NCBI GenBank assembly: GCA_963662285.2
Contig: CAXXMV010000001.1
Span: 32,001 to 96,000, forward strand
Direction of reading: 5' to 3'
Source: a bacterium
Lineage (GTDB): Bacteria > Hinthialibacterota > Hinthialibacteria > Hinthialibacterales > Hinthialibacteraceae
Length of the DNA: 64,000 nucleotides
Below are positions 1 to 64,000 of this stretch, one piece after another (within the stretch, counting starts at the first letter, position 1; each line of letters opens with the position of its first letter). The notes under the pieces are model-generated. The model saw nothing but the letters and a program-made list of their open reading frames with translations. It made no database searches and had not been told where the DNA came from. Made by a program: the position numbers and the translations under genes.

Positions 1-29
1 GGAATTTCACCATATCGTTGGTGGCTTGA

Positions 30-99
30 TCAAGGGCTGAGCGCAATGCGCTCTTGCCCTTGGCACCCAGTCCGGGCGCCCACAAGGGGCGCGCCCTAC
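30..99. repeat. REP-like composite: TCAAGGGC...GCCCTTGGC hairpin plus GTAG-type palindrome
   Basis: tcaagggctgagcgcaatgcgctcttgcccttggcacccag followed by gggcgcccacaaggggcgcgccctac; the same pair recurs at 25583-25681. Confidence 0.75.
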
Positions 100-237
100 T
101 TGGGGTGTGAGGGGACATTGTTGATCAATAATTTTTTAATGATAATAGATAGTCACATAATTGAATGGAGACTCTTACTCATGCTAATCGAAAATCCATG
201 CGGTATTGCGCTGCCATCCAGTCTGTTTGGGGGTGGG

Positions 238-741
238 TTGGTTCTTCCCTATAAAGATTTCATGCCTGAAATTGGCGAGAATGTGTTTATTGCTCCATCA
301 GCCTCGGTTATCGGACAAAGTACGTTGGGTAATAACGTCAGCGTCTGGTTTGGAGCGACCGTGCGCGGGGATATTTCATATATTAGAGTTGGTGAGAACA
401 CGAACATCCAGGATCAATGCGTGCTGCATGTGGGTGATGATCATCCATGCATTATCGGCGATAATGTAGTCGCCGGGCATAAATCAGTAATTCATGGCTG
501 TACGGTGGAAGATGATTGCCTGATCGGCATCGGGGCGATTATTCTCAACGGGGCGGTAATCGGGCGAGGCTCTATCATTGGCGCAGGCTCGTTAATCCCT
601 GAAAATGCTTGCATTGCAGCATCAAGCGTGGTTATGGGGACGCCGGGTAAAGTGATTCGTCAGGTTACTGAAGATGAGCATGATCAACATGTTAAACTGG
701 TGAGAAAATATGTGGGCGTGGCTTGTAAGTATCGGTTTTGA
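238..741 (+). CDS. gamma carbonic anhydrase family protein (YrdA/CaiE-like hexapeptide repeat)
   Basis: VWFGATVRGD, TNIQDQCVLH and GHKSVIHGC metal-ligand motifs. The ORF from 46 runs through a REP, so the likely start is TTG at 238 (VLPYK...). Confidence 0.9.
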   Translation: MVLPYKDFMPEIGENVFIAPSASVIGQSTLGNNVSVWFGATVRGDISYIRVGENTNIQDQCVLHVGDDHPCIIGDNVVAGHKSVIHGCTVEDDCLIGIGAIILNGAVIGRGSIIGAGSLIPENACIAASSVVMGTPGKVIRQVTEDEHDQHVKLVRKYVGVACKYRF

Positions 742-776
742 TATAATTTAATTATTATAAGGGTACTTTCGTTTTA

Positions 777-1080
777 ATAGTTTTCAGTCAAGGGCAGAAA
801 GGACACTGCCCTTGGCGCCCAGCCCTTGGCGCACATGAAAGACGCCCTACAGGTTTGTCCGGAGTTGGTTTGTTGGTAAAAGTCATTGAATTATCATAGT
901 TTTAGTCAAGGGCAGAAAGGACACTGCCCTTGGCGCACATGAAAGATGCCCCTATAGGTTTGTCCGGTGTTGGTTTGTTGGTAAAAGTCATTGAATTATC
1001 ATAGTTTTCAGTCAAGGGCAGAAAATACACTGCCCTTGGCGCCCAGCTGGGCACAATGCGGTCTTGCCCTTGGCGCCCGG
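777..1080. repeat. tandem repeat, about 2.5 units of 105-119 bp, each with a TCAAGGGCAG...CTGCCCTTGGCGC hairpin
   Basis: Units start at 777, 896 and 1001; the sequence between hairpins is nearly identical in units 1 and 2. Confidence 0.9.
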
Positions 1081-1221
1081 CAATTTCGACTATAATAACT
1101 GCGAAATTCCACTTTTATGAATTTGTAGTGGAACCAGGTAAATTTATCTGTAATACTATCCAGGTAATCAGCGTTAATAGGATGATAAAGTATAACGCTG
1201 AAAAAATTGAAATGTGGAATC

Positions 1222-1866
1222 ATGGTAATGGCTCAAGCGCTCATAACCGATATACCGGTTCAATCCGAAGTTTCCGAATCGCAGACCAGTGAAGCGATTC
1301 TGATTGAACGGGCGCAAATGAATCCAGAAGAGTTCGAGCCTTTGTATGAAATGTATTACGAAAGGGTTTATCTCTATCTTCTCAGGCGTTGCGCAAATAC
1401 AACGCTGGCGGAAGATTTAACCGGGGATACCTTTTTTAAGGCGATACACAGTCTGCCCCGTTTTAAGCAACAAAATGTACCATTTCTGGCGTGGCTATTC
1501 CGTATCGCCCATAATCAGATGATCTCCCATTTCCGCAAAACTAAAGTGCGCGATGTATTCCGGATAAAAAAACAACGCGAGAATAAATCACACACTGATC
1601 CGAGAATCCATCTGCTGCGCAAGACAGAACTGGATCAGACCGGAACCGCTTTAGCCAAAATAATTCAGCACCTTAAGCCGATTGATCAACTATTGATATC
1701 GCTACGTTATATAGAAGACCTGAGCATGAATGAAACAGCCGAAGCAGCAGGCATGACTACCGGATCAGCCCGGACGCGTCTGCACCGCGCTTTGAAGAAA
1801 TTAAAAGACCTGATTGAGAATGATGCGCCAGAGATATTAGAACTGATCGGAGGAAATAAATCATGA
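1222..1866 (+). CDS. ECF RNA polymerase sigma-70 factor
   Basis: Region 2 (AEDLTGDTFFKA, FLAWLFRIAHN) and region 4 (LRYIEDLSMNETA...SARTRLHRA); start at ATG 1222 or 1228. Confidence 0.93.
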   Translation: MVMAQALITDIPVQSEVSESQTSEAILIERAQMNPEEFEPLYEMYYERVYLYLLRRCANTTLAEDLTGDTFFKAIHSLPRFKQQNVPFLAWLFRIAHNQMISHFRKTKVRDVFRIKKQRENKSHTDPRIHLLRKTELDQTGTALAKIIQHLKPIDQLLISLRYIEDLSMNETAEAAGMTTGSARTRLHRALKKLKDLIENDAPEILELIGGNKS

Positions 1867-2411
1867 ACCAACAAGATGATTTTTCTCCGTTAGAAAATTT
1901 ACTGCGCCAAACCAGGTTAAATGCGCCGATTAATCCATCGCATAAGGCTGAGTTGCGGGGCAAGTTGCTGGCCGCGCCGCCCAGAGAAGAAATCTTCCGT
2001 CGCAGAATGATATGTGCAACATCGTTCGCAATGGTTCTAATGACTATTGGCATCTTTTGGATGCAAGACAGAGGCCCGATAGTCGGTAGTTTTATATGGA
2101 ACGTTAATCAGAGCAATTCCAAATCGCTTCGCGCCGGGAAATGGTTAAGAACCGGCAACGACAGGTTAACCGCAGTTCTTCAGGACAGGAGTTCGTTGCA
2201 GTTTGAACCACTATCCGAGTTTAAGATTATTTCATCTTCCACCAAAAGAAGAAATGAAAACGCGGTTATCTATTTAAAACGTGGAACAGTAAACGCCATT
2301 GTATCTAATAAAATGAAATATTCATTAATTATCCATACTCCAGACGCGCAAGTACGCGTAGTGGGCACTAAATTCAGAGTAACAGTAGAAGAAATCAAAA
2401 GTCAACAATAG
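1863..2411 (+). CDS. FecR-family anti-sigma factor with C-terminally incomplete FecR domain
   Basis: ATGA overlap with the sigma gene, one TM helix, FecR motifs LRTG..LQDRS, LKRG and HTPDAQVRVVGTKFRV; ends before the TxVxVxEGxV strand. Confidence 0.8.
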   Translation: MNQQDDFSPLENLLRQTRLNAPINPSHKAELRGKLLAAPPREEIFRRRMICATSFAMVLMTIGIFWMQDRGPIVGSFIWNVNQSNSKSLRAGKWLRTGNDRLTAVLQDRSSLQFEPLSEFKIISSSTKRRNENAVIYLKRGTVNAIVSNKMKYSLIIHTPDAQVRVVGTKFRVTVEEIKSQQ

Positions 2412-2449
2412 TTTAACACATTCAAAACATTTGGTTTAAGGAGAATATC

Positions 2450-5400
2450 ATGAGACGGGAATTCGTCATCGGGGGAATTTTTTTGCTAATTTTTATGATT
2501 TTGATGGCATCCGTCACCTATTGGGGAAGCCAGGAAGAAGTCATAACCAAGACATCCGTGATCGTGGAAGAAGGAAAAGTTGAAGTCTCTAGCACATCAG
2601 ATTCCAATGATAAGAAGACATTGAATAAGAATCAAAGAATCAATGCATCAGGTGGAGAATTGCTGGCGGTTGAGAATATCATTCCAACCCCGGAGGATGC
2701 TGCGCTGGATGGAGCGGCAATAGCAGGCGCAATTTCAATGGCCACGTCAACAATCAGCAATGCGACTGAAGACGAATGTTGGATCGCCGGTTATGTTAAG
2801 GGTGAAGATGACAAAAAACTGGTTGGAGTTGAAATCAGCGTGCGCATCATGGATGGAGTAGAACAAGGCGTTTCTTATGATGGTTCTGATGAAGATGAAA
2901 ATGTTAAAACAGCCAAGACCAACCAGGAGGGATATTACACCATCGCTCTGGACGGCCCCCATGAATATCAGATAAGTTCAACGCCGAGTGAAGGTTATCT
3001 TAAACTGATTGAGCGGGTTACGCTTACAGAAGAGAACAAGACGCTGGCCAAGCATTTTGTACATCCAATCGCGGCATTCTCAGTACGCGGTAAAGTATTG
3101 GATAAAGAGACCGAAGAACCAATCGAAGGCGCTAGAGTCGCTTTGATAATGCAGCATCCTGACGTTCATCCTCAACAAAAAATAGAAAGAGCTGAAACCA
3201 ATGAAAAGGGCGAGTATAACATTACCCGCGTCGCTAGGGGAACTTTCCGCCTCGAAGCCAACAAAGAGGGATACGTCAAATTCAGCCCTTACGGGAAAAA
3301 ATTAGGCGACACCAGTCCACTGCTGAATTTTCAGGTTAATGAAAGTACGCAAAAGAAAGAATACATCATCAAGATGGAACCGGGTTCAACCGCCAGGTTC
3401 AAGGTAGTTGACGCCAATAAAAAACCAATTCCTGAAGTATATGTAAAAGTGATGCGTGATGCGCAATACTTTGCTTATATTGATAGCTGCATGACAGATC
3501 AAAATGGCGAGGCGGAAAATGACCGCCTGCCCAAAGAGACGCTTTATGCAGTAGCGTCTCATGAAGATTTCGGTCAAGGACGCAGCAAAAAATTTGAACC
3601 GGGTTCGGCGGATGATATACCTCTGGTCGAAATAATATTACAAGAGACCGGCTCTATTTCGGGGAAAGTTACTGATGCTGATGGCAACCTGATGGAAGGA
3701 ATCAACATCAATGCGGCATACATATCCCAAGATATGGATGTGGAAAATGTAGAAGAAAAAAGGACTCAGACCGGGGCAGACGGACTTTATTCTTTTAGTT
3801 TGCTAAGCGCAGGAACATACCGGGTTTTTGTATCCAATAATAGTTATGGCGTCAATGCAAATAAAGTACGGACTATTGAAGTACTGAGTGGAGTGGATCG
3901 AACCGGGGTAGATTTTACTCTCGGTAATATGGTTGAGTTGCGCGGAAAAGTCATCAATCAGGATGACGAGCCGGTTGAAGGCATCTACGTACATGCAGTG
4001 TCATACTTAAAAGATGGCGGCATGCCCGGCAGTGGAAGCGATGAAACTGATGAAAATGGTGAATTCCACGTAAAAGACGCTCCCCCGGGAGACGAGGTGC
4101 AATATCAATTGCAAGGCAAAGGATACGCTCATACCATCATAAGACATCCAATGGATGGTGAATATAAAATTCTCAAGATTAAATCGGCGGGAACAGTTAA
4201 AGGCGTGGTAATGAACACAGAGGGAGAACCAGTCGAAGGCGCCCAGGTTTATCCCATCCGTTTGTTTTCAAATAGTCCTTATCACAATAAATACAAAACA
4301 ATTAACACCGGTATAGATGGTTCGTTTGAATTTACCAATCTCGATCCAATGGACTACCGTTTTTGCGCATCCGCTGAGGGATATGTCCAAAAAGAGAGCG
4401 CGACTGTCTCGCTGGATCAGGGAGAGAGCATCGATTCTGTAATTATTGAACTGGAGACCGGGTTGGAAATCAGGGGCCGGGTGGTTGATCCCAATGGTCA
4501 ACCGTTGCCTGATGCGCTAATTTCTCTTCTCTCTCTTACTATAAACAATAACTCTGGAAGTTGGAGCAGTTCGGGTTTCGAGATGGCTAATTTCCCTGAA
4601 ACAGCAATGAGCGATCAGGAAGGTAATTTCGTTATACCCGATTTTCCACCAGACGGCGACACGCTTATAGTACAACACCAAGGCGTTGCGCCGAAACTGT
4701 TTCAGATCGTCCCCGCCATGTTGGATCAACAGCCGTTTACCATCCAAATGACTGAAGGCGGCGCGATTGAAGGCCTTGTTTTAGACCGGACCAAGAGTCC
4801 TATATCAGGCGCGGAAATCCGGGTGCAGAATTATCCGGAGAATATGTTCCGCTACGTGGCTAAAACTGACGCCAAGGGAGAATACCGCATTGAACACCTG
4901 GGGCCTATGTCTTATATGGTGCAAAAAGTCGTCTCAATATACGCCAAGAATAGTGAGCAATCATTTGTTTCAAATGGTCCGGGAACAGACGACTCGCTGT
5001 TTGTGACTGTTGTAGAAGGTCAAACGGTGCGCGCTGATTTCGGCGCTGGCGAAGGCGCTGATGTTCGAGGAACGGTTTATAAGCGGGGAGAACCTGTCCC
5101 TGGCGCAAGAGTTGGAATCCAAACAGTGGGAACAACAGGTGATGACAATAGTTTATTTATGAATGTCGTCACGGATGAACAAGGCGTTTTTGTTTTTAAT
5201 GCAATCCCTGAAGGCGAATATACCCTCTTCACAAATACAAACGCAACAGCCTTTCTACATATTTCCCGCGCTGAAACATATACTAACATAAGCATCTCAG
5301 CCAATCAGGATGAATATACCCAAGACCTTTATATCGCCACTTATGAAATTCAGGGAACGGTGGTTGACGCAGAGTCGGGAGAACCGATTCCAAACGCTAC

Positions 5401-6196
5401 CATCCAAAGCAATCTGTATGTCGGAAAAACCAGAGCCCCGGTAAAAGGGGCAGCAAGTTTAAACACCGTTTCGGATGGAGAAGGCCGATTTACCTTGTAT
5501 CCCCAGGAAGCGGGTGAGTTCAACCTGGCGGCTATTGCTGATAAGTACAGCCCTAAAAAGTTCAGCGTGACGGTTGAAGCCGCTGAACCGGGATCAACGG
5601 CGCCGACTCAGCAGATACAGGTAACCATGCAAAAAAATGACATGGTATTGATCGCCCGGTTATTCTTCAATGGCAATCCAGCGTTTTGCAGTTGGGCGCA
5701 ATTCAGACAAAAGATGGAATTTGGAGAACAAAGATTAATTGAAACCAATGTTGAACCCGGCGTTTACCGCGTGTTGGGTCTGCCCGAAGGAGAATCAGAA
5801 TTCTTTGTCAGAGCCTATGTTAATAACAAGGTTATGTATTCAACTACGCCGCGGGTTGTGTTGACTTCCGGGCAGGAGACGGAAGTTACTTTGAATTTAT
5901 TTGAAGTCATGCGATATACTCTCACCCTTGAAGCGCCGGATAACGAGATGCTTGAATCTGTGGCCACTGCGGAAGTATTGGATTTCCCTGAACCATTCAT
6001 AAAGACGCTTCATTTGAGTCGATACACCGATACTACGGGCAAGAATCTCGCCCAGCTCGAGATTCCCTCTACGGCGCGTCGCGTGTTGGTCAACGTTCCT
6101 GGATTTATGCCGGTTGAGTTTGATCCGGTGGCTATGGCTGTAGGTGGAGAGAATGCATTGGAGAAGATGATTACTATTAAACTTATGCCGCAGTGA
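2450..6196 (+). CDS. membrane-anchored protein with N-terminal FecR C-terminal fragment and many carboxypeptidase-regulatory-like (Cna-B-like) beta-sandwich repeats
   Basis: RBS AAGGAG, N-terminal TM, TSVIVEEGKVEV, then repeated GxVxDxxGxPxxGAxV...TDxxGxF/Y units. Confidence 0.85.
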   Translation: MRREFVIGGIFLLIFMILMASVTYWGSQEEVITKTSVIVEEGKVEVSSTSDSNDKKTLNKNQRINASGGELLAVENIIPTPEDAALDGAAIAGAISMATSTISNATEDECWIAGYVKGEDDKKLVGVEISVRIMDGVEQGVSYDGSDEDENVKTAKTNQEGYYTIALDGPHEYQISSTPSEGYLKLIERVTLTEENKTLAKHFVHPIAAFSVRGKVLDKETEEPIEGARVALIMQHPDVHPQQKIERAETNEKGEYNITRVARGTFRLEANKEGYVKFSPYGKKLGDTSPLLNFQVNESTQKKEYIIKMEPGSTARFKVVDANKKPIPEVYVKVMRDAQYFAYIDSCMTDQNGEAENDRLPKETLYAVASHEDFGQGRSKKFEPGSADDIPLVEIILQETGSISGKVTDADGNLMEGININAAYISQDMDVENVEEKRTQTGADGLYSFSLLSAGTYRVFVSNNSYGVNANKVRTIEVLSGVDRTGVDFTLGNMVELRGKVINQDDEPVEGIYVHAVSYLKDGGMPGSGSDETDENGEFHVKDAPPGDEVQYQLQGKGYAHTIIRHPMDGEYKILKIKSAGTVKGVVMNTEGEPVEGAQVYPIRLFSNSPYHNKYKTINTGIDGSFEFTNLDPMDYRFCASAEGYVQKESATVSLDQGESIDSVIIELETGLEIRGRVVDPNGQPLPDALISLLSLTINNNSGSWSSSGFEMANFPETAMSDQEGNFVIPDFPPDGDTLIVQHQGVAPKLFQIVPAMLDQQPFTIQMTEGGAIEGLVLDRTKSPISGAEIRVQNYPENMFRYVAKTDAKGEYRIEHLGPMSYMVQKVVSIYAKNSEQSFVSNGPGTDDSLFVTVVEGQTVRADFGAGEGADVRGTVYKRGEPVPGARVGIQTVGTTGDDNSLFMNVVTDEQGVFVFNAIPEGEYTLFTNTNATAFLHISRAETYTNISISANQDEYTQDLYIATYEIQGTVVDAESGEPIPNATIQSNLYVGKTRAPVKGAASLNTVSDGEGRFTLYPQEAGEFNLAAIADKYSPKKFSVTVEAAEPGSTAPTQQIQVTMQKNDMVLIARLFFNGNPAFCSWAQFRQKMEFGEQRLIETNVEPGVYRVLGLPEGESEFFVRAYVNNKVMYSTTPRVVLTSGQETEVTLNLFEVMRYTLTLEAPDNEMLESVATAEVLDFPEPFIKTLHLSRYTDTTGKNLAQLEIPSTARRVLVNVPGFMPVEFDPVAMAVGGENALEKMITIKLMPQ

Positions 6197-6199
6197 TTG

Positions 6200-6293
6200 A
6201 TCACTCCTCTTCCCCAAGTTTTCGGGAAGAGGAGTTTTGGGTTTTAGTAGTGGGTGGTTCTTTGGTGGGTCGGTGAGGCGCGACCCACCCTAC
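6200..6293. repeat. composite REP-like element, copy 1 of 3
   Basis: CTCCTCTTCCC..GGGAAGAGGAG hairpin, T/G-rich linker, GGTGGGTCG..CGACCCACCCTAC; other copies at 7144-7235 and 8465-8549. Confidence 0.85.
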
Positions 6294-6452
6294 ACGCTGA
6301 TTCGGATGTTCTTTGCGCTCTTTTTGTGAAACATTATTCCGGCTTTTCCAAAAAGATAACTCTTCATCCAAAGTCATATCCTTTAATTTTTCCCATATTT
6401 TGATTGATCCCAGCCGTTTCATCTCGACGCAATCAATTGTTTTAGTTTTCAT
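6201..6452 (-). CDS. small hypothetical protein coupled to PIN gene (putative antitoxin); C-terminus reads into the repeat
   Basis: MKTKTIDCVEMKRLGS start overlaps the end of the PIN reading frame; the tail RVGWVAPHRPT is translated REP sequence. Confidence 0.6.
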   Translation of the reverse strand: MKTKTIDCVEMKRLGSIKIWEKLKDMTLDEELSFWKSRNNVSQKERKEHPNQRVGWVAPHRPTKEPPTTKTQNSSSRKLGEEE

Positions 6453-6909
6453 CGAAAATCACCTCTAATGGACTATGAATAGCAATAGGTTTATAGCCTA
6501 ACTTTTCATTTACTATATTATATTTCGAAATCTTTTGATAATTTACAATATGGTGAAAATTCCAACTTACGATTAGATTGCAGTTTTATACCGTTGCTAA
6601 AGCCACATGAAGAGCATCGGCCATCCATCGCGAACCAATAACATTTGAATCGATATAAGCATGTTGAAGAATAATTGCCTCTTGTGTTATTTCAATGAAC
6701 TCAGCATTATATCTAATTTCCTCAAAAAAATCCTTCACGTATTCAGGAGCCGACTTAATCTCTTCGCTAACAACAGATGATAGAACAAGAAAGAAATATC
6801 CATTATCGGCGTTGCGAAAAAATGACCGGCTTGATTTTGAAAACTCCTCATCAAAAATCCCACCTATTACTGAGGTGTCAGTATAAATTCTTGGAACTAT
6901 TTCAGCCAT
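6442..6909 (-). pseudogene. PIN-domain (VapC-like) nuclease gene with in-frame TAA at 6586-6588
   Basis: IYTDTSVIGG...DALHVALATV*NCNLIVSWNFHHIVN...IHSPLEVIFDEN*; the typical PIN C-terminus continues in frame after the stop. Confidence 0.85.
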
Positions 6910-7043
6910 ATATTATCTCCTATTCATCCATTCCATTATAGAACAACTTATCATAGTTAATAATAGAATTCATCATTAAATTATTGTTCAAATTAATGAA
7001 TGACACCCACGCTTGAGTGGTTGAGTTTGATTAAGTTGCTTTA

Positions 7044-7090
7044 TGTCTGAATCTGGATTTACAGGATGGAAGAATACTTAGGATTTTTTT
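7044..7090. repeat. TGTCTGAATCTGGAT...AGGATT repeat; second copy at 46329-46372
   Basis: Shared 15-nt head followed by three further GGA units in both copies. Confidence 0.55.
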
Positions 7091-7143
7091 ATGATTGGGT
7101 AGTGGTGAGAATTGGGTTTGTTTGGTTTGTTGACGTGATTGAT

Positions 7144-7235
7144 ATCACTCCTCTTCCTCTTGTTTTAGGGAAGAGGAGTTTTTGGGTTTGAGTGGGTGGT
7201 TTTTTGGTGGGTCGGTGAGGCGCGACCCACCCTAC
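7144..7235. repeat. composite REP-like element, copy 2
   Basis: Direct repeat of 6200-6293. Confidence 0.85.
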
Positions 7236-7374
7236 GCGCTGGATGATGGAAAAATTCAAATAAAATACCCAGGAGCGGGCAAAAGCGGTTATGATGAAAA
7301 TATGACACAGCGTTAAAGGGATTTAGAAGAACGCTGGATGGGCCGTAATAGTAGTTATTTTTGGAAGTTGCCTT

Positions 7375-7872
7375 ATGCGTAAGAAAATGATATATTTTTT
7401 TATCTCAATCATCGGCTTGATTGTTGTTACAGTGATTTCATTGATTACTGTCATTCGGCTTAATCATGCGCATCTCATGGAGGCGCCAGGATTGTATAAC
7501 CGGTTGATTGCTTTTTTATCGACGAACGTTGCGGAAACATCAGAAAACCATGTCTATCCAGAGTTAAAAACCCGGTATTTTGGGGAATCAGATGAAAGTC
7601 TTTTTGATCATTCAATACACTCAGTTCAAAAACTAGGTTGGGAAATCGTTTCATCAGATTCTGCAAAAAAAGAGATGCAAATTGAAATAAAAACACCCCT
7701 TTGGAAATTTGTCGATGATATGCAGATCCGGGTGGAAGCCATAGATGAAAGCCGTTCGAGTTTGTATATTCGCTCTTCCTCGCGGGTTGGAAAAGGAGAT
7801 CTGGGCGCCAATTCAGGACATATTTATCAACTTTATCATAGATTGGCGAAGGATGGCGTTAATGCGCTATAG
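7375..7872 (+). CDS. DUF1499 family protein
   Basis: N-terminal TM; FVDDMQIRV and IRSSSRVGKGDLGAN motifs. Confidence 0.8.
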   Translation: MRKKMIYFFISIIGLIVVTVISLITVIRLNHAHLMEAPGLYNRLIAFLSTNVAETSENHVYPELKTRYFGESDESLFDHSIHSVQKLGWEIVSSDSAKKEMQIEIKTPLWKFVDDMQIRVEAIDESRSSLYIRSSSRVGKGDLGANSGHIYQLYHRLAKDGVNAL

Positions 7873-7916
7873 TAGAGGCTAAGTCTAAATACGCCTATTG
7901 AGAAAGAATAAAAAAG

Positions 7917-8438
7917 ATGCGGATAATTCCAATTATGTTTTTATCTTTTATAATTAGTGGATGCAGTGGATTGCCCGAAGGCGTTACTCCAGTTTCAGAA
8001 TTTGAACTTAATAAGTATCTGGGGAAATGGTATGAAATCGCCCGGTTAGATCATTCATTTGAACGCGGTCTTAACAATGTTAATGCTGAATACTCAATGC
8101 GCGAAGATGGCGGGGTGAAGGTTATAAATAGGGGTTTTTCAGATTCACAAAACAGCTGGAAAGAAGCGGAAGGTAAAGCCTATTTCGTGCGAGAAAAAAA
8201 CATAGGGTATTTGAAAGTTTCGTTCTTCGGTCCATTTTACGGTTCTTATATCGTTTTCGAACTGGATAAAGAGAATTATCAATACGCCTATGTCGCAGGA
8301 CCGAATAAAAAATACCTTTGGCTGCTGGCAAGAACGCCAAACGCAAGCCAAGAACGCATAGACCATTTTGTGGAAAGTTCAAAAAGCCTTGGGTTTGACG
8401 CTGATAATCTAATATTTGTGGAACATAATCAACCATAA
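7917..8438 (+). CDS. blc: bacterial lipocalin lipoprotein
   Basis: Lipobox ISGC; YLGKWYEIARLDHSFERGL, LKVSFFGPFYG, YLWLLARTP. Confidence 0.95.
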   Translation: MRIIPIMFLSFIISGCSGLPEGVTPVSEFELNKYLGKWYEIARLDHSFERGLNNVNAEYSMREDGGVKVINRGFSDSQNSWKEAEGKAYFVREKNIGYLKVSFFGPFYGSYIVFELDKENYQYAYVAGPNKKYLWLLARTPNASQERIDHFVESSKSLGFDADNLIFVEHNQP

Positions 8439-8464
8439 TATTGGGCATACAGGCTCAAACAAAA

Positions 8465-8549
8465 ATCCCTCTCTCACAATTTTGGGAAGAGGGATTTTTG
8501 GTATTAGCAGGTGGTTCTTCGGTGGATCAAAATGCGCGACCCACCTTAC
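8465..8549. repeat. composite REP-like element, degenerate copy 3
   Basis: atccctctct..gggaagagggat, linker, ggtggatc..cgcgacccaccttac. Confidence 0.7.
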
Positions 8550-8569
8550 GCAAAGGTAAGGGTTTCGCC

Positions 8570-9595
8570 TTAGCGGAATAATTCCCAGCAATCAGTTTGG
8601 GATGATCCTATAATCATATCGGCTTGATTGAGCGCTTCATCGGTGAAAGTCCAGGCCGGTTCCAGTCCTTCCAAGGCGTTTGGATTAAGGTAGAGGGTGT
8701 GGGGTACGTAATCCTCCAGAGGAATATCCTTGGGTGTCGCACCGTTGAGGATTTGCGCCGCCATGTTGCCCGCCTTGACGCCTACCTCAAAGAAATCCGG
8801 GCCGAGATCGAATAAGGCGCCTGAATTAACGCTGTCGGGATTGACGGTAAAGACCGGGATTCCCGCTGCTTGCGCAACGGCGACAAGATCAGCCATTCCG
8901 AAATTAACGGTGTTATCACCACCCATAATGAAGGCCTGGACGCCCTGGGCAACCAACATATTAGTTTTCTCTAAAACTTGGGAAGATTCATTAACATTCT
9001 CTTCCAATAGTTCGATCTCAAGCGTCGGGCAGGCCTCTCGAGCTAGAGAGGTAGTAAACACAGAATTGGATTCATCAGGATTCCATATCAAACCCAATTT
9101 ATTTAACGATGGAAAAAACGCCTTGGCGTATTGAATAGCCGCGCCAACCGGATTGGGGGAACTGACTCCGGTCAGGAATTCCGGCTTATCGAGCGGGCCG
9201 CCATCCCCGATGCCGACATCGGCGGTATAGGCCCATGAGACTACTGAAAACACATGAGGTATCTTGGTTGCTTGATTGACATTGTAGACTGCCTGCATGC
9301 AGGCAGTAGAGCAGGTCAAAATAAGGTCGAAATCCTGGGTGACGATCTCTGCCGCATAAGCATCGGCATTGGCGCGGTTGCCTTCGGCATTATAAAACTT
9401 GATCACCAGATTATCACCATCGACAAAGCCATTTTCGCGCAAACCCTCCAGCATTCCCTCGACGCCTTGGTCGTTCACGAAATAGGAGTTGTATTTGAGG
9501 ACGGCTACATTGAATCCCCACGCGGCGCCTGCGGTTAGTTCGAGAGATAAAACAAGAAAAAGCAGAAAGCATCGGGATAGAATTCGTTGGATCAT
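8570..9595 (-). CDS. ABC-type substrate-binding protein (ABC_sub_bind-like), no adjacent permease
   Basis: Signal peptide; YNAEGN, IPHVFSVV, LGLIWNPDESNS, GGDNTV; tail SSQTDCWELFR. Confidence 0.85.
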   Translation of the reverse strand: MIQRILSRCFLLFLVLSLELTAGAAWGFNVAVLKYNSYFVNDQGVEGMLEGLRENGFVDGDNLVIKFYNAEGNRANADAYAAEIVTQDFDLILTCSTACMQAVYNVNQATKIPHVFSVVSWAYTADVGIGDGGPLDKPEFLTGVSSPNPVGAAIQYAKAFFPSLNKLGLIWNPDESNSVFTTSLAREACPTLEIELLEENVNESSQVLEKTNMLVAQGVQAFIMGGDNTVNFGMADLVAVAQAAGIPVFTVNPDSVNSGALFDLGPDFFEVGVKAGNMAAQILNGATPKDIPLEDYVPHTLYLNPNALEGLEPAWTFTDEALNQADMIIGSSQTDCWELFR

Positions 9596-9872
9596 AGTAG
9601 GTTCCTTTGTTAGTGTTTTTAGAGTATTTTTGGCATTATAACATGCTGATTAGAGATTTGAAGTTAATACATAAAAATTGCAATTTCCCTCTAGCAGCGT
9701 GTCAATTAAACAAACGACTTGGATGATTAGTTGATTTGTTTTTAGGTGGTTCTTATTCATATTCTGATTGCATTTTATCAATTTCACATGGATAATGGAA
9801 AGTTTAAATAAATCATAAAATAGATTAAGAATTTTAAAACCACTTACCCGCTTGCGCGTTATATTAAGCGTG

Positions 9873-10505
9873 ATGCAAATACAAGCCATGCAAATACCAA
9901 CGGATGAACAGCAGCATTGGGAAACTCTGAGCGATGAGCAGGTTATGCTGCGCTATGCTCAGGGCGACAGTGATGCGTTCGATGAACTTTACCAGCGGCA
10001 TAAGTCGTCGGTATATGCGTTCATCCGCAATTTCATCTACGACGCCAACGCGATTGACGATCTGTTTCAGGCGGTGTTTCTCAAAATGATACGTAACCGG
10101 CTTAACTTTATACCGAAAGCCAAATTCACCACCTGGTTATTCACCATCGCACGGACCACCTGCATTGACGCCATGCGCAAGACCAAGACATCGCGAGTTA
10201 TACAACTTTTTCCGGATCAATATGATGAAGACGCCGGGATGGGCATGGCGGATTTTCCCGATTGCGAACCACAGCCCAGGGAGAAAGGCTATCAAACCGA
10301 GTTGCAACACGCCATAGATGGAGCGCTGGAAATGCTTCCTCAGGAGCAACGCGAGGTGCTGCTGCTGCGTGAAAAGACTGAACTGACCTTTCAGGAAATC
10401 GGCAAAATTACCGGATGCTCCACCAATACGGCCAAGAGCAGAATGCACTACGCCCTGTTGGCCATACGTAAAGAGTTGCAAGAGAAAGGCTTCGACGAGC
10501 CATGA
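9873..10505 (+). CDS. ECF RNA polymerase sigma-70 factor
   Basis: GDSDAFDELYQRH, DDLFQAVFLK, FTTWLFTIAR, LTFQEIG..TAKSRMHYA; start at ATG 9873 or 9888. Confidence 0.93.
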   Translation: MQIQAMQIPTDEQQHWETLSDEQVMLRYAQGDSDAFDELYQRHKSSVYAFIRNFIYDANAIDDLFQAVFLKMIRNRLNFIPKAKFTTWLFTIARTTCIDAMRKTKTSRVIQLFPDQYDEDAGMGMADFPDCEPQPREKGYQTELQHAIDGALEMLPQEQREVLLLREKTELTFQEIGKITGCSTNTAKSRMHYALLAIRKELQEKGFDEP

Positions 10506-12148
10506 GATGTGAAACGGCAAGACGCATAATGATGGATCGGCTCTACGAAACAGTTGCGCCTGATCACTTGAAGAAACTCGAAGCGCATTTGCTAAGTTGT
10601 CCGCAGTGCGCCGCTGAGTGGGATGATGTGCAACGCGCACATAACATGTTGGCGTCTGGATTGACGCAGGAGGTACCTATGCATTTGGATCAGGCCATAC
10701 TATCACAAAGCAACGCGCAAGCAGCGCCCGTTCCAATAAAAAGCCGTTTTGGATGGCGCCGTATAGCGGCGGCGGCTTCGTTTCTAATAGTTGTTGGAAT
10801 CTCATACCAGGTTTGGCAAAAAGATGATCCGGGATTAATCATTCAAAGTGATTTATCACAGAATATTTCAGTTCAATCTGACATTCCAACGAACAAAGAA
10901 GAGGCGCTTGCTTCATCAGAGAGGATTCAACTTAAAGCATTAGGCTATTCTAGCGCAGCGCCCGCTCCATCGTTAATGAAGAACAAACAGGATGCAAAAC
11001 TAACCAGGTCGCAGCCGCAGCAGTCAATTCAACCAGCGGTTTTGGCGCCGCGCCATGAATCAACCAGCAATGCTGAAGAGTATTTCCGCACCAGTCTCAA
11101 ACTTTATAACAAGGCATTCGCTACAACCGGGGATGATAAACGGGTTCTGTTGCGCAGCGCCATTATTATGCTGCAAGATATTGAGACGCGCTATCCACAG
11201 GACGGCCAGTGGATCGCTATGTCGATGATACTGATAGCCGACTCATACCGCGAGTTGGGCGACAAAGATAAGGCTATTGAGACTTACCAACATATAACGG
11301 ATCAATTCAGCGATTTGCCGGTTTATACGCGGCAGGCGCGGGCATCGATGCTTAAACTGATGCTGGACAAGCCGCAAGTGGACATTGATCAGGCGGAGAA
11401 AGTTCTGGTGCAGTATCAGGAGCAACAACCTTCACCGACGGAGTTTGTGAAACTGGCGCTGGCGTATTCGGCCAAGGTAAATTCGAGCAGCCCGGAACAT
11501 GCTTATGAGTGGTATAAAAAAATAAAGAATTATCTTCCGCCTCAGCATCCCCTGATAGAAAAGGCTAACAGAGAATCCAGGGATATCGAGCTGAAATTGC
11601 GCAACCATTCATACATCATGGATTGGAAAATCGTGGGGCCGCTGGAACAGGCGACTTTACTTGAAACTGATAGAACAGGTTCCTACGAAAAATGGTTCAG
11701 TTCAAAAAGCCGCAAATTTGGTAAAGAAAATACATACATAATCGAGAACAGCAAAAGATACTGTCTTGTTCCGGAAATTGATCTGGTTCATCTATTCAAC
11801 CAGGCGCCGCCCCGGTCATGCGCATTCGCTTATACCAAAATATACAGCCCCAAAAAACAGTACGCCCATCTGATTCTGGGATTCAGCGATGGGTTGCGCA
11901 TCTGGCTTAACGGAGATCATGTCTCAGGCGGACTGGAAAACCATAGGTATAAACGGGATTCGGCCTCAGTCAAATGCAGCCTGAAAAAGGGATGGAATGA
12001 ATTGCTTTTTAAGAGTTATTACCACAAGGATCGGGCTGATGAAAACCGGGAATGGAAATTCAGCGCACTGCTGGTCAACAACAACGGTGAACTGATGCCT
12101 GAATTGAGATACAGCGTAGATGCAACTACATCAACCAGGAATAAATAG
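10502..12148 (+). CDS. zinc-finger (ZAS) anti-sigma factor with TM helix, TPR-like region and C-terminal beta-sandwich
   Basis: ATGA overlap; HLLSCPQC (HxxxCxxC); TM AAAASFLIVVGISY; TPR-like helices; WKIVGP...DGLRIWLNG...LKKGWNELL. Confidence 0.85.
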   Translation: MRCETARRIMMDRLYETVAPDHLKKLEAHLLSCPQCAAEWDDVQRAHNMLASGLTQEVPMHLDQAILSQSNAQAAPVPIKSRFGWRRIAAAASFLIVVGISYQVWQKDDPGLIIQSDLSQNISVQSDIPTNKEEALASSERIQLKALGYSSAAPAPSLMKNKQDAKLTRSQPQQSIQPAVLAPRHESTSNAEEYFRTSLKLYNKAFATTGDDKRVLLRSAIIMLQDIETRYPQDGQWIAMSMILIADSYRELGDKDKAIETYQHITDQFSDLPVYTRQARASMLKLMLDKPQVDIDQAEKVLVQYQEQQPSPTEFVKLALAYSAKVNSSSPEHAYEWYKKIKNYLPPQHPLIEKANRESRDIELKLRNHSYIMDWKIVGPLEQATLLETDRTGSYEKWFSSKSRKFGKENTYIIENSKRYCLVPEIDLVHLFNQAPPRSCAFAYTKIYSPKKQYAHLILGFSDGLRIWLNGDHVSGGLENHRYKRDSASVKCSLKKGWNELLFKSYYHKDRADENREWKFSALLVNNNGELMPELRYSVDATTSTRNK

Positions 12149-12188
12149 CAGATTAATTCCTCCTATAAGCCCGTGGAGGTTAAGAGGG

Positions 12189-12330
12189 AATGTCATTAAG
12201 TTTAGTTATTGAAATCCCCCCCCTCACCTTAACCCTCTCCCGGCGGGAGAGGGGATAACATATAGGAGGGAGTTGAAGCACCGAAGGGCAACCCCCCTCT
12301 AACTCCCCCCAGACTTGGGGGGAGAATTTG
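12189..12330. repeat. cluster of palindromic repeats (CCCTCACCxTAACCCTCTCCC..GGGAGAGGGG and CCCCCTCTAACTCCCCC..GGGGGGAG types)
   Basis: Related copies at about 27125-27160, 47440-47475 and 60842-60930. Confidence 0.7.
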
Positions 12331-12407
12331 ATCATCAATGTTTGTTCATAGAACCAAACGGTTACAAATAAACAAGAGAAGGCAGAAGGATAATACGAGG
12401 CGTCATC

Positions 12408-15400
12408 ATGAAAACAAAACTAGTACTAATCAGTATATTTATATTATTTCAAACATTGGTTCAGGCGGAAGTCAAACTGGACAAAGAGGCCATGAAATTC
12501 GAGCGGACGGAGAATTCGCTGAGCGTTTATCTGCCCCTGCAAAGCGACCAGGACAAACCTGTGTTCGGCGATATGACGGTTACGCTATTGGATAGCGCGT
12601 ATAATTCATTGGCGCAGACATCGAAGAAGACCATGCTGATGAACGGCGGCCATATCGAAACCGTGGCGCTGCCTATCTCGGTCAACACGCCCAAGATCGA
12701 AGATTGCTTCATTCGCGTTGATTTTATGGGACATATCTGGTTGAAGGGTTTCACTAAGCAGAATACCGGACATGAGATTCACCTGATCGGGCAGAACCGT
12801 TGGATCGCCGGAAGCCGTGGGTCGCTACGCGTTATCACTACCAGCAGCGGTAATGACGAACCGGTGGCTGATGCTTCGATCCAACTTTTAATCAAGCAAT
12901 CCGATGGCAAAACCGCCATAGAGGTTAATGATAAGACAGATCAGTCGGGAACTGCGGCGCTTGGTTTTGATATTCCCAAAACGCTGCTTGGAGACAGTAC
13001 TCTGATATTGACCGTGAAATCTCCCCTGGGAAGCAATACCGTTACATCCAAGGTCCAGTTCGTCCCCGGAACGCGCGTCTTTTTGACTACTGACAAACCG
13101 GTATACCAGCCGGGGCAGGTTATGCATATACGCGCCTTGGCGGCGCATAAAGTTTCGGGAGAACCGCTGGCTGAGCATGAAGTGCTGCTGGAAGTATTTG
13201 ACGGCAAAGGCAACAAGGTATTTAAGAAGCAGCCCGTGACATCTGAATTCGGCATTGTTTCGGCTGATTTTCAATTGGCCGATGAAGTGAACCAGGGCGA
13301 ATACCGCATCGTAGCGTCGCTTAATAATGAGACCACCGAAAAGACAGTGCAGGTCTATGAATATGTGCTGCCCAAGTTCCGGGTTGACGTCAAGACCAAG
13401 GAGAAATATTACGCTCCAGGCGATGAGGTGAGCGGCTCTATTACGTCGCGCTATTTCTTCGGCAAACCGACGGCGGGCGCCAAGGTTACTATCACCGCCA
13501 ATTGCTTCGATGTGGGTTTCAATGCATTCGCTGAAGTTACGGTCGTGACCGATGAAGCAGGCAAGGCGGAATATAGTTTCACTATTCCAGACAAACTGGT
13601 GGGGCAGCCGCAGTTCAAGGGAAGCACCATTGTGCAGATGGATGTACGGGTGCGCGATACTGCTGACCATGAAGAACAGAAAATGCATACATTTCATGTA
13701 TCGGTCGATCCGTTGCAGATCGAGGCTATACCCGAAAGCGGCCGGTTGGTTCCAGGGGTGGAGAACGAAGTATTTCTTTCGGCGTCGTATCCAGACGGCA
13801 GCGTGGCTGCGCCGGAACTTACTATCAAATCCAGTTATTTATCTGAAACGGTCACCGTGCAATGCGATAAGAACGGCATCGCTTCAATTCGCTTTACGCC
13901 TCCTGTTGTGGATAAAAAGGACTTGGTTACGATGGTGCAGAACGTGGCGCAGCCTGCGGTTGATGCTTCTGTTTTGCATATCTCAACTGAGATGAATGGC
14001 AAGACTATTAACATCGTTAAGAATTTAGATATCGGCGCCACTATCGAAAATCTGTTGCTCAGAGTTGATAGAGGGGTATACAGCGTGGGCGATGCTTTGG
14101 AGATCAGCGCCTTATCCAGCAGCGCCCCCGGCGAGACGGTCTTTCTGGATATCATCAAAAACCAGCAAACCGTGTTGACCAAGACCATGCAATTGAAGGA
14201 TGGGCGCTCTGCGCTTACCCTGCCGCTGGATAACCAACTGACGGGCAGTTTGACGCTTAACGCTTATATCATAGGTTCCGGTGGAACCATGCTGCGCGAC
14301 GTGCGGCAGGTTATTGTGCTGCGCAGCGACGATCTCAAGATCGATATCCGGCCTGATCAAAAGCAGTATGAACCGGGGCAACCCGCCAAACTGCTGATCG
14401 CCGTAACCAACCAGCAAGGCGAGCCGGTGCGCGCCGCTTTGGGAATGAACATCGTTGATGAGAGCGTCTACAGCCTGAGCGAGAAGGAACCGGGGCTGGC
14501 TAAAGTCTTCTTCGCCATCGAACGCGAACTGATGCAACCCAAGGTCGAGATTCATGGCTATCAACTGGACAAGGTGGTGCGCCTGTCGGCCAACCAATAT
14601 AAGGACAACGCTCAGTTATCCAAGGCGCTGTTGGCTAAATTGGATAATTTCAGTGAATACGCGATTAATATCGATACTGCGAAAAAACGGGATCAACAAG
14701 CGGATAATGATATACGTCAGATTCATGGACAATTACGATTTAAGATGCTTCCCCTTCTTTCACAGCCCATGGACGTAGCCGAAGTTTTGTTGTTGCATGA
14801 TATGCAGCGCGGCTCGCTGCCTACCATTGACCCCTGGGGACGAGCATACCAGTTAGTTCCTGATAAGGATAAAACACAGTATAGAATTTTCACGAAAAAG
14901 AAGCCTAATCGAGATCAAGATTCCGAAACATATTTCACAAACCTATTTATCGTCAGCAAGGGACGCGATGGGCTGCTTGGAACAGATGATGATAAACGTA
15001 CGTCAACTTATTCCCGGCCAGTTATCATAAGCGTTACCGATGCGCTCTTCGATGATTCAGGGCAAATGCAAGGATATGCCAGCAGTATTAGAGATGCTCT
15101 TTTTATCAAAAGTAAAGGAGGGCCGCTTAGCAATGCAACTAAAGAAGAATTGAAGCATATAAAATTAGGTGGATTTGCTGATACCTCTTATACCTATGCA
15201 TTTGAAGACAACAAACATAATTCCTTCATAGCGGATAGATCAATAATGCGCGGCGATCCTTCATTCAAGACGGTCGGAATTGATTTCATGAAATTCGGAG
15301 CAGCTGAGAATCGACGCGGGGGTGGTGTAAGGGGCGGGGTGGCTAATGGAGTTGGTGGATATGGCATGGGCATGATGGGCGGTATGGGTATGATGGGCGA

Positions 15401-17981
15401 CGCGTCCGGAGATTTTGATGGTGATGGCCTTATGGAGCGCCCCATAATCGCTAATTTAGAATCCGCTCCTGAGGAAAGATTCAATGACAGCGTGGATGTG
15501 ATGATAGATGGATTAATTATTGGCGATGATGGAGAATTCAATGGTGATGCTATTGAAGTTCCATTTATAACTATTCCTCCTGGAGAAGCAGAGGAAAAAG
15601 GTTCATTTAACTTTAAATTTATAATTGATAAAGATTCAAGCGGACCTCTTAACGATCAAATAATCGAAGCGCTTACCAGTTTGGGTTATACCAGTGGAGA
15701 TAAAGACGAATCCGGCATGCCATTGGTAGTTAACGGCCAGGTTGATATGGAGCAGTTGCGTAAGGCGCTTGATCCTATTCCTGATGCAGACAAGGTGTTT
15801 GAAGATATCAAACAACAAATTGATGAGTCGCAAAAGATGTTGGCGTTGATGACGCCCGCCAAGCCGGATAAAAAATCGGTGCGGGTGCGGCGTTATTTCC
15901 CTGAGACGCTATACTACACGCCTGAAGCGATTACTGATAACGATGGTCTGCTGGCATTGAACCTGCCTATGGCCGATTCGATAACCACCTGGCGCATGTC
16001 GGCTATGGCTAATGCTAAGAACGGTTCGTTGGGCGACGCTACGTCGGCGCTGCAAGTGTTCAAGCCCTTCTTCGTCGATCTCGATTTGCCAGTGGCGTTG
16101 ATTAAAAATGATGAAGTGACTATCCCGGTGGCGGTTTATAATTATCTGGCTGAGCCGCAGGAAGTGCGCATCCAGTTAGAGCGTTCGCCCTGGTTTGAAC
16201 TGCTGGAAGATGATTTCGAGCGCACGGTTAGTATCGCCGCCAATGAAGTTACCTCAGTCTCTTACCGCATCCGCGCTAACGAGCTGGGCGATCAACCGAT
16301 CACAGTCTACGCCTGGGGATCGAAAGACAGCGACGCCATCGGACGTTCTATCGATGTGCGCCCTAACGGCGAAGCGCAATTTATCACCCGCAATGGTCGG
16401 TTATCCGATGATGTCAGCCAGACCATCGCTTTCCCCGAAGGCCGGGTGGATGGAGCGGATAAGCTGTTGGTTAAGATTTATCCCGGATATTTCAGTCAGG
16501 TAGTGGAAGGGCTAGACGCCATCCTCAAGATGCCCTATGGCTGCTTCGAGCAGACCAGTTCGACTACCTATCCCAACATCATGGCTCTGGATTATATGAA
16601 GAGCACTGGTCGGGTGACGCCCGCCGTTGAGATGAAAGCGCGTGAATACATCAACCTGGGCTACCAGCGTTTGTTGACCTTCGAGATAGAGGGCGGCGGC
16701 TTTCAGGTCTTCGGCAGCCCTCCGGCCACACGCATCCTGTCGGCTTATGGTTTGATGGAATTTTATGACATGAGCAAGGTGCATCCAGTCGACGCTAACA
16801 TTATCCCGCGTACGCAACAATGGCTACTGGGTCAAATGAATGAGGACGGAACCTGGGAACCGGACAAGAACTACTCACACGCCGAAATGTGGAAATCAAT
16901 TCAGGATAACAAGATTCTTTCAACCGCCTACATCGCCATGGCATTGGCGCAAACCGGAGCTTCCGACCGACTGGATGTGAGCAAGAACTATTTGATCAAC
17001 AACGCTGATGAAGCCAAAGACGCCTACACTCTGGGCATTCTATGCAACGCGCTTTTGGCCATCGATAAGAAAGACCCGACCGCCCGGAAATGCGTACAGC
17101 GGCTGGTTGATATGAGCATTGTTGAACAGGATAAGATGTATTGGAAATCGGAAGCGAGCATGAGTTTTGCGCGGGGTAATCACGCCTCGGTCGAAACCAC
17201 CGCCTGGGCGTTACTGGCCCTGCTCGAAGACGGGCGTTTCCACAGCGAAATCGGCAAAGCGCTCAACTGGCTGATAGATCAGAAAGACCCCAATGGAACA
17301 TGGGGCACCACTCATGGAACGGTGCTGGCTCTCAAAGCGCTGATACGTTCCGTCGGTCAGCAGACTGAGTTGGCTGACGCGACTATCATTGTCAGCGTCA
17401 ATGGAAAAAATGCCGCGAAATTACAGGTCACGCCGGAAAACAGCGACGTCTTCCGTCAATTCGATCTTACTGAATTCGCTACGGCAGATTCAAACCTGGT
17501 GGAGATTGAACTGGAAGGCGAAGGCTCGCTGCTTTATCAGGTGGTGGGTAAGTATTATTTGCCCTGGAAAGAAAAGCAGCGCGAACGGATTGCTGCACAG
17601 CCCTTTGATATCAAGGTGGAGTATGACCGATCTGAGCTGCGCCGTAATGATACAGTAACCTGCAAGATCACTGGAGCGAACCAGCGTCCCTTCCGGGTGG
17701 AGATGGTGATGATCGATATTGGAATCCCGCCGGGCTTCCGCGTCGAGAAACCGTCATTGGATGAGTACGTTGAAGAAGGCGCCATCGCCAAATACACTCT
17801 GACGCCGAGACAGCTGTTGATCTATATTGAATCAATGGATGGCGGCGCCAAGGTTGAGTTGGACGTTCCCATGAAAGCCACGCTGCCCATGATGGCCAAG
17901 GCGCCCGAATCGACTATCTATGAATACTACACGCCTGAAGAGAAGAAGGTCTCGCCGCCGCAGGAGTTGAAAGTGCAATAG
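12408..17981 (+). CDS. alpha-2-macroglobulin family thioester protein
   Basis: Signal peptide; TDKPVYQPGQ, EYVLPKF, VDESVY, VRRYFPETL, DSITTW; thioester GCFEQ at 16539-16553. Confidence 0.95.
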   Translation: MKTKLVLISIFILFQTLVQAEVKLDKEAMKFERTENSLSVYLPLQSDQDKPVFGDMTVTLLDSAYNSLAQTSKKTMLMNGGHIETVALPISVNTPKIEDCFIRVDFMGHIWLKGFTKQNTGHEIHLIGQNRWIAGSRGSLRVITTSSGNDEPVADASIQLLIKQSDGKTAIEVNDKTDQSGTAALGFDIPKTLLGDSTLILTVKSPLGSNTVTSKVQFVPGTRVFLTTDKPVYQPGQVMHIRALAAHKVSGEPLAEHEVLLEVFDGKGNKVFKKQPVTSEFGIVSADFQLADEVNQGEYRIVASLNNETTEKTVQVYEYVLPKFRVDVKTKEKYYAPGDEVSGSITSRYFFGKPTAGAKVTITANCFDVGFNAFAEVTVVTDEAGKAEYSFTIPDKLVGQPQFKGSTIVQMDVRVRDTADHEEQKMHTFHVSVDPLQIEAIPESGRLVPGVENEVFLSASYPDGSVAAPELTIKSSYLSETVTVQCDKNGIASIRFTPPVVDKKDLVTMVQNVAQPAVDASVLHISTEMNGKTINIVKNLDIGATIENLLLRVDRGVYSVGDALEISALSSSAPGETVFLDIIKNQQTVLTKTMQLKDGRSALTLPLDNQLTGSLTLNAYIIGSGGTMLRDVRQVIVLRSDDLKIDIRPDQKQYEPGQPAKLLIAVTNQQGEPVRAALGMNIVDESVYSLSEKEPGLAKVFFAIERELMQPKVEIHGYQLDKVVRLSANQYKDNAQLSKALLAKLDNFSEYAINIDTAKKRDQQADNDIRQIHGQLRFKMLPLLSQPMDVAEVLLLHDMQRGSLPTIDPWGRAYQLVPDKDKTQYRIFTKKKPNRDQDSETYFTNLFIVSKGRDGLLGTDDDKRTSTYSRPVIISVTDALFDDSGQMQGYASSIRDALFIKSKGGPLSNATKEELKHIKLGGFADTSYTYAFEDNKHNSFIADRSIMRGDPSFKTVGIDFMKFGAAENRRGGGVRGGVANGVGGYGMGMMGGMGMMGDASGDFDGDGLMERPIIANLESAPEERFNDSVDVMIDGLIIGDDGEFNGDAIEVPFITIPPGEAEEKGSFNFKFIIDKDSSGPLNDQIIEALTSLGYTSGDKDESGMPLVVNGQVDMEQLRKALDPIPDADKVFEDIKQQIDESQKMLALMTPAKPDKKSVRVRRYFPETLYYTPEAITDNDGLLALNLPMADSITTWRMSAMANAKNGSLGDATSALQVFKPFFVDLDLPVALIKNDEVTIPVAVYNYLAEPQEVRIQLERSPWFELLEDDFERTVSIAANEVTSVSYRIRANELGDQPITVYAWGSKDSDAIGRSIDVRPNGEAQFITRNGRLSDDVSQTIAFPEGRVDGADKLLVKIYPGYFSQVVEGLDAILKMPYGCFEQTSSTTYPNIMALDYMKSTGRVTPAVEMKAREYINLGYQRLLTFEIEGGGFQVFGSPPATRILSAYGLMEFYDMSKVHPVDANIIPRTQQWLLGQMNEDGTWEPDKNYSHAEMWKSIQDNKILSTAYIAMALAQTGASDRLDVSKNYLINNADEAKDAYTLGILCNALLAIDKKDPTARKCVQRLVDMSIVEQDKMYWKSEASMSFARGNHASVETTAWALLALLEDGRFHSEIGKALNWLIDQKDPNGTWGTTHGTVLALKALIRSVGQQTELADATIIVSVNGKNAAKLQVTPENSDVFRQFDLTEFATADSNLVEIELEGEGSLLYQVVGKYYLPWKEKQRERIAAQPFDIKVEYDRSELRRNDTVTCKITGANQRPFRVEMVMIDIGIPPGFRVEKPSLDEYVEEGAIAKYTLTPRQLLIYIESMDGGAKVELDVPMKATLPMMAKAPESTIYEYYTPEEKKVSPPQELKVQ

Positions 17982-18006
17982 AGATAAAGATACATTAATT
18001 TAATGC

Positions 18007-18046
18007 AACCGCCCGTTGAGAGTGATCTCAGCGGGCGGTTTTGTTT
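18007..18046 (+). terminator. intrinsic terminator
   Basis: aaccgcccgttgaga-gtga-tctcagcgggcggtt followed by T-rich tail. Confidence 0.8.
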
Positions 18047-18198
18047 GCAAACTGAATTAACATTTATTCAAATACATTACGCCGCTTTTTAAGTGTATAA
18101 TTCAGACACTGCGCTTTATCTGCAGCGCTTAGTTATGAGAAGATAATTAGAAAATCAAGATAGTGTTTTTGATTTTGTTTTTTCCTGGAGTATTATGC

Positions 18199-18798
18199 AT
18201 GTTTTTTAATAATCAAAATAAATCTTTTACTCTGATCGAACTGTTGATTGTGGTCGCCATTATTGGAATATTGGCGGCTATTGCCGTACCCAATTTTCTC
18301 AACGCGCAGATTCGCGCCAAGGTGGCGCGCACCATGTCGGATATTCGTTCATTAGCGACGGCTCTGGAAATGTACAACACCGATAAGGGAACCTATCCAC
18401 CCGGCCGAGCCACCTGGGCTATTTTCGGACTGGATAAGTTAACCTCTCCCGTGGCGTATATGTCATCTATCCCGATTGATCCATTTGCGCCTGCGGAGAG
18501 CAGCGCGATCCGTAGTTTGGGAGGATATGGCTGGTTTCCCGAGGTTCTGCCTTACTATGTTTATTTATGGGAAAAGAATCCTGCTGATTCGTTGAACAGC
18601 GCTATCAGCCGCGACTATCTTTTCCGCAAGGGCGTTATGAAAGACCCGACCGGGTCGCCTCCTCAAATATTCCATTATTTCCAGATACGGGCTATGGGAC
18701 CCAACGGCCAGGGGGATTATTCAATGGCCTATGATGCATCAAACGGCATTATGAGCGCTGGTGATATATCGTATCATGGACCCGGAGCGGGATTTTGA
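18199..18798 (+). CDS. prepilin-type N-terminal cleavage/methylation domain protein (GspG-like)
   Basis: RBS GGAG; KS|FTLIELLIVVAIIGILAAIAVPNF; IPIDPF and RAMGPNG motifs. Confidence 0.9.
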   Translation: MFFNNQNKSFTLIELLIVVAIIGILAAIAVPNFLNAQIRAKVARTMSDIRSLATALEMYNTDKGTYPPGRATWAIFGLDKLTSPVAYMSSIPIDPFAPAESSAIRSLGGYGWFPEVLPYYVYLWEKNPADSLNSAISRDYLFRKGVMKDPTGSPPQIFHYFQIRAMGPNGQGDYSMAYDASNGIMSAGDISYHGPGAGF

Positions 18799-18946
18799 GC
18801 GTATTGGGTGGTTCTCAAAACCAAGCGCCCCAATACGGTTGTTAACCGCTCTATAATAAAACCTCTCCATACCTATGAATTATTCAGGCGCTGAGTAAAA
18901 ATATCATCAAAACAATATCAGATTAATTTATTAGATATGGAGATAT

Positions 18947-21397
18947 GTGATGTTCAAAAAACATTCTATTTTATTATGCTTTAGAAATATTTGTTTGGGA
19001 TTGACGATTATCGTTATCGCCTCACAGGCTTATGCTGCTGAAGCATCCAAACCAAAGAGTAAAATGGATTATCCCGTCCAGCCCGCGCCGTTTACTGCGG
19101 TTCATTTTGATGACCAATTCTGGAAACCGCGCATCGAAACCAACCGAACCATTACCATTCCTTTTGCTCTTGAAAAATGCGAGACCCATGGCCGTATGGA
19201 TAACTTTTCTATCGCTGGAGGATTGATGGAAGGAGAACACAAAGGCGATTTCCCTTTCGACGATACTGATCCATACAAAATCATGGAAGGCGCCTCTTAT
19301 GTGCTATCCATTAAAGATGATAAAAAACTGGAAGCCTACCTGGACGAGATTATCGCCAAGATCGCCAGCGCCCAGGAAGATGACGGATATCTCTATACTT
19401 GCCGCACCAATGGTTATGAAAAACTGAATGGCTGGATGGGGGATGAACGTTGGACGAACTTACAAGGAAGCCATGAACTATATAACGCCGGGCACATGTA
19501 TGAAGCGGCGGTTGCGCATTATACGGCGACCGGCAAGCGCTCGTTCCTGGATATCGCCATCAAGAACGCCAATCTGATATACCAGACATTCGGCCCGGAT
19601 AAAATTCAAATGCCCCCCGGTCATCAGATCATCGAAATGGGCTTGGCGCGTCTTTACCGCGCTACCGGAGACGAGCGTTATCTTGAATTAGCCAAATTCT
19701 TTCTGGATATGCGCGGAGTGGCCAGCAAAGACCGTGAGATATGGGGGCCTTACAACCAGGATCACCTTCCAGTAATCGAGCAGGATGAAGCGGTGGGACA
19801 TGCGGTGCGGGCGACTTACATGTATGCCGGCATGGCCGATATCGCGGCGCTTACAGGAGACAAGGCTTATATCAAAGCAATTGACCGGCTGTGGGATAAT
19901 GTGGTTTATAAAAAACTCTATCTAACCGGAGGCGTGGGCGCCAAGAGTGATGGCGAGGCGTTTGGGCAGAACTATGAACTGCCCAACATGAGCGCTTATT
20001 GCGAAACATGCGCCGCGATTGGCAATGTTTATTGGAACCATCGCTTGTTCCTGTTGCACGCGGACGCCAAGTATATCGATGTGATGGAGCGCACCTTGTA
20101 TAATGCGCTTATCTCAGGAGTTTCGCTGGATGGCAAGAAATTCTTCTATCCCAATCCACTGGAGTCGCATGGGCAACATGAACGAAGCCCCTGGTTTGGC
20201 TGCGCCTGCTGTCCTGGTAATATTACCCGCTTCATGGCATCGATCCCCGGTTATATGTACGCCGTGCAAGATGACAGTCTGTTCGTCAATTTGTATGCTG
20301 AGAGTCATGCGGATATCCAATTAGATAAACAAACAGTTAAAATCGAACAGAAGACTGATTACCCCTGGGATGGAAAAATGACGCTAAGCGTTCAACCAGA
20401 AAAGGCTGGTGAGTTTTCCATCAAGTTACGCATCCCCGGCTGGGCGCAAAACCAACCTGTTCCGAGCGACCTCTATACTTTCTTGAATAAAAATGATGAA
20501 AAATTCACCCTTAAAGTAAACAACAAAGTGATGCAATCTGAGGTTAAAAATGGTTATGTCACTATTCAGCGGCGATGGGAAAAAGGCGATGCTATCGAGT
20601 TGAATCTGCCTATGCCGATTAGGCGCGTCATCGCCCATAAAAATGTTGAGAGCGATACCGGAAGAGTGGCGCTGCAACGCGGGCCAATGGTTTATTGCGC
20701 CGAATGGCCCGATAATCCAGACGGTCATGTTATAAATTTACAGTTATTAGATGGCACTGCGCTGCATACAAAATCCCGACCAGAACTGTTTGATGGCGTA
20801 CAAGTTATTTGCGGAAAAAGTTTGGCTTATCAATATGGCAAGGACAAAAAAGTGATTAAGTCTCCAGAACAGGAATTTACCGCCATTCCATATTACGCCT
20901 GGGCGCATAGAGGCAAGGGAGAAATGGCGGTCTGGTTGGCCAGAGAAGAGACTGCGGTTAGACCATTGGCCGGCCCTACCATTGCATCTAAAAGCAAGGT
21001 GACAACCTCCGGCGGGAAAACGCCTCACGCCATGAATGATCAACGCGATCCCCGGACTTCAGGCGATCACAGCGTCGAGTTTTTTCATTGGTGGCCTAAA
21101 AAGGGAACAACTGAATGGGTGCAATACGATTTTGACGCTGCACAGGAAGTATCAACCGTGGAGGTCTATTGGTTTGATGATACGGGACGTGGGGAATGCC
21201 GGGTTCCAGAATCATGGCGCATCCTATACCTTTCCGGCGACCAATGGAAACCTGTATGGACGAAAGAACTATTAACTGTAGACAAAGACAAGTTTAATAA
21301 AGTTGTCTTTGAAACCGTGAAAACAAAATCCTTGCGTTTGGAAGTAAAACTGCAAGATAAGTTTTCCGCAGGCATTCATGAATGGCGCGTGAAATAA
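18947..21397 (+). CDS. glycoside hydrolase family 127 (beta-L-arabinofuranosidase-like) with C-terminal discoidin-like domain
   Basis: SHELYNAGHMYEAAVAH, GHAVRATY, YCETCAAIG, FFYPNPL, CACCPGN. Confidence 0.93.
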   Translation: MMFKKHSILLCFRNICLGLTIIVIASQAYAAEASKPKSKMDYPVQPAPFTAVHFDDQFWKPRIETNRTITIPFALEKCETHGRMDNFSIAGGLMEGEHKGDFPFDDTDPYKIMEGASYVLSIKDDKKLEAYLDEIIAKIASAQEDDGYLYTCRTNGYEKLNGWMGDERWTNLQGSHELYNAGHMYEAAVAHYTATGKRSFLDIAIKNANLIYQTFGPDKIQMPPGHQIIEMGLARLYRATGDERYLELAKFFLDMRGVASKDREIWGPYNQDHLPVIEQDEAVGHAVRATYMYAGMADIAALTGDKAYIKAIDRLWDNVVYKKLYLTGGVGAKSDGEAFGQNYELPNMSAYCETCAAIGNVYWNHRLFLLHADAKYIDVMERTLYNALISGVSLDGKKFFYPNPLESHGQHERSPWFGCACCPGNITRFMASIPGYMYAVQDDSLFVNLYAESHADIQLDKQTVKIEQKTDYPWDGKMTLSVQPEKAGEFSIKLRIPGWAQNQPVPSDLYTFLNKNDEKFTLKVNNKVMQSEVKNGYVTIQRRWEKGDAIELNLPMPIRRVIAHKNVESDTGRVALQRGPMVYCAEWPDNPDGHVINLQLLDGTALHTKSRPELFDGVQVICGKSLAYQYGKDKKVIKSPEQEFTAIPYYAWAHRGKGEMAVWLAREETAVRPLAGPTIASKSKVTTSGGKTPHAMNDQRDPRTSGDHSVEFFHWWPKKGTTEWVQYDFDAAQEVSTVEVYWFDDTGRGECRVPESWRILYLSGDQWKPVWTKELLTVDKDKFNKVVFETVKTKSLRLEVKLQDKFSAGIHEWRVK

Positions 21398-21420
21398 ATC
21401 GACAAAAGTGGAGTATAAAA

Positions 21421-23055
21421 ATGCAAACTACCCGACGAAATTTCTTAAGAACAACCGCTGGCGCTGTAGGATTAGCATCCATACCGGGCTTGGCCTGTCA
21501 ATCAGCCCAAGCGGGAAAAACAGATAAACCTAATATTCTGCTTATTATGGCGGATGATATGGGATATGCAGACGCCCAATGTTATGGCGGCGACGTGCGC
21601 ACTCCCAACCTGTCGGCTTTAGCGAATAACGGCGTCCGGTTTACGCAGCATTATTCAACCGGGCGCTGCTGGCCATCAAGAGCCTGCATCTTATCGGGCT
21701 ATTACGCCCAGAACATACGCCGCGACGTTATGCCTGGAATCAAAATGGGGAACCGTCCAGCCTGGGCGCCTTTGCTTCCAGAAATGCTGAAGCCGCACGG
21801 ATACCAGTCGTATCATTCCGGCAAATGGCATATAGATGGAACGCCCAAAGATAGCGGCTTCAAGCGTTCATGGGGCAGCGAAAGAAGCGGCGCCGACTGG
21901 GATCGATTTTTTAATACCCAGGCATGGAAAGAGGATGAGTTCACTGCGCCGACCAAGCCGGGAGAGCAGTATTACTCCACCGTGGCCATCGCCGATCACG
22001 CCATCCAGTGCCTTAAACTACACGAACGGGATTACAGGGATCAACCGTTCTTCCAATACATGGCATTCTATTCACCGCATTTTCCACTTCATGCTTTGCA
22101 GAAGGATATTGATTCTTACCGTGACGCTTATCTTGAAGGATGGGATGTAATAAGAGAGCGGCGCTGGAAACGCATGAAAGAGATGGGCTTGATCAATGCT
22201 CCCCTTTCTGAACGCGAGACGGATGTGGTTCCCAGTTGGAATCTCAAGCCTGATGAATTGAAAGAGCAAATCGGTCCGGGCGAAGCCTCTCATGCGGTTG
22301 CCTGGAATACGCTTACCCAAGAGCAAAAAGAATTTCAAGCCAACAAAATGGCCATCCATGCTGCTATGATTACGCGCATGGATTTGGAGATTGGCCGCGT
22401 GGTCCAGCACCTTAAAGATACTGGCGCCTACGAGAATACGTTGGTTATGTTCATGAGCGACAATGGCGCCAGCGCGGAACAGTTAATCCGGGGCGGCGGA
22501 CATGATCCAAGTGCGCCTATGGGTTCAGCCAAAAGTTATTTATGCTTAGGACCGGGCTGGTCTACCGCCGCCAATACGCCATTCAGATTCCATAAGCACT
22601 GGAACCATGAAGGCGGCATCTCTTCACCCATGATCGCCCATTGGCCCAAGGGAATTTCCGCCAAAGGTGAACTACGTCATAATCCGACTCATTTCATTGA
22701 CATCGTTCCAACAATTATGGAACTGGCGGGAGACGCTGAACCGCATACCAATAAGATTCAAGGCGCCCCTGAGCGACCGGGGATCAGTTTGGTTCCGGCA
22801 TTCGCCAAAGATGGAACGGTCAAACACAAAAGTTTGTGGTGGTGTCATCAAGGCAACCGCGCCATCCGTATGGGAGATTGGAAACTATCAGGCCGCAAAG
22901 GCAAAGACGGCAAGTGGGAACTCTATAATCTCAAAGTGGATCGCAGCGAGACCAACGACCTGGCATCAGTTCATCCAGATAAAGTCGAGACGCTATCCAA
23001 GCAATGGGATAGTATAGCAGAGAGATTTCTTGAGGATTTAAGTTCCACCCGGTAG
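21421..23055 (+). CDS. arylsulfatase (Cys-type, Tat-exported)
   Basis: TRRNFL Tat motif; PNILLIMADDMG; CWPSR (CxPxR); GKWH; SDNG. Confidence 0.93.
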   Translation: MQTTRRNFLRTTAGAVGLASIPGLACQSAQAGKTDKPNILLIMADDMGYADAQCYGGDVRTPNLSALANNGVRFTQHYSTGRCWPSRACILSGYYAQNIRRDVMPGIKMGNRPAWAPLLPEMLKPHGYQSYHSGKWHIDGTPKDSGFKRSWGSERSGADWDRFFNTQAWKEDEFTAPTKPGEQYYSTVAIADHAIQCLKLHERDYRDQPFFQYMAFYSPHFPLHALQKDIDSYRDAYLEGWDVIRERRWKRMKEMGLINAPLSERETDVVPSWNLKPDELKEQIGPGEASHAVAWNTLTQEQKEFQANKMAIHAAMITRMDLEIGRVVQHLKDTGAYENTLVMFMSDNGASAEQLIRGGGHDPSAPMGSAKSYLCLGPGWSTAANTPFRFHKHWNHEGGISSPMIAHWPKGISAKGELRHNPTHFIDIVPTIMELAGDAEPHTNKIQGAPERPGISLVPAFAKDGTVKHKSLWWCHQGNRAIRMGDWKLSGRKGKDGKWELYNLKVDRSETNDLASVHPDKVETLSKQWDSIAERFLEDLSSTR

Positions 23056-23122
23056 GGTGTACCGCGCCTATACGACCCACTGGATCAATTATTACCAGTG
23101 GGTCGATGAAGCGCGACTCTAC
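23052..23122. repeat. inverted GTAG-REP doublet (REPIN-like)
   Basis: gtaggg...cgacccactgg N11 ccagtgggtcg...ctctac. Confidence 0.75.
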
Positions 23123-23144
23123 TTGACTGAGAAGGTATAAACAC

Positions 23145-24054
23145 ATGCAAATAAAATTTGGATACTACCCACGACACTGCGATATTCACATAAAAGATAT
23201 CAGCATCGTAGACCTTCCCGATCAAAAACAAATCGTCACTAAAATAGAAAAAAGCCGAACGATTCATAAAGACTGGCTTTACGCCCCCCCCATGTCAGAA
23301 AGAAGATTTCTTTAGTGGCAAAACAAATACATTACCATATAATCATCGTATATTTGGTTTACCAAAAACACACATTTTGACCCACAACAGTGCAGATATC
23401 GTTGATCATTTAGACTTTCTTGTCTGGTGTTTCGGTTTTTTTACTGGAATGCGCCTTACTACGACCGAAGCAGGATTCCTTGACGCCACACCGATCAAAC
23501 CTGGAAAATTAACCGATTTCATACTGTCAAACTGTACTCTATCGGACGCTATTTCCCTATCAGAAACATTTTGGCAAAAACACTATCAAGACAATCGTAA
23601 GGTTAAACGAATAGTGGGAATCATTCACACTTTATTTCTCGCTCAGTATCCCATCAATTTAGAATTTGAGAGGTTCACATATCTATACAACGCGCTTGAC
23701 GCTTGCTTTAAACTGACAAAATCGGTATATGAGGACAAAGGCTCGCCATCATCTCACGCAAAACGGATTCATTGGATGTGTGATATATTCGAGATGGAAA
23801 CACCAGATTGGGCATTACTGAACGCTAATGAGACCGAAATTTCAGTAGTTCGCAATAAAACATTTCATGAGAGTCTTTTCTTCGAGGAACCACTTGGATT
23901 TGCCATTTATGACGACAGCAAGAATGATAATGTGCTACTGGAAATGGAAGCCCTTATCTGTCGACTGATTATTGCGTTGCTTGGCAAACCAAAATGCAAT
24001 TATGTTAAAACTCCAGTCAATACCCGACAGATACATGGATGTGATCTCACCTAA
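23145..24054 (+). pseudogene. hypothetical HEPN-like protein gene, frameshifted in a C8 run (23284-23291)
   Basis: ATG 23145 frame (MQIKFGYYP...DWLYAPP) joins the 23377 frame (QKEDFF...LPYNHRIFGLPKTH) if one C is removed; C-terminal RNKTFH (Rx4H). Confidence 0.65.
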
Positions 24055-24117
24055 TTACCTTTGTATCGTTAGTTTTGTACTCTTCCCTTTCAACAACATA
24101 AACTAATTAACGAGAAG

Positions 24118-24315
24118 ATGGACTGCGCTTTGCTTTTTAGCCCCTACATTTTGAGCCATGACGGGTGGCAAGGGCAAGGCGTAGCCAGCCCTTGCGGTCT
24201 ATCCAATATCGCAGGTAATCGCATCAAAAGCTGACCGCAATACGGTCTTGCCCTTGGCGCCCAGCATACAAGAGGTAGCTTTGGTGGGCTACGCTTCGCT
24301 TTTAGCCCACCCTAC
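24118..24315. repeat. cluster of REP-like palindromes
   Basis: Hairpins at 24163-24195 and 24224-24264, and ggtgggctacgcttcgcttttagcccaccctac at 24283-24315 (identical copy at 47537-47569). Confidence 0.8.
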
Positions 24316-25442
24316 ATGCTTAGCCATGTTTTGAAAGCGGGCGTCTGATATAGTCTCTGGGCTAGGAGGTCGTAACCTTCCGCCAGGGGGTGGCTGGTGT
24401 CGGCGTAGAGTGGGCTGGGCAGCGGTTCCGGAACGCAATAGGCGATTTTTGACTCTTTCAACCATTGCTCGAATTGAACCTTCAGTTTGCGGTATGTTGC
24501 TAAACTGCTTTCGTCAAGAATGTGTTCATTGAATGGTCCGACCATTACGAAGACTTGATTACCCCGCTGCTTCAAGGTTTGCGTGGTTTGCTTGAAGGCT
24601 TCCCATTGCAGTGAAGTTTCCAATTCTACCCAGGGGAAACTCTGGGTCTGTTTTCCATTGACTTCCCACGAGATCGGTTTGTGCCGCAGAGCATCCTCTG
24701 GATCGTTTCCGATGGATGCGAATTGGCTTAATGGATTGGTGTAGGGATGCTCCAGGGTCCAGGATGGTAAATCCTGATCTTTGAAATAGACTGCGCGCAG
24801 GTGATTCACCCAACTCAAGAAGGGGATATAACGCTCGATGACGGCGTTGAGCCGTTCAGAAAAAGTCGCCCGGTAACATGGAATCCTGGTTAAGAACTGG
24901 GGAACCAGCCGTGGGTGATTGAAATTAAACTCTTTATCGATCTGTAAATCATGCCGGGGCGAGCTCATCCACAGTGGATTGAAATGCAGAAAGACGCGCG
25001 AATCCCTGATGGCTCTGCCATAGTATTTCGTCAATCCCGCCAAGGCCACCGGATGAGTGCCGTTGACGCCGAGATTGGCGTAGAGAGCGGAGCCTTGAGT
25101 CTGGTCCAGGAAATGCGGCAGGGTTTGATCGCTCAAGACGTATTCACCCCACACCACCGAATCGCCGATCAGCAGGATTTTTTTCTCTTTGGTTTGCGCT
25201 GCGCAACAACGATGATACACCCAATAATCATTGCTCAATTCATAAGGTATACGGTAATCGTTTACTCTATCGAATGGAGACAAGACGCCCCATAGAATTG
25301 GCGTGAAGATTAAGAATCCTCCGACGATTATGAAAACGATCATCCATTCACGCAGTGATAAGCGCACCAGATGCGAACCATAGGCTACATCGGGGACTTT
25401 GGCGTAGTTTATTTTTGAGGTTGCTGTAGTGGTTGTTTGCAT
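24312..25442 (-). CDS. membrane-anchored SGNH-like protein (AlgJ/DltD/PatB-type partner of MBOAT)
   Basis: TM helix; LLIGDSV, NLGVNG, ADTSHP (DxxH). Confidence 0.7.
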   Translation of the reverse strand: MQTTTTATSKINYAKVPDVAYGSHLVRLSLREWMIVFIIVGGFLIFTPILWGVLSPFDRVNDYRIPYELSNDYWVYHRCCAAQTKEKKILLIGDSVVWGEYVLSDQTLPHFLDQTQGSALYANLGVNGTHPVALAGLTKYYGRAIRDSRVFLHFNPLWMSSPRHDLQIDKEFNFNHPRLVPQFLTRIPCYRATFSERLNAVIERYIPFLSWVNHLRAVYFKDQDLPSWTLEHPYTNPLSQFASIGNDPEDALRHKPISWEVNGKQTQSFPWVELETSLQWEAFKQTTQTLKQRGNQVFVMVGPFNEHILDESSLATYRKLKVQFEQWLKESKIAYCVPEPLPSPLYADTSHPLAEGYDLLAQRLYQTPAFKTWLSM

Positions 25443-25582
25443 GGTTTCGTTCTTCTTTATTAAGATTCTATTTGTTCGACCTGTGTTTTGCCAGGCAGTG
25501 TTTTTTTAATTTTTCCTCATCCTAGACCAATCCCGGAGGATTGATCTTCCTGGAGTGGTTTTGAGATATATAGGTGATCGCA

Positions 25583-25681
25583 TCAAGGGCTGACCGCATT
25601 GCGGTCTTGCCCTTGGCACCCAGGCTTTTTTTATCTATGGTTACTGCGTTTTACCGGGCGCCCACAAGAGGCGCACCCTAC
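25583..25681. repeat. REP-like composite matching 30-99
   Basis: tcaagggctgaccgcattgcggtcttgcccttggcacccag ... gggcgcccacaagaggcgcaccctac. Confidence 0.75.
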
Positions 25682-25701
25682 ATTATTATCTAGACAGAGT
25701 A

Positions 25702-27078
25702 TTAAAATTGAAAATAGATAAAGGGCTGTTCAGCCGATCCTGCGAAAATCAAGATATATAGGATCATGAAAATAACTAACGACACCCGCACAGTGCGCCA
25801 TTCAATTACCTGTTTCCAGGATGATTCAAATAGATGCTGGTAAATAGTTACGCCCAGCACCAAGACCAGCGCCACTAGTGGAAACGCCGGATCAGATAGA
25901 CTGGTAGTGAAGATGCGCTTGATAATCAGCAACGCGTCGTTCATGGTTTCCGCCCTAAAGAAAATCCAGGTGAAATTGACGAAGATGAATACCCATAACT
26001 GTTTGAACAAACGGGGCACGCTCTCTTTATACCAGACGTTGCGCTCCAACTCGCGGGTCAGCATTGTTCCAACCGCGTGCAGTGCGCCCCAGACGATAAA
26101 GGTCCAGCCCGCGCCGTGCCAGAACCCGGACACGACCATGGTAATAAACACATTGCGGTAGATCATGAAGGTTCCACGCCGGTTGCCGCCTAGTGGAATG
26201 TAGACGTAATCCTTGAACCAGGTGGAAAGGCTGATATGCCAGCGCGCCCAGAAATCGCCGATGCCGGTGGCCAGGTAGGGATTGTTGAAATTGAGCATCA
26301 AGCGGAATCCCATCATCCGCGCCACGCCCCGCGCCATGTCAGTGTAACCGCTGAAATCGAAATATATCTGCCAGGCGAAAGCGAAGGTTCCCAGAATCAA
26401 AGCGGGAGAATCGAAGCCGCCGGGATTGGCGTAAATGCGGTCGGCGTATATGGCCAGATAGTTGGCCAACGCCACTTTTTTGAAAAGCCCCAGGATGAAT
26501 AGAGACATACCGTCTGAGACATCCGTCTTGGTAATTTTCGGAACGCCCTGCAATTGGGGCAACAGGTTTTTAGCCCGCTCAATGGGTCCTGCGACCAACT
26601 GGGGAAACAGGGAGACGAAGGCGGCGAAACGGATGAAACTCGGTTCGCGTTCGATCTGCCCCCGGTAGTAGTCGATTGTGTAACTCATCGATTGGAAGGT
26701 ATAAAACGAAATCCCCACCGGCAGCAGCACATCCGGCGCGGGCAGTTGATAAGCCAAGCCCAAGGCGCCGAGAACCACATTCAGGTTATCAGTCACGAAG
26801 ACGCTGTACTTGAAGAAACCCAAGAGACCGAGGTTGTTGAAGACGCTGACCATCAACCACATTTTTTTGCGCGAGCTCTGCGCCATGCGGTTGACCACCA
26901 CATAATCCAGCAGTGTCGAATAGACGATCAGCCCCAGGTAGAGCGGATTCCACCAGGCGTAGAAGACATACGAGATCAGCAGCAGCCAGGGCATGCAGAA
27001 GCGGGTATTCTTCACTGCCAGATAGATGGGATAGACGATCAGGAAAAAAATCAGAAACGGCCAAGTGTGAAATAACAT
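25702..27078 (-). CDS. MBOAT O-acyltransferase (AlgI/PatA-like)
   Basis: LPVGISFYTFQSMSY, FPQLVAGPIER, DFSGYTDMA, FWARWHISLSTW, SGFWHGA. Confidence 0.95.
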   Translation of the reverse strand: MLFHTWPFLIFFLIVYPIYLAVKNTRFCMPWLLLISYVFYAWWNPLYLGLIVYSTLLDYVVVNRMAQSSRKKMWLMVSVFNNLGLLGFFKYSVFVTDNLNVVLGALGLAYQLPAPDVLLPVGISFYTFQSMSYTIDYYRGQIEREPSFIRFAAFVSLFPQLVAGPIERAKNLLPQLQGVPKITKTDVSDGMSLFILGLFKKVALANYLAIYADRIYANPGGFDSPALILGTFAFAWQIYFDFSGYTDMARGVARMMGFRLMLNFNNPYLATGIGDFWARWHISLSTWFKDYVYIPLGGNRRGTFMIYRNVFITMVVSGFWHGAGWTFIVWGALHAVGTMLTRELERNVWYKESVPRLFKQLWVFIFVNFTWIFFRAETMNDALLIIKRIFTTSLSDPAFPLVALVLVLGVTIYQHLFESSWKQVIEWRTVRVSLVIFMILYILIFAGSAEQPFIYFQF

Positions 27079-27230
27079 TAATGTTTACCTAAGATAATAT
27101 TATTAACTTATGTTGTTTTAACATCTCCCTCACCCTAACCCTCTCCCAGCGGGAGAGGGGACAATAGGGTTAACATAATGACATTACACTTGAGAGAAAA
27201 TGGGGTAAATCTAAAAACAACTTTTAATCC

Positions 27231-28109
27231 TCACTGAGCAAGCAGCGCAAGTTCCTTATCGGACAAGCGCCTTACGCAGCGGAAGCCGTAAGTATCCTGC
27301 GCGAAGCAGGCGTCGGTGATTCCAGGGACATCCGAAACGCGGTATGACGAGCGGCAGGCTTCTGCGCTGGAATTCCATGCCCCGCCCCGCAGCACCCGTT
27401 CCTTGCCAGCCGCTGGTCCACGTGGATCGGTCTTGGGGCTATTCTTGTAATAATCGACGTCATACACGTCATAACACCACTCGAATACATTGCCGTGCAT
27501 ATCGTACAAGCCGAACGCGTTGGGTTTGCGTGAACCGGTTTTTAATGTTCGCTTATTCGAGTTATTGGCGTAGCAGGCGCGCGACGCCAGTTTCTGGGGG
27601 TCGCCGCCGAAATCGTAATCCGTACTTGATCCCGCACGGCAGGCGTATTCCCATTCGGCTTCGGTGGGCAGGCGGTAACCGCTTGCCTGGAAATTACAGG
27701 CGAACGAGAGTTCATCGTAGCATGGCTCAAGCCCATCCACTTGCGAGCGGGCGTTGCAGAACATGGCCGCATCCGACCAGCGCACCTGTTCGACCGGATT
27801 GTCCGACCCCTTAAAATGAGAGGGATCGGAGAGCATCAGTTCTTCATAGATTCTCTGAATAACCTCACGCCGATCCATGACGAAGGGCGAAACCGTAACC
27901 TCATGAGAGGGGCCTTCATCGGGATTGCCGCCGTCCTTGCCCATGACGAACGTCCCGCCTGGGATCAGAACCATTTCGAGTCCTGATGCGTCTTTAATGA
28001 CTTGGATCGACGCGGTTGTGGACGACGAGTCATCCCCGCAGTGCTGCAAAAGAACTATGGAAAAGACCAAAAGAATTAAGTTGGTATATTTAATATTTAT
28101 ATTCTTCAA
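27231..28109 (-). CDS. formylglycine-generating-enzyme-fold (SUMF1-like) protein, probable lipoprotein
   Basis: LLQHC lipobox-like; YRLPTEAEWEYACRAG, NAFGLYDMHGNVFEW, RVLRGG, GFRC. Confidence 0.88.
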   Translation of the reverse strand: MKNINIKYTNLILLVFSIVLLQHCGDDSSSTTASIQVIKDASGLEMVLIPGGTFVMGKDGGNPDEGPSHEVTVSPFVMDRREVIQRIYEELMLSDPSHFKGSDNPVEQVRWSDAAMFCNARSQVDGLEPCYDELSFACNFQASGYRLPTEAEWEYACRAGSSTDYDFGGDPQKLASRACYANNSNKRTLKTGSRKPNAFGLYDMHGNVFEWCYDVYDVDYYKNSPKTDPRGPAAGKERVLRGGAWNSSAEACRSSYRVSDVPGITDACFAQDTYGFRCVRRLSDKELALLAQ

Positions 28110-28127
28110 TGTCTGCTGCCTCTCATT

Positions 28128-29174
28128 TTATTTAGCGGGAACAAACCAGTCGGATTCTTTGAATGTTCCTAAGCCGGGGGTTAATTCAGCATACACTCGC
28201 TCGCCCGTAACTGGAGTAACGCATAATCCCCATTGCCCTCTTACGCCTACCAGTTCAGCAATGCCCAGGTTGGTTCCCGGTCCATCCGCTTCGGTGCGTC
28301 CTCCCGGCCCGCGGCTATAGCAAATATATTTCCCGTCCGGCGACCATTCGGTATGGTAAACATGCTTATCGTCTACGATGACGTTCCGTTGATTGGAAAC
28401 CTTGGGAACGGATGATTCCAGATCGATATCCGCCACGGCGATAATATTATCGGATAATCCCCAGGCGATCTGTTTTCCATCGGGGCTGAGGTCTGGCCGA
28501 CAACCGTCAAGCCCCAGGTCATAGACCTTGCCGCCATTCACTTCAATCGCCAGGTTGGTGTGTTGATACCCCATTCCGGCGTGGACGGTGGCGACTATCC
28601 ATTGGCCGTTTTTCGACCAGCAGATGTTGTAGAGATGGTGGATATCTTTATTGGGATGCTCGCGGGTTTCTTTGGTTTCTGTGTTATAGAAAACGATTCC
28701 CTGCGTCGCGAAATCATTGATTTGGAATTTATCGTATTTGCTTTTGAGATAGGCGATGGTTTTGCTATCGGGTCCCCAACAGGCTTGCCGGGCGCGTTGG
28801 GCGACTTTGGTTCGTCCCGTACCGTCCATATTCATCATATAGACGTAGCGAATCTTGGCGCCACTTTTCTCTTCATCCACTGTGAAACAGATTTTAGTTC
28901 CATCGGGGGAGACGTGGGGATACATTTCGTGAACGTCAGGCGTCTTGGTCAGATTAACTGGATTGGAACCGTCCGCGTTCATAACGAATAGTTCCCAATT
29001 ATTTTCTTGATAGGTTTCATATACGATTTTAGATTCAGCGTTCTTCAGCTTATCGAGCAGATCCGGAGATAGTTTCATGATACTCTCTGGGGCTTTTTCA
29101 TCGCTGGAAAAAACCGGATTCAGAATAACCATGAGCAAAAACATTGAAATCATTGATCTCTTTAACATAACCAT
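28128..29174 (-). CDS. TolB-like beta-propeller (PD40 repeats) secreted protein
   Basis: Signal peptide; LFVMNADGSNPVNLT; repeated SPDG motifs. Confidence 0.85.
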   Translation of the reverse strand: MVMLKRSMISMFLLMVILNPVFSSDEKAPESIMKLSPDLLDKLKNAESKIVYETYQENNWELFVMNADGSNPVNLTKTPDVHEMYPHVSPDGTKICFTVDEEKSGAKIRYVYMMNMDGTGRTKVAQRARQACWGPDSKTIAYLKSKYDKFQINDFATQGIVFYNTETKETREHPNKDIHHLYNICWSKNGQWIVATVHAGMGYQHTNLAIEVNGGKVYDLGLDGCRPDLSPDGKQIAWGLSDNIIAVADIDLESSVPKVSNQRNVIVDDKHVYHTEWSPDGKYICYSRGPGGRTEADGPGTNLGIAELVGVRGQWGLCVTPVTGERVYAELTPGLGTFKESDWFVPAK

Positions 29175-29490
29175 TCTCCATAAACTTTACATAATGTGAT
29201 TCGTAATAAATTTGAGTAACTTGCATAATAACATTCTTCTTTGTTTTTGGAAAAGCCTGCAAGGATGAACTTTTTAACGAGAATTCTGCATAGAGTGGTT
29301 TTTATGATAAACTTTTGATTTCTGAGTGGAATTGTTTTTTAACCTGGCATGGCAAACACATACGGAAGAATTGTCTCGAATTTCTTAAGCATGTCTATCA
29401 ACATGAGTTAGTAATCACACTAGATGTAATGCCAAAGTGAAATTGATAGTTTAGTTTTCATAATAACATTCTGATTAGCAATTAAACGCT

Positions 29491-29856
29491 TTATTTGTTC
29501 AGCATTTCTTCGACGGCTTGGAGCATATCCATTTGCTCGTATGGTTTATGGATAATTCGATCCGCGCCTCGCTCTATAGCTGTCTCAAATGTCGCTTTTT
29601 GACAAGAAGCGGTAACAATGGCTACTGGTAGATTCGGTTTGATTCTCTTCATCTCAGGAAGGGCGTCAATTCCATTTACACCTGGCAACTGATGGTCGCA
29701 AAGAACCAAATCAGCAGAAAGTGATTCAATGTTTTGAAAAAATGCTTCTGCTGATCCGTAGGCGATTACGTTATAACCCTTGAATTCAAGCAAGTCAAAA
29801 AGGTTTTCGCGCAATTCTTCTTCATCCTCAACGATGATAATAGTCTTATCAGTCAT
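29491..29856 (-). CDS. single-domain response regulator
   Basis: IVEDE, LCDHQLPG, VTA, HKPY. Confidence 0.93.
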   Translation of the reverse strand: MTDKTIIIVEDEEELRENLFDLLEFKGYNVIAYGSAEAFFQNIESLSADLVLCDHQLPGVNGIDALPEMKRIKPNLPVAIVTASCQKATFETAIERGADRIIHKPYEQMDMLQAVEEMLNK

Positions 29857-29865
29857 GATATTCTC

Positions 29866-32800
29866 CTATATATTTTTCAATGGCAACGACAAAGTGAATG
29901 TAGACCCGTTTCCCTGCACGCTAATCAATTCTATCGTTCCATCATGCAACTCCACCAACTCTTTGGCAATCGATAATCCAAGTCCGGAGCCTTTGGCGAA
30001 ATTCTTCGAAGCGCTGGTGCGGTAGAATCTTTCCCAGATTTTGCCGCATTCTTCTGGAGTCATCCCTATACCAGAATCCTTCACTGAAAGAGACACTATA
30101 TTATCACTAAACGATAATACCACATCAACATTCCCATTATCAGGGGTGTACTTAATTGCATTACTTACTAATTCTCCAACCACCCGTTCGATTTTGCTGC
30201 CGTCGATGTTTAGAGTATAGTCTCCATCACTGGCATTGAATGTAAGTTGTATGTTTTTCTGTTCAGCAGCGGGTCGGTTTTCGTTAACAATGTTTTCAAC
30301 CAAAGCCTTGAATGGTATATCACTTTTTTCTAAAACAATACGACCTGTTTCTATGCGGTTGAGATCTAGCACGTCATTGATCAGGTTTGTTAGTCGATCA
30401 ACGGATGTGGTAGCGCGTAGCATGACCTTTTGTTGTTTCTCTGTTAATGCTCCAGCGATACCCATTAGCAGGTTATCCAGGCTGCCTTTGATTGCAGTCA
30501 GCGGAGTGCGTAGATCATGCGAGGCCTGGGAGACGAACTGAGTTTTCATCTGGTCAAGTTGAATCAGCTGGGCGTTGGCTTCTTGTAAGTCTGTGTTGAA
30601 TTTATTCAGGCTTTTGTTAGCAACCTGCAGGCGGAGATGGCGGTTCACAGCATAGGCTGCAAAAATAATTGTCAGGAGCGAACTAAAGAAAATTATCAAG
30701 AGAACAACAGGTTCCTTATACCACGGCAGTAGAACTGTAAATGTGAACTCAGCAGGAGTTGGATCGATATTTCCTTTGCGATCCATAGCGCGTACATTCA
30801 ATGAATGGATTCCTGATGCCAGGTTTGTTGCGGAAAAGACTGTAGCTGATTTAAAGGGAGTCCATGCGCCGTCGTCTAGTCTGGTGGAATATAGAAGCCG
30901 TTCGACTTCGGTATATTTCCAGCAATCCATACCAGTAAAACCGATGCGCATTTCGGTTCCCTGCACAATTTCATCGACGTATTCATCTTCTTTGATGATG
31001 GTTTCGGGGTGATTGAGATCCGCTTCGGGGTGATAACATGCTAGGCCGAAGAGAGTCCCGGCCCAGATCCGCTTCTGGCTGTCTTCAAAGATTGATTTAA
31101 CGATGTTGGAAGGAAGCCCTTCGTCCGTCTCAAAATGCAACCAGGTTCCATCTGGTTTGCGTCTCCATAATCCAACTTCGGAGGCAATCCAGATGCTTCC
31201 ATCAGAACTTTTTAAGAACTGATGAATTTTTCCAAAGCCTGATCTTACCAACGACCAGGATTGTCCATCGTATTCGAGCAAATCATTTTGACCGCACCAT
31301 TTTTTACCATCACCAATATCGATCATGCAGCGGGCAGATTTGATCGTAAATCCATCATCGTCACTGAAAGATTGATATTCGTTGCCATGATATAGACGGA
31401 TTTCGTCATAAAGAGAAAGCCAGAAATCTCCATTGTCTTCTTCCCATAATACATCCGGATTGCCGATGCCTGTTTCGATCTTTAATACGACTTTATCACC
31501 TTCTCCATCATTACGGATGACTAGCCATTCAGATTTTCCACTTGTAGTAGTTAATACAGTTTTCCAGAATATATTTTTATTATTAATATTATAGAAAACA
31601 AGATTTGTATATTGATGGCGTTCCTGTTCGAATTTCTCATCAACCGGATTAAAGAAAAGAAAACCTTGGTTTTTAATGGCGCCGATAAGAAGGCGGTCAT
31701 GGGTGAACTGCATTTCATATGTTAAATTGGGTATTCTCGATTCTGGATAGAGATAGATTTTCCATTTTTGATCCAGGCCAAGGCATAAGAGACGGTCATC
31801 TGAAACAAACCATATACGTCCTTGCTGGTCTTCATAAATCGATTGAACAGGTTTATCCAATTTAGCCACTTCGGGCAACATGCCCCAAAGTGGAGGACTG
31901 CTTTTGGCGACGCCTTTTTTTGAGGCCACCCAAAAACCAGCAACCGGATCGGCGGCTATGTCTGTGGTAATCGAAGTGAGAAACTCATCCCGCACAAGGG
32001 ATTCGTTGTTATTTAAATCGAACTGCTTTAGATATTTGCCTAATAAATCCGTTTCCCAAAGTAAACCATTTTGATCTACCAATCCAAAACCATTATCTGT
32101 ATTCAAATTTTTAATTTTACTCCAGGATTGTCCGTCAAAATGCCCTAGGAGCCACTCCCTTACTCCTCTTACATAATTGAAAGTGATGCCAACTTTCGCG
32201 TCCCCTCTAGGCAACCAGATTTCTTTGATATTCAGTTCAGGATCATAAGGGAATTCTTCCCATTGGGCTTCTTGAAGATTATTTGAAGCATTAGGTATCG
32301 TCATTTTTACAAGTTTGTCGTGTTCAAACAACCACGTTGATTCATCCGATCCCTGAGAATTTATATCTCTAACCAAGTACCATCTAGCTAAAGCAGTCGC
32401 ATTTCGCACTGTGTGGCATTCTTGAGTGCGTGCATCGAATTTAACAATTCTGTCATTCAGTTGAAGATAGACCTGATCAGTGGCTCCAGGGATAATGCAG
32501 AAAGATTGAGTCGTAGGGAGAATTCCATCTAGTTGATAGGATACCCAGCGATCATCCTTATACTGACGTAAATCTTTGAATATAAATACTTGTGGTGTTA
32601 CCGCCGCAACATAAGATGCAGCCCAGATTTGACCTGAAGCGCTCTCTACCGGTAATATCTGACCCAGAGGGTTCTCTAGTGAATAGAGTTCTTTTTTAAA
32701 TGGAATGGTCGTAACATTGTACCCATCAATACGCGCAAACTCTCCTGTTTTTTTCTCGGTAATAACCACTCCTTTTGCGTTTACATTGATATTTCTTTTA

Positions 32801-33975
32801 TTGAGAAAGTCCAAACCATCTGATTGTTTCCAGTAGCGCCAGATTGAAGTCGACACGCCCCTCATACCGGTTAACATAAATTTGGCCCGGTCTTCACCGA
32901 CAATCGTGAATTGATTAATTTTCCCGCTGACAACAAAATCTTCGTCCGTTTCCTCATTATTAAAGGCTCGGTAAGTCAATAGAGTAGAACCGGATTCGGC
33001 CATCATCGACCATGTTATTGTTGCGCCATGCACGACTCCACCATGACTAACGGTATTGGCGCTCCATGCTTCGGGCAGGATTTCTTCTATGGTGATTTCT
33101 TGCGCATGGGGTGATTCGTTCATTATTTCAAGCGCAACATCAAAGGATTCACCTTTTTTAAAAACACCTCTAGGGAATCTTCGAATCGCCATTATCTCTA
33201 CAGGTTCCAGTTTGACATCCGAAAATCTCGCGCAAGCCAGTAGATCATTATCGGAAACATTGGTTATAGAGATGCCATAAGCCACTTCATCTCCCATATC
33301 TAAACTCATGGTATGATCAAAATTCCATATAAGACCATCATAAGACCATTCGGAACAGAAATAATTCTCCGGGGCGAAACGGGTTACCCGAAAGTAAATA
33401 CCATCACCGGGATCAGAAACAACAACACCGTCTTTCCTGGTATTTATACCATACATTCGGTAACCTGGCTTTTCCCGAATCCCCATCGAACAAGTACCAT
33501 TTTCAAGATTACCAGGCATAGCGCGCACATAGAATCGATAAGACGTAGAATTAGTAAGGCGGCCATTATTTCGAATATTGATGCCTGCATCAGGATGGTT
33601 TGAAGGTGGTTCACTGGGATCTCGTCCCTGATCTATCCAATGGACCTTGGCGGATAGACTCCACGAGCCGGACCGGGTGGTGTAGGCGTAGAATCCCTCA
33701 TCCGTGTCATTCCAGATATCATCGCCGTTGCCATAGAGGTCGTAGACAATGCCCTGCTCGGTCTGTTTCACTTCGACGCGCCCGGGTACTTTATTTTGCT
33801 TACGCATAGGCGGGAACTCCGGCTCGAGTCCCCAATCAGCGGTGGCATTGAAGATGCCAAGATTCGCTGAATCTTGCGCCGAAGAAGGAACCACCAGCAC
33901 GAATGACCAAGCAACCAAGAAACAAAACAGAATCATTAATTGAATAGAGAGACGCCTAACCATGATTTCACCCAC
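29866..33975 (-). CDS. sensor histidine kinase with extracellular beta-sandwich, beta-propeller and Y_Y_Y-type domains
   Basis: Signal peptide; EDSQKRIWAGT repeats; VRAMDRKGN; TM; SHDLRTPL, NAIKY, DSGIG, GSGLGL. Confidence 0.92.
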   Translation of the reverse strand: MGEIMVRRLSIQLMILFCFLVAWSFVLVVPSSAQDSANLGIFNATADWGLEPEFPPMRKQNKVPGRVEVKQTEQGIVYDLYGNGDDIWNDTDEGFYAYTTRSGSWSLSAKVHWIDQGRDPSEPPSNHPDAGINIRNNGRLTNSTSYRFYVRAMPGNLENGTCSMGIREKPGYRMYGINTRKDGVVVSDPGDGIYFRVTRFAPENYFCSEWSYDGLIWNFDHTMSLDMGDEVAYGISITNVSDNDLLACARFSDVKLEPVEIMAIRRFPRGVFKKGESFDVALEIMNESPHAQEITIEEILPEAWSANTVSHGGVVHGATITWSMMAESGSTLLTYRAFNNEETDEDFVVSGKINQFTIVGEDRAKFMLTGMRGVSTSIWRYWKQSDGLDFLNKRNINVNAKGVVITEKKTGEFARIDGYNVTTIPFKKELYSLENPLGQILPVESASGQIWAASYVAAVTPQVFIFKDLRQYKDDRWVSYQLDGILPTTQSFCIIPGATDQVYLQLNDRIVKFDARTQECHTVRNATALARWYLVRDINSQGSDESTWLFEHDKLVKMTIPNASNNLQEAQWEEFPYDPELNIKEIWLPRGDAKVGITFNYVRGVREWLLGHFDGQSWSKIKNLNTDNGFGLVDQNGLLWETDLLGKYLKQFDLNNNESLVRDEFLTSITTDIAADPVAGFWVASKKGVAKSSPPLWGMLPEVAKLDKPVQSIYEDQQGRIWFVSDDRLLCLGLDQKWKIYLYPESRIPNLTYEMQFTHDRLLIGAIKNQGFLFFNPVDEKFEQERHQYTNLVFYNINNKNIFWKTVLTTTSGKSEWLVIRNDGEGDKVVLKIETGIGNPDVLWEEDNGDFWLSLYDEIRLYHGNEYQSFSDDDGFTIKSARCMIDIGDGKKWCGQNDLLEYDGQSWSLVRSGFGKIHQFLKSSDGSIWIASEVGLWRRKPDGTWLHFETDEGLPSNIVKSIFEDSQKRIWAGTLFGLACYHPEADLNHPETIIKEDEYVDEIVQGTEMRIGFTGMDCWKYTEVERLLYSTRLDDGAWTPFKSATVFSATNLASGIHSLNVRAMDRKGNIDPTPAEFTFTVLLPWYKEPVVLLIIFFSSLLTIIFAAYAVNRHLRLQVANKSLNKFNTDLQEANAQLIQLDQMKTQFVSQASHDLRTPLTAIKGSLDNLLMGIAGALTEKQQKVMLRATTSVDRLTNLINDVLDLNRIETGRIVLEKSDIPFKALVENIVNENRPAAEQKNIQLTFNASDGDYTLNIDGSKIERVVGELVSNAIKYTPDNGNVDVVLSFSDNIVSLSVKDSGIGMTPEECGKIWERFYRTSASKNFAKGSGLGLSIAKELVELHDGTIELISVQGNGSTFTLSLPLKNI

Positions 33976-34082
33976 TTAATGGAATAGCAGAATAAATCGA
34001 TAGTATGATTCTCTCAAAAAATTGAAGAAGAGTCTACTTGGAGGAAACAATATAACTAACAGATAGTAGATGGGGTGATGAT

Positions 34083-34691
34083 TTATTCTTCTTGCGTTTT
34101 GCGCTTAGGTTTCTTGGTTTGCTGCAAGAGATAACCGATAAAACAGAGAGGCAGAAAAAGAATGGGAATATCCATAGTATCAGAAAGAATGTAGGCGCCC
34201 AGGCAGGTGGTTAACAGAACAATAAGTTGTTTCTGGAAATATATGAATAAAAGAGATATTAACAATGCCAAGACCGCAGGCCATGCATTACCCAGAGTAT
34301 TATTAAGCGGTTCCAGGATGCCGATCCACGAAAAGAGTTGTTCAACTAAAGCCCGCTGCCGGTCATCAGCGTATAATATATAGAGTGCGCCGGATAATGA
34401 GCCGATAAAGATCAAAACAACATACATGCGTTTTGCCAATAAAACGCCAATAATTCCGGTTACGATGCCCACAAAAAACGCCGTATATGGATGCTGAGGG
34501 AAAAAGCGCAGCCATTCCTGGTTGATGATGCCGACCCAGGCGACTACCAGTTCGTACACGCTGGAACCAAAGACATAACCCAGCGCGAAACCCGTTGCGC
34601 GCAGCCCGTAACGAAACAGAGTCCACCCGAAGGCCAACAATCCTAAACCCAAGGCTAATCTTAAATAAATTTCAGGAGATATATTTAACAA
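34083..34691 (-). CDS. multi-pass membrane protein (DUF4203-like)
   Basis: Several Gly-rich hydrophobic helices; LAFGWTLFR start. Confidence 0.7.
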   Translation of the reverse strand: MLNISPEIYLRLALGLGLLAFGWTLFRYGLRATGFALGYVFGSSVYELVVAWVGIINQEWLRFFPQHPYTAFFVGIVTGIIGVLLAKRMYVVLIFIGSLSGALYILYADDRQRALVEQLFSWIGILEPLNNTLGNAWPAVLALLISLLFIYFQKQLIVLLTTCLGAYILSDTMDIPILFLPLCFIGYLLQQTKKPKRKTQEE

Positions 34692-34716
34692 TTATCAACA
34701 CCTATTTTTTAGTCAC

Positions 34717-36087
34717 TTACGACTGCGCCGCCAGTTCATTAAGAACTTCTCTACATTCGGAATCCGATGGATTCAACGCAGCAGCGGCCTGATAAGATTC
34801 TTTGACGCCTTCGAAATCATGCAACTCCAATCGCGCCCGGCCAAGCAGTTTCAAAGCTTCAAAATGGTCTGGCGCCTGCTCCAGACAACTGATCAGCAAC
34901 TCAACCGCCAATTCATATTCATTTTCAACAATAGCCGCGTATCCTTTCATAAACTGAATGGAAGGATGATCCGCGCTGCAGGATTGCGCCCGTTTGAGAA
35001 ATTCGTCTACTTTATCTTTTTCATTTTTGTCATAAGCCATACGGGCGAGATAAGCGTATGGACGGGGGTCGCGGCGGTTGATTTTGAGCGCTCTAAGAAA
35101 AAAGCGTTGCGCAGCAGCCATGTCGCCGGTCATTTGACAGGCGATGCCCATTTCGATCAAGGCCTCTTCAAAATCCTTATCCATAGCCAGCGCATCATTC
35201 AGGTATTCAATGGCGTTATCGTAGCGCCCCATGCGGTTAGCCGCCAAACCAAGGTTATACAATACCAGGATGTCGGCGGAATGCTCTTTAGCGAAGGTCA
35301 ACAAAGCATCATGCGCACGTTTATATAATCCCTTGCGGACGAAAGCCAATCCCAGCAGCATAGATGCTTCCAGTTCCACGCCAGAGCGTTCCTTCAGGTC
35401 GAGCAGGCGAATAATAACTTCATCATAGCGGCCTTCCGCATACAGCCCGGCAGCTTCGAGCATATCTTCTTTGGCTTCTTCTTCCGGGCTTAAGACCTTG
35501 CCTGTGGAGTTATTCTCCATAGCTCGGATCACGGAATTAAATCCCCGTTTCGCAGTTTCCTGATCAGGGTCTATCTCCAGACATTGTTCGTAATAGCTTT
35601 GCGCTTTGGGAAGTTTATTCTGCCGTCGTAATATATCGCCCGCAAATGCGTAAAATGGCGCATAATCAGGATTGGCTTTGATTCCCGACTCAACGGTAGA
35701 CAGAGCTTTGCGCAATTTTTCATTATGCATGTAATAACGGGCGATTTCCATACGCGCCCGTGGATCCCTGGAATTCATTTTCAATGCTTTGTTAAGCATC
35801 TTGATGCCTTTTTTGTCCTGACCGGCTTTAAGCAGGGTTTTGCCGTAGGTGAAATGGATTTCCAGATCGTTGGGCAGAAGGTTTTGCACCTTATCAAACA
35901 TAGAAAAGGCGTCAGCGAAATGTTCTAATTCGCCATAAACACAAGCAATTTTGAAATATGCATCAGGAAATTCCGGCTGGAGGACGAGAACTTTTTTAAA
36001 GTTATTCAGCGCTTCGCCGTAATGACCGGCATCGAAAAGTTCGACGCCTTTGGAGTAGTATTGAGTATACGCAGTTATATCGGCCAT
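34717..36087 (-). CDS. tetratricopeptide repeat protein
   Basis: Continuous 34-aa TPR pattern (e.g. YNLGLAANRMGRYDNAIEYL). Confidence 0.9.
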   Translation of the reverse strand: MADITAYTQYYSKGVELFDAGHYGEALNNFKKVLVLQPEFPDAYFKIACVYGELEHFADAFSMFDKVQNLLPNDLEIHFTYGKTLLKAGQDKKGIKMLNKALKMNSRDPRARMEIARYYMHNEKLRKALSTVESGIKANPDYAPFYAFAGDILRRQNKLPKAQSYYEQCLEIDPDQETAKRGFNSVIRAMENNSTGKVLSPEEEAKEDMLEAAGLYAEGRYDEVIIRLLDLKERSGVELEASMLLGLAFVRKGLYKRAHDALLTFAKEHSADILVLYNLGLAANRMGRYDNAIEYLNDALAMDKDFEEALIEMGIACQMTGDMAAAQRFFLRALKINRRDPRPYAYLARMAYDKNEKDKVDEFLKRAQSCSADHPSIQFMKGYAAIVENEYELAVELLISCLEQAPDHFEALKLLGRARLELHDFEGVKESYQAAAALNPSDSECREVLNELAAQS

Positions 36088-36142
36088 CGAAATTTTTCGG
36101 TGAGCCTTCTATTCAAGAATTTATCCTAAGAAATAAAAAAAA

Positions 36143-36216
36143 TGGGCGGTACTGGACTCGAACCAGTGGCCTCCAGTTTGTGATACTGGCGCTCTAACCA
36201 GCTGAGCTAATCGCCC
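36143..36216 (-). tRNA. tRNA-Val (anticodon CAC), CCA not encoded
   Basis: GGGCGAT TA GCTC AGCTGGTTA GAGC G CCAGT ATCACAA ACTGG AGGCC ACTGG TTCGAGT CCAGT ACCGCCC A. Confidence 0.93.
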
Positions 36217-36236
36217 ATTGATCCTTTTTATTATTA

Positions 36237-38087
36237 CTATTCTCCACGAGATGTCAAGCGGGTTTGCAAGTTCTTTATTATCAGATCATATAGCCCGATA
36301 AACATATCCAGGTCGCTCACTGCGCCATCAAACAATTCATGCAACGAATCATACCACCAATCTCTTAATTCCTCATCGCCTAAATCTGATGGAGGTTCCA
36401 TGCGCCAGGTGCTGTATCTCCTGCGCGCTAAACCAATATCAACGCCAACATCCAAGGCTGAACCCGATAATATTTCTTTCCATCGTGATAGAAACATAGC
36501 AGCGCTCTCTGGAGTAAAACCTGATGATTCAGGGAGTTTTTCATTTTTCCACTGAGCCAGTCGAGCCATACCAATTTTTAGCTGTTCCTGATTTTTTTTC
36601 AAATCCTGACTTAAATTGCTCAGGATTAGTATTATTGTTTTGATAGAACCAACCTGATTTGCAGGACCAATATCATGCAAACGGTTCAAAACCGGTTCCG
36701 CAGCAGTGTACTTACTCAAAGCTTCGCTAAGCGGCATCTGCACCGCGCCTCGTTTTTGGGCGCCGCCTTCAGTAGCGTCAATCACAAGGTTATTTATCTT
36801 AGCAATCTGATTTTCCAGGGTTATTATGGTGTGATGAAAATACGAAAAAGTGAGCACCGGCTCGCCGTAATATCCGGCAACCTGCGTCATGGGCGTATTG
36901 GCCGATTCAATATTACCCTGCAACCTGACCTGTTTGCCATCTTCTGATGGAGTAACCATACTGGCATTGGCCGTGCCCTCTGCATGAGATAGATTTCCCG
37001 GAGAAACAGCCAAATCCATGCCCGCCATGATAATGGGCGAACAACCCATAAATTTCGCCAGCATAAACGCGCAAAAACCCACATTCATCCGGCGGGGAAA
37101 AGCCTGTTTAATATTTAATGGCCGGGCCAGGCGCTGTAATAATTTAATTTGTAAATCATACAGGCAAAGCAACCGGGGATGCGCGGTGTATTGCTCAATA
37201 ATATCAGCGTTAACATCGGGCAAATACGCCAGAATTGATGATCCCAGAGAGTCGATTCCGGCAAAATGTTTATGATTGATTTTCAAAGGATCGCATGCCA
37301 CCACAAAATGAGGTTGGATTCCCTGCCGCAATAATGGCTTCAGGGCGGTATCCGAAGCGATAATCACAACGCCCGGCGCCGCCTTTTTTAATGCGGCGAT
37401 ATTCCCGGTTAATGATGGACCCGCGCCAACCACCACCGCCGGATTATCCGGAAATAGGTCATGAAAAGATTCCAACGGCATGGAACGCGTCATGGATGGA
37501 ATATTTTTAATAATATTGCTCTGAATAATCACGCCGCGTTCTATTTGCACCTGAACATTCTCACGGGCGCAGTGCAGCGCGAAACGCATATCGTTTGACA
37601 TCTCAGCGAACCATTCAGGTTCTTGCTCTGCCAATAATGAATCTTTCCAGGCATGAATGCCCCATGCGCCAATCTCGGTGACGTCATTCAACAGAGCCTT
37701 TTGGACATCACTGGTCATTGATCCGATATACCAACGAACGCGTATATCTTTCAACAATGCCATCCAGGGGCGGCGCCCCATCTGATTGCAGAAATAATCT
37801 ATGTTTGGTTCGATGATATATAAATAATGGATTGAATCATTGTAACGATTATAAAAATCCAACAGCCATTGCCCGTCTCTCATACCAAGCATAATTACAT
37901 AACGGGGATTTAGCGAAGTAAAACCGGGAATATCATCCAAATCTACCGGTTCCATCAGCTGATCTTCACTCTCAGGTAAAGATGAAATCCCGGTACATTC
38001 CACTGGCGTTATTGCTGCAAGAGAAGGATGCAACGCCTCAATAAGCGAGCGATTGCTAGTATATAGTAAGGAAGAATCTTGGTTCAA
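36237..38087 (-). CDS. motility-associated factor (Maf/DUF115) glycosyltransferase-like protein
   Basis: PAVVVGAGPSL, IIASDTAL, GIQPHFVVACDP, GCSPIIMAGMDLA, IDATEGGA. Confidence 0.85.
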   Translation of the reverse strand: MNQDSSLLYTSNRSLIEALHPSLAAITPVECTGISSLPESEDQLMEPVDLDDIPGFTSLNPRYVIMLGMRDGQWLLDFYNRYNDSIHYLYIIEPNIDYFCNQMGRRPWMALLKDIRVRWYIGSMTSDVQKALLNDVTEIGAWGIHAWKDSLLAEQEPEWFAEMSNDMRFALHCARENVQVQIERGVIIQSNIIKNIPSMTRSMPLESFHDLFPDNPAVVVGAGPSLTGNIAALKKAAPGVVIIASDTALKPLLRQGIQPHFVVACDPLKINHKHFAGIDSLGSSILAYLPDVNADIIEQYTAHPRLLCLYDLQIKLLQRLARPLNIKQAFPRRMNVGFCAFMLAKFMGCSPIIMAGMDLAVSPGNLSHAEGTANASMVTPSEDGKQVRLQGNIESANTPMTQVAGYYGEPVLTFSYFHHTIITLENQIAKINNLVIDATEGGAQKRGAVQMPLSEALSKYTAAEPVLNRLHDIGPANQVGSIKTIILILSNLSQDLKKNQEQLKIGMARLAQWKNEKLPESSGFTPESAAMFLSRWKEILSGSALDVGVDIGLARRRYSTWRMEPPSDLGDEELRDWWYDSLHELFDGAVSDLDMFIGLYDLIIKNLQTRLTSRGE

Positions 38088-38137
38088 ATGTTTATCTCTG
38101 AATTAAGGAATATTAATGCAAATTAAATGACAAATAA

Positions 38138-38180
38138 AACACCCGTCTATATTATGTTCATTGTAATATAGACGGGCGTT
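38138..38180. terminator. stem-loop downstream of the 38217-40730 gene
   Basis: aacacccgtctatatta...taatatagacgggcgtt. Confidence 0.6.
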
Positions 38181-38216
38181 AAATGCAAAACAAACATTTC
38201 GGGATGCTAAATATAA

Positions 38217-40730
38217 CTATTCCCAAATCATCCAGTCTTCAACCGCTGTAACTACATCAGGAACCGGGATTCCTTCGCGGCCGGTTGGAATGGCGATTAG
38301 GCGTTGTTCGTAATATCTGAGCGGGTCGCTGGATAAACTATTTTTATAATAACTGCTGCATGCAAAAAGAGTTTTTGAATATTCTCCCCGGCCAAAAGCC
38401 AGGCCGCCCGATGAACCGATGTCATAAGTGAAGATGATTCTTTCGCCCTCAGGGCTTATTCTATATATATAGCCATAATCCTCATCGGTCACGTAAAGAA
38501 AACCGTCACGGTCAAAAGCCATACCCCGCAGCGCATTGGTGGAGAAATCATGATAGAGCGCAGCCGAGCCATCTGCTTGAATGCGGTAAATATTCGATTC
38601 TCCTACAGAGGCATTGCAGACTAATAATTCGCCATCCGGCGAAAAAGCCAGTCCGGTTGGATTGCGGACTGCTGAGGTATATTCCGTCCGCGTACCATCA
38701 GGAGCAATTTGCTCAACGATATCAGAACCTATTTGAGCAACTAGAAGATTGCCCTCCTTATCAAAGGTCATAGCGCTGGGGAAATTGAGATGATCCACAA
38801 AAGTTTCAGTGGCTCCACCGGGGAAAACTTTGACGATGCTATTGTTAACCGCGTTGGAGTAATAAAGCGTTCCTTCCTGGTCTATGGAGAGCGCGTTTGG
38901 CCCCAGCGTTCCGCCTTGGGTTGGAATGCCTTCAACCACAATTTCCATTGATCCGTCGAGTGCGTATTTACTTATCCGCCCCAGCGCCGAATCTGTGAGG
39001 TATAGGTTATTCTCTGTATCAACCGCCAATGCGTTGGGCATTCCTTCCATATCCGCGATGATTTTCGGAGCAGGCGCACTGAGCGGTACTGTTGAATTAT
39101 TAGCCCATGCCGCATCACTTACAGTCAGAAAGATTATTCCACCCGGCGTCGTCTCGACATCCAGTTCAACTGGTTTATCTTTTTCAATAGTAAACAAAAC
39201 CTCATCGCCGCTAAGATCGAAAACCATTGTGGCCGATAAGGGATAGGTGTCATCAGTGATAGCAGGCGTCGGGATTGAGATATGCACCCCAGCGGCGGAT
39301 GATGTAATGTCGATGAGATCGAAATCAATGTACGGCGCCGAGCGGTCGAATGTTGTTCCATGAGCCAATTGGATTACATAAACTCCGGTCAGCCTTTGGG
39401 TCATCTCCTGATCGGGTGAGGCGAATACCTGTATCCGGTATTGACCGGGGGCGGGCAGATCAATTCCACTGAGAATGGAGAAGACCCCGTCAACCGAATC
39501 GTCATTATAGAATACCATATTGCCTTGCATATCCATTATGCGAACCGCCGGATCAAGAAAATGCGCAGTGGGAGTCACCAGCACAGAGTAATCCTGTCCC
39601 TCTTCAGCGGTAAACAGATAACTGTCTTCGTCGCCAATAGGGCCGATTACTCCACCGAAAATAGAGCCATGCTCTAGCGCTATATCCTCTTCTTCATCTT
39701 CACGCATGTTGACCTCGACCTCAGTGTATCCGAGCATATCAGCGCCGACGCCCATGACTAGCAGATAGAGCGTATCATCTTCCACCGGAGTGAATCCCTG
39801 GATGAAAGCGGCTGGGTAGTCCTCCCGCGCTTCACTACTGGCGATAACATTTAATCTACTATCAGTCAAAGCAATAAGCGGGTAGAAATCGTCTATGGCG
39901 TATGCAGCAAAGTCGTAGACCTCATCGGTTTTTAAGGGAATCTGGTAAATACGCATATCACCGAAAATGCTGATCTCTTCATCGGAGATAAAGGGAGGAT
40001 TATAAAGCGGCGCCGAATGCGCCAGCATAGTATATGGACCGGTTGAATTGCTATATGCTCCATATAAAATAATCTGGTAGGTTCCATTCTCTTCCGGAGT
40101 AATCAGCAGAGTTGATCCGGTTCCGAAAAAATCATTATTATCCGCGACTACTTCTCCGGCTGCATTCATAACCTGGATATACGAATCCAAAATGCTTGAT
40201 GGGGTAGAGACCGTCAATAAAACTGGATTCCCCTTACGCACTGAGAGCGAGAAAGTATCCGCGTCATCTGCATTAGTTATGATTCCATCCACGCTTTGAT
40301 TTACGCTTAGAGGCCTATCATTCGCTTCATCTCCATCAAATTGACGAACGATAAAAGAGAAATCCATATCAACCTCTAAGAGTTTGTGAATTTTAATTGT
40401 GTACAGCCCTGATACAGGAACCTGAGTGAATATATACGCCCCGGCGAAATAGGGAAAATTCACAAATTCGTTGGATGCGATAATCTCGTCATTAATGTCC
40501 AATAAATCTAATCTAATGGGGTAATCACGTTCATCCACGTTTAAGGTTATTTCCAGCCATTTGCCGGATTGGGCTTCAACCGTATAAATCATTCTTGCTT
40601 GACTTGCCAGCATTGTTCCCTGATATTCCTGATCAAAGCTGACATAAGTTTGCGATAGAGCGCTTTGACTTAGAAATACAACCACTAACGTCATAAGCAG
40701 CCCATTGATTCGTTGCGTAGGTATATTCAT
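38217..40730 (-). CDS. secreted protein with pre-peptidase C-terminal (PPC)-like repeats and NHL/SMP-30-like propeller
   Basis: Signal peptide; DADTFS/DEDSYLF..LDP..YNDD repeats; PNALAVD, PTGLAFSPDG repeats; tail TAVEDWMIWE. Confidence 0.8.
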   Translation of the reverse strand: MNIPTQRINGLLMTLVVVFLSQSALSQTYVSFDQEYQGTMLASQARMIYTVEAQSGKWLEITLNVDERDYPIRLDLLDINDEIIASNEFVNFPYFAGAYIFTQVPVSGLYTIKIHKLLEVDMDFSFIVRQFDGDEANDRPLSVNQSVDGIITNADDADTFSLSVRKGNPVLLTVSTPSSILDSYIQVMNAAGEVVADNNDFFGTGSTLLITPEENGTYQIILYGAYSNSTGPYTMLAHSAPLYNPPFISDEEISIFGDMRIYQIPLKTDEVYDFAAYAIDDFYPLIALTDSRLNVIASSEAREDYPAAFIQGFTPVEDDTLYLLVMGVGADMLGYTEVEVNMREDEEEDIALEHGSIFGGVIGPIGDEDSYLFTAEEGQDYSVLVTPTAHFLDPAVRIMDMQGNMVFYNDDSVDGVFSILSGIDLPAPGQYRIQVFASPDQEMTQRLTGVYVIQLAHGTTFDRSAPYIDFDLIDITSSAAGVHISIPTPAITDDTYPLSATMVFDLSGDEVLFTIEKDKPVELDVETTPGGIIFLTVSDAAWANNSTVPLSAPAPKIIADMEGMPNALAVDTENNLYLTDSALGRISKYALDGSMEIVVEGIPTQGGTLGPNALSIDQEGTLYYSNAVNNSIVKVFPGGATETFVDHLNFPSAMTFDKEGNLLVAQIGSDIVEQIAPDGTRTEYTSAVRNPTGLAFSPDGELLVCNASVGESNIYRIQADGSAALYHDFSTNALRGMAFDRDGFLYVTDEDYGYIYRISPEGERIIFTYDIGSSGGLAFGRGEYSKTLFACSSYYKNSLSSDPLRYYEQRLIAIPTGREGIPVPDVVTAVEDWMIWE

Positions 40731-41130
40731 TTTCTGCTAAACCTTTTTATATAATCCAAGACCAATCAATTTTTTAGAACGCTACTAAATCAATACTTTA
40801 AACCAAAACAGGGGATTGTGTAATACATTTTTGTAAAGTTTTGTCTGTAGTTAAAAAAATATTGACAATGTCGTATCTTCATGAGAGACAGGTCTGGGCT
40901 AAATCCCGATGTTGGTTACTAATGTACACGAGTGAAACACCCTCCGAATTTGTTACCCGCTCGGTTCTTTGCCATATCATCAAAACGAATTTATTCGGTT
41001 TCGGGAATGATTGGATAACGCAATTAATTCTGAAGAAACAAAAAAACGCTGACAATCCTGCAATTCTTGGTAAGACAGGTTAAAATGAACTTATGACTGT
41101 CGAGATATAATTCATGTTCATATAATTCCA

Positions 41131-41168
41131 ATCAAAAAAATCCCCCTGAAATGGGGGATTTTTTTGAT
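41131..41168. terminator. bidirectional intrinsic terminator
   Basis: atcaaaaaaatccccc-tgaaat-gggggatttttttgat. Confidence 0.85.
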
Positions 41169-41223
41169 GAAATATTTTTAATACAGTATATAGTTCAATA
41201 TTTCAAATTACCCAATTAACAAA

Positions 41224-42303
41224 TTAACGTTGACGTCGTTCTACGGCGGCCATTCGGTATCTGAACTTTTGCTCGTCTGCTGTTTCGGACTCTTGGTCAG
41301 GCGTTGATTCGACTGTTGCTTTAGGAGAAGGTGATTCTTCTTTTGGGCGCCGTTGCGAAAAGAGTTCTTCCAAATGCTCAATTATGGAAGTTGTTTCATC
41401 TTCTTTTTTCTTCAGAACGGATTGTTCTTTTTTTACGACTACAAGTTCTTTCTCTCTTACATCTAATTGCATAGACTTGTCGCTCAACGATAATTCGTAA
41501 TTTATCTTTTTTTCACCCTCAGCGCTTTTTAAGAGAGATTTCATAGTTTCAATATTAGTACGCAAATCGTGGGTCTCTTCCTGCAGTACTCCTTCACGCT
41601 GGGCGACCAGATAACGATGCGTGCTCAGAATACTTTTTTTATCACGTTGCAAATCCACTCGTATAGAACTGGATTCATGCGTATCTGATTCCAAACCACG
41701 GCTTAACCGGACATATTTATGCTTCATCCCGGCCAGATCTTGAGCAATCCGGGCGGCTTCTTCACGTTTACCCATTTTTTGCAGGTTGAGCAGTTCACCC
41801 ATTTTATTTTCGAAGGCGTCAAGAATCGGTTCATTGGTTCGAACCAGTTTCATACGGTCATCAATGGTTTTGAGTGAACCAAGTTGAAAATTTACTTGTC
41901 GACCAAGACGAATAAGATTGGGTTCAATACGTTGGATTTCACTTACAGGGATTAATTTTTTATCTCGATATTGATGAAGAGTGTTATGCGCCAGGATGAA
42001 GAGGACTTTTATTTCCTGCTCTAATATGCGGCGGTCTCCCCGCAGAGCATTATGAATAGATTGTTTGAGGTTTTCATTTTCATTTTCGGAAGGTTGTAGA
42101 TAAGCTTCAGCTTCGTCTGCTGTCATCCAAGTGACTACGCCATTGTCAACAACTCGCACAAGTTCATTAGGATTAGTCCGGTTTTGTTGGAAAGTATCAG
42201 TGACGACTTTTTCCAAAAAACCTTCTAACTTAGATAGAGATATATCTTCCGGATTTCCACCGAATATATCATCAAATGAAATAGTGACGCCATTGGTATC
42301 CAT
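41224..42303 (-). CDS. hypothetical coiled-coil protein (paralog A)
   Basis: Long ORF with RBS GGAG and heptad-rich C-terminal half; aligns by eye along its length with 42390-43517. Confidence 0.85.
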   Translation of the reverse strand: MDTNGVTISFDDIFGGNPEDISLSKLEGFLEKVVTDTFQQNRTNPNELVRVVDNGVVTWMTADEAEAYLQPSENENENLKQSIHNALRGDRRILEQEIKVLFILAHNTLHQYRDKKLIPVSEIQRIEPNLIRLGRQVNFQLGSLKTIDDRMKLVRTNEPILDAFENKMGELLNLQKMGKREEAARIAQDLAGMKHKYVRLSRGLESDTHESSSIRVDLQRDKKSILSTHRYLVAQREGVLQEETHDLRTNIETMKSLLKSAEGEKKINYELSLSDKSMQLDVREKELVVVKKEQSVLKKKEDETTSIIEHLEELFSQRRPKEESPSPKATVESTPDQESETADEQKFRYRMAAVERRQR

Positions 42304-42389
42304 ACCGGCTCCAATGATCTCCTGTATTTATATGGTTTTCAAGACGAAAATGAAACTCAAGGTGTGGAATCTAAACTGTTTACCCTATT

Positions 42390-43517
42390 TTATCGTTTAC
42401 GAACATGCATTCCGATAGACTTTTTCTTTTCTATAGCTGCATTTGCTGAGCCAGCTTGTTTGGGTTTGGCTTTCATTGATTCTTTCTGCAACTGCGCTTG
42501 AACATTCATTTTTGAATCAGTTTCGCCAAGCACCTGTTCAGAAATCGTTTCAATTACTGCATCGACGCTGGCTACTTGATGGTCAATAATCGCGCTTTCA
42601 TGTTTAAGAGTTTCTAACTCTGTTTCTCTTTCATTAATAACCTGTTTTACTTCTTTAACTTTCTCTTCATCATAGAGATCCTGGCGGTCTATCAATGCGG
42701 CAGCCGTACCCTGCCCGGCGAATTCGGCTTCTTTAGTCTGAGATTGTACTAAATTGATGCTGTTTTTTAAATCATTCAGTTCTAACACCAGCGAATCCTT
42801 GCGGGTTGAGCATAGTTCATTCTGGGTGTTTAGAAGCCGTTTTTTGGTTTTCTGAAGACTTAAGCGATGGTAATAGATGGTTTTTACATCTGGTTCGATA
42901 GATCTTGTTATGAGGATGTAACTTTTCTTCTTGACAGCAAGAACTTTGGCTATTTCAGTAGCAGCTTCCATATTCCCGGTGGATTTTACTTTTAACAACT
43001 GCCCCATCAATTCTTCAAATTCTTGAATCACCGGATTGCGACGTCTTTTGTCATTGACAATGGCTTCGCTCTCCGATGTCTGATTGACGCCCTCTTGAAT
43101 CTCATATTGCCGTCGTTGCAAGCCCGGTTCAATGCGTTTGATTTCATCGGGAGGAATTGCATCGTTCTCTTTGAATTTTTCGAGGGTGTAGTGGCCTAAA
43201 GCTAAAAGGATTTCTAATTCCTGCCGTATATTTTTTAATTCACCTTTTAATGCCGCTTCAATGTCTTTCCGTAAATTTGATTTACTGCCGCTTTCCTGTA
43301 GATACTCAGACGCCTGTTCCTGGGTCATCCAGGTTACTCTTCCATTATGTACAACACGCACCAAGGCAGTTGGACTGACTTTCGCTTGTTCAGAAGCAAT
43401 GTCAACTATTTTATTCAAGAACGCTTCTACGCGTTCCATAGATAAGGCGCCATTGCTCGATCCGCAAAGATCCTCAAATGATATGCCTGCACAGTTTTGT
43501 AAATTGAATTCACTCAT
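42390..43517 (-). CDS. hypothetical coiled-coil protein (paralog B)
   Basis: Shares ISFxD, LVRVVxNGxVTWMT and EIxRIEP with paralog A. Confidence 0.85.
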   Translation of the reverse strand: MSEFNLQNCAGISFEDLCGSSNGALSMERVEAFLNKIVDIASEQAKVSPTALVRVVHNGRVTWMTQEQASEYLQESGSKSNLRKDIEAALKGELKNIRQELEILLALGHYTLEKFKENDAIPPDEIKRIEPGLQRRQYEIQEGVNQTSESEAIVNDKRRRNPVIQEFEELMGQLLKVKSTGNMEAATEIAKVLAVKKKSYILITRSIEPDVKTIYYHRLSLQKTKKRLLNTQNELCSTRKDSLVLELNDLKNSINLVQSQTKEAEFAGQGTAAALIDRQDLYDEEKVKEVKQVINERETELETLKHESAIIDHQVASVDAVIETISEQVLGETDSKMNVQAQLQKESMKAKPKQAGSANAAIEKKKSIGMHVRKR

Positions 43518-44011
43518 AAGTTAGAGTACATCCACAATTTATCTACTTTATATAATAATCAATTATATAATATTTATGAACTTAAGTTAAGTACTTTTTT
43601 ATTGTTTCTGCGTGTTCATCAATATATATTATAATGTGGATCATTGGGTGATCTTGATGACGCTAGTTCCTGAAAAACCAGATTTTAAACATATAATCAA
43701 GAGCCGTCAATTTGCGAACAAAAAAAATTAGAACGGATAATCAGTAGAACTCTTACAAATGATATGCGATAATCTATATATAAACAAGCATTGAATCAAT
43801 ATATTTCTTTTAGGATTCTTGATGTCAATCGATCCTTATTTTAAAGGTATTATTAGACAAATTGATATAATCCCCTATAATGTTTAAGGATGCGAAGTTC
43901 CATTAGAGCGATAATGGCCTTATAAAAACGTTGTAAAAGTAATATCTTAAGTTAATTCTACGGAAATTTGGAAGAATATCCTTTTTCCTTTTTGCCCAAA
44001 AAGAGTGAAAT

Positions 44012-44770
44012 ATGATTCGTATTGAGCACTTATCCAAAAATTATGGTAATATTAATGCATTAAGCGACTTATCTCTTAATATCTCTACTGGAGAATTTTT
44101 CGGATTTCTTGGCCCAAATGGAGCGGGAAAAACCACAACAATCAAGATTATTGCTGGATTGTTACAGCCATCATCCGGTCAAGTGGTGCTTAGCGGTGAT
44201 GGAACTGGTGAATATGATATTTCCCTTGAAGCAGAAAAAGCTAAAGCGCTGACTGGTTATATTCCTGACCGGCCTTATTTGTACGAAAAATTGACTGGAT
44301 ATGAATATGTTCATTTCGTGGGAGGATTATATAACGTCCCCCGCAAGGAGATTGATGAGCATATAAAAGAGTATTTCAAGTTATTCGACTTACTAGATGC
44401 GGCGCATTACTTGATTGAATCTTATTCTCATGGCATGCGCCAGAAAGCCGTAATGACTGGCGCATTAGTCCATAATCCTAAAGTCCTGGTGGTTGATGAA
44501 CCAATGGTGGGGCTTGATCCACGCAGCAGTCGGTTGGTGAAGGATTTACTGAAACGCAAAAGCCGGGAAGGCATGACCATTTTTCTCTCTACCCATACCC
44601 TGGATGTGGCTGAAGAACTATGCGACCGTATTGGAATCATCCAAAGAGGTCATCTGATTGCCCTGGGAACTATGGAAGAATTAAGAAGCTTGGCTAAAGA
44701 AGAGGTTTCCGACTTGCGTCTTGAATCAGTATTCCTTAAACTAACCGAAGAAGAGGTCGATATTATATAG
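44012..44770 (+). CDS. ABC-2 type transporter ATP-binding protein
   Basis: GPNGAGKTT, YSHGMRQK, VVDEP, STH. Confidence 0.95.
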   Translation: MIRIEHLSKNYGNINALSDLSLNISTGEFFGFLGPNGAGKTTTIKIIAGLLQPSSGQVVLSGDGTGEYDISLEAEKAKALTGYIPDRPYLYEKLTGYEYVHFVGGLYNVPRKEIDEHIKEYFKLFDLLDAAHYLIESYSHGMRQKAVMTGALVHNPKVLVVDEPMVGLDPRSSRLVKDLLKRKSREGMTIFLSTHTLDVAEELCDRIGIIQRGHLIALGTMEELRSLAKEEVSDLRLESVFLKLTEEEVDII

Positions 44771-44893
44771 TATCTATCTCAATAATTGGCTTATATTTAT
44801 TTTATGTTTATAATGCTTTTGGATAAGCATTTGAGTTTTTTGTAATAATATTTCGCGGTTGATAACGATTAAATTTCACAACCGCTCTAAGAC

Positions 44894-45460
44894 ATGCGAC
44901 CTATGGCTACAATACGACCTGATCAACCAACCGATACTATCAAGTTTATCTCTTCACGTTTTGGAGAGATAGAACTGCCTGATTCGGAAATCCTGACCAT
45001 GCCGGAAGGTTTGTTAGGTTTCAATCATTTGAAACGGTACGCCATTTTAAAGGATCCGGATGAAGAGCCGTTTATCTGGCTGCAATCCATTGATGAAGCA
45101 GATCTATCGTTTGTGGTTGTCGATCCTTTCATTTTTTTTCCGGGATATGAAATTCAAGTAAAAACCAATGAACTAAGTTCCATTATGTTGGATGACTTGG
45201 ATAAAGCTACGGTGTTGGGCATTGTTACCGTTCCGGAAGATCCCATGAATTTGACTGCAAATCTTCGTGGTCCATTAGTAGTGAATACCGAATGCAAACT
45301 AGCTAAACAGTTTGTTTTAATTGATGATAGATATCACACTAAGCATTTTCTTTTGAAAGATATTCCACCCTATTTGGCCGTTCCACCTGATACGCAAAGA
45401 CGTACGATAGGCGCATCGAGTCAAAAGGGGAGTGGGAAACAACATGAACCATTGGCTTGA
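44894..45460 (+). CDS. fliW: flagellar assembly factor / CsrA antagonist FliW
   Basis: SRFGEI, PEGLLGF, FIWLQS, FVVVDPF, TANLRGPLVVN; directly upstream of csrA. Confidence 0.95.
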   Translation: MRPMATIRPDQPTDTIKFISSRFGEIELPDSEILTMPEGLLGFNHLKRYAILKDPDEEPFIWLQSIDEADLSFVVVDPFIFFPGYEIQVKTNELSSIMLDDLDKATVLGIVTVPEDPMNLTANLRGPLVVNTECKLAKQFVLIDDRYHTKHFLLKDIPPYLAVPPDTQRRTIGASSQKGSGKQHEPLA

Positions 45461-45520
45461 ATAGCCTCTGGTTGTGAAGCGCATACATAGTCCAATAGAC
45501 TTTGGGCATTGGAGGCCCGC

Positions 45521-45778
45521 ATGCTGGTTTTAAGCCGGAAGCGCGATGAAAGCATCATCATCGGAGATGATGTTGTTATTACGATAGTGGATATTAAAGG
45601 GGAGCAGGTGAAAATCGGCGTCGCCGCACCCAAGACTGTATCTATTCATCGTAAGGAAATTTATGAAGCCATCCAACAGGAAAACCGGGCGGCGGCGAAT
45701 ACTAAAATTCAAAACCTGAGCGGCCTGGTTACTGTTCTGAGAAAGCAAAAAAATCCCGCTGCCGAGTCAACTGACTGA
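45521..45778 (+). CDS. csrA: carbon storage regulator CsrA
   Basis: RBS GGAGG; MLVLSRKRDESIIIGDD...VKIGVAAPK..IHRKEIY. Confidence 0.97.
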   Translation: MLVLSRKRDESIIIGDDVVITIVDIKGEQVKIGVAAPKTVSIHRKEIYEAIQQENRAAANTKIQNLSGLVTVLRKQKNPAAESTD

Positions 45779-45882
45779 ATTATTCATTCCTGATTATCCA
45801 ATTTTCCTTCGATCTTATCTAAATTTTAATGTTTATTAACTTTTTTTATTTGTATATAGGCAGAATAATGCAAATCACATTG

Positions 45883-46218
45883 TTATTGTGCGTGAATTGT
45901 TGAATGTTTTAATCGATTTATTGTTGATGAATTATTTTTTATTGAATAAACGTCAGAATTTCCCCCTACGATTGTTCTCTTTTTTGGTTGATATACTTGA
46001 TGAATTGGTTTTACTGGTGGAGATATCATTGAAACTGGTTTGATTGTTTTTAACTGCATTTTGGTTGCTGTACAGAATAAACGGAATAGCGCGTTTGATT
46101 CGGGGGAATCGGGATCGTAGCGTTTGTTTAAGTTATCAGAAATCTTCATGATGCAGTTAAAAAACGTGTCAATGATTTGCTCATCGAATCTGGCAATGGC
46201 TTCGGTTGTGATAGACAT
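45883..46218 (-). CDS. hypothetical protein
   Basis: RBS AGGAG before ATG 46218 (MSITTEAIARFDEQ); sigma-54 promoter upstream. Confidence 0.6.
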   Translation of the reverse strand: MSITTEAIARFDEQIIDTFFNCIMKISDNLNKRYDPDSPESNALFRLFCTATKMQLKTIKPVSMISPPVKPIHQVYQPKKRTIVGGNSDVYSIKNNSSTINRLKHSTIHAQ

Positions 46219-46266
46219 TTTAGTTCTCCTGAGTACTATTTTTATAAAACTCCAGTACGCAATATG

Positions 46267-46282
46267 GCAAGAAGCGTGCCAA
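46267..46282 (-). promoter_or_regulatory. sigma-54 (-24/-12) promoter
   Basis: TTGGCACGCTTCTTGC matches TGGCAC-N5-TTGC, about 50 nt upstream of ATG 46218. Confidence 0.75.
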
Positions 46283-46452
46283 TTAGGGGACTTTTGTTCA
46301 GTTGGTGGGGATGAAGGCGCTTGTTTTTTGTCTGAATCTGGATGGTCAGGATAGAAGGATGGGTAGGATTTTGTTGTATCTGAAGTGTAACCGGTGCGCA
46401 AGATATTTTCTGCGCCCCGGTTGTTATCTCATTCGTTTTGCGGTTTATTCGG

Positions 46453-47323
46453 TTATTGTTGGGTTTGCTTTTCCATTTTTTCAATCGGCGGCAAGAGCCA
46501 GTTTTCTTTGTTGGCTTCCCACCATTTCAAACAATATTCGCTCATCTTGTCAGCAGCGACGCCCGCATCATCGGCGGATTTCTGTAAGGCGTCGTCTGTC
46601 CAGTAATTTATAGCGGCGATCAGGTCTGTGTCGCCTTCTCGGATTTTCTCGATGGCTAAAGGTAAAGCGAGTACGCCCAAGTCTAGAAATTGTTGATACG
46701 ATGTTCTTTTATGTGGACGTAATTTTTCTTTTTCGGCTCCTTCAGGCATTGCTTTCCAACTCTTCATAGCATTGCGGTAACCTTCAGGATCACCCTTGTA
46801 CTTTTTAGTATGATCATTAACAAAACCTGTCTTGAATTTTGATTCAGATATTTCCTGTTTCCAATCCGAGTATTTCTTTGTAAAACGTTCTTTTATTTTC
46901 GGTCTTCCACCATTCCAAATACTTTGTTGTGGCTGGAATAGAATCTACGAATATAAATATATCTCTAGGAGAAATTTTACATATTTTATTTACAGCCACT
47001 ATTAAGGCGCCACCAAAAAATCCCCTATTACCTTCAATTTTCTCGAAGATTAAAGGTAATGCAGGAATCCCTAATTCTACAATGGCATCAAATTCCTCAT
47101 AATTTTCAGCAAATGTGGAAAAAGCACTTGATGCGAATTCAGGATCATTACGCACGCGATGTTCCCATTTCTGGTAAAGTTCTTCAAAGATTGCTTCATT
47201 CTTTTCTGTTTCCATATCAGAAAATCCATTATGCGAAACAACCATGCAAAAACTGAATATAATCAACATAAAAACTGATATACTCATTTTTGATTTTTTG
47301 AATAACACTTTTATTTTGTTCAT
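46453..47323 (-). pseudogene. secreted hypothetical protein with two internal repeats, frameshifted near 46905
   Basis: ORFs 46844-47323 and 46453-46767 share LGxxALPLxxEKI and YxxWW..NK; the second frame is open upstream to about 46915 (GRPKIKERFTKKYSDWK...). Confidence 0.65.
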
Positions 47324-47367
47324 CGATACACTCCTTTTTCAGATATTTCCAAGTTGAGTATACCTCA

Positions 47368-47675
47368 TAACCGGGGCGCAGTAGAAACGTTGCATCCCAG
47401 GCTCTTCGCCCTTGCCACCCATCCTTAAGTGATTTAAAACCCCCCTCTGACTCCCCCCAGGCTTGGGGGGAGAATTCTTCTTGATAGCGGTTATGCTTTA
47501 GACAAGGGGATATCCATGTGATTAGGTGGCTACGGTGGTGGGCTACGCTTCGCTTTTAGCCCACCCTACGCGTAGGTGAACTCAATCAAGGGCTGAGCGC
47601 AATGCGCTCTTGCCCTTGGCGCCCATGCGTAGGTGACTTGATCAAGGGCAGAAAAAACACTGCCCTTGGCGCCCA
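47368..47675. repeat. dense cluster of REP-like palindromes of several families
   Basis: Elements at 47440-47475, 47537-47569, 47586-47625 and 47642-47675. Confidence 0.85.
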
Positions 47676-47705
47676 TGATTACGCAATCATACCTTAAATA
47701 AGCAA

Positions 47706-48746
47706 TTATCCCTCAAACAGTTTTTTGAAGTTTATGTCATAAGGCGGGCGGATGACTCCCTTTTCGGTTATGAAGGCGGTTACGTATTTATTAGGAGTTA
47801 CGTCGAAGGCCGGGTTGTATACATCTATACCGTCTGGAGCGGTTTGTTTGCCGAAACCGTGGGTTATTTCTTCGGGATCGCGTTCTTCTATGGGTATCTC
47901 ATCGCCGCTGGCCAGGGCCATGTCAATGGTCGAGGTGGGCAGCGCTACATAGAAGGGGATATTGTGCTCTTTGGCTAATATGGCTACGCCGTAGGTGCCG
48001 ATCTTGTTGGCTACGTCTCCATTGGAAGCGGTGCGGTCGGTGCCGACTATAACCGCCTGGACTTTACCCTTGGCCATCACTGATGCGGCCATATTGTCGC
48101 AGATCAAGGTGACGGGGATGCCCGCTTCTTGCAGTTCCCACGATGTCAGGCGGGCGCCTTGCAGCAGGGGGCGGGTTTCGTCGGCGTAGACGTGAATCTT
48201 CTTGCCGCGCTCATGAGCGATGAAAAACGGCGCTAAAGCGGTGCCGTAGCGGGTGGCGCATAGTCCACCGGCGTTGCAGTGGGTCAAGACGCCTTGTCCG
48301 TCTTGCAGCAGTTCATCGCCATATTCACCGATTTTGCGGCAAATAGCGGTATCTTCTTCAGCCATACGCTGCGCTTCAGCGAGAATGGCCTGTTTCAGTT
48401 CTGGGACGGGTAGTGAAGCGTTCTTCTTGATGAAGGTCTTCATCAAATCCAAAGCCCAGAACAGATTTACGGCGGTGGGACGCGAAGTAGCCAGATAATC
48501 AGTTGTCACTTCGACATCATTCCAAAAGGAGGTAAAATCTGCTGCTTGGGAATCTTTAATTCCCAGGTAGGTTCCGAATGCCGCAGCAATTCCGATGGCC
48601 GGAGCGCCGCGTATGCGCAGTATCTTTATCGCTTCCCACATCTCTTCTTTATTATGGATAACGCGGTATTCCGTTTTGGTTGGAAGCAATGTTTGATCGA
48701 TTATTTTGACCTGACCATCATCAACAGTTATAGTGTAAACAGACAT
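47706..48746 (-). CDS. mtnA: S-methyl-5-thioribose-1-phosphate isomerase
   Basis: IDQTLLP, IRGAPAIG, SRPTAVNLFWA, THCNAG, DETRPLLQGARLT, NKIGTY, NPAFDVTP. Confidence 0.97.
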   Translation of the reverse strand: MSVYTITVDDGQVKIIDQTLLPTKTEYRVIHNKEEMWEAIKILRIRGAPAIGIAAAFGTYLGIKDSQAADFTSFWNDVEVTTDYLATSRPTAVNLFWALDLMKTFIKKNASLPVPELKQAILAEAQRMAEEDTAICRKIGEYGDELLQDGQGVLTHCNAGGLCATRYGTALAPFFIAHERGKKIHVYADETRPLLQGARLTSWELQEAGIPVTLICDNMAASVMAKGKVQAVIVGTDRTASNGDVANKIGTYGVAILAKEHNIPFYVALPTSTIDMALASGDEIPIEERDPEEITHGFGKQTAPDGIDVYNPAFDVTPNKYVTAFITEKGVIRPPYDINFKKLFEG

Positions 48747-48793
48747 TATTGATACCTCGCTTTATAGATTCGATTGAGAAAGAGAAAATAGCA

Positions 48794-49714
48794 TTGAATT
48801 CAGCTGAAGCCAACCTTACGGGCCAAATATCGGATGTATGGGGAACCCTATACTCCCGCAATGGCCTGACGCGTTTTATGAAATCTGAGGGATTTTTCAT
48901 GTCGCGCTCTCTCGGACAGAATTTCCTGATTAATAAAAAAGTTCTCAATTCTTTCCTGGAAAAGTCTGATTTTCCCACTGAGGGAACAGTTATCGAAATC
49001 GGTCCGGGCATCGGCAATCTTACCTGGCTTTTGTTAGAACGTGGATTGAAAGTCGTTGCGGTGGAAAAGGATAATATGTTCGCCGAACGAATGCCAAATT
49101 GGGTTAAACAGTGGGGATTCGATGAATCTCAACTTGATATTCTGCATCAGGACGCGCTCGAAACAGATTTTAAGGAGTTAGCGGAAACTCATGACGCCAA
49201 GCATGTCATCGGCAACCTGCCCTATAACGTCTCGGTTCCCATATTGTTTCATCTGGCGTATAGCGGTGCTAGGTTCGATTCAATCTGCGTAATGGTGCAA
49301 AGGGAAGTTGGCGATCGAATTCTTTCCGTGCAAGGCTGCAAGAGTTACGGGCGGCTTTCGGTGGTTTTGAAATATCTGTTCGATATCAAAAAGGTGATGA
49401 TCATCAATCCCGGCGCTTTTTATCCCCAGCCCAAGGTTGATTCGGTTTTTCTGAAATTCGTCCCCAGGGCTGATGCGGATGTGGGATTCGCCAAGGATTT
49501 TCTAGAGCGCGTCGCCCAAATCGGTTTTATGCACCGGCGTAAAAAAATCCGCAAAAACCTTAAGGGATGCATCGTACAGAAAAGGGTGTTCCAAGATGAA
49601 ATGATGGAAAAACTGGAGGCTGCTTTCGATCTGGATAGCCGCGCTGAAGATTGGCCGTTGAAAGACTGGATTCGCTTTGCTACTTTTATCCGCGATTGCG
49701 AGCCAGATCAATAG
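48794..49714 (+). CDS. rsmA: 16S rRNA m6,2A1518/1519 dimethyltransferase
   Basis: LGQNFL, IEIGPGIG, GNLPYNVS, MVQREV, YGRLSV, PKVDS; start uncertain (TTG 48794 chosen). Confidence 0.93.
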   Translation: MNSAEANLTGQISDVWGTLYSRNGLTRFMKSEGFFMSRSLGQNFLINKKVLNSFLEKSDFPTEGTVIEIGPGIGNLTWLLLERGLKVVAVEKDNMFAERMPNWVKQWGFDESQLDILHQDALETDFKELAETHDAKHVIGNLPYNVSVPILFHLAYSGARFDSICVMVQREVGDRILSVQGCKSYGRLSVVLKYLFDIKKVMIINPGAFYPQPKVDSVFLKFVPRADADVGFAKDFLERVAQIGFMHRRKKIRKNLKGCIVQKRVFQDEMMEKLEAAFDLDSRAEDWPLKDWIRFATFIRDCEPDQ

Positions 49715-49728
49715 TGAGATAGGAGTGG

Positions 49729-55533
<5,805 letters not shown>

Positions 55534-55551
55534 TAGCAGGAGCTTTTGAGA

Positions 55552-56397
55552 ATGACGAAACGTGAGATAACTATAGGACACAGCCCGGACGCAGATGACG
55601 CCTTTATGTTTTATGCATTGGCCAATGATAAGATTGATCCGGGACCGTTTTCTTTCAAACATATATTATTGGATATTGAAACGCTGAATCATAAAGCTGC
55701 GGTGGGAGAGTTGGATATCACTGCAATTTCGGTTCATGCCTATTCTTATGTACATCACCGTTATGCGTTGTTGACTGCTGGCAGCAGTATGGGCGAGGAA
55801 TACGGCCCCATGGTGGTGGCCCGCGAACCGATGAGCATTGATGAGGTTAAAAAGAAGACTATCGCCGTTCCAGGCAAGATGACGTCCGCCTTTTTAGGGC
55901 TTAATCTGGCTATTGGCGAGTTTGATTATGACGTCACGCCCTTCGATCAGATTATCCCCGCTGTTGTTGATGGGCGGGTAGACGCCGGGCTGATTATCCA
56001 TGAAGGCCAGTTATTTTACGGCGACAAAGGATTGCATAAAATCCTTGACCTGGGTGAATGGTGGGCTAAAGAGAACGCCGGGCTTCCGCTGCCGCTAGGT
56101 TCTAATGCCATCCGCAAAGATTTAGGCGACGATTTGATTGCCGAGTTAGCGCCTTATATGAGAAAGACTATTGAATACAGCCTGACTCACCGTGAAGAAG
56201 CTCTGGCCTACGCCATGAAATTCAGCCGTGACCTGCCCACCGAAAAGGCGGATAAATTCGTGGGGATGTATGTCAATGATCTAACCTTACATCTGGGCGA
56301 CAACGGCAAAAAAGCCTACCAACTTTTCCTTGATAAAGGATACGACGCCGGTCTGATACCAAATAAGGTAGAGTTGGAATTTGTTGATTGTGGATAA
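55552..56397 (+). CDS. mqnD: 1,4-dihydroxy-6-naphthoate synthase (futalosine menaquinone pathway)
   Basis: GHSPDADDAFMFYAL, DIETLN, SMGEEYGP, LIIHEGQL, LPLPLG, GMYVN. Confidence 0.92.
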   Translation: MTKREITIGHSPDADDAFMFYALANDKIDPGPFSFKHILLDIETLNHKAAVGELDITAISVHAYSYVHHRYALLTAGSSMGEEYGPMVVAREPMSIDEVKKKTIAVPGKMTSAFLGLNLAIGEFDYDVTPFDQIIPAVVDGRVDAGLIIHEGQLFYGDKGLHKILDLGEWWAKENAGLPLPLGSNAIRKDLGDDLIAELAPYMRKTIEYSLTHREEALAYAMKFSRDLPTEKADKFVGMYVNDLTLHLGDNGKKAYQLFLDKGYDAGLIPNKVELEFVDCG

Positions 56398-56435
56398 ATC
56401 AGGGGGAGTGGTTTGATGTCGGGAGTGGATTTTTG

Positions 56436-56503
56436 ATGGGTCGGTGAAGCGCTGACCCATCCTACGCTTGGGTGGTTACACATCCTTCCCGTGGGGAGAG
56501 GGG
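56436..56503. repeat. REP-like palindromes between convergent genes
   Basis: atgggtcggtgaagcgctgacccatcctac resembles the REP half of 6200-6293. Confidence 0.7.
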
Positions 56504-56559
56504 ACGAGTGCGCATGATATATTGAGTTGGCCAGAATACCAGTATTCTGGAATACTCTT

Positions 56560-59500
56560 TTATGCATTCAGTATTTGACGGATTTTTGTGGCGATTTCTA
56601 TGTGGGTAAAGGGTTTTTGCAGCAAGTTCATTCCTTCATCCAGGATGCCATGATGCGCAATCAGATCGTCGGTGTAGCCGGATATAAAAAGGACTTTTGC
56701 TTTTGGATTCCTGGCGAGGACGTGATCGGATAATTCTTTACCGCTCATCCCGGGCATAATCACATCGGTGAGCAATAAATCAATTGAGTCATGGAACTGT
56801 TCGAACATGTTTAAACCCATTATGCCATCGTTTGCTACATGAACTATATAACCATATTTATTCAATGTCTTGATAGTCAGGTTTCTGACTAATTGATCAT
56901 CCTCAACCAGTAGTATAGTCTCTGAACCTTGCAGAGATTCGATGGTGATATCCGGTTTAATCATTACCTGCGGCTTCTCGTAAACGCGCGGGAAATATAG
57001 TTTGAAGGTGGTTCCTTTATTTAATTCACTGTATAACCAGATGCATCCATCGCTTTGTTTAACAATACCGTACACGGTAGAAAGTCCGAGACCCGTACCT
57101 TTACTGCGTTCTTTGGTTGTAAAAAATGGTTCGTAAATTCTTTCCTGGGTTTTTTTATCAATCCCGACGCCGGTATCGCTTACAGAAATCATGATGTAAT
57201 CACCGGGTTTTAGTTCTGGATGATGTTCAGTGTATTCATAATCTAATGATACATTAGCGGTTTCGATAATTAGTTTCCCGCCTTTGGGCATGGCGTCGCG
57301 CGCGTTGACTGACAAATTCAAAATTACTTGCTCGATTTGCCCCGGATCAGCTTTTACAATCCCTTCTTCTGAAGATAACCTGGTGATTAAGCGTACATCT
57401 TCTCCAATCAAGCGTTGCAGCATTTTTTCCATATCGCCAATATATTCATTGATTGACATCAACTTAGGCTGCAACACTTGTTTACGGCTGAATGCCAATA
57501 GTTGACGGGTTAAAGACCTGGCTCGCTGCGCTGCTTTTATTATCTGTTCTACATCATCGCGCGTTTGAGGGGGAAGGTTTTCTTCCATTAAAATAAAATC
57601 TGAATGCCCGATAATGGCCAAAATCAGATTATTGAAATCATGAGAGATGCCGCCGGCCAGTTTACCTATAGCTTCCATTTTTTGCGATTGACGTAATTGA
57701 TCCTGAAGATTTTCCAGATCAATCATGTCTTGTTGGAGTTTTTTATTGGCTTGTTGTATTTCTTTAGTGCGTTTACTGACAACATCTTCCAAACCGCTGG
57801 CGTATTTTGCCAGTTTGATCCTTGCTGACAAGGCGATAATAGCGGACGAGCAGACAGTTAAAAATATTAAAATGGTGACGGGCCAAAACCACACGCGATT
57901 CTGCAAAGGTATGGGTGGAATACTAAAACTGAATACTGCGGGAGAAGGATCAACATTCCCATTTCGGTCAACAGCCTTAACTTCTAATTGATGGGCGCCT
58001 ACTTCAAGCCCGGTGGCGGATGCGATGGTATCCGGTGAATATGACGACCATGGGCCATTATTAAACCGGTATGAGAATAATAATCGCTCGTCTCTGGTGT
58101 ATTTCCATTGATCCTTGCCTGTGAAGGAGAAATGCACCTCTCCGCCCGGCATAGCATTTTCTGCATTAATTTCCGGCGGAATATAGGTTTGTGGAGGATA
58201 GGGATCGGCCTCCGGGTGGTATTGGTATACTGATCCACCAGCCAGCGCCCATAACCTGTTGGAGGAATCTTCTATGACCTGATTAATTATTTTGTCGGGG
58301 AGACCTTCATCCGCCGAATGGGTAATCCAACTGTTTTTATAATAACGATGTAAATTTTTGCCAGATGCCACCCATATTCTGTCTTGGCTGTCTTTAATCA
58401 TGGAATTAATTCGTTCTTTAGCAGGAGAACTCTGAATTTTAGTCCACTTATCTCTATTATATTGCTGAATTATCCCTGTGCCTCCGATCCATACATTGTA
58501 ATCATCCACCTTAAGCGCGGTTATAGTATCTTTCCCCAAATAACCATCTTCTTCAGAAAATATCCGGTTTTCGCCTTTATCATGAAAGGCGACGCCTTCG
58601 GTGCTGCAAATCCAATATTGTTGATTGCCTAATGACAAAACATAGCGTATCCGGAGAAATTTTCTTGAAAAAACGTTGTCTATCAGCGGTTTAAAATCAA
58701 GGCCGTAAAATACACTATGTTGGTATTTTGAATCTGCATCATTCTCAATCCACACCAGGCCATCTTCTTCGGGGAAAACTTTCAGAATGTTCTTATTTTC
58801 AGGAATAGGAGCAAACTGATATTGCATATCTTCTTTGGTATCATAAAGACAAAGACGTTTTTCTGCGGAATAATTGTCGATAACAACAACAGCCAGTTGG
58901 TTATCAGATAATGAGGCAATCGAATTGTAAAAATGATAGTTTTCGGGAGGAAGATATTCAGAAAAACTATTATTATGAAAACGAAACAACTTTTCTTGCG
59001 CTAAAAACCAAAGGTTGTGCTTTGCATCCTCATAAATCGACATTATTTCATCATTAACAGAACGAAAATAATCATTCTCCTGCCATAGAGGAGGCGACCA
59101 TTTCAACACTCCATTCGCGGTTGCAACCCAGAATGTACCATCCCTAGAGTTCAACAAAGGTTTTGAAATAGCTTTTAATTCAAAAGGCATGTCATAATTA
59201 AATGAAGAATCCTTGATCTTAGTAAACACTGAATTATTTTTCAGCAACCAAATACTATGATCCGGGGTTTGCCATCCGTATTCAAGAATTTCATCATCGA
59301 TTTGGTATATAACGTTCCATTTATCTTTGTCAAATTCTAAAAGAACATACTTATCTTTATCATTTTCACCTATAACAAAAAAATGGTCAGAATCGCTGAT
59401 TAGTAAATTATGAAGCATGGATAATCCACTGGTTTGATCAAGAAGATAAACAGTTAATGTGATGCGGTTCGAGGTTAAATCGGTAAGATCGGTTTTAGCG

Positions 59501-60096
59501 ATTCCATTGTTTCCTACTATCCATATATTACTATCTGGAGTCCTATGAATTTCATGCAAACCACCCAAGGCATCAGGCGCATCGTTTTGTATGATAGTTG
59601 TTGATTTTGTATTAGCGTCGTATCGATAAATATGATTATTTTGAAGATAGAGTAATTGGTTGTTTCCAATGGGAACAAAAGGTAAGTTATGTTTATTATT
59701 GTCAAAGGATGATTCGATATTATCATCACGATATGGAATCCATGAGTTATCACTGAATTTCTGGAAACCGATTATAAATCTTTTGGTATCATCCCATAAA
59801 AGAGACCATAGGATTCCTGAAGCATCATCAATAATAGCAGCCCAATGCCCCGGGCTGGGGATATTCTCTACATCATAATCCTTTATTAGAGTTGATTTAT
59901 CAACATGACCATGGTTCAGCAAAATAGAACCATCTTTGCCTTGATAAATCTGCATAGTCCACGATTCGCCTAAATTGTCCTGGGCGTTCCATAACCTCCA
60001 CTCAACCAGATTTTCAGAAAAAGCAGATAATGATACAAACAGCAAAGCAATTATGCAGTAGAAGATGATTGTTTTATTTTTTTTTCTCATAGTCAT
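56560..60096 (-). CDS. hybrid sensor histidine kinase/response regulator with extracellular beta-propeller and Y_Y_Y-type domain
   Basis: DSQDRIWVA repeats, VKAVDRNGN, TM, GGISHDFNN, NARDAM, GTGLGL, C-terminal REC (LVEDD, TDVIMP, KPF). Confidence 0.93.
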   Translation of the reverse strand: MTMRKKNKTIIFYCIIALLFVSLSAFSENLVEWRLWNAQDNLGESWTMQIYQGKDGSILLNHGHVDKSTLIKDYDVENIPSPGHWAAIIDDASGILWSLLWDDTKRFIIGFQKFSDNSWIPYRDDNIESSFDNNKHNLPFVPIGNNQLLYLQNNHIYRYDANTKSTTIIQNDAPDALGGLHEIHRTPDSNIWIVGNNGIAKTDLTDLTSNRITLTVYLLDQTSGLSMLHNLLISDSDHFFVIGENDKDKYVLLEFDKDKWNVIYQIDDEILEYGWQTPDHSIWLLKNNSVFTKIKDSSFNYDMPFELKAISKPLLNSRDGTFWVATANGVLKWSPPLWQENDYFRSVNDEIMSIYEDAKHNLWFLAQEKLFRFHNNSFSEYLPPENYHFYNSIASLSDNQLAVVVIDNYSAEKRLCLYDTKEDMQYQFAPIPENKNILKVFPEEDGLVWIENDADSKYQHSVFYGLDFKPLIDNVFSRKFLRIRYVLSLGNQQYWICSTEGVAFHDKGENRIFSEEDGYLGKDTITALKVDDYNVWIGGTGIIQQYNRDKWTKIQSSPAKERINSMIKDSQDRIWVASGKNLHRYYKNSWITHSADEGLPDKIINQVIEDSSNRLWALAGGSVYQYHPEADPYPPQTYIPPEINAENAMPGGEVHFSFTGKDQWKYTRDERLLFSYRFNNGPWSSYSPDTIASATGLEVGAHQLEVKAVDRNGNVDPSPAVFSFSIPPIPLQNRVWFWPVTILIFLTVCSSAIIALSARIKLAKYASGLEDVVSKRTKEIQQANKKLQQDMIDLENLQDQLRQSQKMEAIGKLAGGISHDFNNLILAIIGHSDFILMEENLPPQTRDDVEQIIKAAQRARSLTRQLLAFSRKQVLQPKLMSINEYIGDMEKMLQRLIGEDVRLITRLSSEEGIVKADPGQIEQVILNLSVNARDAMPKGGKLIIETANVSLDYEYTEHHPELKPGDYIMISVSDTGVGIDKKTQERIYEPFFTTKERSKGTGLGLSTVYGIVKQSDGCIWLYSELNKGTTFKLYFPRVYEKPQVMIKPDITIESLQGSETILLVEDDQLVRNLTIKTLNKYGYIVHVANDGIMGLNMFEQFHDSIDLLLTDVIMPGMSGKELSDHVLARNPKAKVLFISGYTDDLIAHHGILDEGMNLLQKPFTHIEIATKIRQILNA

Positions 60097-60224
60097 ACTT
60101 TTAATTTAAATAAAAAAACAAAAAAACGATTGTATACCATTGTTTGATAGTTTATAATCTACTTGTTTTACTTGAATAAAGCAACACAAATCCAGTGAAT
60201 TAACAAAACAAAAGGAGGATTTTC

Positions 60225-60560
60225 ATGGCTGCTAAAATCACTAAATCGTTTGTCCTGAAAGATCTCATAATTTTCGACGAGGGGAAAAAGTTTGTTATAG
60301 ATAAGCTTGAAATTGCGGAATCGGGTGAATTGGTCGGTATTTTGAAAAAAGATAAACATGAAGGCCCAATTCCCAAGACCGTAAACCGCATGGAAATTTC
60401 AGTCGAAGTTAGAGAGGATAATTTAATCCAAAAGACGCATAAATTCGTTGGACACAGTGATACGAATTTTGAAAAAGCAGAGGTATTTCCTGAGATTCAT
60501 CATTACGGCATATCATCAATATCGAATTACATGGTAGTACTGCCATCAAAGAAAAAATAG
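60225..60560 (+). CDS. hypothetical protein
   Basis: Strong RBS AAGGAGG; followed by a terminator. Confidence 0.75.
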   Translation: MAAKITKSFVLKDLIIFDEGKKFVIDKLEIAESGELVGILKKDKHEGPIPKTVNRMEISVEVREDNLIQKTHKFVGHSDTNFEKAEVFPEIHHYGISSISNYMVVLPSKKK

Positions 60561-60572
60561 AACAAGTTATAT

Positions 60573-60639
60573 CTGTCCAACGAAAACTGAAATATGCAAT
60601 ATATACTTGTATTTCATTAGTAGTTGGACAGTTTTTTTT
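60573..60639 (+). terminator. intrinsic terminator-like long hairpin
   Basis: ctgtccaac...gttggacag followed by T8. Confidence 0.65.
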
Positions 60640-60775
60640 AGTAAAATTTCAGTTCCCGCAATTTGATTTAAGAAAACCAGATAAGATCATATTATTAGTC
60701 ATATGTTGATTAAATAGAAATGGGGAATTGCGTCTATTATTACGCGTTTTTCCAGCAATGTCTCTTAAACATTTT

Positions 60776-60960
60776 GTAACAGGTCAGCCATATGAAGCAG
60801 TAACACTATAACTATGTTTTATACAAGGCTTTTTTATTAAAATTCTCCCTCCAAGTTTGGGGGGAGTTAGAGGGGGGTTGCGTTTCAACGAATCGACCCC
60901 CACCTAACCTCCCCCAGGCTTGGGGGAGGGATAACGCACTTCAATTGGCTGACCAGTTAT
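60776..60960. mobile_element. MITE (185 bp) with 22-bp terminal inverted repeats and 8-bp target-site duplication
   Basis: TIRs GTAACAGGTCAGCCATATGAAG and ATAACTGGTCAGCCAATTGAAG (18/22); AACATTTT at 60768-60775 and 60961-60968. Confidence 0.8.
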
Positions 60961-60994
60961 AACATTTTTTAGAGTAAATTCAGGAATATTATCA

Positions 60995-61909
60995 ATGATA
61001 TCAAAAGGTATTGCATATATCGTCGATCAGAAATATGAGGAAATGTTGTATGTCTCATTGCTTAGTTTGTTGGATAAGGGAAATATAAAAGGGACTATCC
61101 CTATCATAGTATATTCATTCGGTTTTTCCGAAGAATATGAAGATAAAATCAAAGATTTGAATTATGTTGATATTCTTGATATTAATAAAATTACTGAAGT
61201 CTCTTATACTAACATTGATCCGCATCATCGGCAGCGTATTATCAAAACTCTGGTTTTCGATGATCTCTCGCCATTTGATATAACATTGTTGCTTGACGCC
61301 GATACCATAATTTTGAATGACATTAATGGAATTTTCCATAATCTGGAAAAGTCAGGATGCAGTTTCGCCGCAGTACCTGAAATCAAGCCTTCTCATGAAG
61401 ATTCGTTGTTTTTTTTCATCAAAAAATATAAAAGGAAAGATTTCGAAGTCGTCTCCAGGAAAGTATCAGAAATTTTAGGCCTTACCTTCCCCGATGATAT
61501 TAATATTCCCTATTTTAATGGCGGCGTACTATGCGCATATAAAGGCGATTGGAGCCGTGAATGGAGAGAGATTATTCTGCGGTCGCAACTGGCGCCAGAG
61601 GTGGAGATACGCGACGATCAGCTTCCATTACAGGCTGCATTGATCAATACCGAAACCAAAGTACTAACCCTTAATCCAACCTGGAATTTCAGTTTTTTCA
61701 CCAGCCTTGAATCCAATGGCCACTGGTGGAATATAATGGATTTATTTGATAGCAAAGCGCCAATGCAATCGACTTCGGGTGATATCGAACCTCTACGCAT
61801 CCTCCACGCTATCGGGGGAAAGTTATGGACAATACCGTTTATCCGGTTCCCGGCCAATAAGTTGTATCTTGATTACATGATGTCGATTATATACAAAAAA
61901 GAGAATTAA
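60995..61909 (+). CDS. glycosyltransferase family 8
   Basis: VSLLSL, LLLDADT (DxD), YFNGGV, DDQ, WN, ILHAIGGKLW. Confidence 0.85.
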   Translation: MISKGIAYIVDQKYEEMLYVSLLSLLDKGNIKGTIPIIVYSFGFSEEYEDKIKDLNYVDILDINKITEVSYTNIDPHHRQRIIKTLVFDDLSPFDITLLLDADTIILNDINGIFHNLEKSGCSFAAVPEIKPSHEDSLFFFIKKYKRKDFEVVSRKVSEILGLTFPDDINIPYFNGGVLCAYKGDWSREWREIILRSQLAPEVEIRDDQLPLQAALINTETKVLTLNPTWNFSFFTSLESNGHWWNIMDLFDSKAPMQSTSGDIEPLRILHAIGGKLWTIPFIRFPANKLYLDYMMSIIYKKEN

Positions 61910-61921
61910 AGGCAGCCTATT

Positions 61922-63115
61922 ATGCCCAATCATAATAATTTATGTTTTGCCGCAAAACCCCGCTTACATATTCTTGGCATTGCCCATACCCGTTTCACAG
62001 ATGAGTACTCCAATTGTTCATTCACTTCACTCACCCGCCGTTTTTGCAATATGATGCATGCAAATGGATACGAAGTATTTGTGTATGGAACTTCGGGCGG
62101 GCATTTGGAATGTACTGAATTTGTTGAATGCCTTGAAAAGAATGAATTCGAACGTTATTTCTATCAAAAAAAATCTGATTCTGAAAATCATTCATCAGGA
62201 AACCTGATTCAAGAAGGCTGGGCTTTATTTAATGAGAATTGCGAAACAGAGTTAAAACGCAGAATTCAAAAAAACGATATTGTCATAATTCATTTTGAAG
62301 ATTCTCAAAAATTCGCCTTTGACATACCTGAAGCAATAACCGTTGATGCGCACTATGGAATGATGAAACCGAAATATACCGTCTACCCCTCAAAAACATG
62401 GCGTTCTTATATGTATGGCTTGTCAATTCATAACACTATGCTTGAGAAAGTTGCACCTCCTTATTGGAATGATGTGGTTATATATCATTACCTCGATCTG
62501 GAGAGTTTCCCTCACCAGGAGCAAAAAGAAGATTACGCCGTCTTCCTGGGAAAAATCGTCACTACCAAGGGAGTATATGACGTCATACGTCTGTGCCAGG
62601 AGAAAGGGGTTAAATTAAAAATCGCTGGAAGCATAAACCAGGATATTGAAGAAGATTTATTTAAATACTTAAAAGAACATCCTACTGCTGAATATATGGG
62701 AGTACTGGATGCTAACCAGCGCACTCAATTGATTGGTAAAGCAAAATGCTTGTTTTGCCCGACTTACCACCTGGAGCCATTCGGTTTAATCGCCATTGAA
62801 GCCATGGCTACGGGAACGCCCGTTATTGCCACCGATTGGGGAGGCTTTTCTGAAACAGTGATACATGGCAAAACCGGTTTTTTGATTTCTCATTATTCAG
62901 ATTTGGGAAATGCGCTGGATAACATCGACCGAATCTCTCCCCATGACTGCAGGAAATGGATTGAAGCCAATTTTACAACCGGGATTGCTTTTGAATATTA
63001 CGACAGATTCTTTAAGCGGATCATGGCCATAGAATCATCCCAGGGGAATAGTTGGTATACTGCGAAATTCATTGGTGATGGGCCGATATCTCAGGTTTTG
63101 GTGCATCCCTGGTAA
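61922..63115 (+). CDS. glycosyltransferase family 4 (GT-B)
   Basis: FLGKIVTTKG, EPFGLIAIEAMATGTPVI, ETVIHGKTGF. Confidence 0.9.
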   Translation: MPNHNNLCFAAKPRLHILGIAHTRFTDEYSNCSFTSLTRRFCNMMHANGYEVFVYGTSGGHLECTEFVECLEKNEFERYFYQKKSDSENHSSGNLIQEGWALFNENCETELKRRIQKNDIVIIHFEDSQKFAFDIPEAITVDAHYGMMKPKYTVYPSKTWRSYMYGLSIHNTMLEKVAPPYWNDVVIYHYLDLESFPHQEQKEDYAVFLGKIVTTKGVYDVIRLCQEKGVKLKIAGSINQDIEEDLFKYLKEHPTAEYMGVLDANQRTQLIGKAKCLFCPTYHLEPFGLIAIEAMATGTPVIATDWGGFSETVIHGKTGFLISHYSDLGNALDNIDRISPHDCRKWIEANFTTGIAFEYYDRFFKRIMAIESSQGNSWYTAKFIGDGPISQVLVHPW

Positions 63116-63261
63116 GCGATAGACTGCATTAATTGTATATAACAAAAATAGGAGGGATGCACTGATGGAAATCTTGATGAGTGAAGGTAAATCTGAATGC
63201 CCGTAAAATATAGATGACGCAAAGCGAAACGCGCCCCATCGCATCTCTACTCGCGCAACCC

Positions 63262-63603
63262 CTACGACAAATCCTCCAAAGTAATATCTTCAATTTCGGG
63301 TGATATATTAACTTGAAGTGATTCATATAGACTCAGAATCCCGGTTTGAAGATGCATGGCCGCTTCGCATAGGGGAGAGCAAATTTCGCCGGTGGGATCA
63401 TGTTCACGGGCCAGTTCAATCGATTCTTCGATTCTTTCCAGCGCGGTTTTACCTGTCTTAAATGTTATTAATAAAGAATTTATATAATGAAACTTAAATT
63501 CAGAATCAGGATCTTCATCAGAAACTGTATTTAGAATAACTTTCACTTCATTAATCAGACCAACCAACACTCCATCTCGAATAAATCTCTTATGCGCCAT
63601 CAT
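63262..63603 (-). CDS. hypothetical protein
   Basis: RBS GGAG, 113-aa ORF; its stop overlaps the GTAG of a REP-like element. Confidence 0.6.
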   Translation of the reverse strand: MMAHKRFIRDGVLVGLINEVKVILNTVSDEDPDSEFKFHYINSLLITFKTGKTALERIEESIELAREHDPTGEICSPLCEAAMHLQTGILSLYESLQVNISPEIEDITLEDLS

Positions 63604-63756
63604 CTAACTCCAAAATAAAATTTATTACTACAATTTAGTATACTTGGAGATTTTTAAAATATACAAGTATTTTAGTGATTCATTAATTTTTCATCTTGAG
63701 GATAGGTATAATAAATAGTGGGCTGCAAGCGAAACGCTATACAGCCCACTGAAATA

Positions 63757-64000
63757 CTATTTTATATCTATGATCTTGAATACATATAAGTATTGCAATT
63801 CCGGGGCGATCTTGTTTGGATCAAAGTCAGGCATTTCGATTACTATATTACCATCGCTTTGTTTCCATTCAAGTTTTTCTCCAGTGGCGAGAAATTCAAC
63901 TGTGCAGTCTTTCGATGCAGAGACGTCTTTGATAACCAATTCTTTGCCCGGCCATCGAGGAGTCATAGCGAACAAAGCATCGTCTTTAGAGGTAAAGATG
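63757..64000 (-). CDS. C-terminal part of a probable alpha-L-fucosidase (GH29), truncated by window edge
   Basis: FTSKDDALFAMTPRWPG...LEWKQSDGNIVIEMP...YVFKI resembles the GH29 C-terminal beta domain. Confidence 0.55.
   Translation of the reverse strand, partial: IFTSKDDALFAMTPRWPGKELVIKDVSASKDCTVEFLATGEKLEWKQSDGNIVIEMPDFDPNKIAPELQYLYVFKIIDIK

What the first reader, a model, noticed from the sequence alone, without database searches (positions are those of the whole stretch)
1222..6196. Split-FecR ECF signalling system: one FecR domain divided between two membrane-anchored proteins
Seen: the anti-sigma (1863-2411) carries FecR motifs up to VRVVGTKFRVTVEE and then stops. The next gene has its own RBS (AAGGAG), its own TM helix and a different frame. 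Right after the TM it carries TSVIVEEGKVEV...KTLNKNQRI (2552-2640), the strands that normally complete a FecR domain, followed by about 1150 aa of Cna-B/carboxypeptidase-regulatory-like repeats. Established: FecR-family anti-sigmas such as Pseudomonas FoxR self-cleave at this Gly-Thr, the fragments stay associated, and they normally partner a TonB-dependent receptor; none is present here. Inference: the domain is rebuilt in trans by beta-strand complementation and the long repeat protein is an envelope-spanning sensor. Pulling or proteolysis of that stalk would unzip the domain and release the sigma, conceptually like RsgI or adhesion-GPCR GAIN domains. The second TM and RBS argue against a simple frameshift.
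Basis: partly seen in the sequence, partly recalled or inferred. Interest (0 to 1): 0.85.

Follow-up and report, generated by a model that had tools for sequence, protein, structure and literature searches.

The report
FecR anti-sigma naturally split in two
In this uncultured bacterium and its relatives, the sensor domain of a FecR-type sigma-factor inhibitor is encoded as two neighbouring membrane proteins that probably click together outside the cytoplasm, which gives a natural two-gene version of a switch that well-studied bacteria make by cutting one protein in two.

Summary
Window 1222-6196 holds an ECF sigma gene, a 182-aa FecR-type anti-sigma and a 1248-aa protein. The anti-sigma's Pfam FecR match stops at profile position 83 of 97. 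The large protein has its own ribosome site and membrane helix, then the strands that normally finish the FecR fold, then about 10 CarboxypepD_reg domains.

It is not a frameshift. The same split occurs in 4 diverged paralogs of this genome. It also occurs next to 41 of 42 short truncated FecR matches in 30 relatives (the other lies at a contig end).

The two pieces look like one domain. A profile of the second piece finds canonical single-chain FecR proteins just after their GT motif. A natural fused homolog has one helix and a continuous fold matching PDB 4M0N and PupR 6OVK. The complex model scores 0.83 against 0.01 for the best control.

The best reading is a genetically pre-split FecR regulator, working without a TonB transducer, in which the large protein shields the anti-sigma from proteolysis. 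The signal is unknown, and the envelope-spanning, pulling idea is untested.

I rate it a new variant of a known kind. No paper found describes it. An earlier scan note (e1-1451930, unchecked) reports a comparable split on other DNA.

The parts
1222..1866 (+). ECF sigma factor gene (214 aa from the ATG at 1222; a TTG at 1207 is also possible)
   Evidence: Pfam Sigma70_r2 6.5e-17 and Sigma70_r4_2 9e-11. NCBIfam sigma70-ECF 88.4 bits (cut-off 42.9). Its stop overlaps the next start.
1863..2411 (+). First half of the regulator (FecR-N, 182 aa): short cytoplasmic N-terminus, one membrane helix, incomplete periplasmic FecR domain
   Evidence: PF04773 at 40.3 bits, residues 95-176, profile positions 3-83 of 97. 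Same truncation in 3 paralogs and 42 matches in relatives.
2004..2066 (+). Membrane helix of FecR-N (residues 48-68)
   Evidence: Kyte-Doolittle window 19, peak 1.96.
2364..2369 (+). Gly168-Thr169, the motif at which canonical FecR and FoxR self-cleave
   Evidence: G, T and the following F are invariant in 39 of 39 FecR-N sequences. The cleavage site Gly181/Thr182 of E. coli FecR is given in PMC12036975 (passages). Cleavage here is not tested.
2438..2443 (+). Ribosome-binding site AAGGAG, 6 nt before the ATG of the third gene
   Evidence: Read directly from the sequence.
2450..6196 (+). Second half of the regulator plus sensor (1248 aa)
   Evidence: ORF. CarboxypepD_reg 2.1e-85, 10 stretches. 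Profile A6 finds it and 49 further N-terminal matches (3 in this genome, 46 in relatives).
2462..2524 (+). N-terminal hydrophobic helix of the third protein (about residues 5-25): signal-anchor or, less likely, a cleaved signal peptide
   Evidence: Hydropathy peak 2.61 within residues 1-28. A conserved MR.W plus roughly 20-residue hydrophobic stretch is visible in the alignment of 39 sequences.
2534..2662 (+). Complementing module (residues 29-71: ...TSVIVEEGKVEVS...KTLNKNQRINASGGEL)
   Evidence: Consensus V.V.V.EG.V....L.AGE across 39 sequences. Its profile hits full-length FecR directly after the GT. Predicted contacts run from residues 29-49, 52, 58, 64 and 66-71 to FecR-N residues 158-180.
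2783..5569 (+). Array of about 10 CarboxypepD_reg (transthyretin-like beta-sandwich) domains
5570..6193 (+). C-terminal ~200 aa with no Pfam match; ends in a G[FY].P[VI][ED]F.P motif shared with one subfamily of relatives and with the fused homolog
   Evidence: no family found. C-termini are listed.

Best explanation
The locus is a three-gene ECF signalling cassette in which a FecR-type sigma regulator is encoded in two pieces.

Piece 1 (1863-2411) is a type II membrane protein. Its short cytoplasmic head presumably holds the sigma factor. Its periplasmic part is a FecR juxtamembrane beta-domain that lacks its last strands.

Piece 2 (2450-6196) is inserted by its own N-terminal helix. About 10 residues after the membrane it supplies a beta-hairpin plus further strands, which pair with the last two strands of piece 1 (around AQVRVV and GTKFRVTV). 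This rebuilds the fold seen in PDB 4M0N and in PupR 6OVK. The rest of piece 2 is a long array of beta-sandwich domains that acts as the sensor.

The proposed mechanism follows E. coli FecR. There, autoproteolysis yields two fragments, and the C-terminal fragment protects the N-terminal one. I infer that bound piece 2 shields the free C-terminal end of piece 1. Loss, displacement or degradation of piece 2 would expose piece 1 to a periplasmic protease and then to the RseP-type site-2 protease, which frees the sigma factor.

The second helix exists because a separately made C-terminal piece needs its own export signal. E. coli solves the same problem by Tat co-export of the pre-assembled fragments.

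Shown by computation: the split, its conservation, the homology of the two pieces to one domain, and the predicted complementation. Inferred: sigma binding, protection from proteolysis, and the nature of the signal.
For: 1. The split is conserved.
- 4 of the 9 FecR matches in this genome stop at profile position 83-89 (one with a TAA inside the match).
- Each of the four has the same sigma / short FecR / TM-plus-repeat-protein layout, although they share only 20-36% identity or are undetectable by BLASTP.
- In 30 relatives, 42 FecR matches in short frames stop at position 81-87.
- 41 of 42 loci read here have the downstream helix plus module; one lies at a contig end.
- 41 of those 42 matches in relatives have a profile-A6 match at most about 530 nt downstream on the same strand.

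2. The pieces are complementary and homologous to one domain.
- A profile of the post-helix module was searched against 33,730 six-frame ORFs of this genome. The best hit outside its training set is a full-length FecR (E 3.7e-6) at residues 213-246, overlapping the end of that protein's Pfam FecR match at 133-222.
- Among 1.84 billion representatives, canonical ~330-aa FecR proteins match the module internally. P0075 has FecR at 113-204 and the module at 193-233. P0119 has FecR at 129-210, the module at 193-241 and FecR_C at 253-320.
- The consensus of 22 canonical FecR proteins plus the fused domain reads V.GT.F.V....V.V.EG.V....TL.AGE without a break.

3. A natural fused form exists.
- A 1361-aa protein (L031) has one helix only and a continuous ...LGTVFDVDVSSTPPTTAKINVKAGKV....
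- Its domain model has mean pLDDT 86.2, and the module strands are confident.
- The model matches 4M0H/4M0N (E 3.4e-8, TMq 0.68) and PupR 6OVK (E 1.9e-7, TMq 0.70). The next hit has E > 0.1.

4. The complex model supports binding.
- Score 0.83 (runs 0.77, 0.83, 0.84); best of 3 controls 0.01.
- The mark was reached by 58 of 80 solved complexes and 2 of 110 mismatched pairs. These counts hold only roughly, because my own alignments were used.
- The runs agree in at least 97% of contacts, and the partner's pLDDT is at least 83.

5. The genome has the downstream machinery but not the classical partner.
- An RseP-like M50 protease and 4 S41 proteases are present.
- No STN domain passes its cut-off, and no TonB receptor lies near any of the four loci.

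6. The literature supplies the paradigm. E. coli FecR cleaves at Gly181/Thr182. The fragments stay together. Without the C-terminal fragment the N-terminal one is cleaved and fec is constitutively on (PMC12036975: abstract, discussion and passages).
Against: - Nothing is experimental.
- The complex job tests halves of a fold that has been solved as a single chain (4M0N, 6OVK). Its pass may therefore reflect likeness to those structures rather than binding of these two chains.
- The module profile alone does not reach significance against the PDB. 4m0n_A scores E 0.21, although at the expected residues 105-151, amid unrelated hits.
- No Pfam anti-sigma domain is detected in the 47-residue cytoplasmic head of piece 1, so sigma binding rests on gene order.
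- No signal, regulon or promoter was identified. The sigma-70 promoter scan was no better than shuffled sequence.
- Whether the N-terminal helix of piece 2 is kept or cleaved off is not settled.
- 5 of the 46 N-terminal A6 matches in relatives have no listed Pfam FecR match upstream and were not examined.
Confidence: 0.7

Rival explanations
1. The two proteins do not assemble. The short FecR protein is a self-sufficient, trimmed anti-sigma. The large repeat protein is merely the first gene of its regulon, or an independent envelope protein. Its N-terminal motif is a relic of an old gene fission.
For: The module alone is not significant against the PDB (E 0.21). The complex pass could come from likeness to single-chain structures (caveat stated). 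No experimental data exist.
Against: A relic would decay, but it has not.
- The module keeps V39 and G42 invariant and V44 nearly invariant in 39 sequences that share only 13-43% identity overall.
- The module always sits about 10-20 residues after the helix.
- The break is at the same loop in all loci.
- The fused homolog puts the module back in line without the second helix.
Confidence: 0.12
2. Same complementation, but the N-terminal helix of the large protein is a cleaved signal peptide. The large protein would then be a soluble periplasmic or secreted partner, like the free C-terminal fragment of E. coli FecR, rather than a second membrane anchor.
For: Some paralogs have a plausible signal-peptidase site, for example ...GLSLWA/APP in the C2 paralog. 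The window protein has LMA/SV.
Against: In most of the 39 sequences the hydrophobic stretch is about 20 residues long with no small-x-small site after it (judged by eye). No signal-peptide predictor was available.
Confidence: 0.15
3. Assembly error, frameshift or pseudogene: there is really one continuous gene.
For: The only run that covers the junction (X1) does so at low depth (4x), and it may be the assembly's own source, so it is not independent.
Against: - The same split is seen in 45 loci of 19 genomes assembled separately.
- Intergenic distances and frames vary between loci, and every one has a start codon plus helix.
- An independently built contig spans 1200-3200 with 0 differences and 0 gaps.
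- A read-through product would carry a second helix that inverts the topology.
Confidence: 0.01

Closest known systems
E. coli FecR, P. aeruginosa FoxR, P. capeferrum PupR (cell-surface-signalling sigma regulators)
   Same: - Same Pfam family (PF04773) and same juxtamembrane beta-fold: 6OVK_R has TMq 0.70 to the fused homolog, and profile A3 hits it at E 9e-7.
- Same GT motif.
- Same logic of two non-covalently joined pieces, in which the distal piece protects the membrane-anchored one from a protease cascade ending in RseP (PMC12036975: abstract, discussion and passages read).
   Different: - The two pieces are made from two genes, not by autoproteolysis.
- The break is one strand after the GT.
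- The distal piece has its own membrane helix instead of Tat co-export.
- There is no FecR_C/STN-like domain and no TonB-dependent transducer partner.
- The distal piece carries a ~1100-aa beta-sandwich array.
[quoted passage not shown] This family does encode them separately.
BDI_1681 of Parabacteroides distasonis, putative anti-sigma factor (PDB 4M0N, 4M0H)
   Same: Best structural and sequence match. A3 hits it at E 2.8e-8 on residues 23-101. The module aligns to the next residues, 105-151, at a non-significant E 0.21. Foldseek gives E 3.4e-8 with rmsd 2.0 over 128 columns.
   Different: It is a single chain carrying both parts, and it comes from a classical Bacteroidota anti-sigma.
Natural fused homologs (1361-aa protein of L031, and P0152 at 43% identity)
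   Same: Same sigma neighbour, same FecR domain, same CarboxypepD_reg array. L031 also ends in the same C-terminal motif.
   Different: They are one polypeptide with one helix and 8 residues (SSTPPTTA) where the split forms have stop, spacer, start and helix. They are rare: 2 clusters found. In the sigma tree L031 sits inside a 98/98-supported clade of 26 rows that are otherwise all split, which suggests a secondary re-fusion. The tree is midpoint-rooted, so this is not proven.
RsgI anti-sigma factors with SEAL domains (Bacillus, Clostridium)
   Same: The mechanism is alike. The two pieces of a juxtamembrane domain are held by a beta-sheet that spans them, and their dissociation is the regulated step before site-2 cleavage (abstract of 10.1101/2023.06.27.546760 read; PMC10328401 seen in a search listing only).
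   Different: The fold is unrelated (SEA-like). The pieces arise by autoproteolysis of one chain. The organisms are Gram-positive.
RseA/RseB of E. coli
   Same: A separate periplasmic protein shields an anti-sigma from site-1 cleavage (as summarised in the discussion of PMC12036975).
   Different: RseB is a separate folded protein that binds RseA. It does not complete a domain of RseA.

Membership tests
FecR-type sigma regulators (Pfam PF04773; FecR/FoxR/PupR) | FecR domain match above Pfam's gathering score | tested here: met
   40.3 bits against a cut-off of 24, residues 95-176 of the 182-aa protein.
FecR-type sigma regulators (Pfam PF04773; FecR/FoxR/PupR) | Complete juxtamembrane beta-domain within one polypeptide | tested here: not met
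   The match ends at profile position 83 of 97, and the chain ends 6 residues later. The missing strands are at the start of the next protein.
FecR-type sigma regulators (Pfam PF04773; FecR/FoxR/PupR) | Conserved Gly-Thr self-cleavage motif | tested here: met
   G168 and T169 are present and invariant in 39 of 39 sequences. Whether cleavage happens cannot be tested with these tools.
FecR-type sigma regulators (Pfam PF04773; FecR/FoxR/PupR) | Single-pass type II membrane protein encoded next to, and co-oriented with, an ECF sigma gene | tested here: met
   One hydrophobic helix at residues 48-68. The sigma stop overlaps the anti-sigma start.
FecR-type sigma regulators (Pfam PF04773; FecR/FoxR/PupR) | Recognisable N-terminal sigma-binding (anti-sigma) domain | tested here: inconclusive
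   No Pfam family other than FecR at E <= 1. The cytoplasmic head is only about 47 residues, but it is conserved among 6 orthologs.
Cell-surface signalling trio (ECF sigma, FecR, TonB-dependent transducer) | C-terminal FecR_C (PF16344, STN-like) domain that contacts the transducer | tested here: not met
   No PF16344 hit in either protein. A canonical control, P0119, has it.
Cell-surface signalling trio (ECF sigma, FecR, TonB-dependent transducer) | Adjacent TonB-dependent transducer with an STN signalling domain | tested here: not met
   The 7 TonB barrel matches in the genome are all far from the four split loci. The only STN match is below the cut-off, at 25.8 against 28.4 bits.
CarboxypepD_reg repeat proteins (PF13620) | Repeated PF13620 domains above the gathering score | tested here: met
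   281.6 bits, 10 stretches, mapped to about residues 110-1040. 12 of 12 relatives tested also carry it.
RsgI/SEAL autoproteolytic anti-sigma factors | SEA-like juxtamembrane fold | tested here: not met
   The fold search of the fused domain returns only FecR-type structures at E < 0.1.

The most novel reading that the evidence does not exclude
The cassette is a TonB-independent mechanical or envelope-state sensor. The ~12-domain beta-sandwich rod of piece 2 would reach across the periplasm from its own inner-membrane anchor. Strain on it, or its degradation, would pull its first hairpin out of the FecR fold of piece 1. The GT in piece 1 may still self-cleave, so the domain could even be a three-piece assembly with a trapped strand of about 13 residues. 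That would make this lineage a natural, genetically separable model of strand-unzipping signalling, with four orthogonal copies in one cell.
Probability: 0.15. Interest if true: 0.85.

Novelty: new variant of a known kind. Interest (0 to 1): 0.62.

Why it matters
Recent work on E. coli FecR and on RsgI suggests a common switch. A juxtamembrane domain exists as two non-covalently joined pieces, and their separation is the regulated step.

In those systems the pieces come from self-cleavage of one chain. It is therefore hard to vary one piece alone, and the FecR authors speculated that separate genes would compromise folding.

This family shows that evolution has made, and kept, the separate-gene version. 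I found about 80 clusters at 50% identity in a library of 1.84 billion proteins. It occurs in 19 of the 26 genomes of its order, with up to 6 copies per genome.

It offers several things:
- a natural system in which each half can be expressed, deleted or swapped on its own;
- a rationale for how the distal piece is exported without Tat (it has its own helix);
- an example of FecR signalling without a TonB-dependent transducer;
- a natural fused control.

For annotation, it explains a class of "truncated FecR" genes and "carboxypeptidase regulatory-like domain" giants that would otherwise be read as unrelated or broken.

Tried and rejected
- Pfam on the first 94-120 residues of protein 3 alone found no FecR match. 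The missing 14 profile positions are too few to score.
The protein atlas gave no reliable taxon either.
- phmmer of the fused domain against the PDB found nothing relevant; only profiles and the fold search did.
- Profile A6 against the PDB was not significant: 4m0n_A at E 0.21 among ribosomal L6 and other chance hits.
- The search for homologous proteins with protein 2 at near lengths gave only the protein itself and one relative at 86% identity, a limit of the word index.
- The tree of the FecR-N domains was unresolved. The two full-length outgroups sat on branches of 5.2 and 6.7 inside the ingroup and the bootstrap had not settled, so it gives no root and no order of events.
- The sigma tree left out 6 type-A sigmas, including the window's own, because my extraction filter missed them.
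- The sigma-70 promoter and terminator scan of 700-6700 was no better than shuffles. No + strand terminator lies between the genes.
- No ECF-type promoter search was done.
- Sequencing runs: no RNA holder is listed. The DNA contig that spans the junction may be the assembly's own source.
- Supplements of the ECF classification paper (PMC7826278) were closed, so I could not see whether this sigma group and its context are described there. Its main text does not mention it.
- Paper searches for a split or two-gene FecR found none.
Full report
**1. What is there**

Window 1222-6196 holds three co-oriented genes.

- The first gene (1222-1866) is an ECF sigma factor, with Sigma70_r2 at 6.5e-17 and region 4. 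It passes only the general ECF model of NCBIfam.
- Its stop overlaps the start of the second gene (1863-2411).
- The second gene encodes 182 aa with one hydrophobic helix at residues 48-68. Its PF04773 FecR match (40.3 bits, cut-off 24) covers residues 95-176 but only profile positions 3-83 of 97.
- The chain stops 13 residues after the Gly168-Thr169 motif.
- After a 38-nt spacer containing AAGGAG, and in another frame that is closed upstream by TAA, the third gene (2450-6196) begins.
- It encodes 1248 aa: an N-terminal hydrophobic helix, then TSVIVEEGKVEV...KTLNKNQRI, then CarboxypepD_reg domains (2.1e-85, 10 stretches).
- These domains map to about residues 110-1040. The last ~200 residues have no Pfam match.

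The only correction is that the break lies one strand after the GT, not at it.

**2. Not an artefact**

The window's own genome (7.29 Mb, 8 contigs) has 9 FecR matches. Four of them stop at profile position 83-89, one with a stop codon inside the match.

All four have the same layout: sigma, then a short FecR of 182-209 aa ending 9-19 residues after GT.F.V, then a 973-1248-aa protein that starts with a helix and the motif V.V..G.V. The paralogs are old. FecR-N pairs share 22-31% identity or are undetectable by BLASTP, and the large proteins share 20-36%.

In 30 relatives the Pfam search is bimodal. By my count from the table, 42 matches in frames of 113-316 aa stop at position 81-87, while the others reach 94-97.

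I fetched 38 of these loci. Together with the 4 own loci, 41 of 42 have the downstream frame with helix plus motif. One (L024) lies 131 nt from a contig end, and one (L022) has a disrupted FecR-N frame but an intact partner.

Independently, a profile of the N-terminus of the large proteins (A6) finds a match at most about 530 nt downstream, on the same strand, of 41 of the 42 truncated matches.

A separately built public contig spans 1200-3200 with no difference. It may come from the source sample and its depth is about 4.

**3. The two pieces are one domain**

(a) Homology within the genome. I built an HMM from the post-helix module (52 alignment columns, 39 sequences) and searched 33,730 six-frame ORFs of this genome.
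- After its four training members, the best hit is a full-length FecR anti-sigma (E 3.7e-6) at residues 213-246. That overlaps the end of the protein's own Pfam FecR match at 133-222.
- The next hit is a second full-length FecR (E 0.084) at residues 190-226, where Pfam matches 111-198.
- Everything else has E >= 0.7.

(b) Homology in the global library. Profile A6 against 1.84 billion representatives gave 164 hits at E <= 0.001.
- Of the 150 listed, 80 (hand count) match with their first ~80 residues, and most are 600-1320 aa long. All 12 that I scanned carry CarboxypepD_reg.
- Another set consists of canonical FecR proteins of about 280-460 aa that match internally, directly after the Pfam FecR match. 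P0075 has FecR at 113-204 and the module at 193-233. P0119 has FecR at 129-210, the module at 193-241 and FecR_C at 253-320.
- The consensus of 22 such proteins reads V.GT.F.V....V.V.EG.V....TL.AGE in one piece. That equals the tail of protein 2 followed by the module of protein 3.

(c) A natural fused form. Relative G019 encodes a 1361-aa protein (L031).
- It has a single helix, and ...VAVLGTVFDVDVSSTPPTTAKINVKAGKVLLIKGDESKTLAAGRR... runs without interruption.
- It has the same repeat array and C-terminal motif.
- An AlphaFold2 model of its domain has mean pLDDT 86.2. The junction lies in a loop between strands 97-102 and 110-116, and blocks 91-150 have pLDDT 90-97.
- Foldseek returns only FecR-type structures: 4M0H/4M0N (E 3.4e-8, TMq 0.68, rmsd 2.0 over 128 columns) and PupR 6OVK_R (E 1.9e-7, TMq 0.70). 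The next hit has E 0.12.

(d) Complex prediction. I submitted protein 2 residues 65-182 with protein 3 residues 26-80, each with a 39-row alignment.
- Score 0.83 (runs 0.77, 0.83, 0.84); best of 3 controls 0.01.
- The mark was reached by 58 of 80 solved complexes and 2 of 110 mismatched pairs. This holds only roughly, because my own alignments were used.
- The runs agree in at least 97% of contacts, and the partner's pLDDT is at least 83.
- The contacts pair protein 2 residues 162-167 and 169-175 with protein 3 residues 43-47 and 35-41. That is a hairpin laid against the last two strands.
- These are halves of a fold already solved as a single chain, so the pass may reflect that likeness. It supports binding but does not show it.

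**4. Distribution and history**

The phylum as held has only 35 genomes.
- N-terminal A6 matches occur in 19 of the 26 genomes of the window's order: 13 of 19 other genomes in family f1, 3 of 4 in f2, 2 of 2 in f3, plus the window's own.
- They occur in 0 of 9 genomes of the other three families.
- Record titles name only uncultured bacteria, so I cannot name the taxon.
- Fused forms with the repeat array are rare: 2 clusters in the 5.8-billion-protein collection, although only 8000 word-sharing candidates were scored.
- In a sigma tree of 34 rows (6 type-A sigmas, including the window's, were not extracted), the fused system nests inside a 98/98 clade of 26 rows that are otherwise all split. 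This favours a secondary re-fusion.
- That tree is midpoint-rooted, and the FecR-N tree was unresolved, so the order of events is open.
- Two fused proteins with a different, Cys-rich C-terminal part (P0123, P0092) carry at the junction ...KAMKKELLQGVAIALLLVSVESG.... This looks like a remnant start plus a short hydrophobic stretch.

**5. Genome context**

- The genome has an RseP-type M50 protease, seen as a split match in a 595-aa frame.
- It has four S41 (Prc/Ctp-type) proteases over the cut-off.
- It has 7 TonB barrel matches, none near the four cassettes.
- It has no STN domain over the cut-off.
- A twin-arginine motif before the helix of protein 2 is present in the window (FRRRM) but in only 2 of 6 orthologs. 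Tat export is therefore not a conserved requirement.

**6. How it most likely works**

In E. coli, FecR self-cleaves between Gly181 and Thr182. The soluble C-terminal fragment is co-exported with the membrane-anchored N-terminal fragment by Tat and protects it. When TonB and FecA pull the C-terminal fragment off, the N-terminal fragment is cut by an unknown periplasmic protease and then by RseP, which activates FecI. Without the C-terminal fragment the cascade runs constitutively (PMC12036975: abstract, discussion and passages read).

The cassette here has the same two-piece state written into the genome.
- Shown by computation: the pieces, their conservation, and their fit.
- Inferred: protein 3 shields the free C-terminal strands of protein 2.
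- Inferred: loss of that shield starts site-1 and then site-2 cleavage.
- Inferred: the sigma factor is then released.
- The second helix is explained as the export and anchoring signal that a separately translated distal piece needs. The fused homolog lacks it, as expected.
- The GT is invariant (39 of 39), so it may still cleave. That would leave a trapped strand of 8-26 residues. This is untested.
- The signal sensed by the beta-sandwich array is unknown. I regard ligand binding, or damage- or force-induced removal, as equally open.

**7. Comparison with what is known, and novelty**

By domain the system is a FecR-type regulator. It fails three features of the classical family: it does not have the whole domain in one chain, it has no FecR_C, and it has no TonB transducer partner. 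I therefore file it as a variant that works like FecR rather than as a standard member.

RsgI/SEAL systems are a mechanistic analogue with an unrelated fold (abstract read).

Five paper searches were run. None of them, including the three aimed at the question, found a description of a naturally split FecR, and the main text of the ECF re-classification does not mention one (its supplements were closed). The FecR authors explicitly contrast self-cleavage with "encoding them at separate loci".

I did not check it. If it holds, splitting of FecR is recurrent.

**8. Verdict**

- Novelty: a new variant of a known kind.
- Interest: 0.62.

Noticed in passing
window 772-1100: Three copies of a ~105-nt intergenic repeat unit just upstream of the sigma gene. 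Each contains the palindrome CAAGGGCAG...CTGCCCTTG. Related pieces lie at 36-81. It may be a REP- or MITE-like element, or a regulatory array.
   Followed up: partly
window 6200-6299 and 7144-7241 (weaker copy 8460-8505): A second dispersed ~100-nt repeat with its own hairpins (87-96% identity) in the intergenic regions downstream of the cassette. It also creates look-alike short ORFs on the minus strand.
   Followed up: partly
window 9852-17981: A second ECF cassette: a sigma (217 aa), a zf-HC2/TPR anti-sigma (548 aa) and a 1857-aa bacterial alpha-2-macroglobulin with a TED domain.
   Followed up: no
window 18163-23055: A prepilin-type N-methyl protein, a GH127 beta-L-arabinofuranosidase with an F5/8 type C domain, and a sulfatase. 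This points to a polysaccharide-degrading lifestyle.
   Followed up: no
window 49729-55533: A 1934-aa ORF overlapped by four ORFs of 826-919 aa in other frames on both strands. This suggests a strongly repetitive or compositionally biased gene.
   Followed up: no
G000:C1:482363-482650 (L009) and relatives: A different FecR-domain family: secreted proteins of 640-1190 aa with the FecR domain right after a signal peptide and no sigma neighbour seen. It is present in many relatives.
   Followed up: no
P0123, P0092: Single-chain FecR proteins with a Cys-rich, repeat-rich C-terminal part. Their junction carries ...KAMKKELLQGVAIALLL..., which looks like a fossil start codon and a degenerate helix of a once-split pair.
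   Followed up: partly
P0001, P0014, P0019, P0029, P0035, P0042: Very long proteins (1519-3183 aa) with 7-22 separate matches to the module profile. These may be tandem V.V.EG.V-type strand repeats, and were not examined. P0005 (1231 aa, 11 stretches) was scanned and is an LPXTG protein with 11 SpaA domains, so at least some of these are chance-like matches.
   Followed up: partly
G020:C4:1112942, G013:C32:47793, G021:C364:3033, G022:C217:7363, G020:C1:710601: Five N-terminal matches to the large-protein profile that have no Pfam FecR match listed upstream. Their FecR-N partner may be too diverged, or they may be orphans.
   Followed up: no
L022 (G016:C144): In this relative the short FecR frame runs on for 42 residues past the GT and overlaps the partner gene. 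It may be a frameshifted copy.
   Followed up: no
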